Assembly (NCBI GenBank): GCA_023246005.1
Contig: JAHFJG010000007.1
Span: 7,312-71,311, forward strand
DNA from: Candidatus Doudnabacteria bacterium
GTDB lineage: Bacteria > Patescibacteriota > Doudnabacteria > UBA920 > O2-02-FULL-48-8
Direction: 5' to 3'
DNA: 64,000 nucleotides
In this document: piece by piece, positions 1 through 64,000 of the stretch
How the letters are laid out: each line of letters opens with the position of its first letter
Numbering within the stretch: position 1 is the stretch's first letter
The notes under the pieces: model-generated
Told to the model about the DNA's origin: nothing
The model's database searches: none
The model's input: only the letters and a program-made list of their open reading frames with translations
Position numbers and translations under genes: made by a program

Positions 1-502
1 AACAATTATTATCGTTATTGTTTTGCTTGTCGGCGGTGGATTTTATATTTATAAAAATTCCAGTAAAGTAGGCCAACCTTCACAAGGAAAAAATCTTCCA
101 GATTTGATAATTGACTCAATCTCATATAAAGTTGCGCCTCCGTCGCATGATTCATTTGACATGCCAGTTCTTGGCCCTGGAAAAACTTTGGAATTTACAG
201 TTAAGATAAAAAACATTGGTGACGTTCCTCTTACAAATCAATTTTATATCTCGAATAGCAGATCAAACTCAGACTTTACTAGCGACTATTACTCCCATAC
301 CCAAATTGTAAATGACAATAAGCAGAAAGTTGGTCCTGGCGGAACAATAGACGTAAAAATCCTAGATTCTGTTAATGAAGATACTAACAAGGTGCGTTTT
401 CTCATCGCCACCGACGGCAAGACTGGACAGAAAGATGTTCCCTTACCTAAAATTGAAGAACAAAACTATCAAAACAATACTTACGAACTCCTAGTGAAAT
501 AG
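1..502 (+). CDS. 5'-truncated secreted or membrane-anchored protein with a CARDB-like (cell-adhesion related) beta-sandwich domain
   Basis: The ORF runs off the window start. The N-terminus is a hydrophobic helix (IIIVIVLLVGGGFYIY). The CARDB-like signature PDLIIDSISY...GKTLEFTVKIKNIGDVP is present. Confidence 0.45.
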   Translation, partial: TIIIVIVLLVGGGFYIYKNSSKVGQPSQGKNLPDLIIDSISYKVAPPSHDSFDMPVLGPGKTLEFTVKIKNIGDVPLTNQFYISNSRSNSDFTSDYYSHTQIVNDNKQKVGPGGTIDVKILDSVNEDTNKVRFLIATDGKTGQKDVPLPKIEEQNYQNNTYELLVK

Positions 503-533
503 GAGAATTTGCCCCCAAAGAAAAACTTGTCAT

Positions 534-566
534 GCCAGAGGCAGATCCGCCTCTGGCGGAAAATTG
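534..566. repeat. GC-rich palindromic mini-element, family R1 (CCAGAGGCAGATCCGCCTCTGGCGGAAAA); further copies at 6333-6360, 30930-30965 and 43598-43645
   Basis: Perfect hairpin CCAGAGGC/GCCTCTGG. The same core GGC(A/G)GATCC...TC(T/C)GGCGGAAAA recurs four times in the window. Confidence 0.6.
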
Positions 567-814
567 TTAATCTTCGCTCCGGAATCTTTTTTGCCCGCCC
601 GAAACGTCAGACGTTTCCCGCCCATTCCGAGTCCGCCGGAGGCGGACGAGGAGCAAATTCCGTTCGAGCTATTTTCAGAATACACCGCCTATCCCGGGCT
701 GTACCCGGATCGTCCATTTCGTTCCCAATATTTGGCAAATGTATCTGGTCTGCCGCGGAACAAAGAAAGATACAAGTTAATTTGTTCATCACTGATCTGC
801 TGTTGCATGTAGAA

Positions 815-1867
815 TCAGTTCTTTCGGTAACGCGTGGTCCGACCTTGTCCCACGCGCTCGACTTTTTTAAGCCGGATTAGCGTTTCAAGCGCTTGGGAAA
901 CCGTGGGCCGGGCGACTTTTGCGGATTTTGCGATTTCGCCAGGTGTCGCCTCGGATACGCGTTCAAGATACTTCCAGACAGCAAGCTGTTTGGGAGACAA
1001 AAGTTTCTCAATATTTTCTTGAGAAAGAAGCTTAAGAGCGGCTTGGGCTTGGGCCAGGCAAATGTTGAGAAAAAATTCCAGCCACGGCAAGACAGTTTCG
1101 TGGTCTGTCCGGAATGTTTTTTGCGCTTGACGGAGCGAGATATAATATTCCGCTTTATTGTCTTCAATTAACTTTTCATGCGACACGTATGCTACATATT
1201 CATAACCCGTTCGCAACATTAATAAGTTTGTGAGCACGCGGGAAAGACGCCCATTACCGTCCTGGAACGGATGGATATTTAAAAATTCAACCAGAAAGTT
1301 AGCGATAATCAGCAGTGGATGCGATTCACCCGTAAGCAACGCTTCGCGCGTCCAATCAACTAACTCCTGCATGGCTTTTGGAGTAAGGTATGTCGGAGCC
1401 GTGTCAAACAGAATGCCGATTGATTCTCCGACTTCATTTATCATTTCAACTTTATTTTCGGTTTTTTTGTATTCTCCGCGATGCCGTTCGTCCTTTTCCG
1501 CGTATTTAAGTAGCTCTTTATGGAAATGTTTGATTGTGCTTTCAGAAAAATGGATGTGTTTCCAGGAATTCAAGACATTGTCCAGCAGTTCGTAGTAGCC
1601 TTTGACCTCTTGTTTGTCTCTATTCTTAAATTTTTGCATGGAAAGCCCGCGCATTAATTTTTCCACGTCTTCGTCAGTGAGTTTGGCACCTTCAATTCGA
1701 GTTGAAGCTCCAGTTGAGGTAATTAACACTGAACGTTTAAGACGCCCTAGTGCTTGCGGGTTAAGTTTAGCTCCGCCAATCCACTGGCCTTTGAGTTCGT
1801 CAATTTGATTGATCAAAAGCCAAATTTTTTGCGGTAAATTTTTGATTCGCCTGTCCATCTGGCTCAC
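815..1867 (-). CDS. Fic/DOC family protein with C-terminal winged-helix DNA-binding domain
   Basis: Fic motif HPFQDGNGRLSR. The C-terminal wHTH-like segment is GEIAKSAKVARPTVSQALETLIRLKKVERVGQGRTTRY. Confidence 0.8.
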   Translation of the reverse strand: MSQMDRRIKNLPQKIWLLINQIDELKGQWIGGAKLNPQALGRLKRSVLITSTGASTRIEGAKLTDEDVEKLMRGLSMQKFKNRDKQEVKGYYELLDNVLNSWKHIHFSESTIKHFHKELLKYAEKDERHRGEYKKTENKVEMINEVGESIGILFDTAPTYLTPKAMQELVDWTREALLTGESHPLLIIANFLVEFLNIHPFQDGNGRLSRVLTNLLMLRTGYEYVAYVSHEKLIEDNKAEYYISLRQAQKTFRTDHETVLPWLEFFLNICLAQAQAALKLLSQENIEKLLSPKQLAVWKYLERVSEATPGEIAKSAKVARPTVSQALETLIRLKKVERVGQGRTTRYRKN

Positions 1868-2000
1868 ATTGAAGAAGTTAATTTAATATATAGTATATAT
1901 GAGATTATATTAGATTTATAATGATCTGTCAACTTGATAGTCTTATAGACCGGCCCTTCAAAATCCCCATATTTTAGGGTATGATGAGAGTGGGGCGACC

Positions 2001-2030
2001 CGAGTAGTTCGAGTCGCTTGCTCTCCGCCA
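2001..2030 (+). other. tRNA 3'-half-like fragment (GTTCGAGTC...CTCTCCGCCA) resembling the 3' end of tRNA-Ser at 4014-4101; no foldable 5' half
   Basis: It shares a T-loop-like GTTCGAGTC and the acceptor/CCA tail CTCTCCGCCA with the intact tRNA-Ser 2 kb downstream. No complementary acceptor 5' strand is present. Confidence 0.35.
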
Positions 2031-2037
2031 GTTGGAA

Positions 2038-2065
2038 CACCCTTTTTTCAAGGGCTTTTTTTTAT
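2038..2065 (+). terminator. rho-independent terminator-like hairpin (CCCTTttttcAAGGG plus T8)
   Basis: 5-bp GC stem followed by TTTTTTTT, directly after the tRNA-like fragment. Confidence 0.45.
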
Positions 2066-2097
2066 AACTGCCTATTTATGGTAAAATATAGCTTACT

Positions 2098-2158
2098 TGC
2101 CCAGTAGTGTAATTCGATTTTTAAAGGCGATTAGCCTATCGAATTTCTACTACTGGGG
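2098..2158. repeat. conserved inverted-repeat element (CCCAGTAGTGTAATTCGAT...ATCGAATTTCTACTACTGGG); second copy at 39014-39130
   Basis: 19-bp imperfect inverted-repeat arms. The same arms (CCCGGTAGTGAAGTTCGAT / ATCGAACTTCTACTACTGGG) lie upstream of smpB. Confidence 0.5.
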
Positions 2159-2194
2159 CTTTGTAACAAATCTTAAAGACAAACGTCTTAGTTT

Positions 2195-2731
2195 ATGATA
2201 GAGGAAGAATTAAAACGCAATCTGCAAAAAGCCCAAAATGGCGACCAAGAAGCTTTTGGCGCAATTTATGACCATTTTGCAGATAAAATTTACAGATTCA
2301 TCTACTTCCGCGTCAGCAACAAGGAAGTGGCTGAAGATATTTTATCTGACACTTTTGTCAAAGCTTGGCAGAAAATCAATCAGATCAATTCAGCTGCTGC
2401 CCTCTCCGCCTGGATTTACCAGATTGCCAAAAATAACATCATCGATTATTACCGTCTGAAAAAGGATCTGGTTTCTCTGGATGAAGTTGAAGAAATTCTA
2501 GAAGTCGAGATCAGCCCCATCGATACGATGGAAGTTAATCTCCAACAAAAAAAAATTTTAAAAGTTTTGGATCAGCTTTCAGAAGATCAGCGACAAGTTA
2601 TCGCATACCGTTTTTTTGAAGATTTATCAATTGAAGAAATTGCTTACGTCATGAGCAAGACCCAAGGCGCGGTTCGCGTGTTACAACACAGAGCAATTGC
2701 CAGGCTCAAAGAAATATTAGGCAAAAAATAG
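2195..2731 (+). CDS. ECF-type RNA polymerase sigma factor (sigma-70 regions 2 and 4)
   Basis: Region 2-like FGAIYDHFADKIYRFIYFRVSNKEVAEDILSDTFVKAW. Region 4 HTH DLSIEEIAYVMSKTQGAVRVLQHRAIARL. Confidence 0.85.
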   Translation: MIEEELKRNLQKAQNGDQEAFGAIYDHFADKIYRFIYFRVSNKEVAEDILSDTFVKAWQKINQINSAAALSAWIYQIAKNNIIDYYRLKKDLVSLDEVEEILEVEISPIDTMEVNLQQKKILKVLDQLSEDQRQVIAYRFFEDLSIEEIAYVMSKTQGAVRVLQHRAIARLKEILGKK

Positions 2732-2732
2732 C

Positions 2733-3797
2733 ATGGAATTAGATTACCCCCGACGCAAGGTCGGGGCTCCGACTGAAACGTCGGAGGAAAAGTTAATAGA
2801 CGAGATCACCAATCGTTTAAAAACTAATGGTGATGTTTCTGTTTATAAAAAAAACCGAAAGATTACCGGCTTCGTAACTTTACTTTCAAAACTTAATGAT
2901 TTGCCAAAAACAATTATTCCCTCTGCTGACCTGTTAAGAGTCAAAAATCAAATGCTTGATCGAATAGTAGTTCCGCAGATAAAGCAGGAAACTTATAGTT
3001 GGTTCGGTTTTACTGCAACGCTTCCTCAAATCTTGAGAATTAGCGCGGGAGTCCTCGGCACCTTACTGATTGTTATCAGCTTAAGTCTAGGTACAGCTGT
3101 CGTTGCATTAAACAGTGTTCCTGGACAAGCCGTCTATCCTCTAAAGAAAATCGTTGAAAATATTGAACTGAAACTTGCTTCTCAAGACCAGCAAACAAAT
3201 CTACAACTTAAATTTGCGGATAACCGCATTGATGAACTCCAACAGGTCTTGCAACAACAGCAAAGCGGCCAATTATCGCCCCAGGATGCTCAAAAAATCG
3301 TATCTGCTACTGTCAAAGATATCCAGAAATCTACCATTGCAGCTGCCAAGTCCGCGACTGCTCAACAGCCCAAAACCGTTATCGCCACCAAACTGGCTGA
3401 CATTTCAAATAAGCTCAAGATTGCTTCAATCCAAAGCGAAGGCCAGGTCAAAATCGAACTTGAACAAGCCAGCCAAGATATTCAACAAGCTGGAATTAAA
3501 GCGCAAGGCTCGTCTACTGTCTCTGACAATTCAGTTTCCGCTCAGGGCAAATTAACGGCTGTTGCTGATACCTATGTCAGCATTGGCAGTGCGAAATTTT
3601 TGATCAATAAAGATACTAAGTATGTCGACATAACAGCCGCGGACTTAAAAATCGATCAAGTCGTGGACATTGAAGGCCAAATCGTTGAAAATAAAACGTA
3701 TGCTCAAACAATAACTTTAGTTGCTGATCTTAAAACTTCTTCTGATATTAAAACCGATTCTTCTGCCACCCAAACTATACCTCCTGTTTCACAGTAA
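2733..3797 (+). CDS. putative membrane-anchored anti-sigma factor (single TM, extracytoplasmic coiled-coil region)
   Basis: Start is translationally coupled to the sigma gene (TAG-c-ATG). One TM helix lies around aa 100-125. Assignment is by operon context only. Confidence 0.4.
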   Translation: MELDYPRRKVGAPTETSEEKLIDEITNRLKTNGDVSVYKKNRKITGFVTLLSKLNDLPKTIIPSADLLRVKNQMLDRIVVPQIKQETYSWFGFTATLPQILRISAGVLGTLLIVISLSLGTAVVALNSVPGQAVYPLKKIVENIELKLASQDQQTNLQLKFADNRIDELQQVLQQQQSGQLSPQDAQKIVSATVKDIQKSTIAAAKSATAQQPKTVIATKLADISNKLKIASIQSEGQVKIELEQASQDIQQAGIKAQGSSTVSDNSVSAQGKLTAVADTYVSIGSAKFLINKDTKYVDITAADLKIDQVVDIEGQIVENKTYAQTITLVADLKTSSDIKTDSSATQTIPPVSQ

Positions 3798-3864
3798 GCT
3801 TACTAAATTTTCTAGTTATGGGGTTAACCCATAATTTCCAAAAGGAAGAAACTCATATGCGGGA

Positions 3865-3893
3865 AGGGCCATGGTGAAAACCATGGCCTTTTC
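3865..3893 (+). terminator. rho-independent terminator (GGCCATGG tgaaaa CCATGGCC TTTTCT)
   Basis: Perfect 8-bp stem plus T-run downstream of the anti-sigma gene. Confidence 0.6.
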
Positions 3894-4013
3894 TGTTATA
3901 ATGACACCTGGAAGGAGAGGTGCATGGGTGGTTTAAACGGACAGTCTTGTCCCGCCGTTAGCGGGATCCCGCCAACGTTTAAAAATTAACAGCAGTGGCG
4001 GGAAAAACCGCAT

Positions 4014-4101
4014 GGAGAGTTGCGCCGAATGGTAAGGCACCAGTCTTGAAAACTGGGGCCCCGTAAGGGGCTTGCAGGTTCGAGTCCTGCACTCTCCGCC
4101 A
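4014..4101 (+). tRNA. tRNA-Ser (anticodon TGA), class II with long variable arm, encoded CCA
   Basis: Acceptor GGAGAGT/ACTCTCC. Anticodon stem CCAGT/ACTGG with loop CTTGAAA. Variable arm GGCCCCGTAAGGGGCT. T-arm GCAGG-TTCGAGT-CCTGC. Ends in CCA. Confidence 0.85.
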
Positions 4102-4108
4102 AAAATTC

Positions 4109-4597
4109 ATGGAAAATAAACCACACAACAAATTGCCTGAAGGCATCATCTGGAAAGCTCTAAGCCATGAGCCGCAACGCCGGCCACCTGGCTGGTATCT
4201 TGCTTTCGCCCTCATCTCTTTGGGTTTGATAATTTTTGGGCTTTATAGTCACAGTATCCTGACAGTTGTTACTTTTTGCGTCATCATATTTTCAGTCTTG
4301 CTGCTTGGCAATTTACAACCAAGCGCGGTCACGTACAAAGCCACCAAAACCGGGATTGCCTTGGGCAATACAATCTATCCTTATAAGATTATTAAAACTT
4401 TTTGGATTGTGTATAATCCGCCAGAAGTTAAAACTTTGAATTTTGAAACCACGGCCTACTTTAACAATCAGCTAACTCTACAGTTAGGAAATCAAAATCC
4501 AATGGAGTTAAAGAGGTTTTTAAACCAATATCTGCAAGAAGATTTGAACCGCGAAGAATCAATGACTGATACTCTGGCCAGACGACTGAAAATTTGA
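4109..4597 (+). CDS. hypothetical membrane protein (2 TM helices)
   Basis: ORF with hydrophobic segments LAFALISLGLIIFGLY and VVTFCVIIFSVLLLG. No recognisable family. Start is 8 nt after the tRNA CCA, so the true start may be internal. Confidence 0.35.
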   Translation: MENKPHNKLPEGIIWKALSHEPQRRPPGWYLAFALISLGLIIFGLYSHSILTVVTFCVIIFSVLLLGNLQPSAVTYKATKTGIALGNTIYPYKIIKTFWIVYNPPEVKTLNFETTAYFNNQLTLQLGNQNPMELKRFLNQYLQEDLNREESMTDTLARRLKI

Positions 4598-4617
4598 TAA
4601 GATTTAGCCTCAATAAT

Positions 4618-4692
4618 GCGCTCGTCGTTCAACGGATAGGACTCAAGCTTGCGGAGCTTGTAATCGAGGTTCGATTCCTCGCGAGCGCACCA
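4618..4692 (+). tRNA. tRNA-Arg (anticodon reads GCG from the sequence, which is unusual), encoded CCA
   Basis: Acceptor GCGCTCG/CGAGCGC. D-arm GTTC-AACGGATA-GGAC. Anticodon stem CAAGC/GCTTG with loop TTGCGGA. T-arm CGAGG-TTCGATT-CCTCG. Discriminator A then CCA. Confidence 0.7.
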
Positions 4693-4744
4693 AGAATAAA
4701 TGGCGGCACCGTTGCCGTTTTTTATTTGCTATAATTGAACAAAT

Positions 4745-6814
4745 ATGTTTGACCTTACAATTCCAATTGAACAACTTTACTTGGTCGGTCCGGCGCGCGC
4801 CAAGTTGCTGAAAAACCTTGGCATCAAGACACTGGAAGACCTGCTTTTTTATTTTCCCCGCGCCCACAATGATCTGTCCAAGTTTACCTTGATTGCCGAT
4901 CTGAAACTTGGCGATAACGCCAATGTTAAAGCCAAAATTTTGGAAGTCAAAAGTTTCCGCACCAAGATCCGCAGATTTACTCTGACCCAGGCTTTGATCG
5001 AGGACGATACTGCGAGTATTCTTTGCGTTTGGTTTAACCAACCGTTTCTGACCAGAGTTTTGAAAAAAAATGAATACTTTATTTTTTCTGGCAAAGTCAC
5101 AATTAGCAAAAATAGGCTGCAGCTGCAAAACCCAGTTTATGAACAAGAACGGGACGAGCAGATTCATACTTCCCGCCTTGTTCCTCTCTATTCTCTAACT
5201 GCCAATCTAACCCAAAAACAATTGCGCTACATTATCAAAACTTATCTTGATAAAGTTACGATTCCTGAATATTTACCCAAAGATATTTTACAGAAAGAGA
5301 AGCTATTAAATGAAAATTACGCGGTCAAAACCTTCCACTTTCCTAAAGATTATTCGGCTCTAAATCAGGCGCAGAACCGTCTGGCATTTGATGAAATCTT
5401 CCAAACCCAGGTGCGTGTCCTGCAATATAAAAAAACGCGCGAGCAAAAAAATTCTTTCAAAATTAATGTTGATGTTGATTTAGCCGACAAAATAAAATCA
5501 CTCTCATTTGAATTAACAGCGGGACAAAAACAAGCCCTAGCTGAAATTATTAATGATTTTAAAAAGCCTTTCCCGGCCAATCGCCTGCTTGAAGGCGATG
5601 TCGGATCAGGCAAAACCATCATCGCCGCTCTGGCAGCTTATTTAATGGCTCAAAATGGCCTTCAGACTGCAATTCTGTCACCTACTGAAGTCTTGGCCAA
5701 TCAGCATTATTTCAACTTTTTAAAGCTGTTTGCCCGCGATAATTTTGATATAGCGCTTCTGACTTCTTCGCAAGCCCATTTTAACGGCAATCCTGCTACT
5801 CGCGCTACAGTTATTTCTCAAATTACATCGGGCAAAGCCAAAATTATTTTAGGCACCCACGCGCTGTTGGAAAAAGAAATTAAATTTGCCCAGCTTGGTT
5901 TGGTCATAATCGATGAGCAGCACCGCTTTGGCGTGCAACAACGCTCAATCCTGAAGCAAATCAGCAATGCCCATCTCCTGACCATGAGCGCCACTCCGAT
6001 CCCCCGCACTCTGGCTCTTACTTTGTACGGCGATTTGGATTTATCGCAACTAAAAGAGTTGCCGGCAGGCCGTCAGAAAATTTTAACGAAAATCGTGGCT
6101 GAAGAAAATCGAACCAAAGCTTACGAATTTATTGCCAAACAAATCGAATCCGGTAGACAGATATTTGTCATCTGTCCTCTCATTGATGACTCGGATAAAT
6201 TAGGAGTTAAATCAGCCACAGCTGAATTCAAAAAATTAGCCAACGAAATATTTCCACAATTCGAAGTTGGGCTTCTTCACGGTAAACTCAAAACCGCTGA
6301 AAAAGAAAAAACTATGCAGCAATTTTCCGCCAAAGGCGGATCCGCCTCCGGCGGAAAAGACTCCTATATCGACATTCTGGTGTCCACATCTGTGATCGAA
6401 GTTGGCGTGGATGTGCCCAATGCATCTGTCATGATGATTGAAGGCGCCCAGCGGTTTGGCCTGGCCCAGCTTCACCAGTTCCGCGGCCGCGTGGGCAGAA
6501 GTGACCATAAATCGTATTGTTTCCTATTTTCTGATGATCCAAACAGCATCAACAATCCTAGACTACAAGCTCTGGTGGAAAGCAATAATGGCTTTGATCT
6601 GGCGGAAAAAGATCTGCAAATCCGAGGAGCCGGCGATCTTTATGGCACCAAGCAATCAGGCTATGATTTTAAAATCGCCAGCCTGAACAATCTAGATTTA
6701 GTTGAGCGGTCCCGAAACTATGCTGAAAAACTTTTGGATCAAGATATTAACTTGAACAATTATCCCCTTTTGAAACAAAAAATGGATAGTCAACCCCTTG
6801 TGCATTTGGAATAA
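4745..6814 (+). CDS. recG: ATP-dependent DNA helicase RecG
   Basis: N-terminal wedge/OB region. Walker A DVGSGKT. DEQHRFGV. The C-terminal helicase motifs VIEVGVDVPNASVMMIEGAQRFGLAQLHQFRGRVGR closely match E. coli RecG. Confidence 0.9.
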   Translation: MFDLTIPIEQLYLVGPARAKLLKNLGIKTLEDLLFYFPRAHNDLSKFTLIADLKLGDNANVKAKILEVKSFRTKIRRFTLTQALIEDDTASILCVWFNQPFLTRVLKKNEYFIFSGKVTISKNRLQLQNPVYEQERDEQIHTSRLVPLYSLTANLTQKQLRYIIKTYLDKVTIPEYLPKDILQKEKLLNENYAVKTFHFPKDYSALNQAQNRLAFDEIFQTQVRVLQYKKTREQKNSFKINVDVDLADKIKSLSFELTAGQKQALAEIINDFKKPFPANRLLEGDVGSGKTIIAALAAYLMAQNGLQTAILSPTEVLANQHYFNFLKLFARDNFDIALLTSSQAHFNGNPATRATVISQITSGKAKIILGTHALLEKEIKFAQLGLVIIDEQHRFGVQQRSILKQISNAHLLTMSATPIPRTLALTLYGDLDLSQLKELPAGRQKILTKIVAEENRTKAYEFIAKQIESGRQIFVICPLIDDSDKLGVKSATAEFKKLANEIFPQFEVGLLHGKLKTAEKEKTMQQFSAKGGSASGGKDSYIDILVSTSVIEVGVDVPNASVMMIEGAQRFGLAQLHQFRGRVGRSDHKSYCFLFSDDPNSINNPRLQALVESNNGFDLAEKDLQIRGAGDLYGTKQSGYDFKIASLNNLDLVERSRNYAEKLLDQDINLNNYPLLKQKMDSQPLVHLE
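6333..6360 (+). repeat. R1 mini-element copy inside recG, in frame (encodes GGSASGGK)
   Basis: AAAGGCGGATCCGCCTCCGGCGGAAAAG. It coincides with ~10 extra residues relative to canonical RecG, between ...MQQF and ...VIEVGVD. Confidence 0.6.
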
Positions 6815-6875
6815 TCCTGCTAAAATAATTGCGTTCATGTACTGCTAGTTCACCCCAATCAGACAGGAGGTTTCC

Positions 6876-7065
6876 TATGCCCCAAGCGGATCAGCTCGGC
6901 CGCAAGATGCGCAAGCAGGTTGCCAAGTTCCGCAGTCAATTGGCGCGAAAAAAGATCCATACGAAAACGGATCTCGACGCCATGACCCGTGACATGCACC
7001 CTGAGGACTACAAACGCATCGCAGGTCTGATTCCGCACGTTTTCCCGGCGGCACGGCCGTCGTAA
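6876..7065 (+). CDS. small basic hypothetical protein (63 aa) in a GC-rich island
   Basis: Strong SD AGGAGG 7 nt upstream of the ATG. Local GC about 55-58% against about 38% background. Confidence 0.35.
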
Positions 7066-7174
7066 GATCAACGCTTCGTTGTCGATCGGAGGTGCGTTGT
7101 GGGACACGCTCGCCCACCACCCCAAACATTGCTTCTGTCCACCCGACTATTAACGCACATCGTGGAGACAAGCA

Positions 7175-7399
7175 ATGGCAGACCAAACTTTCCCATTCGT
7201 GGTAAGAGTCAACGGAAATATCAGATTCGTTCAACCGCAGCCCTTCAAGGAAGGAGCCCAGGCCACAATCGAAGGCGCGATGCCTAACGGTCAATTCGTG
7301 CATGTAAGGGAGCACAACCGACCTTTACATATTGACCGGTTCGACTTAAACGACGAGCAGCTGGATCTCATCCGTAACAAGCACAAGAGAGACTCGTAG
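7175..7399 (+). CDS. small hypothetical protein (74 aa) in a GC-rich island
   Basis: SD GGAGA before the ATG. GC3-rich codon usage atypical for the rest of the window. Confidence 0.35.
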   Translation: MADQTFPFVVRVNGNIRFVQPQPFKEGAQATIEGAMPNGQFVHVREHNRPLHIDRFDLNDEQLDLIRNKHKRDS

Positions 7400-7590
7400 A
7401 TAAAGTTTAAAGGCCTGAAGAGCAGAAAAAGGGGTAAATGACAGTCAATTCTGTGCTTCAGACTTTTAAGCGTGTTACCTTAGCGGTGAGAGACAACCTG
7501 ACTCCCGATGACTGTCGGGAAGGCCAAACTCAACCCAAAAGGTGACAGCCAGGTGGCTCACTACCAGCGGGCCACCTGGTCTATTTTCCC

Positions 7591-7624
7591 GCCGAAACGG
7601 CTTCCGTTTCGGCTTTTTTATTTC
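7591..7624 (+). terminator. rho-independent terminator (GCCGAAACGG cttc CGTTTCGGC plus T-run)
   Basis: 9-bp stem plus TTTTTTATTT. Two GC hairpins precede it (7504-7519, 7549-7579). Confidence 0.6.
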
Positions 7625-7663
7625 GACGAAGTCGAAATACTCCGACCGCGGAGCGCGTCGGAG

Positions 7664-8692
7664 TTACTTAGTAATCGTATAAAACTTTTGATCAGATGTG
7701 TTTGTAAAATACAAAGTGTTGCCAATCATTAGCAGATTACTGGCGCGAATATTTGAATCCGGCTCGAAATAACTTTCTTGTTTGAAAGTCGTCAAATCTT
7801 CTTTCACGAACACATCTGCTTTGTTGTCTTTTTTTGGTACAACCGCATACAAATACCTTCCGTCCGGATCAAAGGCAACTTTGTCCAGGGTCGTATTCAG
7901 AGAAAGATCAGTCGCTTGATGATTAGTAAAGTCATAAACATACAACTTTGGATAGGCTGCAATCGAGCTTTGCGCAAATACAAACCGGCTGCTGTTTGGA
8001 AGCCAAGAAGCTGCGATATTTTTACCCTGTTCGACGACAGTGGTAATTTCTCCTGTATTTAAATTTGCCGAATAAATTTTATTCGTATCGCCCTGTAAAT
8101 TTGATCGGTACAGAAGCGCGGTTTTTCCATCAGATCCGGCTTTCACGATTAAATCCGGCCAAAACACATCTGCAATCTTCTGAAAACCGCTGCCATCAGC
8201 ATTGGCGATTGCTAATTGTTGGTGAACATTATCGCCTGACTGCCAAATATACGCCACGCGCCTGGAATCCGGCAACCAATCCAGACTTTTAATATTGGCG
8301 GGTAAATTGACATAAATTTTCGATATATTATTATAATAATTTTTAATTTCATTGGCGCCAAAACCAGTGATTGCGATAAAATCCGAACCAGTCTTGGGCC
8401 ACAACACGCGGGTTAATTTGCCGCTGGACAAAACCGGCAATGGAAATTCCGACAAGCCGGTACCGTCAAGATTTACTCGAAACAACCGTCCGTCTGAATT
8501 AAAATACCATATCGCAGAATTATCAAATGAAGCGATCGGCGAAATCGCCATCTCATCCAAAACTTTTTTTATTTGAGGAGCTGCGACAACCGGTTGTTTA
8601 TTTTGTTTTTTAACCGCAATGAATAATAACCCGCCAGTGCCGGCAAGGATTAAAATGCCCAATGAAATTATAATTATCAGTCGTTTATTCAT
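7664..8692 (-). CDS. membrane-anchored TolB-like beta-propeller protein (PD40/WD40-like repeats)
   Basis: N-terminal TM helix. Repeated FxPDG/WLPDS/WLPNS motifs (AFDPDGRYLY, WLPDSRRVAY, WLPNSSRFVF). Confidence 0.5.
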   Translation of the reverse strand: MNKRLIIIISLGILILAGTGGLLFIAVKKQNKQPVVAAPQIKKVLDEMAISPIASFDNSAIWYFNSDGRLFRVNLDGTGLSEFPLPVLSSGKLTRVLWPKTGSDFIAITGFGANEIKNYYNNISKIYVNLPANIKSLDWLPDSRRVAYIWQSGDNVHQQLAIANADGSGFQKIADVFWPDLIVKAGSDGKTALLYRSNLQGDTNKIYSANLNTGEITTVVEQGKNIAASWLPNSSRFVFAQSSIAAYPKLYVYDFTNHQATDLSLNTTLDKVAFDPDGRYLYAVVPKKDNKADVFVKEDLTTFKQESYFEPDSNIRASNLLMIGNTLYFTNTSDQKFYTITK

Positions 8693-8701
8693 AAATTAAA
8701 A

Positions 8702-9592
8702 TCAGCTTGGTGCCGGAGGATTCGGGTAAGGAGCACAGTAGCTGCCGTCAGCTGATATTTTGTTAAATTCAACGTGCACGTGTCCGCCTGAAGTTCTTTC
8801 TACGGGATGGTTATATTCATCTATGGTATCGCCTGGAGGCGGATTGAATCCTGCGCCTTTTGCAATCTGAACTAATTTGGCAATTTGCGGATTACTGCTC
8901 CAGGGCTGACTAGGAGGGGGGCGAATAGAAATATCTACTGCTTCACCAAAAGCGTGCCTGCTTGGAAAATCGCCGCTTCTAAACGCACTGGTTATCGTAA
9001 CCTGGACTCCTGCGCTTGCCGCTGCGCCAACAATTTGCTGAACCTTGCCCAGCATGCACTGTCTGACTCTCGGATCCGAAGTTTGCGAATCAACACTTAC
9101 TCCGCTTAGAGCCACTAAATCAGCAGGCTCCCAAGCAAACGATGCTCCTCCCCCACCACCACCGCTAGTGCCACCATTAAACGCCAGCTGCTTACAAACA
9201 TCAATAGGAAAAAATTTCGAGGCAGCTCTAGTCACTAACCCAGTCAATCCAGTCTGATTGCAGCCAACAATCATAATAACGATTACCAACAAAGCGCCGC
9301 CTAGCACAAGCACAATCGGCCCCCAAACAGGAAAAGAGGCTCCAAGAAACTCAAGCACGATTCCCGCTTTTTTATACCTTCCATACCACTTCTTGGTTTT
9401 CTTTGCTTTGTCAGCAGATCCTGCTTGTTTTTGTTTCTGAATTTCGGCCAGTCTTTGCTGTTGATTGTATTCTTCTATCTCCTGCTCTAAAATATACTGA
9501 TCGACTTCTTCTTGCGAGGGTTGTTGATCTTCTTCTTCCGCCTCTTGTTCCAATAATTCTTCATCAAGACTGTTAGGCATATATTTTCCCAT
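8702..9592 (-). CDS. membrane-anchored peptidoglycan hydrolase-like protein with M15/LAS (VanY-like) metallopeptidase fold; candidate T4SS-associated wall hydrolase
   Basis: Acidic N-terminal region, TM helix, Gly-rich linker. Then SAFRS...HAFGEAVDI...GGHVHVEF, matching the LAS/M15 pattern SxxRS, HxxGxAxD, HxH. Confidence 0.5.
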   Translation of the reverse strand: MGKYMPNSLDEELLEQEAEEEDQQPSQEEVDQYILEQEIEEYNQQQRLAEIQKQKQAGSADKAKKTKKWYGRYKKAGIVLEFLGASFPVWGPIVLVLGGALLVIVIMIVGCNQTGLTGLVTRAASKFFPIDVCKQLAFNGGTSGGGGGGASFAWEPADLVALSGVSVDSQTSDPRVRQCMLGKVQQIVGAAASAGVQVTITSAFRSGDFPSRHAFGEAVDISIRPPPSQPWSSNPQIAKLVQIAKGAGFNPPPGDTIDEYNHPVERTSGGHVHVEFNKISADGSYCAPYPNPPAPS

Positions 9593-9646
9593 CGCGAGCG
9601 ACCGCTTTTATTTCTAAGGTTTAGTTCTGGCGGTCGCGTGGCGATC

Positions 9647-9973
9647 TTAATCTAAGTCATCGTAGAGATCACACCATTGTGGATTCGTAGATTCAATAAG
9701 TTTTATCTTATCTGCTCTAGATCCGGCCTTAATCTGCTTTTCTCTTGCTAAAGATGAATCAAAGTCATTATGAGCTTCATAATAGACCAGTTTCGTCAGG
9801 TTGTATTTTTTTGTAAAGCCTTCGACTAGTTTTTGCTTATGGGACCAAACTCTTGCTTTTAGTTCTGAGGAATAGCCTGTATATAGAGTCGTATTCGTAA
9901 AGTTAGTCATAATATAAACACAAAACACCTTTTCGTCTTGGTTAAGATTGCTTCGTCCCCTTTGGTAGTTCAT
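9647..9973 (-). CDS. GIY-YIG nuclease family protein (stand-alone, about 108 aa)
   Basis: VFCVYIMTNFTNTTLYTGYSSELKARVWSHK matches the GIY-YIG core. Confidence 0.75.
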   Translation of the reverse strand: MNYQRGRSNLNQDEKVFCVYIMTNFTNTTLYTGYSSELKARVWSHKQKLVEGFTKKYNLTKLVYYEAHNDFDSSLAREKQIKAGSRADKIKLIESTNPQWCDLYDDLD

Positions 9974-9994
9974 AAGCTCCTCGCAATGGAGAAA

Positions 9995-11881
9995 CTAATT
10001 CTCTGAACTCCCCTGCGCCTGCATTTCTTTTTTGGCTTCTTCAATTTCCAACGCTCGCTTTGGATCGGTTGTGATGATCTGATCTTCCATGTATGAAGCA
10101 ATTATCTTGATGGCCACGTGCTTGATCCCAGCAAAGAAAATTCCTTCCCCCACGTCTGATTCCAACAGCAAATATTTCTCGCCTTCAGTCAAAAAGAAAG
10201 TCTCGACTATCACATCAATCGCGGCTGGTGATTGCTTAAGCAGGAGCTGCAAAGACGAGTTGGTCACAATCGGTTTGCCATATGGAGATTGCAAAAAATC
10301 CGAAACGTCTTGGGTGACGGTCGTGACTCCCAAATAATATTTGCGCGCCCGCTTGGCAATGCCAAATAGAAATTTGGCCGAATCATCATGCTGCATCATC
10401 CACCACGCTTCGTCAATCACCAAAATTCTTTTTTTCAAAGTTGAACGGACTACGTTCCAGATATAATTTAAAGTCACATAAATAGCTATTGGGCGCAGAG
10501 CGTCTTCCAGATCTCGGATCGAAAATACGACTAACTGGTTATCCAAATTAATATTCGTGGTCTGGTTGAAAATTCCAGAAAAAGTCCCTTGCGTATACTT
10601 GGTCAAGCGTTGCGCCATGCTTTCTCCGCCAACCATGCCGGTTAAAATTTCTACCAAATCCTGCATAGTCGGCGGTTCGATATTGGTAAAATCAGAATTG
10701 GCAGTAATGTCTTTTTTGGCATAAGTTTCCCAAATCGCCCGATCCATAATCGCTTCTTCAGTGGGATCCAGTTTCCCAAGCATTAAATTCATCAGCCCCA
10801 ACAAATTAACGACTGCGGAACGTAAAATATCCTCTTTGCTTTCGCCTTCAATGCCTCTTGGCAAATCAAACGGATTAACGCGGGAATCGGAGTTCAAAGA
10901 AATATTCAAAAACGAACCGCCTACAGCATTGGAAAGATGCCGATATTCGTTTTCCGGATCTATGACAATCACATCAGTTCCCAACATTAAGGATCGCAGA
11001 ATCTCCAGCTTGACCGCATAACTTTTGCCCGAGCCTGACTTTGCAAACACGACTGAATTGGCGTTTTCCATCTGAAACCGATCAAACAAAATTAAGCTGT
11101 TATTATGCCGATTAATGCCGTATAAAATTCCGTCATTGGAAGTCAGTTCCGAAGATACAAACGGAAAAGTCGTAGACAAAGGCTGGGTATTCATGTTTGT
11201 GGCAATCGCCAACTCGTCATTGCCTAAAGGCAAGGTCGAGTTGAATCCTTGTTCCATCTGCAATATCGCCGGCTTGGCCACGATTAACTTGGACCCAAGC
11301 AAGGACTCGAGAGTTGCTGAAAATTGATCCAGCTCCTTTAAGTCGTCAGCGTATAAAGTAAAGTAGATGGAAAAACGAAAATATCGCTCGGTTCCTTGCT
11401 GCAGCCTGTTGCGCAATTCTTCCACATCCTGGAAAGCCGTTTCCATCATCGGATCTCTGACATTGCCTTTTTCCTGGCCAAGCCGCATGCTGGCTTCCAG
11501 CTGGCCGACTTTGCTCTTAAGCTTTTTCATAATTTCATCCGTCGCCATGGGGTAAATAAACATGGCCATATCAATTGGCGCATCCAAACTGATGATCGGA
11601 GCTAACCAGTCGACCGAAATAAATCGCGGATAGGACATGATGAAAAAAGACCGCGCCAACCTGCCTGATACCTCGACGGAATTTTGATTGACTCGAAAAG
11701 CTGATGGCGCAATTAAATCCCGCAGAGTATTTAACCCGCTTTTATATTCGCGTTCTTTCTTAACTATCTCACGCTGTAACTCGCGCTGCGGATCAGGTTG
11801 ATTATCGGAAAATAATGCCATATTATTCGCGATCCGAATGACCCGAATTTGCATCCGAATTATCCGAATCATAGTTCGCAT
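9995..11881 (-). CDS. VirB4/TrbE/CagE-family conjugal-transfer (type IV secretion) ATPase
   Basis: Walker A FAKSGSGKSYA. Walker B VLVIDEAWWMM. C-terminal VirB4-like region. The true start is probably the internal MALFSDN at about 11821. Confidence 0.85.
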   Translation of the reverse strand: MRTMIRIIRMQIRVIRIANNMALFSDNQPDPQRELQREIVKKEREYKSGLNTLRDLIAPSAFRVNQNSVEVSGRLARSFFIMSYPRFISVDWLAPIISLDAPIDMAMFIYPMATDEIMKKLKSKVGQLEASMRLGQEKGNVRDPMMETAFQDVEELRNRLQQGTERYFRFSIYFTLYADDLKELDQFSATLESLLGSKLIVAKPAILQMEQGFNSTLPLGNDELAIATNMNTQPLSTTFPFVSSELTSNDGILYGINRHNNSLILFDRFQMENANSVVFAKSGSGKSYAVKLEILRSLMLGTDVIVIDPENEYRHLSNAVGGSFLNISLNSDSRVNPFDLPRGIEGESKEDILRSAVVNLLGLMNLMLGKLDPTEEAIMDRAIWETYAKKDITANSDFTNIEPPTMQDLVEILTGMVGGESMAQRLTKYTQGTFSGIFNQTTNINLDNQLVVFSIRDLEDALRPIAIYVTLNYIWNVVRSTLKKRILVIDEAWWMMQHDDSAKFLFGIAKRARKYYLGVTTVTQDVSDFLQSPYGKPIVTNSSLQLLLKQSPAAIDVIVETFFLTEGEKYLLLESDVGEGIFFAGIKHVAIKIIASYMEDQIITTDPKRALEIEEAKKEMQAQGSSEN

Positions 11882-12245
11882 TAAGGACTCTTTTTGGCTT
11901 CAAAAATGCTGCTCTAAAATTTACTATTAGTCCGAGTTCTAAATTAGCGGCTTTGAGGTATCTTTGCATTTGGATATAATCTTCTTTCGTTATGACCCGT
12001 TTAGCCTTAAAATCTGTTAAAATTCTGCCAAAAATCAGGAAATCTACTCTGTTGCCTTCAGGGGAATCGCTCTGTAAATTCTTAAGCTCGTATTCTCTTT
12101 CAAATGGAATTTTTAGTTTTTTAAGTTTTTCTTCAAATTTATCTGCATATTGTCTTTCTCTAGCAAATCTTCCCAGCTCGTTATGTGTCTCAAAACAAAC
12201 CCCTGTTATTTTATATGATTCATCTGCGTATAATATTCGTGGCAT
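11823..12245 (-). CDS. GxxExxY-family protein (PD-(D/E)XK nuclease-like fold)
   Basis: ITGVCFETHNELG...E motif and size typical of the GxxExxY family. Flanked by inverted repeats (see findings). Confidence 0.5.
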   Translation of the reverse strand: MPRILYADESYKITGVCFETHNELGRFARERQYADKFEEKLKKLKIPFEREYELKNLQSDSPEGNRVDFLIFGRILTDFKAKRVITKEDYIQMQRYLKAANLELGLIVNFRAAFLKPKRVLNANYDSDNSDANSGHSDRE

Positions 12246-12263
12246 TCGGATGTCATTCGTGGA

Positions 12264-12959
12264 TTAGGATCGCAATATGTCCAAATCTTCTACGGATTTA
12301 ATTCTAATTGCCGAGGCTGTGTTTAAATTATAACTATTATACATAAGTTCGATCAGCTCCTCTGTGCTTAAAACCAGGGTTTTCAAGCCCATGGCTGAAA
12401 GTCCCGACACAATCTGATTAACTCGTTTGGACAGCTCTTCGCGGGCGTTTTCAAACTCCAGGCTTTTGCCGGCAATCTGTTTGGCCGGACTAAATAAATT
12501 TGTAACCTTTGACATAAAACCAGATTTGACTCCTGCTGTAGTTAATGGAACAACTACATAAAATGTCTTGTTCATTATGCTGGCAAATTCGATAAGCTTG
12601 CCGATGTATTCGATATATTCTTGCGTCTGCATACGCAGCAATTCGTTGGTTTGTTGTTGCATAATACTCCGCAGCTTGTCCAAATAAGCATGAATGTCGA
12701 GCTTCCTTGATTGCATGAGAATTTGGATGGGAAATTCAAGACCATTGAGAAAATTCTGATAAGCTGAAATTAGAGCGTTTTGTTCTTCCACGCTCTTTAA
12801 GGAAAAATTCGTGGAAGAAACTACCATCACCGTTCGCATGGACCCGTCCCGCATAATAATCGTTCCTTCTTTTATTTCATCAATGTCCAAATAAGCCTGC
12901 GTGCTGGCAGTTGGTTTATTATTGCCTATATTCGATTGCATTTCTTGCTTAGTAGACAT
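12264..12959 (-). CDS. hypothetical protein, T4SS-locus associated
   Basis: Intact ORF co-directional with virB4. No recognisable motif. Confidence 0.3.
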   Translation of the reverse strand: MSTKQEMQSNIGNNKPTASTQAYLDIDEIKEGTIIMRDGSMRTVMVVSSTNFSLKSVEEQNALISAYQNFLNGLEFPIQILMQSRKLDIHAYLDKLRSIMQQQTNELLRMQTQEYIEYIGKLIEFASIMNKTFYVVVPLTTAGVKSGFMSKVTNLFSPAKQIAGKSLEFENAREELSKRVNQIVSGLSAMGLKTLVLSTEELIELMYNSYNLNTASAIRIKSVEDLDILRS

Positions 12960-12986
12960 AGATCAGATAACAGTGAACAGTTAACA

Positions 12987-13352
12987 TTAACTCGTTTTAG
13001 CGCTTGGGACTTTAATTGTCCAGAGCATTGCCCCGATTTCATCCGCTAACTTTGATGATTGCAAATAATCTTCTTCAGTCATATAATTTTCCTTATAGGC
13101 AAATTCAAGAAGATATTTTGATTCTTGAAGAGAACCATAAGAGATATCAAAAAAATTCTGCTGTACTTTATCCCGAATGCGCGCATATCCTTCGATAAAA
13201 TTTAAAATAACCGACAAAGCAGATCTCCTTAACTGAGAAGTAACACCGTATAATTCATCTCTCGGAAAGCTTTTCGTAATTTTATAAACCAAATGAACAT
13301 AAATATCCATCTTTGCTCTTAGTTTATCAAAATATGATTCAGTCTGATGCAT
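12987..13352 (-). CDS. four-helix-bundle protein (23S rRNA intervening-sequence protein family; HEPN clan)
   Basis: Family-typical size (about 120 aa) and motifs (TSQLRRSALSVILNFIEGY...ES.YLL). Flanked by TCAGATAACAG inverted repeats. Confidence 0.8.
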   Translation of the reverse strand: MHQTESYFDKLRAKMDIYVHLVYKITKSFPRDELYGVTSQLRRSALSVILNFIEGYARIRDKVQQNFFDISYGSLQESKYLLEFAYKENYMTEEDYLQSSKLADEIGAMLWTIKVPSAKTS

Positions 13353-13363
13353 TTTGTTATCTG

Positions 13364-13807
13364 TTATCTGATATCTGTTTTCTGACGTATCAGTTCTTTC
13401 TCTTCTTCTGTTTTCTGGTCAAGCAAATATGCTAACTTTTTCAGTCTGCTCTGATCCGGTTCCTCGATGCGCCCTATTTTTGCTGGAGCTGGTTTAGCTT
13501 TTTGGGTTCTAACAACAATATCAACTTCTTCGCGTTTAAAAATCCTAACCTGCGGCTTGGAAAAAAAGCTGACAAATGCCCCTAGGTAAGCAAACATAGG
13601 CCGGCCATTAAATTTCGCAAACCCCACGGCAACGCCGATCAAGGTTACTGGTAGAGCAAATAAGAAAAAGAACACTGAAAACTTCAATAATGAGTAAAAA
13701 AACAAATCAACTCCGCCAGTGGCCAATAAAAACAAAAACTGCTTGAGAGTCAGAGGACCGATTAGTTTATCCTCAATGTCAGTGAATTGCGGTACGGCAA
13801 ATTGCAT
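13364..13807 (-). CDS. PrgI-like small membrane protein (2 TM), putative T4SS component
   Basis: Two hydrophobic helices and a charged C-terminus, adjacent to virB4 and virB6-like genes. Call rests on size and context only. Confidence 0.35.
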   Translation of the reverse strand: MQFAVPQFTDIEDKLIGPLTLKQFLFLLATGGVDLFFYSLLKFSVFFFLFALPVTLIGVAVGFAKFNGRPMFAYLGAFVSFFSKPQVRIFKREEVDIVVRTQKAKPAPAKIGRIEEPDQSRLKKLAYLLDQKTEEEKELIRQKTDIR

Positions 13808-13842
13808 GTTGCAAAGTAAAAAGTTAAAGGTAAAAAATAAAA

Positions 13843-14256
13843 CTAATCGTTATTCTTAAGGGAAACTATGCTAGCGCCTAGTATTTTTGATAATTCTTCA
13901 GCTTCGAGCAACAATTCTTTTGCTTTGTTAGGTTCAGCTTTAGCTGAATCAATCATTAAATTAAGCCAAAATTTTGTTTCGTTCGCAGATTTTAGAGCAT
14001 ATAAGTAAAAATTGATAAAATCCTTTCTGCTGCTAGCAGCTATGGCTTCAATTATATTGGCACCAATGCTTGTTCCACAACGCAATAGCTGTCGAGCCAG
14101 AATCTGAACATTAAAGTCCTTTTTGTCTAAAGTATCAATAAATACTATAACTTCTAGGGCAAATTTATAGCTTCTCGATTTAATGTCTATTTTTATTTTA
14201 GAGTTAGTTTCAGACATTTGCAGTAACTTTTCCACAATAACTATAACATAAAACAA
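13843..14256 (-). CDS. four-helix-bundle protein (23S-IVS protein family); probable true start at ATG 14217
   Basis: SIGANIIEAIAASSRKDF...ALKSANETKFWL, a family-typical motif. The listed start is TTG. Confidence 0.75.
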   Translation of the reverse strand: MFYVIVIVEKLLQMSETNSKIKIDIKSRSYKFALEVIVFIDTLDKKDFNVQILARQLLRCGTSIGANIIEAIAASSRKDFINFYLYALKSANETKFWLNLMIDSAKAEPNKAKELLLEAEELSKILGASIVSLKNND

Positions 14257-14314
14257 TCAAATTACCAAAAAGCCAGGGCGGCTTCCCAGGCTTTTACTTT
14301 TGACTTTTTACCTT

Positions 14315-14755
14315 TTACTTCATGAAAGCTTTTATCCACTTCATCCAGCCCTCTCCTTCATCCTCGTAATTATTCCAAAATTCTTCCGGCCTGACTATTT
14401 TTGTGCCTTGGAATTTTTCAAGCTTAAGAAGATGTTGATCAGAAGTAATCAAATAATCAGCATTGCAAGTAACGGCTGATTCTAAAATTTTATTGTCCTC
14501 GTCATCCTCAACAACGTGCAAAGATTCGCCTGGGCCAATCTGGCTGACCATTTCAAAAAAATATTCCAGTTTTTTGAGATAACCTTCATCATTAATTTTC
14601 TTCTGGGCTAAGAATTTATTTTCTCGCAAAGTGCCTTTGTTGGCATAAGCCTCAACTTGTCTGGCAATAACTAAATCTATGATCCTGTTAGCATAACTGT
14701 GATCATCATTTGATGCGTCTATTAAAGCATTGGTGTCAATCACGACTTTGAGCAT
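14315..14755 (-). CDS. PIN-domain protein (VapC-like putative toxin); no adjacent canonical antitoxin ORF
   Basis: N-terminal VVIDTNALID plus conserved acidic residues downstream (ITSDQHLL). Confidence 0.7.
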   Translation of the reverse strand: MLKVVIDTNALIDASNDDHSYANRIIDLVIARQVEAYANKGTLRENKFLAQKKINDEGYLKKLEYFFEMVSQIGPGESLHVVEDDEDNKILESAVTCNADYLITSDQHLLKLEKFQGTKIVRPEEFWNNYEDEGEGWMKWIKAFMK

Positions 14756-14792
14756 AAAAAGGTTGTAGGTTATAGTTGGTAGGTTGTAGTTA
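14756..14792. repeat. left arm of a ~35-bp inverted repeat bracketing the 4HB gene 14790-15152
   Basis: AAAAAGGTTGTAGGTTATAGTTGGTAGGTTGTAGTTA. Reverse complement of 15226-15260 begins with the same 14 bp AAAAGGTTGTAGGT and shares GGTAGGTTGTAG. Confidence 0.6.
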
Positions 14793-15152
14793 GGACTTAT
14801 CTAATTCTTGGGTCATCTTATTAAGCATGCGCATTATTTCATCCAAAAGATCAACCACGATCAAACTTTTGGCATCATTCCCAAAACCAAGCTTTTTAGA
14901 AATTATCAACTGAGTTTCTAATTCTGCGCCGGATCCATAAGCTGTGAATAAAAAATGACGGTAATCTTTTTTAGTTCCACGCTTACTACCTTCAGCAATA
15001 TTTGACGGGATCGAAACCGCACATCTACGCATTTGGGAAGTCAAACCAAATTGTTCTTCTCGAGGAAAATCTTTTGTTAATCCATAGACTGCAACCACCA
15101 GGTCTAGGGATTTTTGCCAAACAATGAGATCCTTATAAGATGATAAACTCAT
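14790..15152 (-). CDS. four-helix-bundle protein (23S-IVS protein family)
   Basis: Classic motif KDLIVWQKSLDLVVAVYGLTKDFPREEQFGLTSQMRRCAVSIPSNIAEG. Confidence 0.85.
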   Translation of the reverse strand: MSLSSYKDLIVWQKSLDLVVAVYGLTKDFPREEQFGLTSQMRRCAVSIPSNIAEGSKRGTKKDYRHFLFTAYGSGAELETQLIISKKLGFGNDAKSLIVVDLLDEIMRMLNKMTQELDKS

Positions 15153-15225
15153 ATATTATTAATTAATAATACTGAAGTACTTTAGCATTATCCTGAATAA
15201 AAATAAACCCCATGAGGAGGTCTAT

Positions 15226-15260
15226 TCTACAACCTATAACCTACCACCTACAACCTTTTA
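15226..15260. repeat. right arm of the inverted repeat bracketing the 4HB gene 14790-15152
   Basis: TCTACAACCTATAACCTACCACCTACAACCTTTTA. It abuts the stop codon of the upstream gene. Confidence 0.6.
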
Positions 15261-16730
15261 TAGTCTTTCAATTTCCTTACGAAGGTCTGCGATTGCTTCA
15301 AATTCTTGCAGCGTCAAATCGCTGCCGGCTTTGTTCGCGGCATTTTTGAACACCACTGTTCTATCAGCATTATTATCATGAATCATGGCAGAGCCAATTT
15401 GCAGATAAATCTTAAACAATGGGCTTTGTTCAAAGGCATTAACGACATAATACGGCAACAGCCGGTTGGCTTGCGCCAGATAAATGATTCGAGATTGGAG
15501 ATTCGAGATTTGAGCTTGCAAAGTTCCCGCGCGCAGATAGCTTAAATCAACTTTTTTCAAATCATCAACGATTTGAATATCATTTAATGATTTCGAAGGA
15601 GTCAATTTGACTGAAGCGGGCCTGTAATAATTCTCCGGTGCGACTGAAGACGGCAGAAACTTTGTAGGTAAAGGAACGGGCTTTGAGATCCGCAATCCTG
15701 AATTCATTTCAGGATCTCTTTTTTGAGATACTGAAACCCCTGAACTTGATTCAGGGTCAGCATTGCGAGGCGGAGAAACCAATTCCGGAGTTTTCACTTC
15801 ACGCTTAATTTCTTCCGGCGTCATCTTCACAAGCGTTTGTTTGCTGCTATCTGATATCTGTTTACTGATCCCTGTTTCCCCCATTTGCCGCCGCAAAACT
15901 TCCAGGTCTTGGCCGTGAGAAGGAGTTGGTGGTCTGGGAGGAGTTCGTGGTCGTGGGGCAACTGGTATATTCTGATTTTTAACAACTTGCTGGAAATCTA
16001 CTGTTGCTTCTTCAAAGGCTGTTCCGTATTTGAGCCAATCATAAAGCTCTAGAATAATAAGCAACAACTTTCGATCGGTATTGGACAACTTCCGGACAGT
16101 TTGGTTCTGATTTATGTACGTAATCCTTTCTATAGCTCCTCTTGTTTCGAGTATAGGTCCTGCTTTTCTTGTGTTTCGATCATAATCCAATAACCAGTTG
16201 CCTATTGAGGGTGGGACATTTTTATCTGCTATTGTTAGGGGATTACTACCAACTGTAACAAAACTCCTAAGCATGATATTAGCCAATGACTCGGCAATCG
16301 CTCCTTCTTCTCTAACGTCATCATAAACATTTAAAACATCCTGAAACTTTTCTTGGATTGGTATTTTGGCCTTTATTGCATCTGTCAGATGGTTCTTGAT
16401 CAAATTTTCTATTTCTGCAAAGGGCCTTGAGGACAAACATTCAAATTTCAACAGGACTATCAATTTCTGATATTTTTCGTACAGCTCCGGGGACTCAGTT
16501 TTCAGTTCTGGGTATTTGCCAATCAATATGTCTTCCAAAAGCATCCGAGCTTTCAAGGCCTCTTCCCGGTTATCAAACTCAATGCTTCCTTCAACTATTT
16601 GCTTGAACTGCTCAAAAACCTCCGGATATGCTAACTGCTTTCTGTCCGTGATGAAAGACAATGGTGTTGTATTACCAACCACAGCGGAGTTAGATGTTGT
16701 GCTTTGCTGAATTAGAGTTTCGTCTGGCAT
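15258..16730 (-). CDS. hypothetical protein (490 aa, Pro-rich linker), T4SS-locus associated
   Basis: Intact ORF between the 4HB gene and the VirB6-like gene. PRPRTPPRPPTP linker. No recognisable catalytic motif. Confidence 0.3.
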   Translation of the reverse strand: MPDETLIQQSTTSNSAVVGNTTPLSFITDRKQLAYPEVFEQFKQIVEGSIEFDNREEALKARMLLEDILIGKYPELKTESPELYEKYQKLIVLLKFECLSSRPFAEIENLIKNHLTDAIKAKIPIQEKFQDVLNVYDDVREEGAIAESLANIMLRSFVTVGSNPLTIADKNVPPSIGNWLLDYDRNTRKAGPILETRGAIERITYINQNQTVRKLSNTDRKLLLIILELYDWLKYGTAFEEATVDFQQVVKNQNIPVAPRPRTPPRPPTPSHGQDLEVLRRQMGETGISKQISDSSKQTLVKMTPEEIKREVKTPELVSPPRNADPESSSGVSVSQKRDPEMNSGLRISKPVPLPTKFLPSSVAPENYYRPASVKLTPSKSLNDIQIVDDLKKVDLSYLRAGTLQAQISNLQSRIIYLAQANRLLPYYVVNAFEQSPLFKIYLQIGSAMIHDNNADRTVVFKNAANKAGSDLTLQEFEAIADLRKEIERL

Positions 16731-16736
16731 ATTTTT

Positions 16737-19640
16737 TTATTTTGCATGTATATAGGCTCGTTTCTCTTTTCCTGCGGAATCTTTTTCGTCAGGAATATAG
16801 CCAGAAGGCCTCCAGCTCATGTCTTCCGGTCTTGTGTCTGGAGCCGGCGCGCCAGACCCGCTAAAATGCTTGAATGCCGCATCTAATTTTGAATCTCCTG
16901 AAGCATCGGCTAATTTTGTTCTTCCAAAATCAATCAAGGCGCTCATAGTTTCTCTATACTCTTTCTGCACTTTAGGATCTTGAATCAAATTAGCCGCCTC
17001 AAATATACGTTTCACATTCTGCGGCTTAGCCGCATTCATGGCTTGGTTCGCATTCATTTCATTTCTATTCACCCGGTTTTTGATAGCCTGATAATTAGTC
17101 ATATAATAGGTCAAACCAACTTCGTTGATGATCGAATCTCTTTTACCGCTAACGCCATAATCAGCAGCAGGAACTTCGTCGTAGAATATCAAACGGTTAC
17201 CTTCTCTCGTCAGCTTGGAGTCGTCTAGTTTAGCGTTCTCAGCAGCCTGTTCATTTTTTCGATCCTGTGCACTCTTCATCTCCAGACGGCCGTGTTTCGA
17301 TTCGTACATACGCATAATCGTCCTGTGTCCGCGTTTCTCAGCCAGATCACTGACATCACTCATGATTAGCATAGAACCTTGTTCACCCATGCCTAACTTC
17401 TCTTCCAAAATTTGTTTTCTGAAATCATCCATGCCTTCTGCCGAATAAGTCATGAATTCTCCAGCTTTATGTTGCTTTCCGTCAGCACCGATCATGTCTC
17501 TAGTATATTGGGTTTTATTTACCAATTCGTTATCATTATACGTGTCTGTCAGGTGCATAAGAATTGCGTTTGCCCGAGCTTGTTTACCCTCTTCTACGGC
17601 GCTATTAAATAAATCCACTAACTCATGCCAGTTATCAGTAAGAATATTTTTCTTCTCCTCATCCATGGCATGCCGGATCTTTTTCTGGGTAAAGTAATCG
17701 TCTGGATACATCAATGATTGTCCCTTCAACTCTGTCGCCCTTGCTCGGGCGAGTATCTGTTCTCTTGACTCCGTACCAAATGCTTTTTCTGCTTCATCGG
17801 CTTGGTCCAAAAGAGCTTGGGCTTTGACGCGCTTATCGGTTATTGCCAGATCCTTAGCTGCTTTTCCGTTTACATCAATAGCTGGCAGGGCTGCCTTTTC
17901 TCTCTCCAATTGCCTTGCTTCTTCTAGAGCTTGTTGTGCTTGCTTACGCAACTCCAATGGTGCATTCGCCTTTGTTTTTAATTCTTCCGCATCATGTAAT
18001 AATTCTCTTCCAGTTTCCGATCCACCGCCACGAGCTTTTTTTATCCCGCCCTTACCAAAATACCGCTGAAAAAAAGTAACTGGCGAAGCAAGGGCAGAGC
18101 CTTTTTCATATGCTTTGGTCATTCCCGCAGTTTCTCTAGCCGCTCTATTAATCTCCCGGGATTCTTTCCAACCCTCAATCCATTTCGCAGGTCGAATTTC
18201 TCTGCCGGTTCTTGCCTTATAGACCTCCGCCCCATAATTGGCTCCAGCCTTGACTCCTGCCCAAGCCCCTTTCTTCATCAAATTCTTGGCTCCACTGACC
18301 CCGCTCATTATCATATCCCCCCCCACCATCCCCGCTTGCTTGGCCACCAATACCGCGGCTGCCAAAAATGCTATTTCAATAAAGTAAATAAATGCAGTGC
18401 CATTTCCTTGGCCATTCTTCCAACCTGTCCAACTAAATCCATCTGATATAACTAAAGTATCTAATCTAATCATAAACAAAGCCACTGGCGCCCAAATCAA
18501 ATATTTAAGAAAGTGACTCCACCATTCTTCTGCGTATTTTTTGGTCGCCGGCAGAATATTTGCCACATAAGCAATAGGTGAAAAAATAATCAAAATGTAC
18601 AAACCCACAAGCCGGATAATAAACATTCCAGCCAGAGCTATAAATACAACTGCAGATACAAGCTGATAAAAGATTTTTCCTAAACTTAAAACAAGAGCTG
18701 TTGATGATCCTCCTGTAACGATAAGTCTAAAATCTTCCGCAGGCCAAGCCTGAGCGAAAGCCGTAGAAGCAATCTGTTTTCCCATTCCATCTTGATAAAA
18801 CACCGCGGCCAAAAAATTCACGGCATTCATGATAGTAACTGCGATAACTTGACTAAAGTTAACTAAAAGAGCCGCTATTATTAAATCTCTGAGCAAGTGG
18901 CCATATTCTTGATAATTTTTCAATCGTAAAATTACACCAAAGCCAATGACTATTAATGCCAAAATAAAAAACATATTACAGATATCGCGGACGACCATCC
19001 AGCCAATATTAACCGCTCTTGGCAAAGTCGTAATATTGATTATATTCCCCACAACTTCGCTGAAAATACTACCGGCAATAGAAGTCACAATTGCCAATAC
19101 TGCTGAAATAATTGAAGCTACGAAATCTAAAATCCATCCAATCACTTGACTGATAACATTAGCGGGGTCTTGAAATTTTTTCATATCAGCTGCTGCTTCA
19201 GCTATTCCTGTTTGATTTATTCCAGTTCCATTGACTATTGACGCTCTAACTGCTTGCATCTCAATCGGTATTTTTGTAATATCTTGAGTTGATGAAATGC
19301 CATCTGATAGAACTGGCCAGCTACCTGGCGCAGTTTCACAATAAGGTTCAGGTATTCCGCCTGTAGCAATTAATCCCCAAACTGCTCTGTACTTTTTCTG
19401 AGAGGCCTGTAATAATTTATCGCTCAATGCTTTACAGCCTGCTTCATTGGTTGCATTATCATAATCAGCTTTAGTAATAGTTACATTTGTTGTTGGCGCT
19501 GGCGTGGGAGCCGGGGCTGGAGCTGGAGTTTGCCCAAACGCAAAATTGGCAAGCAGAAGATTGGCCAGTAGAATTGCTGTTAAAATTTTGGTTATGCGGT
19601 TGAATTTTTGTTTTGGTTTCACTTTTGGAAAATTAGTCAA
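16737..19640 (-). CDS. VirB6/TrbL-like polytopic membrane protein with long hydrophilic C-terminal region
   Basis: Signal peptide plus PAPAPAPTPAPTT linker, at least 6 TM helices in the central part, and a long charged coiled-coil C-terminus, next to virB4. No searches run. Confidence 0.45.
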   Translation of the reverse strand: MTNFPKVKPKQKFNRITKILTAILLANLLLANFAFGQTPAPAPAPTPAPTTNVTITKADYDNATNEAGCKALSDKLLQASQKKYRAVWGLIATGGIPEPYCETAPGSWPVLSDGISSTQDITKIPIEMQAVRASIVNGTGINQTGIAEAAADMKKFQDPANVISQVIGWILDFVASIISAVLAIVTSIAGSIFSEVVGNIINITTLPRAVNIGWMVVRDICNMFFILALIVIGFGVILRLKNYQEYGHLLRDLIIAALLVNFSQVIAVTIMNAVNFLAAVFYQDGMGKQIASTAFAQAWPAEDFRLIVTGGSSTALVLSLGKIFYQLVSAVVFIALAGMFIIRLVGLYILIIFSPIAYVANILPATKKYAEEWWSHFLKYLIWAPVALFMIRLDTLVISDGFSWTGWKNGQGNGTAFIYFIEIAFLAAAVLVAKQAGMVGGDMIMSGVSGAKNLMKKGAWAGVKAGANYGAEVYKARTGREIRPAKWIEGWKESREINRAARETAGMTKAYEKGSALASPVTFFQRYFGKGGIKKARGGGSETGRELLHDAEELKTKANAPLELRKQAQQALEEARQLEREKAALPAIDVNGKAAKDLAITDKRVKAQALLDQADEAEKAFGTESREQILARARATELKGQSLMYPDDYFTQKKIRHAMDEEKKNILTDNWHELVDLFNSAVEEGKQARANAILMHLTDTYNDNELVNKTQYTRDMIGADGKQHKAGEFMTYSAEGMDDFRKQILEEKLGMGEQGSMLIMSDVSDLAEKRGHRTIMRMYESKHGRLEMKSAQDRKNEQAAENAKLDDSKLTREGNRLIFYDEVPAADYGVSGKRDSIINEVGLTYYMTNYQAIKNRVNRNEMNANQAMNAAKPQNVKRIFEAANLIQDPKVQKEYRETMSALIDFGRTKLADASGDSKLDAAFKHFSGSGAPAPDTRPEDMSWRPSGYIPDEKDSAGKEKRAYIHAK

Positions 19641-19669
19641 AAGGTAAAGGGTTACGATGCCCGGGTCGT

Positions 19670-20080
19670 TTAGGGGTTACGATTAGGGTTCTTAAACTTA
19701 CTCCATGCAGAGCCTAGGTTATAGAGCTGCCGACCTGTTTTATCATATATATCGACTAGTTCGGTGACTAAGGCAGGATTTATATCATAAATATCACGAC
19801 ATTGTTCAAGACTTACTATTGTTTCATTGCATTCTGCCATCGCATCATCGATATATTTTTGAAAACCTAGTTTTTGATGTCTTTTAGCATAACCTTCCGC
19901 AATTAATCTCGGGGATGCTTTACAAGAACGTCTCAATTGATCCTTTAGATCATACTTTTCTTCTTGAGGAATCTTGGGCAGAATTTCTTTCATTACCCGC
20001 AGCATTGCAGCGTAACTATTCTGATATACTTCTAGGTCTCGAAAGCTTTTAATTGGTTTCTTGTTTTCATCGTTGTTCAT
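19670..20080 (-). CDS. four-helix-bundle protein (23S-IVS protein family; HEPN clan)
   Basis: FRDLEVYQNSYAAMLRV...LKDQLRRSCKASPRLIAEGY, family-typical. Flanked by repeated palindromic motif ACGATGCCCGGGTCGT. Confidence 0.75.
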   Translation of the reverse strand: MNNDENKKPIKSFRDLEVYQNSYAAMLRVMKEILPKIPQEEKYDLKDQLRRSCKASPRLIAEGYAKRHQKLGFQKYIDDAMAECNETIVSLEQCRDIYDINPALVTELVDIYDKTGRQLYNLGSAWSKFKNPNRNP

Positions 20081-20257
20081 GACGTTACCTTTGACCGCCT
20101 TACGATACGGGCCTCGTTGCCGCTTTGAATTCGTTAATGGTTTAATGGTTATGATGCCCGGGTCGTCTAAAGGTGACGTCGAGGGCCTAAAAAACCGTTA
20201 CCTCTCAACTCCTCACCATACGGGCCTCGTTACCTCTTAACGCTAACCGATTTATAC

Positions 20258-20584
20258 TTAAATAACTTGTCTCTGTCCATAAAAAACTATTAGATCTTTC
20301 ATGACATCCTCTTTGATATACGGACTAACAGAAGCTTCAGTCAATAGATCGACTTTACTGTTTAGTCGTTCTGACAATTTTCTTTGTAAAGCGACTAAAT
20401 CCAGTAAACTTTTTTGCTTCTGCTGAGCATATCTAATAAGCAAGTCGATATCGCTCTCTTCCTTGGCTTCACCGCGAGCATACGAGCCAAAAACACCCGC
20501 AAACTCAACGTCATTGCTTTGAAGTATCGGGATGACTTTAGTTTTTAATTCATCAATTGTGGTTTTCATGAGTTCATTATGCAA
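20258..20584 (-). CDS. nucleotidyltransferase (MNT/antitoxin-type minimal NTase)
   Basis: GVFGSYARGEAKEESDIDLLI (the GSxxRGx...DxD NTase motif). Likely ATG start at 20569; the listed start is TTG. Confidence 0.75.
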   Translation of the reverse strand: MHNELMKTTIDELKTKVIPILQSNDVEFAGVFGSYARGEAKEESDIDLLIRYAQQKQKSLLDLVALQRKLSERLNSKVDLLTEASVSPYIKEDVMKDLIVFYGQRQVI

Positions 20585-20587
20585 TTT

Positions 20588-20698
20588 TTAGGACTTTTTG
20601 TCTATTGGAACAAACGCAAAATTGGCAATCAAAAGATTGGCCAGCAGAATCAGGGCTATTATTTTAACTATTTTATTCTGGGAAATCAGGCTTGACAT
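20588..20698 (-). pseudogene. orphan 36-aa ORF encoding only a signal peptide, paralogous to the VirB6-like N-terminus (R5 repeat)
   Basis: MSSLISQNKIVKIIALILLANLLIANFAFVPIDKKS* against the VirB6-like N-terminus ...ITKILTAILLANLLLANFAFGQ. Nucleotide repeat AAACGCAAAATTGGCAA.CA.AAGATTGGCCAG.AGAAT. Confidence 0.5.
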
Positions 20699-20761
20699 GA
20701 TTCTATGAATATGATAAGATGTAAATAGTTTACAGAACTGGCCCGAAAGAGCCGGGTTTTT

Positions 20762-21298
20762 TTATTTAAAGCCAATGTCGCCCCTAGGTTTTTCTTCAAA
20801 TGCCAACAGCTTTTTGATGGCCTGGAATACGACTTTAAATTGCTGATCATATTTCTTTTCTAATTTTTCTATCTTTTCTCGCAACTCTCTATTTGTCGCC
20901 AACATTTCCCTTATCTTGGTAAACGTTCTCATTATCTGGATATTTACCTGTACTGCTCGTTTGCTGTGTAGAACGCTGGACAGCATAGCCACTCCATGTT
21001 CAGTAAACACCAAAGGCGCTTTGCGTAATCCCATCTTTTCGCGATTGGAAGTGCCAAATTGGAACTTCCAAATTTCCATTTCTTTTTTACTCATTTGAAA
21101 CATAAAGTCATCAGGAAACCTGTCTAGATTGCGCCTGACCGCGCGGTTAAGTATTTTGGTTTCTACTTGATAAAGTTCAGCTAGATCCTTGTCAATCATC
21201 ACTTTTTTGCCACGAATAAAATAAATTTTACTTTCTAATCTTTTTTCAGGTAAAACAATTTTATAATTTTCTTTATTCATATGTTTCCGCAAAAGCAA
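20762..21298 (-). CDS. ORF6N/KilA-N-like domain protein (phage antirepressor-type DNA-binding domain)
   Basis: FIRGKKVMIDKDLAELYQVETKILNRAVRRNLDRFPDDFMFQMS matches the ORF6N family. Probable ATG start at 21280. Confidence 0.65.
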   Translation of the reverse strand: MLLRKHMNKENYKIVLPEKRLESKIYFIRGKKVMIDKDLAELYQVETKILNRAVRRNLDRFPDDFMFQMSKKEMEIWKFQFGTSNREKMGLRKAPLVFTEHGVAMLSSVLHSKRAVQVNIQIMRTFTKIREMLATNRELREKIEKLEKKYDQQFKVVFQAIKKLLAFEEKPRGDIGFK

Positions 21299-21377
21299 AA
21301 TTAGTCAGGAAAAGATTGGCCGGCAGAATCAGGGCGAGGAGTTTAGTTATGTGATTGTGTTTTTGTTTTGGTGTCAT
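21275..21377 (-). pseudogene. second orphan signal-peptide mini-ORF (R5 repeat copy), 34 aa
   Basis: MTPKQKHNHITKLLALILPANLFLTNFAFAETYE*. Third copy of the 5'-end module. Confidence 0.5.
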
Positions 21378-21575
21378 GAAACGAAAATGCTTACATTTGT
21401 TTATTTTTGTGCATTATGCGTTTTTTAAAAAGATTTTCTCGAAAACCGCCCTCTCGGACAAACTTCTCTTCCAGTGATGCTCCGGACACTGATTTTATAT
21501 ACCAGCAAATATTCATAACCGGCGTGCTTTTTGTATACTTCGTCTTTGTCCATATTGTTATATGATTCATGACCC

Positions 21576-23339
21576 CTAAGGGTTGCAGCTATTGCTAAAA
21601 TAACACGCCGTGTCTGGATCGCCAGGGTTGGTTGCCGGACCTGCATATTTCACACTTGCTTCTGTGGATGGCGGGCCTCCCAGCCATTGCGGGTTGTTGG
21701 CTCCTCCACTATCGCCCAAAATATCCGCACCCGAATTATCCGGATACGCAACAATGTCAGTTGCCAACCCATCGCATTGACCGGAGTGCCAAGTGGTCAG
21801 CGCCCCTGCGCCTTCGCCGCGCAATACCCAGGCCACGCGTTTGGTAATTTCAAACGCGCCGCAGTTGCCGCTTAAGTTTACGCCTTCGTCAACCAGATAT
21901 TTTTTCACCTGCCTGACTACTTCCGTATGATCCGGCATAGTGCAGGCGATTGCGGTGGGAACATCAACGCAGGTTGGCCCGGTGCCCGGGGTTGGCGGCG
22001 GAGTAATGGTCATAGCCGTCTTAGAGCCCTGGCATGGAGGACCGGTGGTCACTGTTGTCGAGCCATCGGGATTGGTTACCGGAAGCCCGCCATAAATACA
22101 AATATCCGGCTGGCCGTCGCCGTTGGTGTCATAACCGTCAATGATGCCATCGCCGTCGATATCAATCCCATTACTGCCAGGGGTAAACTCCCCGTACGTG
22201 GCGTCTGGATTATATTGTCCATTATAATCCGGCAAAGCCTGGCCTGATTTATTATCTGAACTATCCAAGGTTAATTGATTGAAGATGAAATTGCCGAACA
22301 GGGAACCGATAATCGCCCAAAAATTATTGGGATTAAAATTAGCATCGAGCTTGGTTAAAATCGAACCGCTTAAATATTTATCAACTGTTGCCGTGGGATT
22401 GTCGATAAATGACCTGGCTGTATCCAGCGCGGACGCATTCCATTTGCCTCCGCCAGCGGCACAGCTGACCGGATCCCAAAACCCGTCGCCATTGGTTTTC
22501 CCCCAATCAACGTTATCGGTTTGGTTGCTGCAAAAGCCGCCAATCACGCGGCCGGCTTTCAAACCGTAACCAGCCGCGACTTCAAGCTGTGCCGCTGTGG
22601 TAGCAGATGATTGGAATGCCCCAAATTGTCCCTGCAAATTTTGTTCGGTAAAGCTCCGCGGATTGGCAAAATAGGCTTGAGACATGGCAAAATAATCCCG
22701 ATCCGACATATTGGCCGGCGGATAGTAGACTTTATTCGGGTCAATGCCGCCTTGTTTAATATAATAATCAGCCATGGCTTTTTTAAGCTGTGGGATCAAG
22801 GCCTTCCTTGGATCCGGCGCGTTGGGATCCTTGGGATTAGCGCCGGTGGGCTGGCCTGTGACGTAACCGCGATACATCATGGTGTAAATTCCGCGCAAAT
22901 CAGGATCAGAAATCTTATCCGCTAAAAACTGATACAAATAATAGTCAGACAGATACTTGTCATAATAGAGAAAGTTCCTAATCCGATATTTGTCTTGCAG
23001 CTTATTGGTTAATCTGGTTAAATATTTATTAGAGATATTTAAGGCAACCGCCCTTAAAGCTCCTAGCGCGAGGTCTTTGCCTATTTGATATAAATCGCCG
23101 ATTTTTATCACAAGATCGGGCAGCCCGGGAATTAAACCTGCTTCCGCAGGTTTTGGCAGAAATAAACCAATGGAGACAATGGCAAACTGGCTGATTATGA
23201 AAATCGTCAAAACTAATGCTGCTGATGATTTTACTAGTCTGCTATTTGGCATTTTGGTATTTATTTTGAAGCCGGTTGGTTTCCAAAGTAATTTTTTGGA
23301 ATAAGCTGAATGTTGCCTGCGTTTTATCATACCAGGCAT
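21576..23339 (-). CDS. secreted or membrane-anchored hypothetical protein with thrombospondin-type-3-like Ca-binding motifs; C-terminal half GC-rich
   Basis: TM or signal at MPNSRLVKSSAALVLTIFIISQFAIV. Motifs DIDGDGIIDGYDTNGDGQPD. Gly/Pro/Thr-rich C-terminus. Confidence 0.4.
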   Translation of the reverse strand: MPGMIKRRQHSAYSKKLLWKPTGFKINTKMPNSRLVKSSAALVLTIFIISQFAIVSIGLFLPKPAEAGLIPGLPDLVIKIGDLYQIGKDLALGALRAVALNISNKYLTRLTNKLQDKYRIRNFLYYDKYLSDYYLYQFLADKISDPDLRGIYTMMYRGYVTGQPTGANPKDPNAPDPRKALIPQLKKAMADYYIKQGGIDPNKVYYPPANMSDRDYFAMSQAYFANPRSFTEQNLQGQFGAFQSSATTAAQLEVAAGYGLKAGRVIGGFCSNQTDNVDWGKTNGDGFWDPVSCAAGGGKWNASALDTARSFIDNPTATVDKYLSGSILTKLDANFNPNNFWAIIGSLFGNFIFNQLTLDSSDNKSGQALPDYNGQYNPDATYGEFTPGSNGIDIDGDGIIDGYDTNGDGQPDICIYGGLPVTNPDGSTTVTTGPPCQGSKTAMTITPPPTPGTGPTCVDVPTAIACTMPDHTEVVRQVKKYLVDEGVNLSGNCGAFEITKRVAWVLRGEGAGALTTWHSGQCDGLATDIVAYPDNSGADILGDSGGANNPQWLGGPPSTEASVKYAGPATNPGDPDTACYFSNSCNP

Positions 23340-24267
23340 TTCCTATTGGGTTATTGTCATCAAGCAGAATATCTTGGGGCGGAACTGTCAGAACGCCTGG
23401 CAACATTTGCAAAAATCCGATTGTGTATTTATGGAGTTGCACAAAATCCGGAGGCACTGGGAGTTTTTTTAATTCAGCCGCAGCTTTTAGCAAATTGACG
23501 CTGATTGAAGCCGTAGAGGACGCATCCTGATACTTGACCGCATTTTCTATTTGCGCTCCGAGATCTTTTGGCAAATATTTATTTAAAATCTCCTTAGTGC
23601 CTGCCAAATAAGTTGCGGCTGCTTGTTGGGAATTGTCTTTGCTCAAATTAAGTTCTGCGTCACTGATTTGAGGTACATCAATTTTGGTTAGATCACTGGA
23701 TTCGTTAATTAATTTTTTTATGTCGTAATTAAACACCAGGCTGTCGCCCAAAATAGTGTCGGGATTGGTAACCTGATCAAAGGTCATGTGACCCGACCGG
23801 CTCGGATCAAATCCTAATGCCACGAGCTGGCCATCGTTTAATTTATCTTTAACAGTATAAGCATTGAGCGGGTCAGTATGATAAAAAAATTCTTGCTGAT
23901 TCGAAAGACCGTCTTTGTCCGGATCGGCGTCCGGTTTGCAATTATCCTTGTCGCAAACGGATGATCCAAAATACTGCTGATACCACCAGCCAGGAATCGA
24001 ATTTGAAAACGCTTGAACCACAGCTTGTTTCTTTACCGGCTTGTTCTTAAACAAAACGATTCCAATTCCCAAAACAAAAATCACGACCATTAAAGCCGTA
24101 ATTAAAAGACGGATATTTTTCTTGTACCCCAGTCCCTCAATATGAAAGGTTCCGAACTGATTTGTATTTTTGTTTTTACTCATCTTTCTCTCAAACAAGC
24201 AAAAAATAGGCCTCTCTCTTAAACCTTTAGATCCGTTGTTTTGCTTTATTTTTGGTTTTTGTGTCAA
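23242..24267 (-). CDS. membrane-anchored hypothetical protein with a TSP3-like motif
   Basis: TM helix LLITALMVVIFVLGIGIVLF. Motif DADPDKDGLSNQQE. Probable start MSKNKN at about 24183. Confidence 0.35.
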   Translation of the reverse strand: MTQKPKIKQNNGSKGLRERPIFCLFERKMSKNKNTNQFGTFHIEGLGYKKNIRLLITALMVVIFVLGIGIVLFKNKPVKKQAVVQAFSNSIPGWWYQQYFGSSVCDKDNCKPDADPDKDGLSNQQEFFYHTDPLNAYTVKDKLNDGQLVALGFDPSRSGHMTFDQVTNPDTILGDSLVFNYDIKKLINESSDLTKIDVPQISDAELNLSKDNSQQAAATYLAGTKEILNKYLPKDLGAQIENAVKYQDASSTASISVNLLKAAAELKKLPVPPDFVQLHKYTIGFLQMLPGVLTVPPQDILLDDNNPIGNAWYDKTQATFSLFQKITLETNRLQNKYQNAK

Positions 24268-24399
24268 AACCTAACTTAACTTACTACTATTATAGCACAT
24301 ATTACTCCGACGCGCAAGCCCCGCGTAATGAGATTTTTTGTAATAAGCTCGCGGATCGGAGCCCCGACTTCAATTTAATATTAATAGTAGACGTCGGGG

Positions 24400-24432
24400 T
24401 AGCATAGAAAAAGCCGCTTGTCCAGCGGCTTT
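24400..24432 (-). terminator. rho-independent terminator (AAAAGCCGCTggacaAGCGGCTTTTT), functional on the minus strand
   Basis: Perfect GC stem plus U-run downstream of 24441-24680. Confidence 0.55.
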
Positions 24433-24440
24433 TGATTTTT

Positions 24441-24680
24441 CTAAGGATTATAGTCTAATCCAAGTTTGATAGAAGCTTTTTTGATCCAATCTTCCATACT
24501 GTTAACTTTGTGCTTGTAAACAGCGAGTTCTTGATGATAGGTATCAGTTTTCTTAGAATAATTATCTACGGACGTTTGCGAGGTTCTAAAATCCTTCCGA
24601 AGATCCTCAAAATCTTCCTTTGTGGGAAAAACTTCTTTTTCAGCCTTAATAATCAATTTTATATCATCAAGAGTTAACAT
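24441..24680 (-). CDS. small hypothetical protein (79 aa)
   Basis: Intact ORF upstream of rsmA followed by a terminator. No recognisable motif. Confidence 0.3.
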   Translation of the reverse strand: MLTLDDIKLIIKAEKEVFPTKEDFEDLRKDFRTSQTSVDNYSKKTDTYHQELAVYKHKVNSMEDWIKKASIKLGLDYNP

Positions 24681-24701
24681 AGTAAATCAATTTTAAACCA
24701 G

Positions 24702-25565
24702 CTATAAAAACTTGTCAAAGACTTGATAGAGTCGGATCCAATCCTCAATACTTAAATCTTGCGGTCTTAAAGTTGGGTCAATGCCTGCTTTTTGCAAAGC
24801 TTGAACATCAGTGATTGTATTTTTGATTTGTTTTCGTTTGCCGGCAAAAGCTGTTTTGATAATTCTGAAGAATAATTTTTTGTCTTCGATTTCTGGATAT
24901 TTGTTTTTTGGTTCAATTCTTAAAATTACAGAATCTACTTTGGGCATTGGCCAAAAACTGGTTTTGGGAATAATCAAAGGTGGAGTCTTCTCCCCAAAAC
25001 CATCCCGGACTTGATCCGGGATCTTAACTGTCGCAATCTCAACGTCCGCGTAAATCTGCACGGAAATTCCGAGGATGGATAATTCACCGGGTGCAGCCAC
25101 TACTCTCTCCCCAACTTCTTTCTGAACCATCAACACCAGTAACTTTGGCTGGTGTTCGCGCTCAAGAAATATTTGAAAAAGTTTGGAAGTCAAATAATAA
25201 GGAATATTGGCCACAACTTTATAATCGCCTTGAATAAATTTCTCAACATGGAATTTTAAAATGTCTTCGTTAATAATATTAAGATTCGGAATACTTTTAA
25301 ATTGTTTCTTCAAAAAAGCAACTAGATTAAAATCTTTTTCAATCGCATAAACTTGTTTGGCATATTTGATTAATTCCGAAGTTAGTACACCCAAGCCAGG
25401 GCCGACTTCCAAAACAACATCAGTCGATTTCAAATCAGCTGCGGCAACAATTGCGTGCAGTGCAGCTTTATCAACCAAAAAATTCTGGCCCAAATAATCT
25501 TTGGGTTTAAAGCCTGCGGTTCTTAGTAAATTTTTTATCTGTTCACTATCGGAAAGGTCTACCAT
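24702..25565 (-). CDS. rsmA: 16S rRNA (adenine1518/1519-N6)-dimethyltransferase RsmA/KsgA
   Basis: GQNFLVD...VLEVGPGLGVLTSEL SAM-binding motif. Typical length. Confidence 0.85.
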   Translation of the reverse strand: MVDLSDSEQIKNLLRTAGFKPKDYLGQNFLVDKAALHAIVAAADLKSTDVVLEVGPGLGVLTSELIKYAKQVYAIEKDFNLVAFLKKQFKSIPNLNIINEDILKFHVEKFIQGDYKVVANIPYYLTSKLFQIFLEREHQPKLLVLMVQKEVGERVVAAPGELSILGISVQIYADVEIATVKIPDQVRDGFGEKTPPLIIPKTSFWPMPKVDSVILRIEPKNKYPEIEDKKLFFRIIKTAFAGKRKQIKNTITDVQALQKAGIDPTLRPQDLSIEDWIRLYQVFDKFL

Positions 25566-27580
25566 GACAGGCTTCCTTGTTGAATTTCCAGCAATTCTTC
25601 GGGAATGGCTTTTAAAATTCTGGATGGAATCGAAATATTTCGCGTGCCGTATTGCTTGCGAGATGTCGCATAAACCAAATATAAATGCTTCCTAGCTCGC
25701 GTCACGCCGACATAAGCCAGCCGGATTTCTTCAGCGATTTCTTTTGGCTCAAGCAGAGATCGCGAATGCGGCAACAGTCCTTCTTCTAAACCTACCAAAA
25801 AAACCGTATCGAATTCCAGTCCTTTGGCTTGATGCAAAGTCATGAGTGTCACTTTCGGGGAATTCAGATCGACTTCATCGGCCTGCGTCATGAGCGCCAC
25901 CTCTTCCAAAAATTTGTTCAAGCCTTCTTTCCAATTCATGGCACGGAAGCTTCCCGCGACATTGAACAGTTCCTGAATATTTTCCCAGCGACTCTCCCCT
26001 TCTTCCGATCCATCGCGCAAAAAAGTCTCATAGCCTGAAAGTTTAAGAGTCTGGCGCAGCAAATCCAGAAGATTGGCGGTTTCATTAAGTTTGCTTAACA
26101 AATCCTGCATTTCAAAAAAATTCTTAATTGCTGGCCTAGCCGCGAACAATTCGGCAAGCTCTTGTTCTTTCTTTTCAAGCAACGCGTCTTTCAACAAATC
26201 AAAAGTCTTGGGTCCAATCCCCCGAGGCGGCGTATTTATTACGCGTTTTAAGCTGACTAAATCATTTCGATTAACCAACAAACGAAGATAGCTTAAGATA
26301 TCTTTAATTTCTTTTCGCTCATAAAATTTGAGTCCTCCGACAATTTGGTATGGAATACTAGCTTCAATCATAACTTCTTCCAGCACGCGCGACTGGGCAT
26401 GAGTCCGATATAGCACCGCCATGTGGTTCAGGCCGATTCGGTTTTTCAGTTTTGGCAAAATTTTTGATTTGGCTTGACGCATGATCCGACCCAAGATTGT
26501 TTCGTCATCCTCTGCCACATATTGGATTTCTTCTGTTTTTCCATCCTGATGTTCAATTATCTTGCTGGCAACAAAATAGGCTTCGGCTAATTCGTCTTCA
26601 GCCGCAAATAACAGAGGGATTTGCCCTTGTTCATTTTCAGTCCATAACCGCTTTTTGTGCTGGCGCGGGCTTAATTCAATGATTTTTTCAGCAATCGCAA
26701 GAATCGGGGCAGTAGATCGGTAATTTTGCTCTAATCTGATGATTTGGGCTGAAGGGTAGTCATCTTCAAAATCCAAAATATTCTGCAAATTAGCTCCGCG
26801 AAAACCATAAATTGCCTGGGCGTCATCCCCAACCACAAAAATATTTTTATGGGTGGCGACGAGCAATTTGGTAAACATGTATTGAACGTGGTTGGTATCC
26901 TGGTATTCATCCACCAGCAAATATTTCCAAAGCTCCTGGTATTTTTTCAAAATTTCCGGATGTGTCTGGAAAATCGTTACGGGCAAAACCAAAAGATCGC
27001 CGAAATCCACGGCATTGTTTTTTCGCAATTCGTCTTGATATTGCTCGTAGACTTGTTTAACGGTTTTTCTGAAGCGGTCGTCGTCATTGTCATAATCATC
27101 TGGTCCTTGTAAGTTATTCTTCGCCCGATCAATGATAGCCGCAAATAGCGATGGTTTGAATTTGGTCGGGTCAATTTTTAACCGCAACAAAATATCTTTC
27201 AGCAGACTTTCCTGGTCATTGTCATCATAAATTACAAAGTTGGACGCCAGTCCGGCGAGTTTCCCTTCCGCTCTCAAAATACGAACCCCGATCGAATGAA
27301 ATGTTCCCATGACTGGCATGGATGGAGACCTCTCTGTCCCTTGGTGTCGAAATCCCATTAGTTTGAAAATTCTCTGTTTCATCTCCCCGGCCGCTTTATT
27401 GGTAAAAGTCACGGCTAAAATATTTTCAGGCCTAAAGTTTAATTTTTTAATCAAATAAACTATGCGCATTGTCAACGCGCGCGTCTTGCCGCTGCCTGCG
27501 CCGGCCAAAATCAAAACCGGCCCCATGGGAGCTGTGACCGCTTCGATCTGCGCTTGATTAAGACCAAGGTTTTCTTTCAT
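25559..27580 (-). CDS. ATP-dependent DNA helicase UvrD/PcrA family
   Basis: Walker A AGAGSGKTRALT. DEYQDTN. Superfamily 1 helicase motifs throughout. Confidence 0.85.
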   Translation of the reverse strand: MKENLGLNQAQIEAVTAPMGPVLILAGAGSGKTRALTMRIVYLIKKLNFRPENILAVTFTNKAAGEMKQRIFKLMGFRHQGTERSPSMPVMGTFHSIGVRILRAEGKLAGLASNFVIYDDNDQESLLKDILLRLKIDPTKFKPSLFAAIIDRAKNNLQGPDDYDNDDDRFRKTVKQVYEQYQDELRKNNAVDFGDLLVLPVTIFQTHPEILKKYQELWKYLLVDEYQDTNHVQYMFTKLLVATHKNIFVVGDDAQAIYGFRGANLQNILDFEDDYPSAQIIRLEQNYRSTAPILAIAEKIIELSPRQHKKRLWTENEQGQIPLLFAAEDELAEAYFVASKIIEHQDGKTEEIQYVAEDDETILGRIMRQAKSKILPKLKNRIGLNHMAVLYRTHAQSRVLEEVMIEASIPYQIVGGLKFYERKEIKDILSYLRLLVNRNDLVSLKRVINTPPRGIGPKTFDLLKDALLEKKEQELAELFAARPAIKNFFEMQDLLSKLNETANLLDLLRQTLKLSGYETFLRDGSEEGESRWENIQELFNVAGSFRAMNWKEGLNKFLEEVALMTQADEVDLNSPKVTLMTLHQAKGLEFDTVFLVGLEEGLLPHSRSLLEPKEIAEEIRLAYVGVTRARKHLYLVYATSRKQYGTRNISIPSRILKAIPEELLEIQQGSLSW

Positions 27581-27843
27581 AAGCGCTTGTATTATAGCTT
27601 GTTGTTCGAATTATGAATAATGAATAAGGGATGAGGACCAGTTTCCTAATTCCTTATTCCAAATTCCTAATTCCTTTCTTGTGGATAAAGCTATTGACCA
27701 AATTAGCCTTTTTTGATAGGATTGATTGAGCGATTTATTGATGTACTGGATAGAATAGTTAAATCCAAAATTTACTTATTTACAGGAATTAAGTAGAAAT
27801 TGGCTGCATAGGAGCTCTTATTTTATCATTCAAAAAGAAGAGC

Positions 27844-29121
27844 ATGATTCAAAATTCAGATCAGCGTTCTTCTGTCTCTTTCTTCAAAAAACTTTCGGAA
27901 ATTTGGAAAACAAACAGCAAATTCACAATCCATCCTTTCAAATCCCTGCACTCACGACACCTTCTGCCTCTGTCCGTTCCTGACTATGCCGCGCGTTTTA
28001 GTTTTGAACTTGTCATATTGACAATCGCAATCTTCGCAGTAATCGTAAATTTTTCTCTTAATAATCACGCTAACCACATCTCCTCTTCTGATCAAAGCGT
28101 GATTTTTTCATTTTTAAAAAATAATCCAAACCTCAATCGCAACCTTTTAACAAATTCCGACACAACCACTATTCTTGCTCAAACCGACCAATTAATTGCC
28201 AAAGCTCAAGCTCAATCAACATTGGGAGTGGTGCTCACTTCAACTCAAATTCTAAACTCAAGACCTAACCCGACTACCATTCAAGAAGATGTAATTTTGA
28301 AAACCAATCCGGCTGATACCCAAAATACTAATCGACAAGGACTGACCAAATATGATGTTGCTCCAGGCGATACCATTACTGGCATTGCTTCAAGTTTCGG
28401 CATTTCGCCCCAAACAATCATGATGGAAAATAAGCTGAATGAAAACACAGTCTTGAAGCCAGGACAAGAACTGACCATCCTGCCGACCACAGGCATTACC
28501 TACACGCTCAAACCAAGTGACACGCTGGAATCAATTTTGAACAAATACAAAATTTCTGAAAATGATTTTCTTGATGCTAACAACATTGAATCATTCAATG
28601 ACTTGGATATCGGCAGTATTGTCGTCATCCCAATGCAGAATGTAAGTTTGCCCCAGGCGCCAAAGCCCCGATCTAAATTCGTTCTTGATGAAACTAACAA
28701 AGTAGCCTTGAAACAAGCTCTGGCGCCGGATAATCTGATTACAGGCCCAATTAGTTTTATTTGGCCAACTTCAGTTAAAAGCATTACTCAAGGATTTTCT
28801 CGCCGCCATTCTGGCATAGACATCTCTGACAGTAAAATGGAGCCAATTTACGCAGCAGCCGACGGTTTTGTCGAGATTTCAGGATATCAGGCCAATGGTT
28901 ACGGCAATACCATAGTCATTAACCATGGTGGCGGGTTTAAGACGCGTTATGGGCATGCTTCCGAGCTTTATGTCCAAGCCGGAGATTTCGTCAAAGCTGG
29001 CCAGCTGATTGCCAAACAAGGCCGCACAGGACGCGTCCGTGGAGCGACTGGAATTCACTTGCATTTTGAAATCATAAAAAATGGGATACATGTTAACCCC
29101 CTGGAATACGTCAAGCCATAA
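27844..29121 (+). CDS. LysM-domain M23 family metallopeptidase (peptidoglycan endopeptidase)
   Basis: Two LysM-like segments (YDVAPGDTITGIASSFG..., YTLKPSDTLESILNKYKIS...). M23 motifs HSGIDI...GYGNTIVINHGGGFKTRYGH...HLHFEI. Confidence 0.8.
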   Translation: MIQNSDQRSSVSFFKKLSEIWKTNSKFTIHPFKSLHSRHLLPLSVPDYAARFSFELVILTIAIFAVIVNFSLNNHANHISSSDQSVIFSFLKNNPNLNRNLLTNSDTTTILAQTDQLIAKAQAQSTLGVVLTSTQILNSRPNPTTIQEDVILKTNPADTQNTNRQGLTKYDVAPGDTITGIASSFGISPQTIMMENKLNENTVLKPGQELTILPTTGITYTLKPSDTLESILNKYKISENDFLDANNIESFNDLDIGSIVVIPMQNVSLPQAPKPRSKFVLDETNKVALKQALAPDNLITGPISFIWPTSVKSITQGFSRRHSGIDISDSKMEPIYAAADGFVEISGYQANGYGNTIVINHGGGFKTRYGHASELYVQAGDFVKAGQLIAKQGRTGRVRGATGIHLHFEIIKNGIHVNPLEYVKP

Positions 29122-29222
29122 ATCAGATAACAGTTAACAGTAAACAGATAACAGAAAACAAACCCAACATCGCATTGCTGGGTTTTATGTTATCTGATAT
29201 CTGATTTTTGTTATCTGACTCT
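29122..29222. terminator. extended imperfect palindrome with central terminator-like hairpin in a convergent gene junction; carries CAGATAACAG / CTGTTATCTG motif copies
   Basis: ATCAGATAACAGTTAACAGTAAACAGATAACAG...AACCCAACatcgcattGCTGGGTT...TGTTATCTGATATCTGATTTTTGTTATCTG. Confidence 0.5.
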
Positions 29223-29224
29223 TG

Positions 29225-31027
29225 CTACTGCACTGCTGTTCCGCGAGCATTCATGACATCATCATCAATATCACTGGTGGAGACAGAATTGATCATGTTA
29301 GTTTGAATCGGTAAATTGACAAAGGTATCAGTACCGGTTGCCTGAACATTGCCAAGTAAATTAATAAGCTTACCGCGATCTGCTTCGTTTGGCGTGACTT
29401 CAATTTGGAAACTAACTTTCAACGCAGGAATAAATTTGCCGGTAAAAGCGCCGAGAGTTCCGATGTTCCAGCGGATTTTGCCAGAATTAGGATCATAACT
29501 TAGCCGGTTTTTTTCTGAATCTGGAACAATCGCGTTTTTCCAAGCTAAAGGAGAAAGCGGCATTGAGGCCGTAACTAAAGTGTCTGACAAATCATTGCTT
29601 AAATTAGTCAAAAGAAAAGTCATTTCAAACAAAGTCGATTTCCCAACCTGCATCGGAGCAGCGCCTGACAAATAGTTGCCATTAACCGTTAAACCTAAAC
29701 TGGAAATTAATTTCAATTCTGAATTGGCGGCTTTGGTCGGCGTGGCAATTTCATCAGAAAAAATTGATCCCGAAGCGGTAATTGTTTGATTTTTAAGATT
29801 AGTCGATAAATCGCTTTTGACTGGTACTGTAAAATTAATTTCTCCTTTTTCGGTTGGAGACAAAACTGTCAGATTGCTCAATGTCGCCGATTTCCAAGTC
29901 AGAATATTGCCAGTAATAATCGCATTCTGGGCTTGAATGTGGGTTAAGTCTAACGCTGGCCCATCCAATTTGATGGTAATCACCAAATTGCTCAATCCAA
30001 TATTGCCTTGATTGGCATATTGCAAGGTATAATTAATCGTATCTCCAAGCTTCACAAAATTATTTTGTTGGGTTTTGATAATCAAAGCGACCGAAGACGG
30101 AATTATTTTAAATGTCGCGGTCGCGGCAATTTGCGGCGCAAAAGTATTATTAATCAGCTGTCCTAAATCAGCGCGCACAAGAGCGTCTTGCGATGAATCG
30201 CCGGTGAAGCTGCCTGTAATGTCAATGCTAGCTGTATTGTTAGCGCCAAGCTTGCTAATATTCCAGATATTTTTGTTTTTAGTCGGAGGTGGATTAGAAG
30301 AAGTAAAACTAAAGCCTGCTGGATAAGTCAATTGAACCGCTAAATTATCAAAATCCTGGGACGAAACGTTTGTAAAACTAACTATGAAAGTAGCGTCTTG
30401 GCCATTTACAACATCAACCGGCCCATTAACGTCCATAGTCAGATTGGGAGGTAAAATATTGGTTATCAGGCTTTGTTCTGCCAAAAATTCCGAATTAAAA
30501 TTTGATAATTTATAATGCAAACGGGCTTTAATTTCCTTACCCTCGCCAGTTGAACCTGAAAGTTTGCCGCGAATCATCACCTCGCCGTCTTGGCCTTGCT
30601 TTAAAATCGGCAAATTAAAAGTCTGGCCGGAAGAAGAAACGGCTGTCGGAGTTGCTGATTTAAATTTAAAACCAGTTGGATAAAACATTTCCAGAGAAAT
30701 TCCGACTAAGTCGGCATTTTCACCATTGCGGTAGACGATATGATACTCGGCTTCATTGTCTGAAGTTAACTGGGTTGGGCCTTTAACAAAAATCAAAACA
30801 TTAGTCGAGGTTGGGCTGGGCTGCGCGTTTGAGCGAAACAAAAAATACCAAAAAATACCAAATATAAGGATCAGCAATCCGATTGTTCCAAAAATCAATT
30901 TTGGATTTTTAAAAAATTTCTTTCCGCCAGAGACGCCCGCCTGCCCGGCCGGCAGGGATCCGCCTTCCGCGGACCAACCAGTGGGAAATTCGGCTCTAGT
31001 TTTGTCGTCTAATATTTGGTCGTTCAT
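29225..31027 (-). CDS. membrane-anchored surface protein with tandem Ig-like (DUF11/CARDB-like) repeats
   Basis: The N-terminus carries an R1-type motif (GGSLPAGQAGVSGGKK) and a TM helix, followed by several roughly 100-aa beta-rich repeats. Confidence 0.4.
   Translation of the reverse strand: MNDQILDDKTRAEFPTGWSAEGGSLPAGQAGVSGGKKFFKNPKLIFGTIGLLILIFGIFWYFLFRSNAQPSPTSTNVLIFVKGPTQLTSDNEAEYHIVYRNGENADLVGISLEMFYPTGFKFKSATPTAVSSSGQTFNLPILKQGQDGEVMIRGKLSGSTGEGKEIKARLHYKLSNFNSEFLAEQSLITNILPPNLTMDVNGPVDVVNGQDATFIVSFTNVSSQDFDNLAVQLTYPAGFSFTSSNPPPTKNKNIWNISKLGANNTASIDITGSFTGDSSQDALVRADLGQLINNTFAPQIAATATFKIIPSSVALIIKTQQNNFVKLGDTINYTLQYANQGNIGLSNLVITIKLDGPALDLTHIQAQNAIITGNILTWKSATLSNLTVLSPTEKGEINFTVPVKSDLSTNLKNQTITASGSIFSDEIATPTKAANSELKLISSLGLTVNGNYLSGAAPMQVGKSTLFEMTFLLTNLSNDLSDTLVTASMPLSPLAWKNAIVPDSEKNRLSYDPNSGKIRWNIGTLGAFTGKFIPALKVSFQIEVTPNEADRGKLINLLGNVQATGTDTFVNLPIQTNMINSVSTSDIDDDVMNARGTAVQ
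30930..30965. repeat. R1 mini-element copy (long variant) in the 5' coding region of 29225-31027
   Basis: Minus strand GGCGGATCCCTGCCGGCCGGGCAGGCGGGCGTCTCTGGCGGAAA. Confidence 0.55.
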
Positions 31028-31602
31028 CAGATTGAAATTAAGAATAATTCGGATTTAATGTTTCGCTCTAAAATATACTCAATAAACTTATTGATGGTAT
31101 GATGATTAAGCTGATCAACATCCTTCGGGATTTTAAAACCTAAGATCTCAAGTAATTCTACACAGAAGGAGTCCAGTAATCTAAAATACTGTTCCGAGTA
31201 ATTCTGACGGTCAAGGTTATAAAAAAAATCTGTCAATAAATTATAAGCCTCCGGATTCGGATGTTCGTCTGCTGTCATCTTCAGCATCAATTCTGCGGCA
31301 TAAAACGCAATCGCGGTTTTTTTAAGGTCTGTACGCAAGCTATTGAATTGCCGTACAGGCTTGGCTCCAATCAATGTTGGCAAATGCTTGCCAGCCAGAT
31401 ACAGTTCAACTTGGGCCAAATCCTGACACGCGTAATTAAGCTTGCTGGCCGGCTTGCGCAATGATTTGGCTAAAATGCGGACTTTGCCAGCTTCTTGGGT
31501 CCAGCAGCTAACTATTTGATCGGCTTCCCTGTAGTTTTGTTTCTTGAGGATTATGCCTGTGAGTTTTTTGTATTTCATCGTAAAATTTCTAACGGGATTC
31601 AT
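31027..31602 (-). CDS. recO: DNA repair protein RecO-like
   Basis: N-terminal OB-fold region KLTGIILKKQNYREADQIVSCWTQEAGKVRILAKSLRKPASKL. Length and context fit. Start overlaps the ileS stop. Confidence 0.55.
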   Translation of the reverse strand: MNPVRNFTMKYKKLTGIILKKQNYREADQIVSCWTQEAGKVRILAKSLRKPASKLNYACQDLAQVELYLAGKHLPTLIGAKPVRQFNSLRTDLKKTAIAFYAAELMLKMTADEHPNPEAYNLLTDFFYNLDRQNYSEQYFRLLDSFCVELLEILGFKIPKDVDQLNHHTINKFIEYILERNIKSELFLISI

Positions 31603-34600
31603 TATTTCTTTAAAGCAATGGTCACTTTTTTGTCGCCGATCATAATCTCTTCCCCGCCACTTAACCCCGTTTCTCCATTTATTCCCTTTATGTACGTCTT
31701 TTTTGTATCAAACAGTTCAAATGCAGCTCTTAATTCCGCGTCATCTGTATCATACGATAAATTGACCGATTCGCCAACCTTAAGTCCCGATTTTTTGCGC
31801 ATCTCTTGCACTGCTCGTTCCAGCTCGCGAGCCAGGCCTTCTTTTTTCAACTCTGGAGTAATTTCTAAATCAAATTCAAGCTTGTCCCCCAACTTAACTG
31901 CCTTAACATTCAACTCATCAGCTAAAATTTCCTCAAATTCTTTTGCTAATTTTTCTTTAGCATTATAAACAACTGACGCCAGTGGCTGTCGCAATTTTAG
32001 ATTCGAGGACTTTCTCAACGCATGACCTTGCTCGACGAGATTTCTGACTAACCGCATTTGATCCAAAACTGTTTTTTGTTCCTTGCTCAATTCTTTCTTT
32101 TCTGGCCAAGAAGCTAAATGGACTGATACCGTTTCTGTCTTATGATTCAAATTCAGGTAAATCATTTCCGACATATAAGGCATAACTGGCGCAGAGACTT
32201 TAGACAAAACCAAAAGTGCGTGCCGCAGAGTTCCAAAAAAATGGCTGTCTTTGCGGCCTCTGCTTCTTCGCAAATACCATGTTGAAAGTTCATTGATGTA
32301 ATCTTCTATCGCTCTTGTGGCTTTAACCGTGTTATACCCGTCAAGCTGATCGGTTACCTCGTTTACCAATTTTTGTATCTTAGCAACAATCCATAAATCC
32401 AAAACATTCGTTAAGTCAGGCTTGTATCCGGCCGGTTTCGGTTCCCATCCGGCTTCGTTGGCGTATGTTACGAAGTAGTTAAAGATGTTCCAAAGAATCA
32501 AAATATTTTTGCGATAAACAATTCCTAATTCTCTTTCGTTGAAATCTAAATTCTCGGCTTGCATTACTGGCGAGCTCATCAAATAGAATCTCAACGCATC
32601 AATTCCGTACTTTTCAATCACTTCCCACGGATCCGGATAATTATTTTTTGACTTGCTCATCTTGGAACCATCTTCAGCCTGAATCGTACCTGTCGTCACG
32701 ACATTTTCAAACGGCGCTTTGCCGAACAAATTGTAAGACACCACGTGCATGACATAAAACCATGCTCTGGTTTGCGCTATGTATTCGGCCACAAACTGCG
32801 CAGGAAAACGGCTTTCAAACACCTCTTTCTGGTCAAACGGATAGTGATACTCGGCAAACGGCATGCTGCCAGCCTCGACCCAAGAATCAAAGATTTCGCT
32901 GATTCTATGGGCATCTTTGCCGCATTGCTTGCACTTAATCACAATTTCATCAATGTACGGCCGGTGCAAATCAACAATGCTGACGTCCATTTCATAGGCT
33001 TCGCCGAGTTTTGGGTATTCCAGTTCTGACCCAAAATATTTCTGCAAAATAAACAATGGGTCGCCGTGGCCGACAACTAAAATCTTTTTTCCTTCATATT
33101 TTTGATTGATTTCTTGCACAAATTCAAGCATGCGCTTTTGCACATCCAGATTACTCTCCCCACCATCTGGTCCTTTTTCCCATCGGGCTTCAAACGGAAA
33201 TGCTTTCCAAAGTTCGTCGTAACTTTTGCCGTTGTAAACGCCGGTATTAAATTCGTGTAGACGGGCATCAAACTGCACTTCGACTGCCAATGCTTGGCCA
33301 ATCAACTCGGCCGTTTCTTTGGTGCGAGTGATGTCAGAAGCAAAAATTAAATCAATTCCTGCTTGTTTCAATCTACTACTTGCAGCTTCGGCTTCTTTTG
33401 TTCCCGTCGCGGTCAAAGAATACTTCTTTTTTCTCTCCGGAAAACAATCATTGATTCCAAGGATGTTGTTCTCGGCTTCGCCATGGCGAGCAAAATAAAA
33501 AGTATTTCGACTCAAACCTAATTCCTTGATCGAACCAACCACAGTGACGTGTCCATCTTCACATTTCCAAACCGGAATTGGATTACCCCAATAACGGTTG
33601 CGGGAAATGTTCCAGTCGGGCGCGGCTTCGACTGACTTTTGGTAGCGGCCGTGTTTGAGGTGGTCTGGAAACCAATTGATTTCTTTTTCATTAGTTTTCA
33701 GAAGTCCTGGCTTGATTTTTTGAATATTCATAAACCATGCGGGAATCGCATTGTAATAAAGTGTCGTGCCGCAGCGCCAACAATGCGGATAAGAATGTTT
33801 GTGCTGTTGCTTGGCAAACAATAATCCCCTGCTTTCCAAATCTTTCTTAATGACTTTTTCTGAATCTTTAAAATACATCCCGCGGATCAACTCTGGAGCC
33901 TTGTCATTGAACTTCCCTTTTTCATCAAGCAAAGGAACCACGGGCAAACCAACTTTTAAGCCCAAATTATAGTCATCTTCGCCATAAACTACGGCAGCAT
34001 GAACAATTCCTGTGCCCTCTTCTGTGTTCACAAAATCAGCAGCGTAAACTTTAAAAGATTTGTCAGTTATAACATCAGGAACTTCAAATAACGGCTCGTA
34101 TTCTAAGCCGACCAAATCCTTGCCTTTTAACTTCTCAAGCACCTCAAAACCATCGCGAGCCTGCGAAGCAGGCGTGGCGATCTTGTCTTGGATTGCCGCG
34201 TCGCCGCCATGACTTATACTTTGAGAAAAGCGGCTCCTCGCAATGGTTTCTGCAAGCCTTTCTTTTGCCAAAATATAAAACTCGTCACCAACTTTCACTT
34301 TCACATAATCAATATCTTCACCAACCGCTAGCGCCACATTGCCCGGTAAAGTCCAGGGCGTTGTTGTCCAGGCCAATAGATAAGTATTGGCGAATTGCGG
34401 ATTACGAATTGCGAATTTCACTGTCACGGTTTCTTCGGTCACTTCCTGATAACTGTTGTCCATAGCCACTTCAAAGTTGCTGATCGGCGTTTCGCACCGC
34501 GGGCAGTACAATAGCACACGCCGGCCTTCGTAAACCAATCCTTTATCGTAAATTTGTTTGAACGCCCACCAGACCGATTCCATATAGTCGCGGTCCATGG

Positions 34601-35057
34601 TTTTGTAAGAATTATCAAAATCAACCCAGCGGGCAATTCGCCGCACGGTTTTCTTCCACTCCGTGACATACTCCAAAACCATGCTCCGACAAGTTTCATT
34701 AAATTTTTTTATTCCCAGTTTTTCAATGTCTTTTTTGCCGGAAATTCCAAGTTTGCGCTCCACAATTTCTTCAATCGGCAGACCATGACAATCCCAGCCC
34801 CATCTGCGCCGGACAAACCGGCCTTTCATAGTCTGATAGCGCGGAAATAAATCTTTGACTGTGGAGCCTAAAATGTGTCCGTAGTGCGGCGTGCCGGTGG
34901 CAAACGGCGGGCCATCATAAAAAGTGTACGGTTTGCCGTTTTTGGTTTGCTCCAAAGATTTGTGAAAAATCTGATTATCTTCCCAAAACTTCAAAACCTC
35001 TTCCTCAAGCTTTGGAAAATCTGGCTTAGGATCGATTGGTTTGAATGTATTGCTCAT
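31602..35057 (-). CDS. ileS: isoleucyl-tRNA synthetase with an inserted histidine-phosphatase (PGAM-like) domain
   Basis: HIGH motif PHYGHIL and KMSKS motif KMSKSKNNY. Also WNISRNRYWGNPIPVW and a zinc-finger CxxC. About 170 extra residues (aa about 518-690) carry RHGEAENN and VVGHGDP motifs. Confidence 0.9.
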   Translation of the reverse strand: MSNTFKPIDPKPDFPKLEEEVLKFWEDNQIFHKSLEQTKNGKPYTFYDGPPFATGTPHYGHILGSTVKDLFPRYQTMKGRFVRRRWGWDCHGLPIEEIVERKLGISGKKDIEKLGIKKFNETCRSMVLEYVTEWKKTVRRIARWVDFDNSYKTMDRDYMESVWWAFKQIYDKGLVYEGRRVLLYCPRCETPISNFEVAMDNSYQEVTEETVTVKFAIRNPQFANTYLLAWTTTPWTLPGNVALAVGEDIDYVKVKVGDEFYILAKERLAETIARSRFSQSISHGGDAAIQDKIATPASQARDGFEVLEKLKGKDLVGLEYEPLFEVPDVITDKSFKVYAADFVNTEEGTGIVHAAVVYGEDDYNLGLKVGLPVVPLLDEKGKFNDKAPELIRGMYFKDSEKVIKKDLESRGLLFAKQQHKHSYPHCWRCGTTLYYNAIPAWFMNIQKIKPGLLKTNEKEINWFPDHLKHGRYQKSVEAAPDWNISRNRYWGNPIPVWKCEDGHVTVVGSIKELGLSRNTFYFARHGEAENNILGINDCFPERKKKYSLTATGTKEAEAASSRLKQAGIDLIFASDITRTKETAELIGQALAVEVQFDARLHEFNTGVYNGKSYDELWKAFPFEARWEKGPDGGESNLDVQKRMLEFVQEINQKYEGKKILVVGHGDPLFILQKYFGSELEYPKLGEAYEMDVSIVDLHRPYIDEIVIKCKQCGKDAHRISEIFDSWVEAGSMPFAEYHYPFDQKEVFESRFPAQFVAEYIAQTRAWFYVMHVVSYNLFGKAPFENVVTTGTIQAEDGSKMSKSKNNYPDPWEVIEKYGIDALRFYLMSSPVMQAENLDFNERELGIVYRKNILILWNIFNYFVTYANEAGWEPKPAGYKPDLTNVLDLWIVAKIQKLVNEVTDQLDGYNTVKATRAIEDYINELSTWYLRRSRGRKDSHFFGTLRHALLVLSKVSAPVMPYMSEMIYLNLNHKTETVSVHLASWPEKKELSKEQKTVLDQMRLVRNLVEQGHALRKSSNLKLRQPLASVVYNAKEKLAKEFEEILADELNVKAVKLGDKLEFDLEITPELKKEGLARELERAVQEMRKKSGLKVGESVNLSYDTDDAELRAAFELFDTKKTYIKGINGETGLSGGEEIMIGDKKVTIALKK

Positions 35058-35671
35058 ATTTTATTAATTTCCCAGAAACCGCCCGTTTGGTTTGGGTGAG
35101 CTCTCATTGCTTCATACATCTTCTTCATCGTAGCAATCTTCCATTTAGGCCCGCGTGTTGGATCAACAAAACGCATTGTTCCTTTTGACGGATATATTCT
35201 ATCTAAAACTACCACGTGCCCGTTATCTTTTGTCGGATCATCAGCAAGCGTTCCGTGATGAAAACACAGTAAGACATCAAAATCTTTCTTAGAAAGTTCC
35301 GATAAATATTTTTTAAAACCTGAGAAATTTTTAAAACTTCGGATTGATCTTAATTTCATCGTTAATGGAATGCCAAGTTTTTTGAAAATTTTGTCCGGCT
35401 CATATTTTTTCTCAAAAACTCTTGTGCCGTATCCTGCAATTGGACGAAAAGAATTAGCTCGTCGTTTGCCTGTACGCATTCGCCAAAAAAATCCAGCAAC
35501 TTTTTTAGGTACTGTAAGTCCTAGATAATAACCTAGTTCTTCAGCTGGAATAAGTGGAATTCCATGACGATACATTATTATTTGAATGGAAGTAGGCACA
35601 CAACAATAGGGCTGTTGCGTGAACGGAATGTATCTGCTATTTTTTGGAACTATGTCTTTCATAAAAAACAA
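35054..35671 (-). CDS. putative papain-like cysteine peptidase (C39-like fold)
   Basis: Q...C...H arrangement (FTQQPYCCVPTS ... CFHHG ... GHVVVLD). Weak call. Confidence 0.3.
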   Translation of the reverse strand: MFFMKDIVPKNSRYIPFTQQPYCCVPTSIQIIMYRHGIPLIPAEELGYYLGLTVPKKVAGFFWRMRTGKRRANSFRPIAGYGTRVFEKKYEPDKIFKKLGIPLTMKLRSIRSFKNFSGFKKYLSELSKKDFDVLLCFHHGTLADDPTKDNGHVVVLDRIYPSKGTMRFVDPTRGPKWKIATMKKMYEAMRAHPNQTGGFWEINKI

Positions 35672-36009
35672 AAGCCACTCATGCGATCCAGCTCCAGTTT
35701 TTCAAACTGGGGCTGGAGGTACCATCGCAATTCCTTTTGGCTCTTAATTAACTGGATTACGGCCAGCGCCGGGCGGTTCTCATCGCAATCCTGAATTTAT
35801 TTCAGGATCTCGTAATAGATTCCGAACCGAGTTCGGAATTACGAATTTTCCGCCAGCTCATCGGTTGATTGCCGATTCAACGCTTCTGAAATTCTTGCCT
35901 TAATTATAACAAATTTGTCGCAAAAACAAAAACGCCTCGGTCAAAGCTAAGGCGTTTTGTTGTCTGATTACGGATTAGTCCCGGTTGGTGCTGGTGTAGT
36001 CGCGCTAGC

Positions 36010-36795
36010 TCACCACGCAGCTTTCAGAGCTTGTCTGGCCGCTTCTACCGCTTGCCTAAAGGCTTGATTCGCAGCTTGGATCGCCTGGTCGCGGGTCTTA
36101 GCCAACTGGATCAGGGTTCCATCCGGCAAAGCAATCACGACTTGGCGGAAGGCCTCATTGGCTTTTCGAATACCGTTATACATTGTTTGCCTGGCAGTTA
36201 CTGGAGCAACCTTGTTGGCGCAATCGGTTTTGGCTTGAGCAATGGCTGCATTGACTGCGTTCTGGAACGCTGTTGCGGCATTTTTAACTTTATTTTCGCG
36301 GTCAGTGATCGTTTGCTGGGCCGCTGTCTGGTAAGCGCTCACTGCGGCATCCACGGCTTGTTTGCGAGTGGCTTGCGCCGCCAGCACTGCGACTTTGAAA
36401 GCCGCAATCGCGGCTTTCTGCGCGTCAGTCGTAGCTTTCGAACCGAGCGAATTTATATGATCTGCAAACTTCGTTCTGGCTGCATCGCGCAAACTTTGCA
36501 CTTCCGCTGCCCGCTTGGTTTTGCGATCCGACAAATTTTGCAGCATGGTCGTTCTGATCTTGCCGCGATTGTCTGCCAATTTGGTCAGCAAATTGTTCAA
36601 CTGGCTGGAAGTGTCGTTGATCTTCGTGCAGAAATTGTTCGTGGGCATTCGACCTTGGGAAGTTGAACTGTTCCCGCCAGTAGTAGTATTCGTAGCCAAA
36701 GATACGAACGGACTAATCATTAAACCAATTGTCGCCGCGCTAACGGCTAATTTTTTAATAGTTTGCATTGGAAACTTCGTTTGAATCATTGACAA
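36010..36795 (-). CDS. secreted alpha-helical/coiled-coil hypothetical protein
   Basis: Signal peptide KKLAVSAATIGLMISPFVSLA. Ala/Gln-rich helical repeats. Confidence 0.35.
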   Translation of the reverse strand: MSMIQTKFPMQTIKKLAVSAATIGLMISPFVSLATNTTTGGNSSTSQGRMPTNNFCTKINDTSSQLNNLLTKLADNRGKIRTTMLQNLSDRKTKRAAEVQSLRDAARTKFADHINSLGSKATTDAQKAAIAAFKVAVLAAQATRKQAVDAAVSAYQTAAQQTITDRENKVKNAATAFQNAVNAAIAQAKTDCANKVAPVTARQTMYNGIRKANEAFRQVVIALPDGTLIQLAKTRDQAIQAANQAFRQAVEAARQALKAAW

Positions 36796-37087
36796 CTGCT
36801 TGATCTGCTTTCAACAAATCAGTGTCTGATTGCGAATTAGTAATTGCTTCGCTATTAACGCTCGACTGCAAATCGTTAACAGCTGCGTCAACTTGGCCAG
36901 AGGCTGAACTGGGGTTTGCCGCCTGCTGGTTTGATTGCGCGTTGCCTGTTTGGGCAGATTGGCCGGACTGCTGATTGCTCGCTGTCCCGCCTGGGCCGGT
37001 TTGGGTCGGCTGCTTGCTCGCCTGCTGGCTGTTGCATGCCGCGGCAAACAAAACCACCGCTCCCGCCACTAGTAATACTTTCCTCAT
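36755..37087 (-). CDS. small lipoprotein (signal peptide with lipobox LFAAAC), low-complexity Gln/Ser-rich
   Basis: MRKVLLVAGAVVLFAAAC followed by a Q/S/N-rich mature region. Confidence 0.4.
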   Translation of the reverse strand: MRKVLLVAGAVVLFAAACNSQQASKQPTQTGPGGTASNQQSGQSAQTGNAQSNQQAANPSSASGQVDAAVNDLQSSVNSEAITNSQSDTDLLKADQAVVNDSNEVSNANY

Positions 37088-37133
37088 TAGTTTAGGGGTT
37101 AATTATATTAATATTGATACAAATTTATCGAAA

Positions 37134-37245
37134 ACGCAAGTCCCGCACCACTTTTAAATAATCAGTAATTTGTTGTACTAATTCCGGAAATTTCAACTTC
37201 AAAAATTATCAAATCAAACTATAATTCGGCTAAAGTGGTGCGGGA
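37134..37245. repeat. MITE-like element: perfect 14-15-bp terminal inverted repeats (TCCCGCACCACTTT / AAAGTGGTGCGGGA) around about 80 nt of AT-rich DNA, directly downstream of the argS stop
   Basis: gcaagTCCCGCACCACTTTt ... AAAGTGGTGCGGGAttac. Confidence 0.45.
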
Positions 37246-38925
37246 TTACATCTCGTCCAATGGCTCAATCCCCAACAACTTTAATCCTTGGCCCAGAACA
37301 TTTTTGGCGGATGAGATCAGAGCCAGCCGAAAATCTTTTACCTTCTCGTCTTTCTCTTGGGTCACTGGGCTCTCGTGATAAAACTTATTCAACAGTGTAG
37401 CAAAGTTAAATAAATAATTTGCTAAAATGTTTGGCAGATAATCTTTCAGGCTCTCTTGTACGACCTCGGCTAATATTGATGATTTGAACAGCACTTCACG
37501 CTCGGTTGCCGAAATAGCGACATCTGTAAACTTTCCGTCTAATCCGGCTTTTCGAAGAATGCTGCTCAACCTGGCATAAGCATATTGCAAATACGGCCCG
37601 CTATCGCCTTCAAAGTCCAAAACTTTGTCCCAGTCAAATTCAATGTCGCTGTGGCGATTGCGAGAGAGGTCAAAATATTTCAAAGCGCCAACGCTCACCG
37701 CATGAATCACTTTTTCTTTATTTTTCAAATCCGGATTTTTTTCAGCAATAATCTTGGCCACTCTTTTGTTTGCTTCAGCCAGCACATCTTCAGCCAAAAC
37801 CATATTTCCTTTGCGAGTGGAGAGCACTTCACCTTTGAAACTAATGAAACCATAATCAATATGAACTCCTTCGCCTTCTTTTATTTCTCCCAACGTTTTC
37901 AAAATTGCAAAAAGTTGTTTGTAATGATGCGACTGGCGATTGTCCACCACATAAAGATGTTTGGCAAATCCTTGTTTTTTTCCGAAAATAAATGTCGCTA
38001 GATCCCGTAAAAGATAAGTTGTGCCGCCATCAGACTTGATGATTACGGCAATTCCCAAATTTTTGGTGTCTTCTCCGCCTACGGCGGACAGATTAACAAT
38101 CTGCGCTCCTTGCGATTCAACCAAAAGTTTTTTCTTTTTCAATTCTTGCAAAACCACCGGCATCTTGTCTTCATAAAAACTTTCCGGCCAGTGGTGGTCA
38201 AACGGCAAAATGTCTAAAGTTTCATTGATTTGCAAAAACTGCTTCTTGCTTTCATCAACCAGGTTTTGCCAAATCTTTCTATTTTCAGTGTCATGCTTTT
38301 CAAGCTTTACGAACTCCTGTTTGGCTTGTTCGTGGATCGATTTATCATTTTCGGCCTCCGAGTTCAATTGGGCATACAGTTTGTCATTGACTTCTCCGTA
38401 CTTCTTGTAAGCCAAAATCAAATAGCCAAACTGGGTGCCCCAATCCCCCATGTGAGTGTCTGATTCAACCTTGTAGCCCAAATACAAAAACATGCGCTTA
38501 AGAACATCACCAATAATCGCGGTGCGCAAATGGCCCATGTGCAAAGGCTTGGCAATGTTTGGCTGAAAGTACTCAAGCAAAATTTTTTCTTTCTTGTTTA
38601 TTTCTGGCTTAGGCGGTTTTTCAATCGCTTGAATTAGAACTTCATTTTTCAAAGTAAAATTTATAAAGCCCGGACCAGCGACTTCGACTGTTTCAAATAT
38701 TGTCTGGTCTAAATTTTCGATAATTTTTTTAGCCAGGTCAGCGGGCTTGATCTTCAGCAGTTTGCTGCCAACAAGAGGAATATTGCTAGCATAATCACCA
38801 AACTTCGGATCTGAAGAGTAACCAACATCAAAAACCAAATCAGAAGTTAAGCCTGATTTGGAACCCGCATCAACCAGCAATTGCTTGATCTTTTCCTTCA
38901 TCCCGTTTAGAAATTTATCTGACAT
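37246..38925 (-). CDS. argS: arginyl-tRNA synthetase
   Basis: HIGH-type motif PNIAKPLHMGHLRTAIIGD. Class I ArgS architecture and length. Confidence 0.9.
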   Translation of the reverse strand: MSDKFLNGMKEKIKQLLVDAGSKSGLTSDLVFDVGYSSDPKFGDYASNIPLVGSKLLKIKPADLAKKIIENLDQTIFETVEVAGPGFINFTLKNEVLIQAIEKPPKPEINKKEKILLEYFQPNIAKPLHMGHLRTAIIGDVLKRMFLYLGYKVESDTHMGDWGTQFGYLILAYKKYGEVNDKLYAQLNSEAENDKSIHEQAKQEFVKLEKHDTENRKIWQNLVDESKKQFLQINETLDILPFDHHWPESFYEDKMPVVLQELKKKKLLVESQGAQIVNLSAVGGEDTKNLGIAVIIKSDGGTTYLLRDLATFIFGKKQGFAKHLYVVDNRQSHHYKQLFAILKTLGEIKEGEGVHIDYGFISFKGEVLSTRKGNMVLAEDVLAEANKRVAKIIAEKNPDLKNKEKVIHAVSVGALKYFDLSRNRHSDIEFDWDKVLDFEGDSGPYLQYAYARLSSILRKAGLDGKFTDVAISATEREVLFKSSILAEVVQESLKDYLPNILANYLFNFATLLNKFYHESPVTQEKDEKVKDFRLALISSAKNVLGQGLKLLGIEPLDEM

Positions 38926-38965
38926 TGTTTAGTGAAAATTGAATATTAATCCTACTGACCCATCT

Positions 38966-39006
38966 TTAGCGATAATTCAGGTTCCCGAAATTTCTAACGG
39001 GATTCA
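38966..39006 (-). other. 13-codon orphan mini-ORF (MNPVRNFGNLNYR*) duplicating the 5' end of recO, 38 nt upstream of argS
   Basis: AAATTTCTAACGGGATTCATTA is shared with 31583-31604, the recO start. RecO begins MNPVRNF. Confidence 0.45.
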
Positions 39007-39013
39007 TTAATTT

Positions 39014-39130
39014 ACCCGGTAGTGAAGTTCGATTATTTTATAAAAAATTCGGCCTTTAATATCTGCTCAAAAAGTAAAATTTCGATATACTTTATTTTTT
39101 AACCTCTATCGAACTTCTACTACTGGGCAT
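39014..39130. repeat. second copy of the inverted-repeat element seen at 2098-2158, with a longer loop
   Basis: CCCGGTAGTGAAGTTCGAT ... ATCGAACTTCTACTACTGGG. Confidence 0.5.
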
Positions 39131-39159
39131 AAGCACATTATATCTGATAATATTAGGGT

Positions 39160-39609
39160 ATGCCAACCTATGCTTCCAACCGCAAAGCTTTTCATGATTA
39201 CTCAATCGAAGACACAGTTGAGGCCGGTTTGGTTTTGGAAGGCCACGAAGTCAAAAGCGCCAAGACTGGCCAAGCTACACTCACGGGCGCTTACGTCACA
39301 ATTCGGGCCGGAGAAGCCTATCTTCGCAATGCCTATATTGGCCGCTATAAACAATCAGCTGGCCTGGAAACCCATGATGAAATACGCGAACGAAAACTCT
39401 TGCTCCATAAAAATGAAATTATCCGCTTGCAAAACAAAACCAAGGATAAAGGCCTAACCTTGATTCCTCTGGAACTCTACTCTCATAAAGGTTTAATCAA
39501 ATTGAAAATCGGCGTGGCCAAAGGCAAAAAACAATTCGACAAAAGAGAATCAATCAAGAAAAAAGAATTAAAACGAAAAATCGATCGTACCATTAGAACT
39601 AAAATTTAA
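39160..39609 (+). CDS. smpB: SsrA-binding protein SmpB
   Basis: KAFHDYSIEDTVEAGLVLEGHEVKS...LLLHKNEI...ELYSHKGLIKLKIGVAKGKK, typical SmpB. Basic C-terminal tail. Confidence 0.9.
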   Translation: MPTYASNRKAFHDYSIEDTVEAGLVLEGHEVKSAKTGQATLTGAYVTIRAGEAYLRNAYIGRYKQSAGLETHDEIRERKLLLHKNEIIRLQNKTKDKGLTLIPLELYSHKGLIKLKIGVAKGKKQFDKRESIKKKELKRKIDRTIRTKI

Positions 39610-39649
39610 AAACCGCCCATCATTATAGGGCGGTTTATTAGTTTTTTCT

Positions 39650-42600
39650 TTAATAATCAGTCGATCGATAGCCGGATAATACAGAGCTGTCCACAACTTT
39701 TATCTGGCTAAACTTATAGCCTTGAGTGATGAAATCTTCCATGGATCTAAACGGTCTAATTTCAACGCTCCTAACCACTACATAAACCGTATTGTTGTCA
39801 GCAGTCTTAAGCAATGTCCCGCTAGGATACCTGCTGATTGACACGCCTTTAATCCGAGGGCCAACAGGCGCCCCAATAGGCACTGCCAGGTCAGCCAGGT
39901 TAGCGGAAACTATCTGTCTGAACTTATTGCCCCAAGAAAAGAAAATGCTTGAGGATGGAAAAGCGTATCGGTAGCTGCGACCCATGAAATAGATTGTCCC
40001 GTTGTCATTAACTAACGTGCCTCTGGGATGTCTATGGACAATGTCTGTGACGTCAGAGCCTTGGGCAATGCTGGATATATCTGCATCTATGATATTGGAG
40101 AGTTTGTAGCCGAGACCATAGAAGACACCCATGGAACTAAAAGCTCGCTTCAGTCCATTTTCAATCACATAGATCACGCCATTATCCTTAACCAAGGATC
40201 CATCATCATATTTGGTTGTTGGAGCTGGATTAGGCGTGGGTGTGGGAGTAGGAATCGGTGTTGGCGGTGGTGGAGGTGGTGTGGGTGTCGGTGTTGGAGT
40301 GGGCGTCGGAGTAGGAGTAGGAGTCGGAGTCGGAGTCGTGGTAATGGTCAGAAAATCTTCTGCGGACCAGCCGTCCACGCCGGAATCGTAATTGATCTGC
40401 CACCAGTTGTATCCTCCCGAAGCGATAGAACCGGCAATAACCGTTCCCAAGGCGCCCGTCGGCTGCGTCCCCAAAAGTGTCCCGGTCATGGATGCCGTAG
40501 CGCGGACATTAAGAGGCCCGGAGGAAACCTGCACGCGATTGCTGATGGTGAATTTTGTGGAAGGAGTAGGTGTCGGCGGAGTATTAACTGTCACCGTCAC
40601 GGACTGACTCGTGCTCCCTCCTGCACCGGAACAGGTCAGCGTGTAGGTCGTCGTCGCCGTGGGGAACGCCGTCGAATTTCCGAAGACTGCTTGTGTTCCC
40701 GCCCATCCGCCCGAAGCGGTACACGCCGTCGCGTTCGTTGATGACCATCCGAGCGTCACGGATGCGCCCGCGGTTATGGCGTTGCTCGAAATCGAGAACG
40801 ATAAAGTGGGAACTGGTGTAGGAGTAGGAGTAGGAGATATTGTCCAACATGCGGTCATTGGCGCATCAAGATTCAGATTCTTTTTAATAGAGCTGAATCG
40901 CATACTGTTCATGACAGGACAGAAAGTCGCGGTGTTCCCGGAATATTCGGCGTTGAACACGGCCTTACCCGCATTAATGAAAGGCACAAGCGTACTGCAT
41001 TCGTTGTACTGGTTACACTGCTCATCAAGAGCCCAATCGAAATCACCAACCAGGCTCGTGACCTGACCGACGTCATTTTTGAGTCCGATGGACAACCCTT
41101 TACCGTGCGCCGTCGTGGCGAGGAAGCGATTATAAGTGATCTGGTCATTTGCGGTCAGAGGAAATCCGGTGCTGTTCGAGTAGCCATCGATATTATCGGG
41201 CTCTATGGCATCGCAACCTTTCTGCACTGCAAGGTCCATCCGCGCGTTCATGATCGGGCCCAGGATGCTCGTCTGGCGAATGTCCAGCCAATTTTCGCCC
41301 GGCCAACCGTTGCCATTGCCTTTGACCGACGCAGGGAAGCTTGCCGCGTCAGTGCGCCAGTTCTCGTAGGTTCCGGCGCTGATATAACAGATGACCTTCC
41401 TGCCTGCCGCATGGAGCGAAGTAATGGTTGTTGCGGAGTTGTCGAAAAGATCGATGTCGTAGGCCTGCGCGTTGAAACTCTGATCAACGGTCCCCGTAAG
41501 TTGCCACTGCCAAGTCGTCATCGGAGCGGGGTACCAAATATTTGCGGCGGGTGTTGGAGTCGGTGTTGGAGTCGGTGCGGGCGTCGTCGTCTTTACGAGA
41601 TAATCTTCTGCGGACCACCCGTCCACGCCGGAATCGTAATTGATCTGCCACCAGTTATATCCTCCCGAAGCGATAGGGCCGGCAACGACCGTTCCTAGGG
41701 CGCCCGTCGGCTGCGTTCCCAAAAGCGTTCCAGTCGTGGATGCCGTAGCGCGGACATTAAGAGGTCCGGAGGAAACCTGTACGCGGTCACCGATAACGAA
41801 TTTTATGGAAGGAGTAGGTGTCGGCGTTGGGGTTGGGGTTGGCGTTGGCGTGTTGCTATACAAATTAGCAGGCATAGCATTGCCGGCAGCTTCCCAGATG
41901 TACTGGGTCAACGAGGGCGAAGAGCAGAAACCCCGGGTGACGCCGGCATCCGTGCACATTTCTTTTTTAATCCTAGCTTCATTCGGCCAGCTCCAGAGCG
42001 GATTCGAAGTCAACGTATTGAATCCCGCATCACCCCAAAAAGTCCCGTCTTGCCCGTAAGCGTACATCACGTTTGCCCCATAATCCGCTCCCCCGTTCCC
42101 CGTACCCTTGAGTGACGATCCATTTTCTATCCGGGTAATGTATTTAAGCGAACCATCCGTTAAAGGATTCGTAGTTTTACAACCCACGCTGCAGGTGGCG
42201 TCACCATAAGCGGGCGTAACATTATTATCTATATAAGTTGGAGTAACCGCTCCGAAATAGCCATAGCGTCCGGATCCCGCAGCAATGAGGTTTTTCGCCG
42301 AAGAGCTACCGGCATAGTGGACATTGATAACATCTCCATTATTATTAGAAGAACTCTTATACGCCGTCAGATTCTGAAGGACCGCCTGTTGGTCGGTGCA
42401 ACCCTGGCACTGGGAGTTAAAGCCGGTCCCCCGGGGGTTCCATGCGACGTCATCCTTATAGATCGCAGCTGGATTAGTAACTCCCGAGGTATTGTCGGTA
42501 TCGGTGGTAAACGCGCTGTATTGGCTGTTAAGCGAAATACTGCCTAGCCATTCGTTGCCGCCAAAAGGATGAGTTCCGGCATTCGTGTGCCACGCCGTCC

Positions 42601-43537
42601 AAAAATCCGCGCCGCCGCCGAATCCCGCGGGCCCCAGAATATTGTCCAAAGCCATAACGTTTTGCAGCGAGGCCTGACTGGTGTTATAGATGGTGGTCGC
42701 GCTCATGTAATTGCCGGAGTTGCTCCCGCAATAATCTGCGGAGGAGTTGCAACCGTCGTTTCTTAAAATGACTCGGCGCAGAACGATATGGTCCGCATTG
42801 AGTGGAGCAAATGCCTTGCGATCGTTGCCCCAAAGCCAACTATCTTCGAGTGTGATATAAGAAGAAACAAGATTTCCATTATTATCGTTTGTGCCGATAT
42901 TGAAGACCCCGTTACCTCCGCTATTGTCCGTCACCCCTATGTTTTTGAAAAAGAGGTGGTCGCCATGATAGATGCCGACGGCGTGAGCAATTTTAAAACC
43001 TTGAAATTTAATGAACTTCTTCGTGATAGGGATCGTGCCAAGCTGGATCGTATCGATAGTCACTGCGCCATCGTTCAATGCGATGATTTTCGTCATGGCG
43101 CCGACGGCCGTACCATCTTGCGGCACACCGGAAGGCGCACCCGAATTCTGATTGATCGCACCGTTCACGGCCGAGGTATACGCTCCATCCATTAAGTACA
43201 ACGTGCCGCTGGCAGGCAGAGCCGAGAACGCCTTGGCAAACGTCTTGAAAGAAGTAGATTGAGAAGCGCCGTTATTCGAATCAGAGCCAGTCGGGGAAAT
43301 ATAATAGATTGACCCGGTGCCGGCCGCGCTGGCCACGTTTGGAGTTAAAATAACATCGGCGCCAGAAATTTGATTAAACAAAACCGTGCCAACTAATAAA
43401 GAGATGAAAATAAAAATAACCCAGTGAAAGAGAGGATATGTCTTGTGCATATGCCATTTGGAATAGCCTTTGTATTTTTGTTCCAGCATCTCGTGCAATT
43501 TTTGCATATTCTGTTTTGCTTGGTAAGCAATCTTCAA
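39650..43537 (-). CDS. giant secreted multidomain surface protein: beta-helix region, two SH3b domains, GH114-like glycoside hydrolase domain, Pro-Thr linkers, C-terminal tandem ~60-aa repeats
   Basis: N-terminal TM or signal. GH114-like YDIDLFD...VICYISAGTYENWR. Duplicated SH3b module. (PT)n linkers. C-terminal repeats TVYVIENGLKRAF...GYKLS. The central 3 kb is GC-rich. Confidence 0.55.
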   Translation of the reverse strand: MKIAYQAKQNMQKLHEMLEQKYKGYSKWHMHKTYPLFHWVIFIFISLLVGTVLFNQISGADVILTPNVASAAGTGSIYYISPTGSDSNNGASQSTSFKTFAKAFSALPASGTLYLMDGAYTSAVNGAINQNSGAPSGVPQDGTAVGAMTKIIALNDGAVTIDTIQLGTIPITKKFIKFQGFKIAHAVGIYHGDHLFFKNIGVTDNSGGNGVFNIGTNDNNGNLVSSYITLEDSWLWGNDRKAFAPLNADHIVLRRVILRNDGCNSSADYCGSNSGNYMSATTIYNTSQASLQNVMALDNILGPAGFGGGADFWTAWHTNAGTHPFGGNEWLGSISLNSQYSAFTTDTDNTSGVTNPAAIYKDDVAWNPRGTGFNSQCQGCTDQQAVLQNLTAYKSSSNNNGDVINVHYAGSSSAKNLIAAGSGRYGYFGAVTPTYIDNNVTPAYGDATCSVGCKTTNPLTDGSLKYITRIENGSSLKGTGNGGADYGANVMYAYGQDGTFWGDAGFNTLTSNPLWSWPNEARIKKEMCTDAGVTRGFCSSPSLTQYIWEAAGNAMPANLYSNTPTPTPTPTPTPTPSIKFVIGDRVQVSSGPLNVRATASTTGTLLGTQPTGALGTVVAGPIASGGYNWWQINYDSGVDGWSAEDYLVKTTTPAPTPTPTPTPAANIWYPAPMTTWQWQLTGTVDQSFNAQAYDIDLFDNSATTITSLHAAGRKVICYISAGTYENWRTDAASFPASVKGNGNGWPGENWLDIRQTSILGPIMNARMDLAVQKGCDAIEPDNIDGYSNSTGFPLTANDQITYNRFLATTAHGKGLSIGLKNDVGQVTSLVGDFDWALDEQCNQYNECSTLVPFINAGKAVFNAEYSGNTATFCPVMNSMRFSSIKKNLNLDAPMTACWTISPTPTPTPVPTLSFSISSNAITAGASVTLGWSSTNATACTASGGWAGTQAVFGNSTAFPTATTTYTLTCSGAGGSTSQSVTVTVNTPPTPTPSTKFTISNRVQVSSGPLNVRATASMTGTLLGTQPTGALGTVIAGSIASGGYNWWQINYDSGVDGWSAEDFLTITTTPTPTPTPTPTPTPTPTPTPPPPPPTPIPTPTPTPNPAPTTKYDDGSLVKDNGVIYVIENGLKRAFSSMGVFYGLGYKLSNIIDADISSIAQGSDVTDIVHRHPRGTLVNDNGTIYFMGRSYRYAFPSSSIFFSWGNKFRQIVSANLADLAVPIGAPVGPRIKGVSISRYPSGTLLKTADNNTVYVVVRSVEIRPFRSMEDFITQGYKFSQIKVVDSSVLSGYRSTDY

Positions 43538-43597
43538 AAGCTTCCAAAAAATAAAGCTTAAAGAAGCCCCAATAATTGCTCTATTTAATTGTTTTTT

Positions 43598-43645
43598 CCG
43601 CCAGAGGCGCCTGCCTGCCCGACCGACAGGGATCCGCCCGATTTG
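43598..43645. repeat. R1 mini-element copy (long variant) just upstream of the giant surface-protein gene
   Basis: Minus strand GGCGGATCCCTGTCGGTCGGGCAGGCAGGCGCCTCTGGCGGAAAAAAC. It encodes GGSLSVGQAGASGGK followed by a stop codon. Confidence 0.55.
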
Positions 43646-43936
43646 GTTTTGAATTGTGGCAAAGTTTTACCTTTTGTTTCTGTAGAGTTATTTACTCTAT
43701 ATAATATATGATAGCATATATTTTAGAATATTGCAACAAAATAAAATACGGGATTTTAACTCTCAATACCCTAAACCTTTACATTTAAGCAAAAATCTGA
43801 TAAGCTATGTTTCGTCGCAGTTGGTCGACACTTCGTGATCCCGCAATAAGTAGGATGCGCTACGGTCGACATAGCTGTTCCTCTCAAATTGAAATACAAT
43901 AGCTGATTCTTATCGGCATTTCAATTTGTAAAAATT

Positions 43937-44319
43937 GGGGCTGTTTAGATTCGACAAAAGTTCTTTGATAAATACTGCAAGTCCGATTAGCCTAATTTCT
44001 CGGTTAAAAAAATAAGGCAAATCATAAATGCCAATTCTTTGGTAAGCAAGATTAAGAACGCTTTTGCGTTCTCTCCTGCTTTGGCAGTCGCTTAAACAGT
44101 TACTGCCCATCTGTCCTGCAAAGTCTGTGCGCAGATCACAGGTGTTATATTATCGGACTTACTTTAGTTGACGCCTGACAGCTAAAGGACACTTAAGGCT
44201 GACCTTAAGGCGCTTTGGTCTGCTTCTATGTCTTAAGGGAAATTTTAAAGCAGTCTAAGCTTGTAGAAGTATTTGTTAAAATCTTTTGGACGGGAGTGCA
44301 AATCTCCCCAGCTCCACCA
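43937..44319 (+). ncRNA. ssrA: tmRNA (ssrA)
   Basis: 5' end GGGGCTGTTTAGATTCGAC. 3' end has T-arm GGGAG-TGCAAAT-CTCCC, acceptor CAGCTCC, then ACCA. G3-U70 pair. Candidate tag reading frame ends ...AFAFSPALAVA*. Confidence 0.7.
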
Positions 44320-44481
44320 TTCGACTCCGTAATGCTTCGCATTACTTCGCTCATGGTCTCCGTTTTCGTTTTAAACGAAAACTTCGACCACATTGTTGAG
44401 TCGAATGGTGGAGTCCCGAGTGAGGAGTATAACGACGAATCGAGGGACTAACGAAGTGAGGAGTCGAGGGACTAATTTTAT

Positions 44482-44733
44482 ATGTCATTTTATTTTTATA
44501 TTGCTAAATGTCAGAATCAAAGTTTGTACTGTGGATCTACAAACAACATTGATCAAAGAATAATCCGCCATAACTCAGGCCAAGGCGCTAGATGGTTTAA
44601 ACAGCACGGTCCAGGCGAAATTGTCTATTCTGAAAACTTTGATACACTAGGCGAAGCCAGAAAAAGAGAAACCCAAATTAAAAAATGGTCGCGAATAAAA
44701 AAAGAAAATCTCATTAAAGGACTAAAACCATAA
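44482..44733 (+). CDS. GIY-YIG nuclease family protein (stand-alone, 83 aa)
   Basis: MSFYFYIAKCQNQSLYCGSTNNIDQRIIRHNSG matches the GIY...YxG...R...H core. Confidence 0.7.
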   Translation: MSFYFYIAKCQNQSLYCGSTNNIDQRIIRHNSGQGARWFKQHGPGEIVYSENFDTLGEARKRETQIKKWSRIKKENLIKGLKP

Positions 44734-44910
44734 CGGCTTTCATTGGCCGTTTCTCGTCCGACGTAGCCTTGCGCGAAGTCGGATTTAGTTTTCCATTTTT
44801 GATACCTGAAGGGTTTGGAAAACTAAATTGAGCAAAATTAGGCTCTTTTTGATCAATCTAGTAAATGGTATACTTAACTTAGGCATTAAACTGATTTTTG
44901 AAACAAAAAT

Positions 44911-46524
44911 ATGGTTACCCCAGAACTTATCGAGTATATTAAATCGCGATTGGCGGCAGGTGAAAATGTAGAGACAATTCGAACAAGTCTAAAACAAGCA
45001 AATTGGGCTGACCAAGATATAGAGGAAGCATTAAAAAACGAAGCTGGTCTTATTAACAACGAAATTCAGGCTATTGTAGCACCTAAGACTAATTGGTTTT
45101 TAAGGCATAATGTTTTATATTCTTTAATAGGCGTTTTGCTTTTGGTTGTGATTGTGGGATCGGTATACTGGTGGCAGCAAATCAAAAAGACTAACGAGTT
45201 GCACCAAGCAGTTACAGATCAGTTTGCTGATCTGGATATCAATGGCTCGGCTGAATATAAAACCTATGTTGAATCTATCGATAAAATTGGCGACCAATGG
45301 GCAGCAACTGAAGCTCAAATGAAAGCAAAGGGCTCAAGCCCTGAAGATATTGAATTGGCGAAAAGAGAATTTTTTCAATTTTTTGCTTCGACTCTTCTGC
45401 TGAAAATAAAGTTTGAGGGAACAACAATGAGTAACAGAGAAAAAGAAGCTGTCGCAAGTAAACTGCAACAATTGTCAAAGGATATAAACATTAATTTATC
45501 AGTTGATACAGGCTGCGAATACACAGAACAAAAATTAACTCTCCAAAATTTCTTTGTTGGTGCTACACTTAAATTTAAGAAGCCAATGGTCTATGTAGAC
45601 TGGAAAGAAGAGCAAGCAAAATATTGCTCTCCAAGTTATGCTTCAGCCAAATATTATTCTTTGGAATCAGCTAGTCAGTGGAACAGTACAATCTTTGATA
45701 AAGAAGGTAGAGGGATAAAGGATTATAAAATTGATCCTTCGGTTACTTTTAAAGTAGAAGGCAGATTCAAACTACATAGCCGAAGCCTATTTAGCGAAGG
45801 TAATCGGGATCACTATATCATCAAGGATAGCAATGGTGTAATTAGTATAGTTCCATTTTTCGATATTTTTGATCAATATTATAAAACTGATACTGTAGAC
45901 GATGGCGAAGCTGGTGCTGAATTATACAAAAACGGCCAGTACATCGGATATGTTGTTTCTGATATACATAGCGGCGGCGTTTGGATCCATGGTGCTCCAA
46001 TCCCGCAGGATGTAATAGATGCAAATACTCCAGAAATACCGACCAGCTTTACTGGCCCCACATCAAAACGAACGGAATTTATGCAGCGAGTAGCTGTAGC
46101 CATTGGTGATGGGAAGATTGTGAATTACACTAGTCAAGAAATAATCAACTCGGATCTAGGTAAGGATTTATATACCTATAAAGACGGAGAAGTCATTAAC
46201 GACTTTGGAGGTAAAATAACGATTAAAAAGAATGGCGATAAGGTATCCGTCATATTTGATAAAATTCCCAAGGGAGAAGACTGTTATGAATTTTATTACA
46301 TAAATGATCCAGAAACTTATGGTTTCAAAGAGAGTTATATTGATGGAGTTCTTGAAGAGTATGATTTTACGAATTCCAAGAATTGGAATCCGATTATTGA
46401 TGCATTTAAACAAAAAGTGTGTTTTCCTGCTAATGGAACAACTACGATAGAATTTCGTGGCAACATTAATGATATTAAAAATGCCGCGCTTTGGATTAAG
46501 AAACGATATGATCCAAAATATTAG
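44911..46524 (+). CDS. hypothetical membrane-anchored protein (537 aa)
   Basis: One TM helix LYSLIGVLLLVVIVGSVYWW. No recognisable domain. Confidence 0.3.
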   Translation: MVTPELIEYIKSRLAAGENVETIRTSLKQANWADQDIEEALKNEAGLINNEIQAIVAPKTNWFLRHNVLYSLIGVLLLVVIVGSVYWWQQIKKTNELHQAVTDQFADLDINGSAEYKTYVESIDKIGDQWAATEAQMKAKGSSPEDIELAKREFFQFFASTLLLKIKFEGTTMSNREKEAVASKLQQLSKDININLSVDTGCEYTEQKLTLQNFFVGATLKFKKPMVYVDWKEEQAKYCSPSYASAKYYSLESASQWNSTIFDKEGRGIKDYKIDPSVTFKVEGRFKLHSRSLFSEGNRDHYIIKDSNGVISIVPFFDIFDQYYKTDTVDDGEAGAELYKNGQYIGYVVSDIHSGGVWIHGAPIPQDVIDANTPEIPTSFTGPTSKRTEFMQRVAVAIGDGKIVNYTSQEIINSDLGKDLYTYKDGEVINDFGGKITIKKNGDKVSVIFDKIPKGEDCYEFYYINDPETYGFKESYIDGVLEEYDFTNSKNWNPIIDAFKQKVCFPANGTTTIEFRGNINDIKNAALWIKKRYDPKY

Positions 46525-46762
46525 CTATTGATTATTAATAGCCTTACTCAGAGGTAGAGAACTGCTAGAATTGACCAAAGCCTTGTATATCTGGCTAACT
46601 AAAGCCATCCACCTTCGCTGAAACTTCGGTGGACAAGAAGCAGTTTGCCGCCCCGACTTCGTTATAGACTTCGTCGGGCAGGCTGATCAGTCCTGCTCCA
46701 CCAGTTGACCAAAAGACTTTAAAAATCTATAATTTACTTGGTTTAACATTTAAGTTACCTCG

Positions 46763-47275
46763 ATAGCACTAAGAACCAGAATCAACAATCAAATACGCGT
46801 CCCGGAAGTGCGGGTCATTGATGCTGATGGCAAGATGGTCGGCATTATGAAAATCGAAGAAGCCTTAGCTTTAGCGCGAGAAAAAGAAGTTGATTTAGTC
46901 GAGATTTCGCCCCAAGCCAAGCCGCCAGTGGTGAAACTGCTCAACTATGACAAGTACCGTTACCAGCAAGAAAAAGCCGCCCAGGAAGCTAAAAAAAAGG
47001 TTAAGAAGGTGACTATTAAGGGTGTTCGCCTATCAGTAAGGATTGGCGAACACGATCTAAACTTTAAAGCTAAACAAACCGGTGAGTTTCTGACCGAAGG
47101 CAACAAAGTCAAAATAGATGTAGTCATGCGCGGTCGAGAACAAGCTCATCCAGAATTAGCCTTTGATCTCATCAGAAAATTTCAGACTTTGATCACTATC
47201 CCCTTTATGAAAGAAGCTGGTCCGACCAGAATGGGCAACACTGTTTCTATCATTGTTGCTCCCCCACTTAAATAA
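46763..47275 (+). CDS. infC: translation initiation factor IF-3, probably starting at a non-AUG (AUA/AUU-type) codon
   Basis: RINNQIRVPEVRVIDADGKMVGI...VDLVEISPQAKPPVVKLLNYDKYRY matches the IF3 N-terminus. The conserved N-terminus extends upstream of the first ATG (46808), in frame to a stop at 46751. Confidence 0.75.
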   Translation: MALRTRINNQIRVPEVRVIDADGKMVGIMKIEEALALAREKEVDLVEISPQAKPPVVKLLNYDKYRYQQEKAAQEAKKKVKKVTIKGVRLSVRIGEHDLNFKAKQTGEFLTEGNKVKIDVVMRGREQAHPELAFDLIRKFQTLITIPFMKEAGPTRMGNTVSIIVAPPLK

Positions 47276-47276
47276 T

Positions 47277-47468
47277 ATGGCTAAACAGAAGACCAATAAA
47301 CGCGTTGCGAAAACATTCTGGAAAACGGGCAGCGGCAAACTCATGCGCCGCAAATCCGGCCAAGCTCATTTTAATTCCAGAGAATCAGGCAATACGACTA
47401 AGAACAAACGCCGAGATTTGGCAGTTCACAAAACGAATCTAAAGATTAAACTATTAATGCGAGGATAA
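47277..47468 (+). CDS. rpmI: 50S ribosomal protein L35
   Basis: MAKQKTNKRVAKTFWKTGSGKLMRRKSGQAH. The infC-rpmI-rplT order is conserved. Confidence 0.8.
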   Translation: MAKQKTNKRVAKTFWKTGSGKLMRRKSGQAHFNSRESGNTTKNKRRDLAVHKTNLKIKLLMRG

Positions 47469-47470
47469 TT

Positions 47471-47815
47471 ATGACTAGAGTTAAACGCGGAGTTGCCGCA
47501 CACAAACGAAGAAAATACGTATTAGCCAGAACCAAAGGCTTTACCAATCGTCGTCGAACCAATGCCATTGCAGCCAAGGAAGCCTTGCTTCATGCTGACT
47601 CTTATGCCTATGGCCACAGACGACTGCGCAAGCGAGACTTTAAAAAACTTTGGACAATCAGGATTAATGCTGCCAGCCGCGGACAAGGTTTAACCTATAG
47701 CAAACTGATGGATAAGCTTAATAAAAATAAAGTCTTGCTCAATCGCAAAATGCTGGCGGAACTCGCTGTCAGAAACCCCAAAGCTTTCGAATCAATCATA
47801 GCGGCGGTAAAATAA
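47471..47815 (+). CDS. rplT: 50S ribosomal protein L20
   Basis: MTRVKRGVAAHKRRKYVLARTKGF... Confidence 0.9.
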   Translation: MTRVKRGVAAHKRRKYVLARTKGFTNRRRTNAIAAKEALLHADSYAYGHRRLRKRDFKKLWTIRINAASRGQGLTYSKLMDKLNKNKVLLNRKMLAELAVRNPKAFESIIAAVK

Positions 47816-48510
47816 TGCCTTCCAAAAAAATAAGAGCCATTTCACGTGGCTCTTTAATTATCGACCAAATTTTCCTCGAGATCGTCAAACTGCTGAAAAG
47901 TCAAAAAACCGGTTTGACGGAAATTAAAATTGCCAATTTGATCAGGCGCAGAGCGAAAAAATTGGGAGCCAGCGGTATGGCCTTCCCACCAATTGTTTCA
48001 TTCGGCCAAAGCTCGGCAGAGATCCACCACTCCCCTTCCTCCAAAAAAATCGGCAAAAATAATTTTCTAATGCTCGATTTCGGGGTCAAGACCCAAGGAT
48101 ATTGTTCAGATTTCACTCGTACGCTATTTTTGGGCCGGCCAAAAAAATTCCACGAACAAATCTATAATATTGTTTTGAAGGCGCAGCTGACCGCAATTAA
48201 AAAAGTTTCAATTGGCCGGCATAGTGACGAAATCGACTTTACCGCTCGCCACATCATCAATCACTCTGGCTACGGAAAATTTTATGTCCACGGCACAGGC
48301 CACGGCGTGGGCAAAAAAATCCATGAAACACCGAACTTTAAGTCCAACTCCGGAGATTCGATAGCCAAAAATGACATCGTCACTATTGAACCCGGAATTT
48401 ATCTGCCGAAGAAATTTGGCGTCAGAATAGAAGATATGATTTTAGTCTCCAGCAAACCGAAAATCTTTTCCAAAGTTGGAAAAGATTTTCGAAATATGAT
48501 AATCAGCTGA
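47815..48510 (+). CDS. M24-family metallopeptidase (Xaa-Pro aminopeptidase/creatinase-type catalytic domain)
   Basis: HGTGHGVG, IEPGIY, RIED motifs. Overlaps the rplT stop (ATGA). Confidence 0.7.
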   Translation: MPSKKIRAISRGSLIIDQIFLEIVKLLKSQKTGLTEIKIANLIRRRAKKLGASGMAFPPIVSFGQSSAEIHHSPSSKKIGKNNFLMLDFGVKTQGYCSDFTRTLFLGRPKKFHEQIYNIVLKAQLTAIKKVSIGRHSDEIDFTARHIINHSGYGKFYVHGTGHGVGKKIHETPNFKSNSGDSIAKNDIVTIEPGIYLPKKFGVRIEDMILVSSKPKIFSKVGKDFRNMIIS

Positions 48511-48513
48511 CGA

Positions 48514-51153
48514 TTACTTTTTTAACGAATCGATTTGCTGTTGTAATTGAGGATTATTTAAACCAATAATCTGCTGGACTTTTTCAAACTCAGCTAATGC
48601 TTTCTCCTTATCCCCTCTTTGCGCATAAATCAGCCCTAAAGAATAAAGCGCATTAGCGTGGTTTGGAACCAAGACAAGAACTCGATTAAAGATTTTTTCG
48701 GCAGTCGCATAATCCTTTTGATTGAAAGTAATTCTACCTTGCTCAAACAAAACATCAGAGTTGTTAGGTAACAACTGCACAGCGATGCCAATTTCTTTTT
48801 TCGCATCATCAACTTTGTTATCGCGCTCATAGATGCGGGCTAATTGAATATAAAATTCGGACAAATCTGACTTTAGTTCAATTGCCTTATTTAATTCGTC
48901 CTCGGCCTGCTTCATCACTACAGGATCAATCTTAGTTATAGCTGCTATCTGATCAGAAGTAAGAGACCCGGATCCTGCCGGATTCAAACCGGATTTAACC
49001 TCATCTCCATCTGAAATGCCATTCTTGTTAGTATCCGGATTATTCGGATCAGATCCAAGCTTAGCTTCCAGCGCATCCGGCAAGCCATCTTTGTCAGTAT
49101 CAGGACCAGTAAACAGGGACGTGTCGGTTACTTGAGCAGAAGTAGAATATGCCTGGCCTAGTTGATAATACAAAGCTGGATTATGCGGATCTCGATCAAT
49201 GGCTTTTTGCAACGCATCAATGATAAACTTGTCTGAACCCGTAACCAAGGGTCGGATGTTGCTGTAGAATCTAGCTAAAGTCAACCAGTTGGAAGCTTTT
49301 GTTGGTGAAATTTGCACAGCTTGCTGGCCTGCTGTTATTAAGCTTGCCATCCAGGATTTAATCAAATTTGTATTTGGCTGTGGTTTGGCGAATTCTTGCG
49401 AGGCTTGATAAATCAAACTCTGTCCATAACCTAAATAGTAAACATCACGATAAGGATTTAAACTAATTGCCCGAGAAAAATCATTGGAAACTTTAGCATA
49501 ATTTGGATTAGTTTGAGCTGATTCTTTAAGGCCCAAATTATAATACGCCTCTCCCCCGTACACTGCGACCTCGAAAAATAAGCCCAACAATAATACTGCC
49601 AAAATCAACAAACTGGCAAATGTCCAAGAAAGAGTCGAACGCGGAGACGAAATCAATGATAGATTTCGATCTTGAGCCTCTGGTCCTTCGTTCCAATGCG
49701 CTATCGCCATAAACATGGCGATTGACAACCAAAACAGGAAATAGAAAGTCGTGTTAAAAAAATAAAAGAAATGAGTAACATACAAAGTAAACCATAAAAT
49801 AAAAAATCCTAGAGCATAAATCCAACCATTGTGTTGGATTTTTTTAAGGATGAAAAACAAAGCATAAATCAGGAATAAAATGGAGGTGAGTTCAAAGGCT
49901 AATAATCCCAATAGTCCAGTTTCAATCGCAATGTTTGCCAGTTCGCTTGTTGCTCGATCAAAATTCAAACTCCAGGCAATCGTTTTATTTAATTCTACGG
50001 GCTTAAAATCGCCAAAAATAACACCGATTGTACCAGGACCAGAGCCTAGGATGGCTTGTTTGACATTACTAGTTAAAGAATTCTTGGCCAAAGTCCAAAT
50101 AGTAGAATTAGAAAGTTGAATCTCTGCTGGCAATTTAAGATTAACCAATTTGCTCGGATTGATGATTTGCGGCAGAAACTGCAAAGCAACAAATAATATA
50201 GCAAGAACTAAAATAATCATTGGTTTCCAAAACCAGGCTTGGGAATTTTGGGCCTGATTGCCTAAAGTCATAGTCAAAGCCAAAAATACTACCATACCTA
50301 AGGCTAGGACTAACCAAGCAACAAAAGCATTAAGTAAAAACAAAACCGCAAAAGCAACTAAGCTTAATAAAACCAAAATGCCCTTCCGAATTTTACTGGG
50401 CTTAAGGTTGTTTAACATCAACCACTGGAAAAAAATTAAACTGAGAGATGCAAAGATTGCTAAACCAGCCAAACTACCGATTGGGTTGAATGAACGATTA
50501 TGAGTGAGTGCCAGAGGTAAAATAAATAAACCTAAAATTTGCAATAAACTATAAACCAAAACAAGTCCAGAGCTAACTAACAAACAATCCAAAAGCCGTT
50601 TTACGGTTTTTTCTGATCTGACATTATTTACGATCAGAAAATATAAAACGATAAAAGTTGCGACTGAAATAAAACTTCCGATAAATCGGCCATAATAACC
50701 CAAAAAAGAAGAAGCCTTATCTACTGAAACAAAACTTGTTATAAAATAAATAGCCAGATATGCCAACAAGATATAATCGAGAGAAGTTTTAACCCAAGAA
50801 ACTCTGCGCGTCGTGAGAATTTTGATCACCCAAACTCCCAGCATTATCACCATAACTAAAAATAGCAAGGCTTGTTTGTTAAATTCTCTTACTTCTGAAG
50901 TAATAGAAATAAACAACAATGGGGTCAATAATACCGCGGCGTATAAACAATAATCAATAATTCTATTAAAAAAACTTGTTCCTGGAGTTGTAGTTATAGG
51001 AGTCAAGATCGGGGTAGCTTGGGTCGCTTGCTGGGGCTTAATTTCTCTAATCTCCCTAACCGATTCCCGAGCCATGTCCATACCAGTAGCTTTGGCTTGG
51101 TGGTGTACGCGTTGGTCGCCTGGAGTCGGCTTTTTCTTTAAAAATTCGAACAT
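48514..51153 (-). CDS. polytopic membrane protein (O-antigen ligase/Wzy-like) fused to C-terminal TPR repeats
   Basis: At least 10 TM helices N-terminally. C-terminal TPR-like repeats (...ALYYQLGQAYS..., ...ALYSLGLIYAQRGD...). TSP3-like DTDKDGLPD motif. Confidence 0.45.
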   Translation of the reverse strand: MFEFLKKKPTPGDQRVHHQAKATGMDMARESVREIREIKPQQATQATPILTPITTTPGTSFFNRIIDYCLYAAVLLTPLLFISITSEVREFNKQALLFLVMVIMLGVWVIKILTTRRVSWVKTSLDYILLAYLAIYFITSFVSVDKASSFLGYYGRFIGSFISVATFIVLYFLIVNNVRSEKTVKRLLDCLLVSSGLVLVYSLLQILGLFILPLALTHNRSFNPIGSLAGLAIFASLSLIFFQWLMLNNLKPSKIRKGILVLLSLVAFAVLFLLNAFVAWLVLALGMVVFLALTMTLGNQAQNSQAWFWKPMIILVLAILFVALQFLPQIINPSKLVNLKLPAEIQLSNSTIWTLAKNSLTSNVKQAILGSGPGTIGVIFGDFKPVELNKTIAWSLNFDRATSELANIAIETGLLGLLAFELTSILFLIYALFFILKKIQHNGWIYALGFFILWFTLYVTHFFYFFNTTFYFLFWLSIAMFMAIAHWNEGPEAQDRNLSLISSPRSTLSWTFASLLILAVLLLGLFFEVAVYGGEAYYNLGLKESAQTNPNYAKVSNDFSRAISLNPYRDVYYLGYGQSLIYQASQEFAKPQPNTNLIKSWMASLITAGQQAVQISPTKASNWLTLARFYSNIRPLVTGSDKFIIDALQKAIDRDPHNPALYYQLGQAYSTSAQVTDTSLFTGPDTDKDGLPDALEAKLGSDPNNPDTNKNGISDGDEVKSGLNPAGSGSLTSDQIAAITKIDPVVMKQAEDELNKAIELKSDLSEFYIQLARIYERDNKVDDAKKEIGIAVQLLPNNSDVLFEQGRITFNQKDYATAEKIFNRVLVLVPNHANALYSLGLIYAQRGDKEKALAEFEKVQQIIGLNNPQLQQQIDSLKK

Positions 51154-51649
51154 TGTTGTTTCCTCTCTTTTATCAAATTGACCTATCTATTATACCACAA
51201 GGTTTAAAAAACATAATAACCAGGTGAGAGAGCCTGGTTATTATGTGTATTGAAAGACAGTATTTGTGAGGAAAGCTACTATTTTGGTAACCCCTCACCA
51301 CTGACCTTCAATTTGGTATTCCCTGTCCAGAACAAATCTTCGGTGGTTAAGCCTAATGATTGTGTTCCAGGCCGGAAATAAGCGAATTTAAAAGGTGCGA
51401 TCTTTGAGTTTCTTGAATTTCTGTTTTTGTTTCAAACTAGGCGAACAAACCTAAACCATCCTTCATATGTTAGGATCGTTTAGTTTGCTTAGCGCCCGAT
51501 TTGGAAAACCATATTGTTATTTTGTCTTGATTTCTACTTGAGTATTTTTTATACTATAAATAGTATAGCAAATTTTTCGGTTCTTGTAAAGAGCGATTTG
51601 ACAATAATTAGCCATAAGAATACAATTTATTTACTTTAACAATTATTAA

Positions 51650-51775
51650 TTGACAGTTCCATTAAGGTCGGTTGGGGAAGTGGGCGTAAATCCCACACTG
51701 TGCCGCAACTGTAATTGTTACGTGTTACATGATAAATGTTACGTGACTTAAGTCAGAGTACCAACCAACTGTCAA
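51650..51775 (+). promoter_or_regulatory. candidate cobalamin (AdoCbl-type, short variant) riboswitch aptamer
   Basis: P1 TTGACAGTT/AACTGTCAA encloses GGGGAAG..GGGCGTAAATCCCAC..CTGTGCCGCAACTGTAA (compare consensus AGGGAA..GGTGnAAnTCC..CCCGCnACTGT.A) and a B12-box-like AAGTCAGAGTACCAACC. Confidence 0.45.
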
Positions 51776-51790
51776 ACTACAAATATGACA

Positions 51791-51819
51791 CCTCTTCGAG
51801 CAAAGAGGAGCGCTTTTTT
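51791..51819 (+). terminator. terminator-like hairpin (CCTCTTcgagcaAAGAGG...TTTTTT) forming a putative expression platform; a second hairpin at 51832-51856 could sequester a GGAGG
   Basis: Hairpin plus T6 between the aptamer and the ATG at 51874. Confidence 0.4.
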
Positions 51820-51873
51820 AAATCATAAAAGGCCGCTTCCTTCTTGGAGGCGGTCTTATTTAGAAAGGCGTAT

Positions 51874-53487
51874 ATGAGAAGACTCGTTGTCTTACTCAGT
51901 TTTGGCGCGATTCTGTTCGGCCCCTTGACGGTGTTTGCTAGTTACAACCAAACATCTGCAGAAAGTTATTTAACGGCGCATGCGAGTAATCCCTGGAGTA
52001 CCATGGCCCTGGCCATGCTCAATTCCAGTTCTATCCCATCAGATTATCTCAAAACGATTAATGGGACAACTGCCATCGAATATGCAGCTCCCATCCTTGC
52101 CATCACAGCCTTGGGTCAGGACCCGCGAACTTTTGGCGATAAAGATCTTATCGCAGAACTAGAAAAATTTCACACAAGTAATCAAATCGGCGATACAGCT
52201 ACAATTAATGATGATATCTTCGGCCTGTTCGCCTTGCTCTCTGCAGGAGTTCCGAACAATGATCCAACAATTATAGATGCTGAAAATTTTATCCTCGCGC
52301 ACCAGCAAGCCAATGGCGGCTGGGGCTTTGCTACCAGCGGCGGTACTGACAGCAATATGACCTCTGCGGCAATTGTCGCACTCATCGCGGACGGAGTTTT
52401 GGCAACAGATACTAAAATTCAAAACGCCTTAGATTATCTGAAGACTGCGCAAAATGCCGACGGCGGGTTTACCTATGACCCGCAAAGTCAATTTGGAACA
52501 GATTCGGATTCTTCTTCCACTGCCTGGGTCCTCTGGGCGCTTAATGCCGCAAAAATTAATCCTGACGACTGGACCAAACCTAACGGCTCCCCGACTTCGT
52601 ATTTGGAATCTAACCAAGTTGCAACTGGTTTCTTCAAATATCAAAGCATTTCCACTGAAGATTCTTTTTCAGCGACAACCACAGCTTATGCCGTGATGGC
52701 GCTAAACGGAAAAACTCTGCCTCTCAATATCTTTACTGCTCCAATTCCGACTTTTACACTGACCTATATTGCGGGGCCAAACGGCAGTCTAACGGGATCG
52801 GCTTCCCAAACAGTAAGTTTGGGTGCTGATGGGACAGCGGTCACTGCGGTAGCCGTAGACGGCTTTCATTTCAGTAATTGGAGCGATGGCGTGCTTGCTG
52901 CTGCCCGCACTGACACGAATGTCTCAACAAATATCTCTGCCACGGCAAACTTTGTAGTTGACCTTAAAGGCGGAGGCGGATGGGGCGGAGGGGGAATCTT
53001 CTGCTTAGACTGCAGCACTTTTGTGCCAAGCACAACTGTAACTTCAGCCCCAACTCCGAACCCAACCCCACCAAGCCATATTCCTATACCAACAAATCCG
53101 CCTGGGCAGGTTTTGGGAACGACCGCTTTCGCTTCGGGCACTTTAGTCAAAACAACAAATGATGCCACTGTCTATATCGTAGAAAACGAGAAATACCGAC
53201 CGTTTAGCAATGAGCTGACATTCCTTACCCGCGGGTTAAGATTTTCGGATGTTCAAATTATTGATTCTAATCTCATAAGCACAAATAACTTTGGAAAGAT
53301 TATGGGCTTTGCTGACGGCATTTTGATCAAAGGAAGTTCAGCAACAGTGTACATGATTTTAAAAAACACCAAACTCGGCTTTGTATCCATGGGCGTTTTA
53401 TCGCGGATGAAATTGTCTTTAGACAACGTTGTCGAAATCAGCGATGCAGATTTGGCTAGTTATGACGATGGCGAGATAATGCAATAA
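51874..53487 (+). CDS. secreted alpha/alpha-toroid protein (prenyltransferase/squalene-cyclase-type repeats) with C-terminal ~60-aa surface repeats; candidate extracellular cobalamin-binding protein
   Basis: Signal peptide MRRLVVLLSFGAILFGPLTVFA. Repeats HQQANGGWGF and AQNADGGFTY. C-terminal modules TVYIVENEKYRPF...GLRFSDV are homologous to the C-terminus of 39650-43537. Confidence 0.45.
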   Translation: MRRLVVLLSFGAILFGPLTVFASYNQTSAESYLTAHASNPWSTMALAMLNSSSIPSDYLKTINGTTAIEYAAPILAITALGQDPRTFGDKDLIAELEKFHTSNQIGDTATINDDIFGLFALLSAGVPNNDPTIIDAENFILAHQQANGGWGFATSGGTDSNMTSAAIVALIADGVLATDTKIQNALDYLKTAQNADGGFTYDPQSQFGTDSDSSSTAWVLWALNAAKINPDDWTKPNGSPTSYLESNQVATGFFKYQSISTEDSFSATTTAYAVMALNGKTLPLNIFTAPIPTFTLTYIAGPNGSLTGSASQTVSLGADGTAVTAVAVDGFHFSNWSDGVLAAARTDTNVSTNISATANFVVDLKGGGGWGGGGIFCLDCSTFVPSTTVTSAPTPNPTPPSHIPIPTNPPGQVLGTTAFASGTLVKTTNDATVYIVENEKYRPFSNELTFLTRGLRFSDVQIIDSNLISTNNFGKIMGFADGILIKGSSATVYMILKNTKLGFVSMGVLSRMKLSLDNVVEISDADLASYDDGEIMQ

Positions 53488-53493
53488 TTTTTA

Positions 53494-54789
53494 CTACTTC
53501 CCAAAAGCTATCGCGTCTGGGGCAAAATCGACGGTTTTCGCCAGTAGTCCCGATCGAATCGTGAATTCGCCGTATTTGTTATTAATCCTGTCGAGTGTAT
53601 TCGTCAGATTTAAAAACTTATCTGAAAATAAAGTCAGTTGATTGATTTTGCGATTCAAATAAATAAAACCCACAGCAATGTGCATAACCTCACTGGCAAA
53701 ATTCCAGCTTTTCGAAATGTTCATAGCTTGCTCATATAATTGCAAACCAGTTTCAATTTGAAATTGAAGCTTTTTCGACCAGTGAAGCCGGGTACCATCC
53801 ACAAGGCTTATGGATAAATATAAACCCGAAGCCACAAAGCCCTTATGCCGCATCCGCCGTGAGGCTTTTTCTGCCAGACGCAAGATGACAATTTTTAAAC
53901 GCTCCTTGTTAACCGTGCGGAAATTCAAAACCCAGGAATGGCCAAATGATTTAGGTTCGTCCCCATCATTACTGATTTCATCTTCTTCCAATCCATTCAC
54001 CCTCTGCCAAATATAAAACCCAGGCTTGCCAAACATAGCCATCAAATTTTCTACTGGATAATCAAGCAGCTGCAAAGGACTTGTAATATTCAGCTTTGCC
54101 AACCTTGTCTGCCAGCCCTTGCCGATCCCCCATAAATCCGACAACTCCTTGTGCTTATAAATTTCCGACAAATTTTCGCGCCAAACTATACCGATGTCAT
54201 CGTTTCTGTACACCCCCACACCAAAATTTTGGTGTGGGGGTAAATCAGCCGCGAGTTTGGCCATAAATTTGTTTGGGGCAATGCCCACAGAGCATGTTAG
54301 CCATTCGCCAACTTCTTTCTTAATACGCTCTTTGATTAGAGAACCAATAATTAAAGGGTTTGTAGCGTGCCGATTTATCGGCTCATGCAAATCCAAAAAT
54401 GATTCATCCACACTATAAGTCTCAATTCTATTGGCATAATCAGCAAATATTCGATTAATCTGCCTATTGACCTCGCGATATTTTTCCGGCTCTGAATCCA
54501 CAACTAAAATTTTCGGATAAATTTTTCGGGCCTTGTATAATGGTAAACCGTTTTTGATTCCCAAGGCCTTGGCTTCTTTGGATGTCCCAATCAAACAGGA
54601 TGCCTCGAGCCGGCTATTCGAGACACCCAAAGGCTTGCCTCGCAAAAATGGATTAGCCTGTTGTTCGACAGAAGCAAAAAACGAATTCATGTCCACAAGC
54701 ATGATTCTGGGAAATTGACGAATTGCGGATTTCGAATTTCGAATTAATCCGTAATCCGTTAATTCATAATTCGTTAATTTATTCTGCAT
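53494..54789 (-). CDS. dinB: Y-family DNA polymerase IV (DinB/ImpB family); true start probably M at about 54702
   Basis: MLVDMNSFFASVEQ...; SVDESFLD; Y-family little-finger region. The listed N-terminal 29 aa are probably not translated. Confidence 0.85.
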   Translation of the reverse strand: MQNKLTNYELTDYGLIRNSKSAIRQFPRIMLVDMNSFFASVEQQANPFLRGKPLGVSNSRLEASCLIGTSKEAKALGIKNGLPLYKARKIYPKILVVDSEPEKYREVNRQINRIFADYANRIETYSVDESFLDLHEPINRHATNPLIIGSLIKERIKKEVGEWLTCSVGIAPNKFMAKLAADLPPHQNFGVGVYRNDDIGIVWRENLSEIYKHKELSDLWGIGKGWQTRLAKLNITSPLQLLDYPVENLMAMFGKPGFYIWQRVNGLEEDEISNDGDEPKSFGHSWVLNFRTVNKERLKIVILRLAEKASRRMRHKGFVASGLYLSISLVDGTRLHWSKKLQFQIETGLQLYEQAMNISKSWNFASEVMHIAVGFIYLNRKINQLTLFSDKFLNLTNTLDRINNKYGEFTIRSGLLAKTVDFAPDAIAFGK

Positions 54790-55036
54790 AACTTTCTAAT
54801 AATGTCCAGGTTAAATTTTCCGAATTAAACTGTAGTTTAAAGTAATTCGTACTATCTGAAACTGCAAAAAAATAAAACTTGGCCCGGCCTTGCCAGCTGG
54901 TGTAAACCAAGTTAATTTTTTTGATCACAACTTCTCGGTCTTGCCACAAAAACTTCATTGGTAAAAGTTTACCTGCAGAAAATTTTGCCACAACTTCGAT
55001 TGGTTCGTTGATTTGATTAAACATAAAAGACGGCAT
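54779..55036 (-). CDS. small hypothetical protein (85 aa) upstream of dinB
   Basis: Intact ORF. No recognisable motif. Confidence 0.3.
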   Translation of the reverse strand: MPSFMFNQINEPIEVVAKFSAGKLLPMKFLWQDREVVIKKINLVYTSWQGRAKFYFFAVSDSTNYFKLQFNSENLTWTLLESYAE

Positions 55037-55128
55037 TTCTGCCGCCTCTTATTTTTGATATTAGTGTCCCAACATGATTATGTTGTTAATACTAACAACA
55101 GTATTCTATCAGATACAAAATTTATTTG

Positions 55129-55518
55129 TCAATCATCTTTTTTCAGCATTAAGCAAGCGGAATTGATGCAATAGCGCTTGCCGCCTTTATCCGACGGCCC
55201 ATCGTCAAAAACGTGGCCTAGGTGCGAACCGCAATTTTTGCAAATGACTTCAGTCCGGATCATCCCGTGGTCATTATCTTCACGGAGCTCAACATTTTTT
55301 AGGTTAGCAGGTTCGGTAAAGCTGGGCCAGCCTGTGCCGGAATCAAACTTGGTGTCTGACGAAAATAATTGATTGCCGCACGCCGCGCAAACAAACATGC
55401 CTTTCTCATGATTATCCACATACTTTCCGCTGAAAGGCGCCTCGGTTCCCTTTTCCCTCATTATCTTATACTGATCCGGAGTCAACTTCTGCTTTATTTC
55501 TTCTTCTGTCATAGTCAT
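55129..55518 (-). CDS. msrB: peptide-methionine (R)-S-oxide reductase MsrB
   Basis: CAACGNQLFSS...GWPSF...CKNCGSHLGHVFDDGP (two CxxC pairs plus catalytic region). Confidence 0.85.
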   Translation of the reverse strand: MTMTEEEIKQKLTPDQYKIMREKGTEAPFSGKYVDNHEKGMFVCAACGNQLFSSDTKFDSGTGWPSFTEPANLKNVELREDNDHGMIRTEVICKNCGSHLGHVFDDGPSDKGGKRYCINSACLMLKKDD

Positions 55519-55544
55519 ATATTAATAATGCCAAAAACTGCTAT

Positions 55545-56270
55545 TCAAATAAATCGAGTAATTAAAAAAATAAATACAACACCTAGAACTGTAAGCCCGA
55601 TTAATTTCGCTGAACTTTGTTTGCTATGGGCTTCCGGTAAAATATCGCTGGCGCCAATATATAACAGGAAACCGGCAAAAAATCCTAAGTATAAAACCAA
55701 AAAATGGGACGAGACTTTAAAAAACAAAGTTGATAATGCTCCTAATACTGGCGTAACTGCGTCTAATACTAAAAACATTTTCGATTTCCTCGGGGTATTA
55801 TTATTGATTAACATTAAAGCGACCGTATTCATGCCATCAGTAAAATCGTGGGAAATTACCGCAATCGCCACTAGCAAACCAACTGCTGGGTTAACTTGAA
55901 AACCTAAACCAATACCCACTCCATCCATAAAACTATGTCCAGCTAATGCTAAGGCCGAAAGAATTCCGACTTGCGGATGCCTATGATCGGCATAATCTCC
56001 TTCATGCAAATGGTGGATGACTAAAAATTTTTCTAGGACATGAAACAAAAGAAATCCAATAACTAGTGCAATCATGACCTCGGTAGAGCTAAAATGATTT
56101 TCTTTTATTTGATTGATTATCTCTGGAAAAATATCAAAACTCACCACTCCCAAAAGCACGCCAGCAGTGAAACCCATTATCAAATGGAGTTTATCTTTGA
56201 ATTTCACCGCAAATAATCCACCTAGCAAGGTCGAAAAAAAAGTAAAGATTGTTAGAATAATAGCTTGCAT
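55545..56270 (-). CDS. ZIP-family divalent metal transporter (ZupT-like)
   Basis: Eight TM helices. His-rich loop HHLHEGDYADHRH. Motif HSFMDGVGIGLGF. Confidence 0.7.
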   Translation of the reverse strand: MQAIILTIFTFFSTLLGGLFAVKFKDKLHLIMGFTAGVLLGVVSFDIFPEIINQIKENHFSSTEVMIALVIGFLLFHVLEKFLVIHHLHEGDYADHRHPQVGILSALALAGHSFMDGVGIGLGFQVNPAVGLLVAIAVISHDFTDGMNTVALMLINNNTPRKSKMFLVLDAVTPVLGALSTLFFKVSSHFLVLYLGFFAGFLLYIGASDILPEAHSKQSSAKLIGLTVLGVVFIFLITRFI

Positions 56271-56358
56271 TGTTTAATCATAACAAAAAATCGCCGAAAT
56301 GGCGATTTTTTACAAGGCCTTGAAATATTAATCAAAATCTGATAAAATTTCTTTACGT

Positions 56359-56433
56359 TCGGGCGTAGCTCAGCGGTAGAGCAGCTGACTGTTAATCAGC
56401 GGGTCGCTGGTTCGAATCCAGCCGCCCGAGCCA
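56359..56433 (+). tRNA. tRNA-Asn (anticodon GTT), encoded CCA
   Basis: Acceptor TCGGGCG/CGCCCGA. D-arm GCTC-AGCGGTA-GAGC. Anticodon stem GCTGA/TCAGC with loop CTGTTAA. T-arm GCTGG-TTCGAAT-CCAGC. Ends G-CCA. Confidence 0.85.
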
Positions 56434-56449
56434 AATTAAGCGATATATT

Positions 56450-56758
56450 ATGATACTTGAAGAAGTTAAGAAAAAAATCATGCCCATTCTGCATGCCAAC
56501 GGAGTAGAATATGCGGCGATTTTTGGATCCGCGGCACGCGGACAGACGACTCCGAATAGTGATGTCGATATTTTAGTTCGGTTCAATAAGCCGATTTCTC
56601 TTCTAGACCATATTGGAGTTGCTCAAGAACTTGAAGATATCTTACGGCAGAAGGTTGATTTAATTACCGAACAAAGCTTGAACAAATATGTAGTCCCAAA
56701 TGTAAAAAAAGATTTAATTGTTTTATATGGACAAGGCCAACGATCAGATTTACAGTAA
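56450..56758 (+). CDS. nucleotidyltransferase (MNT-type antitoxin)
   Basis: AIFGSAARGQTTPNSDVDILV NTase motif. Confidence 0.75.
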   Translation: MILEEVKKKIMPILHANGVEYAAIFGSAARGQTTPNSDVDILVRFNKPISLLDHIGVAQELEDILRQKVDLITEQSLNKYVVPNVKKDLIVLYGQGQRSDLQ

Positions 56759-57056
56759 ACACATTTTGAAAGCGATTGAAGGAATCGAAGCTTTTGTTTT
56801 GGCTATGAACTTTGATCATTTTAAAGCAGATATTAAGACGCAGATGGCTGTTACCCGGGAATTAGAAATTATCGGGGAAGCGGCTAAACGCTTGTCAGAA
56901 GAATTTAAAACCAATCACGAGAGTATCCCTTGGCGTAGAATAGCCGGCATGAGAGATTTTCTTATCCATGATTATATGGATGTAGATATAAAAGAAGTTT
57001 GGAAAGCGGCAACGGAAGATATACAAGAGCTGAAGAAAGTAATAGAAAACCTTTAA
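56727..57056 (+). CDS. HepT-like HEPN toxin (DUF86)
   Basis: R-x4-HxY motif RDFLIHDY. Overlaps the 3' end of the MNT gene. Confidence 0.7.
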   Translation: MDKANDQIYSKHILKAIEGIEAFVLAMNFDHFKADIKTQMAVTRELEIIGEAAKRLSEEFKTNHESIPWRRIAGMRDFLIHDYMDVDIKEVWKAATEDIQELKKVIENL

Positions 57057-57202
57057 AGCACATTAGCGAAGGCTAGTGTTTTTTATTGACACTTGCCAGG
57101 ATTCGAACTTGAAAATTTAAGCACTGACAAGGATCATAAATTTTATTAAACTATAATGTTCTTAGAATTGGTCCGCAATAACACACAGGAGGTAGTTCCG
57201 AC

Positions 57203-57466
57203 ATGGAACCGTCAGGTTCGGATAAACGCAAGGGCAGAAAGAGTCGTATTCCAAACACGGCAGAACTGACTGATGAAGAAGTGGTGAGAGTGGCGCTGAG
57301 TCCGTTCAGAGATGCTGTAGAGGAGCAAGCACGGTTACAAAACCAAAAGGGACGGATGGGCCCAAGAAGCTTGCTCCACCGCTTCCATCAGTTCCTGCGT
57401 CATGCGTCACGCAAGAATTCGAAATATCTCTTTCTGATTCAGATCCAAAAACGTTCCCAAAGCTAA
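57203..57466 (+). CDS. small basic hypothetical protein (87 aa), moderately GC-rich
   Basis: SD AGGAGG before the ATG. Local GC about 50%. Confidence 0.3.
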   Translation: MEPSGSDKRKGRKSRIPNTAELTDEEVVRVALSPFRDAVEEQARLQNQKGRMGPRSLLHRFHQFLRHASRKNSKYLFLIQIQKRSQS

Positions 57467-57509
57467 TGTTTTTTGTTAAACTAAAGCCAGCAAAAATTAA
57501 CCTATTTAT

Positions 57510-58661
57510 ATGCCCAAAGGCGAAGTTTTGGAATTTAGTGAGGGCTTGGAAGAACAGAACAAAACAATCGAACGAGAAGAAATTTTGAAAAAGTTGAACG
57601 TTCCTAATATTATTGAAGTTTATGCCAATTTAAGCTTAATTTGGCGAGCTGATAAGCGACTGGCTTTAGCAGTGATAATAAGAGATGGATTGGCTTTGCA
57701 TTACGCTTCCGCGGAATTACAGAATGATCCGGAAGTGGTCGAAGCAGCAGTTGCTAATACCGAACTAGCATGGCCATTTGCTTCCAATGACATGCAGGCT
57801 CGCCGTTTCGAAATTATGGCGCGGATTGAAAGCAAACTAAAAAGTGGCCGAGCAGAAAGAATTACGGAACTTCAAAGAGAAACTCAGAGAGAAATGGAAG
57901 CCAGTCACGAATACAGTCGCGAGTTAGAAAGGATTAAGGCTATAATAACAAAAAATTTTTGGAAGTCTCCCGACCCGGAAAAGAATATTAGGATTATGGC
58001 CAAAGAGTTAGCCATGGACCCCAAAGAGGTCTGGAAAGTTATCGAAGAAGCCCATACTCCGGAAATTCTGGTCAAAGTTTCAAACAAACCACTGGTGGAA
58101 GCCCTGGATCAGAAAAAAATTGAAATGTATTGTTTATTGGAGGCTTTGAAAGAAGCAGGGTTTACTCCTGCTGTGTGGACTTTGGGCAATAAGAAATGGC
58201 AATTAAAAAAACTTGAGCTCACAGGAGCTAAGAAATATTTTGACGAAGAACATATATTCGTGGCAGAAAACGAGAAAACAGATGAGAAAACTTCTGAACT
58301 TCGTAGAATCTTTGATAAAATTTTAGAAGACAAATCCAGAGGCAGACCGATTCATGTTTACATTGTGGATGACAAACAGAAAGAAATAGATGCGGCTATG
58401 GGTTTATCCCAAGTTTATGAACAACAAGGAATTATAATCCACAATTTTAGGTTTGATCTGAAGAATAGCCAGGCAGATGGCACCAAATTTTATGGATGGA
58501 TATTGGAAGAACGCGAAAAGCATTCTAATTTAGTTTTAGTCTTGGATTTCGATCAAGTGATCGCGGATACCAATGGAGCGCTAGATCAGGCCTGCAAAAA
58601 TATTTTAATACGAAAGTCAAAACAAGAAAAGCAAGAATCTGATCACGCCATGGCCGCATGA
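57510..58661 (+). CDS. hypothetical protein with N-terminal DUF4116-like repeats (ALHYASAELQNDPEVV) and C-terminal alpha/beta domain
   Basis: Repeat motif ...ALHYASAELQNDPEVVEAAV.... C-terminal IHVYIVDD...VLVLDFDQVIADTNG, possibly HAD-like. Confidence 0.3.
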   Translation: MPKGEVLEFSEGLEEQNKTIEREEILKKLNVPNIIEVYANLSLIWRADKRLALAVIIRDGLALHYASAELQNDPEVVEAAVANTELAWPFASNDMQARRFEIMARIESKLKSGRAERITELQRETQREMEASHEYSRELERIKAIITKNFWKSPDPEKNIRIMAKELAMDPKEVWKVIEEAHTPEILVKVSNKPLVEALDQKKIEMYCLLEALKEAGFTPAVWTLGNKKWQLKKLELTGAKKYFDEEHIFVAENEKTDEKTSELRRIFDKILEDKSRGRPIHVYIVDDKQKEIDAAMGLSQVYEQQGIIIHNFRFDLKNSQADGTKFYGWILEEREKHSNLVLVLDFDQVIADTNGALDQACKNILIRKSKQEKQESDHAMAA

Positions 58662-58686
58662 GAAGCAGATTCGGGATTCCAGAACA

Positions 58687-60087
58687 TTAGTTGGATATTT
58701 TCTGGGTTTTAGTCAGATCAAACGTGCTGTTTTCGAGATTATTTTTGATTGGAATCGAAAAAGCGAAAGTTGAACCCTTGCCCTCGCCTTGCGATTCGAC
58801 CCAAATCTTGCCATTGTGCTGTTCAATCACGATTTTGGCAACATATAAACCAAGGCCTAAGCCAGCTGAATTTTTAGATTTTTCTTTGCCTCGATCAAAT
58901 TTTTCAAAAATACTTTTTTCTTGTTCCACCGTAACCCCCTTACCTGTATCAGTAACTTTGATTATCAAATCCTGATCTGTTTCTGACAATTCGACTACAA
59001 CCCGGCCTTGTTTGGTGTATTTTATAGCATTGTCAATTAAATTATTAATTACTTGACGCAATTTTTCTTTGTCAGCAATAATTTGGGGAAGAGTTGTTTC
59101 TGGCTGATTAAAAATCAGCTGAATTTTTTTATTTTCAGCTTGTGGCAGCAGTTGATCAACTGTAAGTTGAGTAATGGCTAACAGATCAATTGGTTCAAAA
59201 TTAAACTCCAATTTGCCGCGTTCAATCCTAGAAACATTAAGCAAATCGTCAATTAAAGATATCATGGAATTATTAGTCAGTTGAGTTTTTTGTAATTGCT
59301 TTTTCACTTCCTCTGGCAACTGACCAAAATCGTTAGCCAAAATTGATGCTAAATACCACTTAATGGTCGTAGGCGGTGTGCGCAGCTGGTGGCTGGCGAT
59401 AGTGATAAATTCTGCCCGGGCTTGATCCAAAATTTTCAGTTGTTCATTAGCCTCTCTTAATTGCTCGTATAAGAAAGCTTTGTCTAAAGCAACGGCTACT
59501 ACATCAACCAAGCTATTAATCGAATCCTTTTCGTGTTCATTTAAGACGCTGTAGTCGCGATTAAGTCCCAGAAAAAGAGCGCCAATTACTCGATTTTGCG
59601 TCACCAAAGGATATAAAAGAATCGTCTTGATGTGTGATTGATCCGAAATCGTTTTCAGTTTTATTGACGGAATTGTTCCACCCCAAATTACGTCCAAATT
59701 ATTTGGCTGGGCTGGAGCTTTTTCATAAAAAACTTGCTTAAGAATTGGTTTTTTTGAAACTTCAGTGATTTGTAAATCTTTAAATAAAAAACCGAGTTTG
59801 TTCATTATATTCTTCAAACGTTCTGATTTGGAAAACATAAAAGAAGTCAGTGTGTCGGTTTTATCGTCAAAATGCATCACGCCCACAGCTTCCATATTTA
59901 AATCAACCCTAACTGTTTCTGAAATCTTTTCAGAAAGCGAGGGCGGGTCTAGAGTTAACAAGCTGATTTGATAAAGCTTTCGCAGAAGCGAAAGCGTTTT
60001 ATTGACAATTGCAAGTTCTAAGTTGCGCTTATAGATTTCCTCGTTGATCTCTTGCAAGTGTCCGTCGTTGGAATCAGTATTTGACAT
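58687..60087 (-). CDS. sensor histidine kinase (GAF-like sensor, HisKA, HATPase_c)
   Basis: H-box FITIASHQLRTPPTTI. N-box NLIDNAIKYT. G-boxes DTGKGV and GLGLGLYVAK. Confidence 0.8.
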   Translation of the reverse strand: MSNTDSNDGHLQEINEEIYKRNLELAIVNKTLSLLRKLYQISLLTLDPPSLSEKISETVRVDLNMEAVGVMHFDDKTDTLTSFMFSKSERLKNIMNKLGFLFKDLQITEVSKKPILKQVFYEKAPAQPNNLDVIWGGTIPSIKLKTISDQSHIKTILLYPLVTQNRVIGALFLGLNRDYSVLNEHEKDSINSLVDVVAVALDKAFLYEQLREANEQLKILDQARAEFITIASHQLRTPPTTIKWYLASILANDFGQLPEEVKKQLQKTQLTNNSMISLIDDLLNVSRIERGKLEFNFEPIDLLAITQLTVDQLLPQAENKKIQLIFNQPETTLPQIIADKEKLRQVINNLIDNAIKYTKQGRVVVELSETDQDLIIKVTDTGKGVTVEQEKSIFEKFDRGKEKSKNSAGLGLGLYVAKIVIEQHNGKIWVESQGEGKGSTFAFSIPIKNNLENSTFDLTKTQKISN

Positions 60088-60089
60088 AT

Positions 60090-60395
60090 TTATTTCAGAC
60101 TCGTGGGCACTTGGTCTTTCGGCAATTCGACGATCAGATCCTGGACCGCATCTTTACAGACTTCGGTTGAAGCTCGTCCAAACAATCGTGTGTATTGAGC
60201 CACTAGTTTATTCAGGACTTCTTTAGCATCGCCATCAAAGGAAACTTGGCCTTTGGATTGGTCAACGATATGGAATCCAGAAACTTTTTTCGCTTCTTCC
60301 CAAGCCACTGGTCCGATGATCAGTTCTTGTTCTTTGATAATCCGCAATGATATTTGATCAAAGATACTTGCGCTGGTTGTGGCTGTCGCAATCAT
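60090..60395 (-). CDS. small hypothetical protein (101 aa) downstream of the kinase gene
   Basis: Intact ORF 3 nt after the HK stop. No confident family. Confidence 0.3.
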   Translation of the reverse strand: MIATATTSASIFDQISLRIIKEQELIIGPVAWEEAKKVSGFHIVDQSKGQVSFDGDAKEVLNKLVAQYTRLFGRASTEVCKDAVQDLIVELPKDQVPTSLK

Positions 60396-60399
60396 AAAA

Positions 60400-61224
60400 T
60401 TAACTATTTTTTATCTTATAAAAAGTCGAGCCTAGTTTTATAAGACTAAGGGTCATCATAAAGTAAGCGAGTAAATATAAAAGATCACTAAAAATTATAT
60501 TGCTCCCTATATAAAAATTTCTATTTGATAAAAACAAAAAAACATAATCTGCAACAAATTGAGCAAATAACGCGACGATAAAAAATAAAACGGGTTTTTT
60601 CATGATGCCCCCAAGAAAACGTGATGAGGTAATAAAAGTAATAATGGCCATTGAAACATAAATGGCTTGTCCGAGCGGATAACCAAAGTCAAAAAAAATG
60701 GTAAGAGGATGACTCCAGTCGAATTGATAGCCTTTCAAGAAAATATTGTATGAAAACCCTAAAATACAAACGGGTATTAACAAAGCCAAAATTCTTATAG
60801 ACCAAGAGCTGAAAAAATTCCGTGATCGTAGTGCCTTATATAAAAAATAAATACCACATATATACAAAGGAATGCTCCCAAAAAAACCAATGTCAGCAAT
60901 GGAAGGATAAAGTACTTCAACTTGCTTATAAGTAAAATAGCTAAAGACGAATTGGCCAAAAGATTGAGCAAGAAGTCCTGAAGCAAAGGCTAAATTAGCT
61001 CGACCGATTTGACTCTTCCAACCGCCCCATAAATTTGAAAAATAAATGCCATAGAAAACGCCAAACCAAGCAATTATCTGGTATATCGCGGACCAGAATT
61101 GCGCATTATAGCTATTTGGGTCTGATTTAGTAAAAACAAAGAAAAGACCCCAAATCATCAAGATAATAAAAACGATAACTGGTATAAATATTGTTCTTTT
61201 CGCTATATTCTCTTTGAGTTCCAT
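60400..61224 (-). CDS. polytopic membrane protein (about 8 TM), hypothetical
   Basis: Hydrophobic throughout. Follows the DUF2156-like gene. Confidence 0.35.
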   Translation of the reverse strand: MELKENIAKRTIFIPVIVFIILMIWGLFFVFTKSDPNSYNAQFWSAIYQIIAWFGVFYGIYFSNLWGGWKSQIGRANLAFASGLLAQSFGQFVFSYFTYKQVEVLYPSIADIGFFGSIPLYICGIYFLYKALRSRNFFSSWSIRILALLIPVCILGFSYNIFLKGYQFDWSHPLTIFFDFGYPLGQAIYVSMAIITFITSSRFLGGIMKKPVLFFIVALFAQFVADYVFLFLSNRNFYIGSNIIFSDLLYLLAYFMMTLSLIKLGSTFYKIKNS

Positions 61225-61231
61225 AAAGCAA

Positions 61232-62215
61232 TTATATTACAAAATCATCCAAATAAGCAATTGAGTATTTTTTTAGGAAATGTGCTGGTCTATAGGAATT
61301 TTTAGAGAACCGCAAATTCGGTAATCCTAAATCTTGCTCATCATTATGATAGTCAATTCCCATATCCAAAAAAAATTTTGCGTGACTTTGCATTAAAAAT
61401 TGTGAAATACCTTCATAACCTATATTCGATTTTCCAAAATGCGAAAGGCAATAATCGTCCATTATTCTCTCACTAACAATGAAGCTCGCTAATTTATCTT
61501 CAATAAAAATAGAAAAGCATATTAATGATTTCAAAAAATCGTCAGGTGATGATAATAATTTTTTAAAAGCAATTGATTCGTTTTTAAAATCTTCTAATTC
61601 TTTATAATTTTTTGTATTGTCTATTTTATCTTTTTTCTTTTTTGTCCATAAGTCAACTAAATCTTGTAATATTTTTTTATTCTTTTCCTCTGTAAGGTTC
61701 ATGAATTTGACTTCAAATTTGTGTATTTCCTTGAAGCGACGAGTATTTTTTCTATGCTTTTTATATTCCGAGCCAACATATGCGGCAAGGTTTTTTATTG
61801 AGTAGATATAATCAAAATGATTTCGTTCTTCTATAATATTAAATTTATTTTGATCCATTTTTACTACAGAATTCTCGGGTACTAATTTAAGTACTGGTCT
61901 TATTTTCTCTTTCTTTGATAATTCTAGTAAGGCTTCAGCGGTTTCATTCGTTTTTTCACGTCCTAAAAACGAATAGAACGATTCTTCAGACAAATAGTCT
62001 GAAAATTTAACCAGTAAATTACCATTCAACTGAGAGATACGAATCGCATTCTTAATATCCCAAACCCACAGAGAAACAAAATTAAAATCCGAATACGGCG
62101 GGTACTGCAACGTAATTTCTTCTATATCGGCCTTGTCAGTTATTTCAAGTTTTTTAAATTGTGGAAACTTTGGAAGCATAATAAATTGAGGTTTTTCACC
62201 CTCTGCGGATAACAT
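61232..62215 (-). CDS. DUF2156-like protein (aminoacyl-phosphatidylglycerol synthase MprF C-terminal-domain-like), tentative
   Basis: About 330 aa, soluble. Motif YSDFNFVSLWVWD near the N-terminus resembles the MprF synthase domain. Very AT-rich. Recognised by eye only. Confidence 0.35.
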   Translation of the reverse strand: MLSAEGEKPQFIMLPKFPQFKKLEITDKADIEEITLQYPPYSDFNFVSLWVWDIKNAIRISQLNGNLLVKFSDYLSEESFYSFLGREKTNETAEALLELSKKEKIRPVLKLVPENSVVKMDQNKFNIIEERNHFDYIYSIKNLAAYVGSEYKKHRKNTRRFKEIHKFEVKFMNLTEEKNKKILQDLVDLWTKKKKDKIDNTKNYKELEDFKNESIAFKKLLSSPDDFLKSLICFSIFIEDKLASFIVSERIMDDYCLSHFGKSNIGYEGISQFLMQSHAKFFLDMGIDYHNDEQDLGLPNLRFSKNSYRPAHFLKKYSIAYLDDFVI

Positions 62216-62256
62216 TATTGTAGCATGGTCGTGTTGTTTTCCAAAAGAATTTAGGA

Positions 62257-63711
62257 TTGACTAAAGATGAAATAAATGCTAAGTTATTAAGTCAAGGATG
62301 GCTTTTGCCTCTTTGCGATCTTGAACAATCAGCAGGAGGCAAAAGCATACGAAATTACAGCGTTGAGTCTGTTTTTCCAGGAGGGAGTTCCATCATGAAA
62401 AAGCAGTACGTTTCAGACCTCCATCAGAGACTCGACGTTGACCAAAACGTCGTTCTCTACGGATGGGTTAAGGCCAGGCGGATACATGGACGCATCGTCT
62501 TTATCGATGTCGTCGATTCGACTGGAACTATACAGGCGGTGTTTGAGAAAGGTCAGTGTCCCGATGTCGTGTTCGTAATGGCCAAAGGCTTAACTCTTGA
62601 GTCGAGCGTTAAGGTACAAGGTCAGCTGCGGGCTCGGGGGATACAACGCGAGATCGTGGCGTGTTGTCTCGATGTAATCAGCCAAGCCAGTATCGCAGTT
62701 GATCCTCATGTCCGCGATCCCATCGACATCTTCGACCCCGCGATTCAGGAACAGCTTTTAGGCCATCGTCATTTCTATCTTCGCAATGAGAAGGTAATGG
62801 CGATCCTCAAGTTCCGTCACTTGCTGATGGGTTTGGTTCATCAGTGGTTCCGAAGTCAGGGCTATACCGAGATCACGGCTCCAGTTCTGACTGCAGTTCC
62901 ACTCTACGACGATCGCTCCGCTATCGGGCTGACAGTCGACAACCAGTCAATCTTCCTCACACAGTGCGTTGGCTTCTACCTAGAATGGGCCGTGCACGCC
63001 TTTGAGAAGGTCTACAACATCGGCCCGAGTTTCCGGGGAGAAGAAAGTCGCAGCAAGCGTCACCTTATGGAGTATTGGCACATCAAGGCCGAGATGGCAT
63101 TTGCGGATCTGGAGGACGTTATCGCTACGGTCGAAAGCCTGATCAGTTTCGTTTCGGTGGCCTGCCACGAACAAGGGGGCGACCTGGCGAAAACATTAGG
63201 CCGATCGATTTGCCGCGACGGCGTCAGCACTCCATACCCGCGGATCACTTACGCGGAAGCGGTCGAAAGCCTCAAGCGCGATGGTGTCGATTTTCAGTTC
63301 GGCAAAAGCCTCGGCTCTGACGAGGAAGAACTGCTCTCCAGGCAATTCAAACAGCCCTTCTGGATCGTCGGTGTTCCGCGCACGATCGAACCGTTTCCGT
63401 ATGTTGTCGATCCGAACGACCCGCGCGTCACGCGCACAGCCGATCTGATCGCGACCAACGGTTATGGCGAACTGCTCGGCGTTGCTGAAAAAATTCAGGA
63501 TCTCTCGATGCTGGACGAACGGCTCGCTGAGAAGGGCAAGCTTGGCAATCCGCTCTATGAATGGATGCGTGACCTCCGGAAGTTCGGCTGCGTTCCCCAT
63601 GTCGGTTTCGGCTTGGGGGTCGAACGTTTTATCCGGTGGCTGATCGACATCCCGCACGTCCGCGATACCATTCCTTTCCCGAGAACTTTTCGGCGAAAGA
63701 TTTTCCCTTAG
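62257..63711 (+). CDS. class IIb aminoacyl-tRNA synthetase, AsnRS-like (GC-rich, likely horizontally acquired)
   Basis: N-terminal OB anticodon-binding fold. Motif 2 FRGEESRSKRHLMEYWHIKAEMAF. Motif 3 GFGLGVERFIRWL...RDTIPFPRT closely resembles the AsnRS C-terminus. GC about 57%. Confidence 0.7.
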   Translation: MTKDEINAKLLSQGWLLPLCDLEQSAGGKSIRNYSVESVFPGGSSIMKKQYVSDLHQRLDVDQNVVLYGWVKARRIHGRIVFIDVVDSTGTIQAVFEKGQCPDVVFVMAKGLTLESSVKVQGQLRARGIQREIVACCLDVISQASIAVDPHVRDPIDIFDPAIQEQLLGHRHFYLRNEKVMAILKFRHLLMGLVHQWFRSQGYTEITAPVLTAVPLYDDRSAIGLTVDNQSIFLTQCVGFYLEWAVHAFEKVYNIGPSFRGEESRSKRHLMEYWHIKAEMAFADLEDVIATVESLISFVSVACHEQGGDLAKTLGRSICRDGVSTPYPRITYAEAVESLKRDGVDFQFGKSLGSDEEELLSRQFKQPFWIVGVPRTIEPFPYVVDPNDPRVTRTADLIATNGYGELLGVAEKIQDLSMLDERLAEKGKLGNPLYEWMRDLRKFGCVPHVGFGLGVERFIRWLIDIPHVRDTIPFPRTFRRKIFP

Positions 63712-63724
63712 TGAGGTAAACTAC

Positions 63725-64000
63725 AATGCTGAGAATTCTCGTTTCCCAGCTTGGCAACTACATCGGCCAGACCGTCACGATCGCCGGTTGGGTTGAAAAC
63801 GCCAGGCTCCTCAAGCGCATGCAGTTTCTCGTCGTGCGCGACCACAGCGGTTCGTTGCAGGCGATTCACGAGCGATCGGTTGACGAAGCGTTGGCCGCGG
63901 TAATTGACAGCATTAGCAACGAGTCGGCGGTCACGGTGACCGGCGTGGTCGTTGAAAATGCGCAGGTTAAACTCGGTGGCTTGGAGCTTCAGATCAAGGC
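63725..64000 (+). CDS. second class IIb aaRS-like gene (AspRS/AsnRS-type N-terminal OB fold), 3'-truncated by window end
   Basis: TIAGWVENARLLKRMQFLVVRDHSGSLQAI is a typical OB-fold anticodon-binding domain start. GC-rich. Confidence 0.5.

Follow-up and report, generated by a model that had tools for sequence, protein, structure and literature searches.

The closest described systems are secreted bacterial proteins in which an alpha/alpha toroid is joined to an SLBB domain (toroid-SLBB proteins); Burroughs, Balaji, Iyer and Aravind predicted in 2007 that such proteins hold B12 in a sandwich and scavenge it (PMC1796856). The SLBB part corresponds to DUF4430 (PF14478), which transcobalamins have as their C-terminal domain (PMC4350170). 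The hosts named in 2007 were low-GC Gram-positives, planctomycetes and some euryarchaea, CPR bacteria are not listed among them, and riboswitches are not mentioned (PMC1796856). In the literature that we searched, no experimental work on B12 binding by bacterial toroid or DUF4430 proteins was found.

The locus described here lies in a window of 64 kb, meaning the whole stretch of DNA that was analysed, from a CPR bacterium. CPR bacteria (Patescibacteria) have minimal genomes, and their cofactors must be imported. At this locus, a leader at 51646-51861 precedes a gene for a toroid protein, and all features discussed below lie on the + strand. We consider it probable that the leader is an AdoCbl-type OFF switch on the gene of a secreted and surface-retained toroid protein, and that this protein serves extracellular B12 capture in an auxotrophic CPR cell. 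The first-pass annotation of this DNA had proposed a riboswitch-repressed surface protein as a candidate for an undescribed cobalamin-scavenging receptor. Its riboswitch and its secreted toroid stand, its assignment of the hairpins stands only in part, and B12 capture is the best reading that we infer from the locus; the word undescribed was an overstatement, as B12 scavenging by toroid-SLBB proteins had been predicted in 2007 (PMC1796856).

The RNA element at 51646-51822 belongs to the AdoCbl type (RF01482) of cobalamin riboswitches. In a permissive Rfam scan of the leader, the full RF01482 model (positions 1-149) was matched at 44.7 bits with E=5.2e-7. This score does not reach the RF01482 gathering score of 50 bits, thus the gathering-level Rfam scan of the whole window listed no riboswitch; the shortfall appears to come from the P1-P2 internal loop, which shifts the outer stem out of register. 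The same cutoff is passed by the orthologous leaders of loci L091 (54.7 bits) and L051 (52.9 bits), and by 11 of 20 loci among L009-L028. A leave-one-out covariance model (CM), built from 30 related leaders with the window sequence excluded and run over the whole 64 kb, matched 51646-51822 at 98.9 bits (E=1.8e-21), with all modelled pairs canonical in the window leader. It was the sole significant match in the window, the runner-up having E=0.17. The leader also folds more stably than its shuffles (z=-5.2, none of 200 shuffles being as stable). The short AdoCbl-type cobalamin riboswitch that had been called here is borne out by the RF01482 match, the family CM and the covariation, and the strings quoted for it were all found where they had been placed.

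The aptamer occupies 51650-51775, as defined by the RF01482 match, the leave-one-out CM and covariation in all helices. P1 is read as TTGACAGTT (51650-51658) pairing with AACTGTCAA (51767-51775), and in L014, L041 and L011 its sequence is changed yet its pairing is kept. P2 pairs GGUUGG with CCAACC. Reading the sequence further gives GGGGAAG (51674-51680), GGGCGTAAATCCCAC (51682-51696), CTGTGCCGCAACTGTAA (51698-51714) and AAGTCAGAGTACCAACC (51750-51766), the last of which had been called B12-box-like and opens with the B12-box region AAGUCAG (51750-51756). The remaining parts are the hairpin GUGGG-CGUAAAU-CCCAC (51680-51696), P5 with its L5 loop UGCC(G) (U51699-A51707), and P6, which contains a variable 27-nt hairpin. 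GGGGAAG, GUGCCGCAACUG and AAGUCAG vary little or not at all across 13 leaders and align to the RF01482 consensus. The window element has in common with RF01482 (clan CL00101) the core GGGAAG, GCCGCAACUG and AAGUCAG, a short P6 region without the large peripheral extension, and a 3' P13 hairpin with a UCGAGCAA loop that takes part in a covariation-backed L5-L13 kissing loop. It differs from RF01482 in an 11-nt P1-P2 internal loop (CCAUUAAGGUC), where some relatives have an extra hairpin, and in a 27-nt insertion in the P6 hairpin.

Compensatory changes in homologous leaders had been named as one of the checks on this element. They are present as double changes in 19 of the 24 pairs, the L5-L13 kissing loop included, and the observed score was reached by 0 of 500 shuffles. 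Across 72 distinct leaders, 94.7% of the modelled pairs are standard, the corresponding values being 72.5% for shuffles and 32-48% for slid controls, figures to be read with the caveat that the 72-leader alignment was itself fitted to the model. The structure used was mapped by hand and combined with the CM alignment, in place of MAFFT and RNAalifold, from which just 14 pairs emerged, with G66/G67 wrongly joined to the L5 loop.

The P13 hairpin, CCUCUU-CGAGCA-AAGAGG (51791-51808), is part of the RF01482 model, and its loop is conserved. Four pairs connect L5 with L13 (U51701-A51802, G51702-C51801, C51703-G51800 and C51704-G51798); three of them show compensatory changes, 94.6% of cells are paired, and one position shows UA, GC, CG and AU among the leaders. 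A mutual-information scan, given no assignment in advance, singled out the L5 columns as the partners of L13. Kissing of L13 with the GUAAAU loop was rejected, as the variable positions there show no covariation with L13 and the mutual information leads to the UGCC loop. The window RNA, with every helix and the kissing loop backed by covariation, falls within the cobalamin riboswitch clan, and we infer the identity and specificity of its ligand, presumably a corrinoid.

The expression platform of the riboswitch needs to be considered together with its flanks. A sigma-70-like promoter at 51598-51626 (TTGACA, a 17-nt spacer and TACAAT, 11 of 12 consensus matches) stands 24 nt upstream of P1 and would place the transcript start about 15 nt ahead of P1, a prediction from the consensus match only. 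On the other side of the aptamer, the first-pass annotation had placed a terminator hairpin followed by an SD-sequestering hairpin. Two hairpins are present, but the first is not the terminator. P13 with its U-run, which a terminator scanner also lists, was rejected in this role, as P13 belongs to the aptamer-class model and a separate conserved terminator hairpin lies downstream. The second hairpin is this predicted intrinsic terminator, and in its extended form it also covers the SD. It was defined by folding and by comparison of leaders at 51831-51861, with the stem GGCCGCUUCC/GGAGGCGGUC, the loop UUCUU and the tail UUAUUU. Its extended stem pairs 51810-51823 with 51858-51871, covering the Shine-Dalgarno-like AGAAAGG that is read at 51862-51868, 5 nt upstream of ATG 51874.

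In the MFE fold, the U-run at 51814-51819 is paired with AGAAAGG at 51862-51868, which allows a second explanation, namely that control is mainly translational through SD sequestration, nearer to the earlier scheme. The extended helix speaks for it, as do the interrupted U-tail of the terminator (UUAUUU) and the absence of the second hairpin from the promoter/terminator scanner list. Against this, a GC-rich hairpin with a U-run is found between P13 and the start codon, at the same position and conserved in structure rather than sequence, in 9 of 9 leaders examined; and in L014, L023, L031, L011 and L041 this hairpin is 20-130 nt from the start codon, where the SD is out of reach. Mainly translational control is therefore an unlikely account, and transcription termination is the mode that we favour; termination and SD sequestration are not mutually exclusive. 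An antiterminator at 51803-51845 is proposed from energy models only: the P13 3' strand, the spacer and the U-run (AAGAGGAGCGCUUUU) may pair with the terminator 5' strand (AAAAGGCCGCUUCCUU). With P13 unformed, constrained folding gives -14.5 kcal/mol for this pairing and -15.2 kcal/mol for a competing partial structure; that the antiterminator gains no advantage over its competitor in the energy model counts against it. An analogous pairing is present in the MFE fold of L014.

We propose the following switch. When corrinoid is plentiful, it would bind the aptamer (P1 to P6), and in the ligand-bound state the L5 loop (UGCC) would kiss the L13 loop (GAGCA), locking P13. As the P13 3' strand would then be occupied, the GC-rich hairpin downstream, tailed by UUAUUU, would form and transcription would end; in any read-through RNA, the extended terminator stem would bury the SD as well. 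When corrinoid is scarce, P13 would be unlocked, and its 3' strand with the U-run would pair with the 5' half of the terminator as the antiterminator, thus allowing read-through. Translation and Sec export of the protein would follow, and its C-terminal repeat module would keep it at the cell surface.

The toroid gene (51874-53487, stop codon 53485-53487) encodes 537 aa. In public gene calls the start is TTG 51844, which lies within the terminator loop; ATG 51874 agrees with the SD and with the N-termini of homologues. A Sec-type signal peptide at aa 1-22 (51874-51939) is read from the translation, with MRR, a hydrophobic core and VFA followed by S. It is common to all homologues in the alignment, and that of the window protein has no lipobox Cys; the protein is thus predicted to be secreted. 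The toroid domain follows at aa ~25-290 (51946-52743), with the motifs NDDxFG, QxxxGGW, QNxDGGF and SDxSSTxW invariant in the family. The invariant residues are N112, D113, D114, Q144, W150, D159, N161, Q193, N194, D196, D212, W218 and W221. PF13243 (SQHop_cyclase_C) matches the window protein at 1.6e-9 and 37.7 bits against a gathering cutoff of 26.1, and the structure model gives an alpha6/alpha6 toroid at pLDDT >90. The signal peptide, the Pfam matches and the structure model thus agree with the earlier call of a secreted alpha/alpha-toroid protein under the riboswitch.

Behind the toroid, a divergent InlB B-repeat (Flg_new_2; PF18998, 3.4e-8) at aa 295-361 (52756-52956) stands where relatives have DUF4430 in the alignment. 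A Gly-rich and then Pro/Thr-rich linker (aa ~364-410, 52963-53103), seen in the translation and modelled at pLDDT <50, leads to a C-terminal tandem module of two ~55-aa repeats (aa 411-537, 53104-53484). This module matches no Pfam family even at E<=10, and a word-index homology search with its 127 aa gave no match. An exhaustive search at E<=1e-3 found it in 910 cluster representatives, with 1-12 copies per protein and mostly at the C-terminus. Its carriers have TIG, FIVAR, LTD, YDG and InlB-repeat domains, and weak similarity to EccB repeats is seen in one of them. It is probably a surface or cell-wall-association module, through which the window protein would be anchored at the surface.

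The strongest link of this gene family to B12 is its regulation. The first-pass annotation would have fallen if the family were never associated with B12 riboswitches; the opposite was found. Among CPR loci with enough upstream DNA, a riboswitch lies on the gene strand upstream of the toroid gene in 70 of 71, with a median distance of 78 nt to the start codon, and RF00174 scores above gathering in 6 of 6 actinobacterial toroid loci. Support for corrinoid binding by the family comes from this genomic context, a near-obligate B12 riboswitch, and the toroid protein of the window is probably part of a B12-scavenging system.

The neighbourhood adds no such support and counts against B12 capture. 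B12-dependent enzymes and transporters, which the first-pass annotation had advised searching for, are not found among the ~25 window ORFs scanned, nor does either stand beside the toroid gene in the other loci. CbiO/CbiQ neighbours, reported for toroid-SLBB genes (PMC1796856), were not seen at the toroid loci examined here. We read the toroid gene as monocistronic. Two ORFs of the window were rejected as a partner or paralogue: 20762-21298 encodes an ORF6N protein, and 44911-46524, although also of 537 aa, matches no Pfam, toroid, DUF4430 or C-terminal-domain HMM. Elsewhere, in L051 and L088, the window-type gene is followed by an ABC ATPase that has no adjacent permease. For the toroid family, a conserved membrane-anchored putative partner protein of ~175 aa was defined.

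The toroid fold raises another possibility, in which the riboswitch is real and the toroid is no corrinoid binder. The protein may be a secreted enzyme or a glycan- or lipid-binding alpha/alpha-toroid protein (terpene-cyclase-, prenyltransferase- or glycoside-hydrolase-like) that is needed only under B12 scarcity, for instance in attacking the host envelope or attaching to it so as to extract nutrients. Compared with class-II terpene cyclases such as squalene-hopene cyclase (SHC), the window protein is a single ~265-aa toroid with a signal peptide and riboswitch control. Its scores with the NCBIfam cyclase equivalogs, 36 bits, are far below their cutoffs of 322-431. In a weak HMMER alignment (12.5 bits, i-E 0.28), the family's xSDSSSTAW is set against DVD--DTAV of SHC; the catalytic DxDD(TA) is not intact there, D377 being replaced by Ser and D374 not conserved, and the invariant D212 may match D376. 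The broken DxDD and the extracellular location argue against a cyclase role, and isoprenoid substrates are not expected extracellularly. Known cobalamin regulons cover biosynthesis, uptake or B12-independent isozymes, a logic that favours uptake for a secreted protein. Moreover, fusion to a transcobalamin-type beta-domain is the norm in the family, an architecture not easily reconciled with an enzyme, and toroid-SLBB genes are linked to CbiO/CbiQ operons in organisms without B12 synthesis (PMC1796856). A non-binding toroid is thus improbable, and B12 capture remains our preferred reading.

The beta-domain needs a closer look, as it separates the window protein from most of its family. In most relatives the order is toroid and then DUF4430, and close relatives are 50-68% identical in the toroid. 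The DUF4430 segment of the relatives matches the transcobalamin beta-domain structures 5no0 (E=1.8e-4) and 2bb5 (E=2.6e-3). The transcobalamin analogy is therefore firmer than had been claimed from the toroid fold, as the DUF4430 of most relatives matches the human transcobalamin beta-domain (E ~2e-4). PF14478 was not found in the window protein, an HMM from the relatives' DUF4430 segment found no stand-alone DUF4430 in any frame of the 64-kb window, and PF01122, the eukaryotic cobalamin-binding protein family, does not match the window protein even at E<=10. A single-protein scan of genome contigs returned only distant relatives, in Actinomycetota, Planctomycetota and Gracilibacteria. As the window protein lacks the B12-sandwiching beta-domain, which in transcobalamin makes much of the contact with B12, binding is less certain for the window variant than for the canonical family; binding by the toroid, which we would expect, is the weakest step of the proposal for this beta-domain-less form.

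It follows that the window protein may be half a binder, which needs a separate DUF4430/SLBB protein or a canonical toroid-DUF4430 paralogue, or else a decaying paralogue with its leader kept. The InlB B-repeat in place of the missing beta-domain would fit either case. For half a binder, operons with second, paralogous SLBB proteins are on record, with surface complexes suggested (Burroughs et al. 2007, PMC1796856), and the canonical protein P0014 and the window-type protein P0002 share the NCBI assembly GCA_034680565.1. This assembly, with its >33,000 contigs, is possibly a bulk metagenome, so that P0014 and P0002 come from one assembly and not necessarily from one genome; the lack of DUF4430 in 64 kb also speaks against a nearby partner. 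Decay is opposed by the window toroid itself, which keeps all family-invariant residues at 56-68% identity to canonical toroids, and by the recurrence of its architecture in at least 4 loci (window, L091, L051 and L088) with intact riboswitches. Leaders of the B12-responsive type also precede the toroid-only versions at three window-type loci and in Actinomycetota, and such riboswitch control of the actinobacterial toroid-only proteins disfavours both forms of this explanation. We regard it as very unlikely, and hold to a functional B12-capture protein.

A broader possibility can be put forward tentatively, and we hold it with less confidence than the riboswitch-controlled capture protein itself. 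The toroid alone may be a self-sufficient corrinoid receptor, tethered to the surface by the unnamed repeat module, within a lineage-wide, riboswitch-gated B12 capture in Patescibacteria (and in some Actinomycetota via RF00174). Such a system would consist of the toroid, with or without SLBB, and a small membrane-anchored Ig-like partner, feeding an uptake route unlinked to known B12 transporters. If true, the animal transcobalamin system would have its prokaryotic root in the toroid system, and this would be the first indication of B12 acquisition by ultrasmall episymbionts.

In CPR bacteria, this secreted toroid gene family almost invariably stands behind a cobalamin riboswitch, and riboswitch control is about the strongest evidence from sequence alone that can tie a gene of unknown function to B12 physiology. 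It provides independent regulatory support for the 2007 prediction that toroid-SLBB proteins scavenge B12 and are ancestral to animal transcobalamin. The occurrence of canonical and beta-domain-less forms also lets corrinoid binding by the toroid alone be asked.

Compared with known systems, the close relatives of the window protein are like the toroid-SLBB (DUF4430, PF14478) proteins of 2007, with a toroid followed by DUF4430, whereas in the window protein DUF4430 is lost, and an InlB B-repeat and the unnamed C-terminal repeat module are present. Mammalian transcobalamin, intrinsic factor and haptocorrin also count among the closest known systems. A functional analogy is offered by BtuG, BtuH and BtuJ of Bacteroides, in which surface capture of corrinoids for an auxotroph is likewise under B12-riboswitch control (PMC6143338, PMC8941943, PMC13616437). 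The Bacteroides binders have unrelated folds, such as the beta-jelly roll of BtuJ. They are outer-membrane lipoproteins that work with the TonB-dependent transporter BtuB, whereas the window protein has neither a lipobox Cys in its signal peptide nor a BtuB.

The leader of the toroid gene carries an RNA that is almost certainly a cobalamin riboswitch, as the first-pass annotation had claimed. Every string quoted there was found in place on the + strand: P1 is formed by TTGACAGTT (51650-51658) paired with AACTGTCAA (51767-51775), and the aptamer core (within 51650-51775) contains GGGGAAG, GGGCGTAAATCCCAC, CTGTGCCGCAACTGTAA and AAGTCAGAGTACCAACC. P1 starts 24 nt after the end of a sigma-70-like promoter (TTGACA, 17 nt, TACAAT; matching at 11 of 12 positions), and the leader fold is far more stable than its shuffles (z=-5.2). 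At Rfam gathering thresholds, the 64-kb window gave only one tmRNA and three tRNAs, with no cobalamin riboswitch listed. When the leader alone was searched with permissive filters, RF01482 (AdoCbl riboswitch aptamer) matched 51649-51818 over the full model (1-149; E=5.2e-7), but at 44.7 bits, under the gathering score of 50. Non-canonical pairs in this alignment are confined to the outer stem, and the shortfall is plausibly due to an 11-nt internal loop that keeps the actual P1 and P2 from aligning in register with the model.

The decisive evidence is comparative. The window protein was aligned with 26 homologues, and 80 related loci were then taken from metagenomes. A search with the window element (nhmmer) gave a + strand match immediately before the gene at about 43 of the 80 loci, and of the first 20 loci, 11 had an Rfam model scoring above gathering directly upstream (RF01482 in seven, RF00174 in three, RF01689 in one). 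R1, a covariance model of the leader built from a 13-leader alignment with the RF01482 architecture mapped on, gave 78 matches at E<=0.01, every one on the gene strand. Standard pairs fill 93.7% of the cells in the R1 alignment (72 distinct sequences), versus 71% in column shuffles and 35-50% with slid partners; 16 of 21 pairs change on both sides, and none of 500 shuffles reached the observed covariation score. Because the R1 seed contained the window, a second model, R2, was built from 30 relatives only; its sole significant match on the window is 51646-51822 (98.9 bits, E=1.8e-21), with all modelled pairs canonical. By the covariation and the R2 match, the window element does belong to the cobalamin riboswitch clan, though it lies under the strict RF01482 cutoff.

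Two hairpins follow the aptamer on the + strand, and then AGAAAGG (51862-51868), the Shine-Dalgarno sequence (SD). They had been read as a terminator and an SD-sequestering hairpin, in that order, and these roles need revision. The first (51791-51808) is P13, the regulatory arm of the switch, because it belongs to the RF01482 model and its nearly invariant loop, UCGAGCAA, covaries with L5. In a mutual-information scan of these loop columns against all others, the partner was the loop of a small UGU-GCC-GCA hairpin. The pseudoknot helix consists of four pairs, of which three show compensatory changes, with 94.6% of cells paired, and one position is UA in 36 sequences, GC in 12, CG in 3 and AU in 1. 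This pattern identifies it as the predicted L5-L13 kissing loop of cobalamin riboswitches, with U51701-A51802, G51702-C51801, C51703-G51800 and C51704-G51798 as the window pairs (+ strand).

The second hairpin (51831-51861, +; GGCCGCUUCC, loop UUCUU, GGAGGCGGUC, then UUAUUU) is itself the terminator, and all nine folded leaders have a GC-rich hairpin with a U-run here, the sequences being unrelated. SD sequestration is retained in part: folding extends the terminator stem in the window by pairing the U-run 51814-51819 with the SD, so that the extended stem would cover it. Under constrained folding, the P13 3' strand and the spacer pair with the terminator 5' half (-14.5 kcal/mol), and the unconstrained fold of L014, a related locus, shows analogous antiterminator pairing. 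We propose two states in the following: First, with ligand bound, the kissing loop would form and lock P13, the terminator would form, and the gene would be off. Second, without ligand, the P13 3' strand would enter the antiterminator and polymerase would read through. On these folding models, the riboswitch is likely to work mainly by termination.

The toroid-protein ORF runs on the + strand from ATG 51874 to the stop at 53485-53487 (537 aa). Public gene calls (NCBI 92-kb contig, ENA) give 547 aa from TTG 51844, a codon within the riboswitch terminator loop. This annotated start probably lies 10 codons too far upstream, with ATG 51874 the true one, since the latter has the SD 5 nt upstream and fits the N-termini of homologues. 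The description of the product as a signal-peptide toroid protein holds: a Sec-type N-terminal signal (MRR, hydrophobic core, cleavage between VFA and S) precedes an alpha/alpha toroid at about aa 25-290 (PF13243, 1.6e-9; pLDDT above 90). A divergent InlB B-repeat follows at aa 295-361 (PF18998, 3.4e-8), and a Gly/Pro-rich linker leads to a C-terminal tandem module of 127 aa (aa 411-537; 53104-53484, +), which has no Pfam match even at E<=10. In an exhaustive HMMER search, 910 cluster representatives (50% clustering) matched this module; they are 122-3,254 aa long and have 1-12 copies each, usually C-terminal. Sampled carriers have TIG, FIVAR, LTD, YDG or InlB-repeat domains, and one weakly resembles EccB repeats. 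The module would fit a generic extracellular tethering role; it appears to be a widespread, unnamed surface module on diverse extracellular proteins.

Homologues of the protein come from Uhrbacteria, Doudnabacteria, Pacebacteria, Parcubacteria, Spechtbacteria and Minisyncoccia, all CPR (Patescibacteria). Most, the canonical form, are about 600 aa long and combine the toroid with DUF4430 (PF14478) and more beta-rich domains. Transcobalamins have DUF4430 as their C-terminal domain (PMC4350170), and the family profile matches the human transcobalamin-2 beta-domain exactly at this segment (5no0, E=1.8e-4; 4zrp and 2bb5, about 2.5e-3). Neither DUF4430 nor a second toroid occurs in any frame of the 64-kb window, and three other loci, L091, L051 and L088, have the same beta-domain-less architecture. 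L091 is fully syntenic with the window, with the common gene order IF3, L20, MAP, TPR protein, toroid, DinB.

Among 71 CPR-type loci whose upstream DNA exceeds 300 nt, 70 have the riboswitch; its median distance to the start codon is 78 nt. RF01482 scores above gathering at L091 (54.7 bits) and L051 (52.9 bits); the upstream DNA of L088 is too short to judge. Distant toroid genes on Actinomycetota MAG contigs (L001-L005 and L008; 30-33% identity, without DUF4430) have the classical RF00174 cobalamin riboswitch just upstream in six of six cases, above gathering (44.9-64.2 bits), and the L008 protein has an S-layer homology (SLH) domain at its C-terminus. No such riboswitch was found at the Planctomycetota and Gracilibacteria toroid loci. 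The link between toroid and B12 riboswitch extends over two phyla and involves two or more subclasses of riboswitch. It is independent of the beta-domain because the window-type and actinobacterial genes, which lack DUF4430, have riboswitches. The canonical family probably captures corrinoids; the beta-domain-less window variant more likely than not does so itself.

The analogy with transcobalamin has limits. Foldseek ranks prenyltransferase beta-subunits and terpene cyclases as the top PDB matches. The confident model of P0013, a canonical toroid-DUF4430 relative (pLDDT 84.7), gives the same ranking and aligns with IF and TC over only about 214-223 toroid residues. Fold search on predicted structures does not discriminate for the toroid, and PF01122 has no match to the window protein; the putative homology to transcobalamin rests on domain order and the beta-domain sequence match. 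As for a cyclase role, the DxDD motif of class-II cyclases is not intact in the family (xSDSSST versus DVDDTA, in a weak alignment), which, together with secretion, argues against it. No B12-dependent enzyme or B12 transporter was found among about 25 window ORFs scanned, which are housekeeping or envelope genes, nor beside the gene at other loci.

Of the 64 loci where a same-strand ORF lies downstream, 51 encode a homologous partner of about 160-190 aa right after the canonical gene (L009:5752-6288, L089:11830-12333 and 49 others), and its start codon frequently overlaps the stop codon of the toroid gene. The partner combines a signal peptide, a beta-sandwich weakly like ASH/Cep192 (weak Pfam matches) with the motif NPT.D.Q.FE.Y.DD, and a membrane anchor at the C-terminus; it falls in no Pfam or NCBIfam family. 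The partner gene is absent from the window, where a DinB-family polymerase gene lies next downstream in convergent orientation. At two window-type loci, a DrrA-like ABC ATPase gene lies 22 nt after the toroid gene (L051:5465-6388, L088:1187-2110), and no permease ORF was found adjoining that of L051. About 7.5 kb before the window riboswitch is a tmRNA gene (43937-44319, +; 125.7 bits), and L009 and L091 also have tmRNA, IF3 and L20 genes close to their toroid loci (tmRNA at L009:835-1216 and L091:3624-4006).

Elsewhere in the window, a 1,151-aa isoleucyl/class-I tRNA synthetase (31602-35057, -) has an inserted histidine phosphatase domain (His_Phos_1, 1.1e-33, aa 521-683) that splits the two catalytic-domain halves, an unusual fusion. 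The CobC alpha-ribazole phosphatase belongs to the His_Phos_1 superfamily, and by this analogy a B12 link of the insert is conceivable. A TraG-like P-loop ATPase followed by seven small same-strand ORFs (9995-15152, -) and an ORF6N-domain protein (20762-21298, -; 1.1e-32) may be remnants of a type-IV-secretion, conjugative or phage-derived element. Four large ORFs have no Pfam match: 44911-46524 (+, 537 aa), 16737-19640 (-, 967 aa), 21576-23339 (-, 587 aa) and 15258-16730 (-, 490 aa).

Burroughs, Balaji, Iyer and Aravind defined the SLBB superfamily in 2007 and proposed that animal transcobalamin was acquired from Gram-positive bacteria; riboswitches are not mentioned there, and CPR is outside the taxon list (PMC1796856). 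A B12-scavenging role for secreted bacterial toroid-SLBB proteins was already predicted in that work, so calling the protein an 'undescribed' receptor was overstated. The first-pass observation is confirmed and its reading largely right, except for the hairpin roles, the missing beta-domain and this claim of novelty. No experimental work on the toroid family was found in the literature searched, and a 2026 review on extracellular cobamide capture covers BtuG, BtuH and BtuJ, with 'transcobalamin' and 'toroid' absent. The nearest NCBIfam model, for the distant actinobacterial proteins too, is 'SCO2321 family membrane protein', which scores far under its cutoff for the family, and NCBI names the homologues only 'DUF4430 domain-containing' or 'prenyltransferase/squalene oxidase repeat-containing'. 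New here are the near-obligate riboswitch control across CPR, its retention with toroid-only proteins of two phyla, a conserved partner with a membrane anchor and the unnamed C-terminal module. The case is testable and bears on B12 acquisition by CPR bacteria. Both components are of known kinds: the riboswitch adds a member to an established class, and the protein brings a new architecture to a family with a predicted B12 role.
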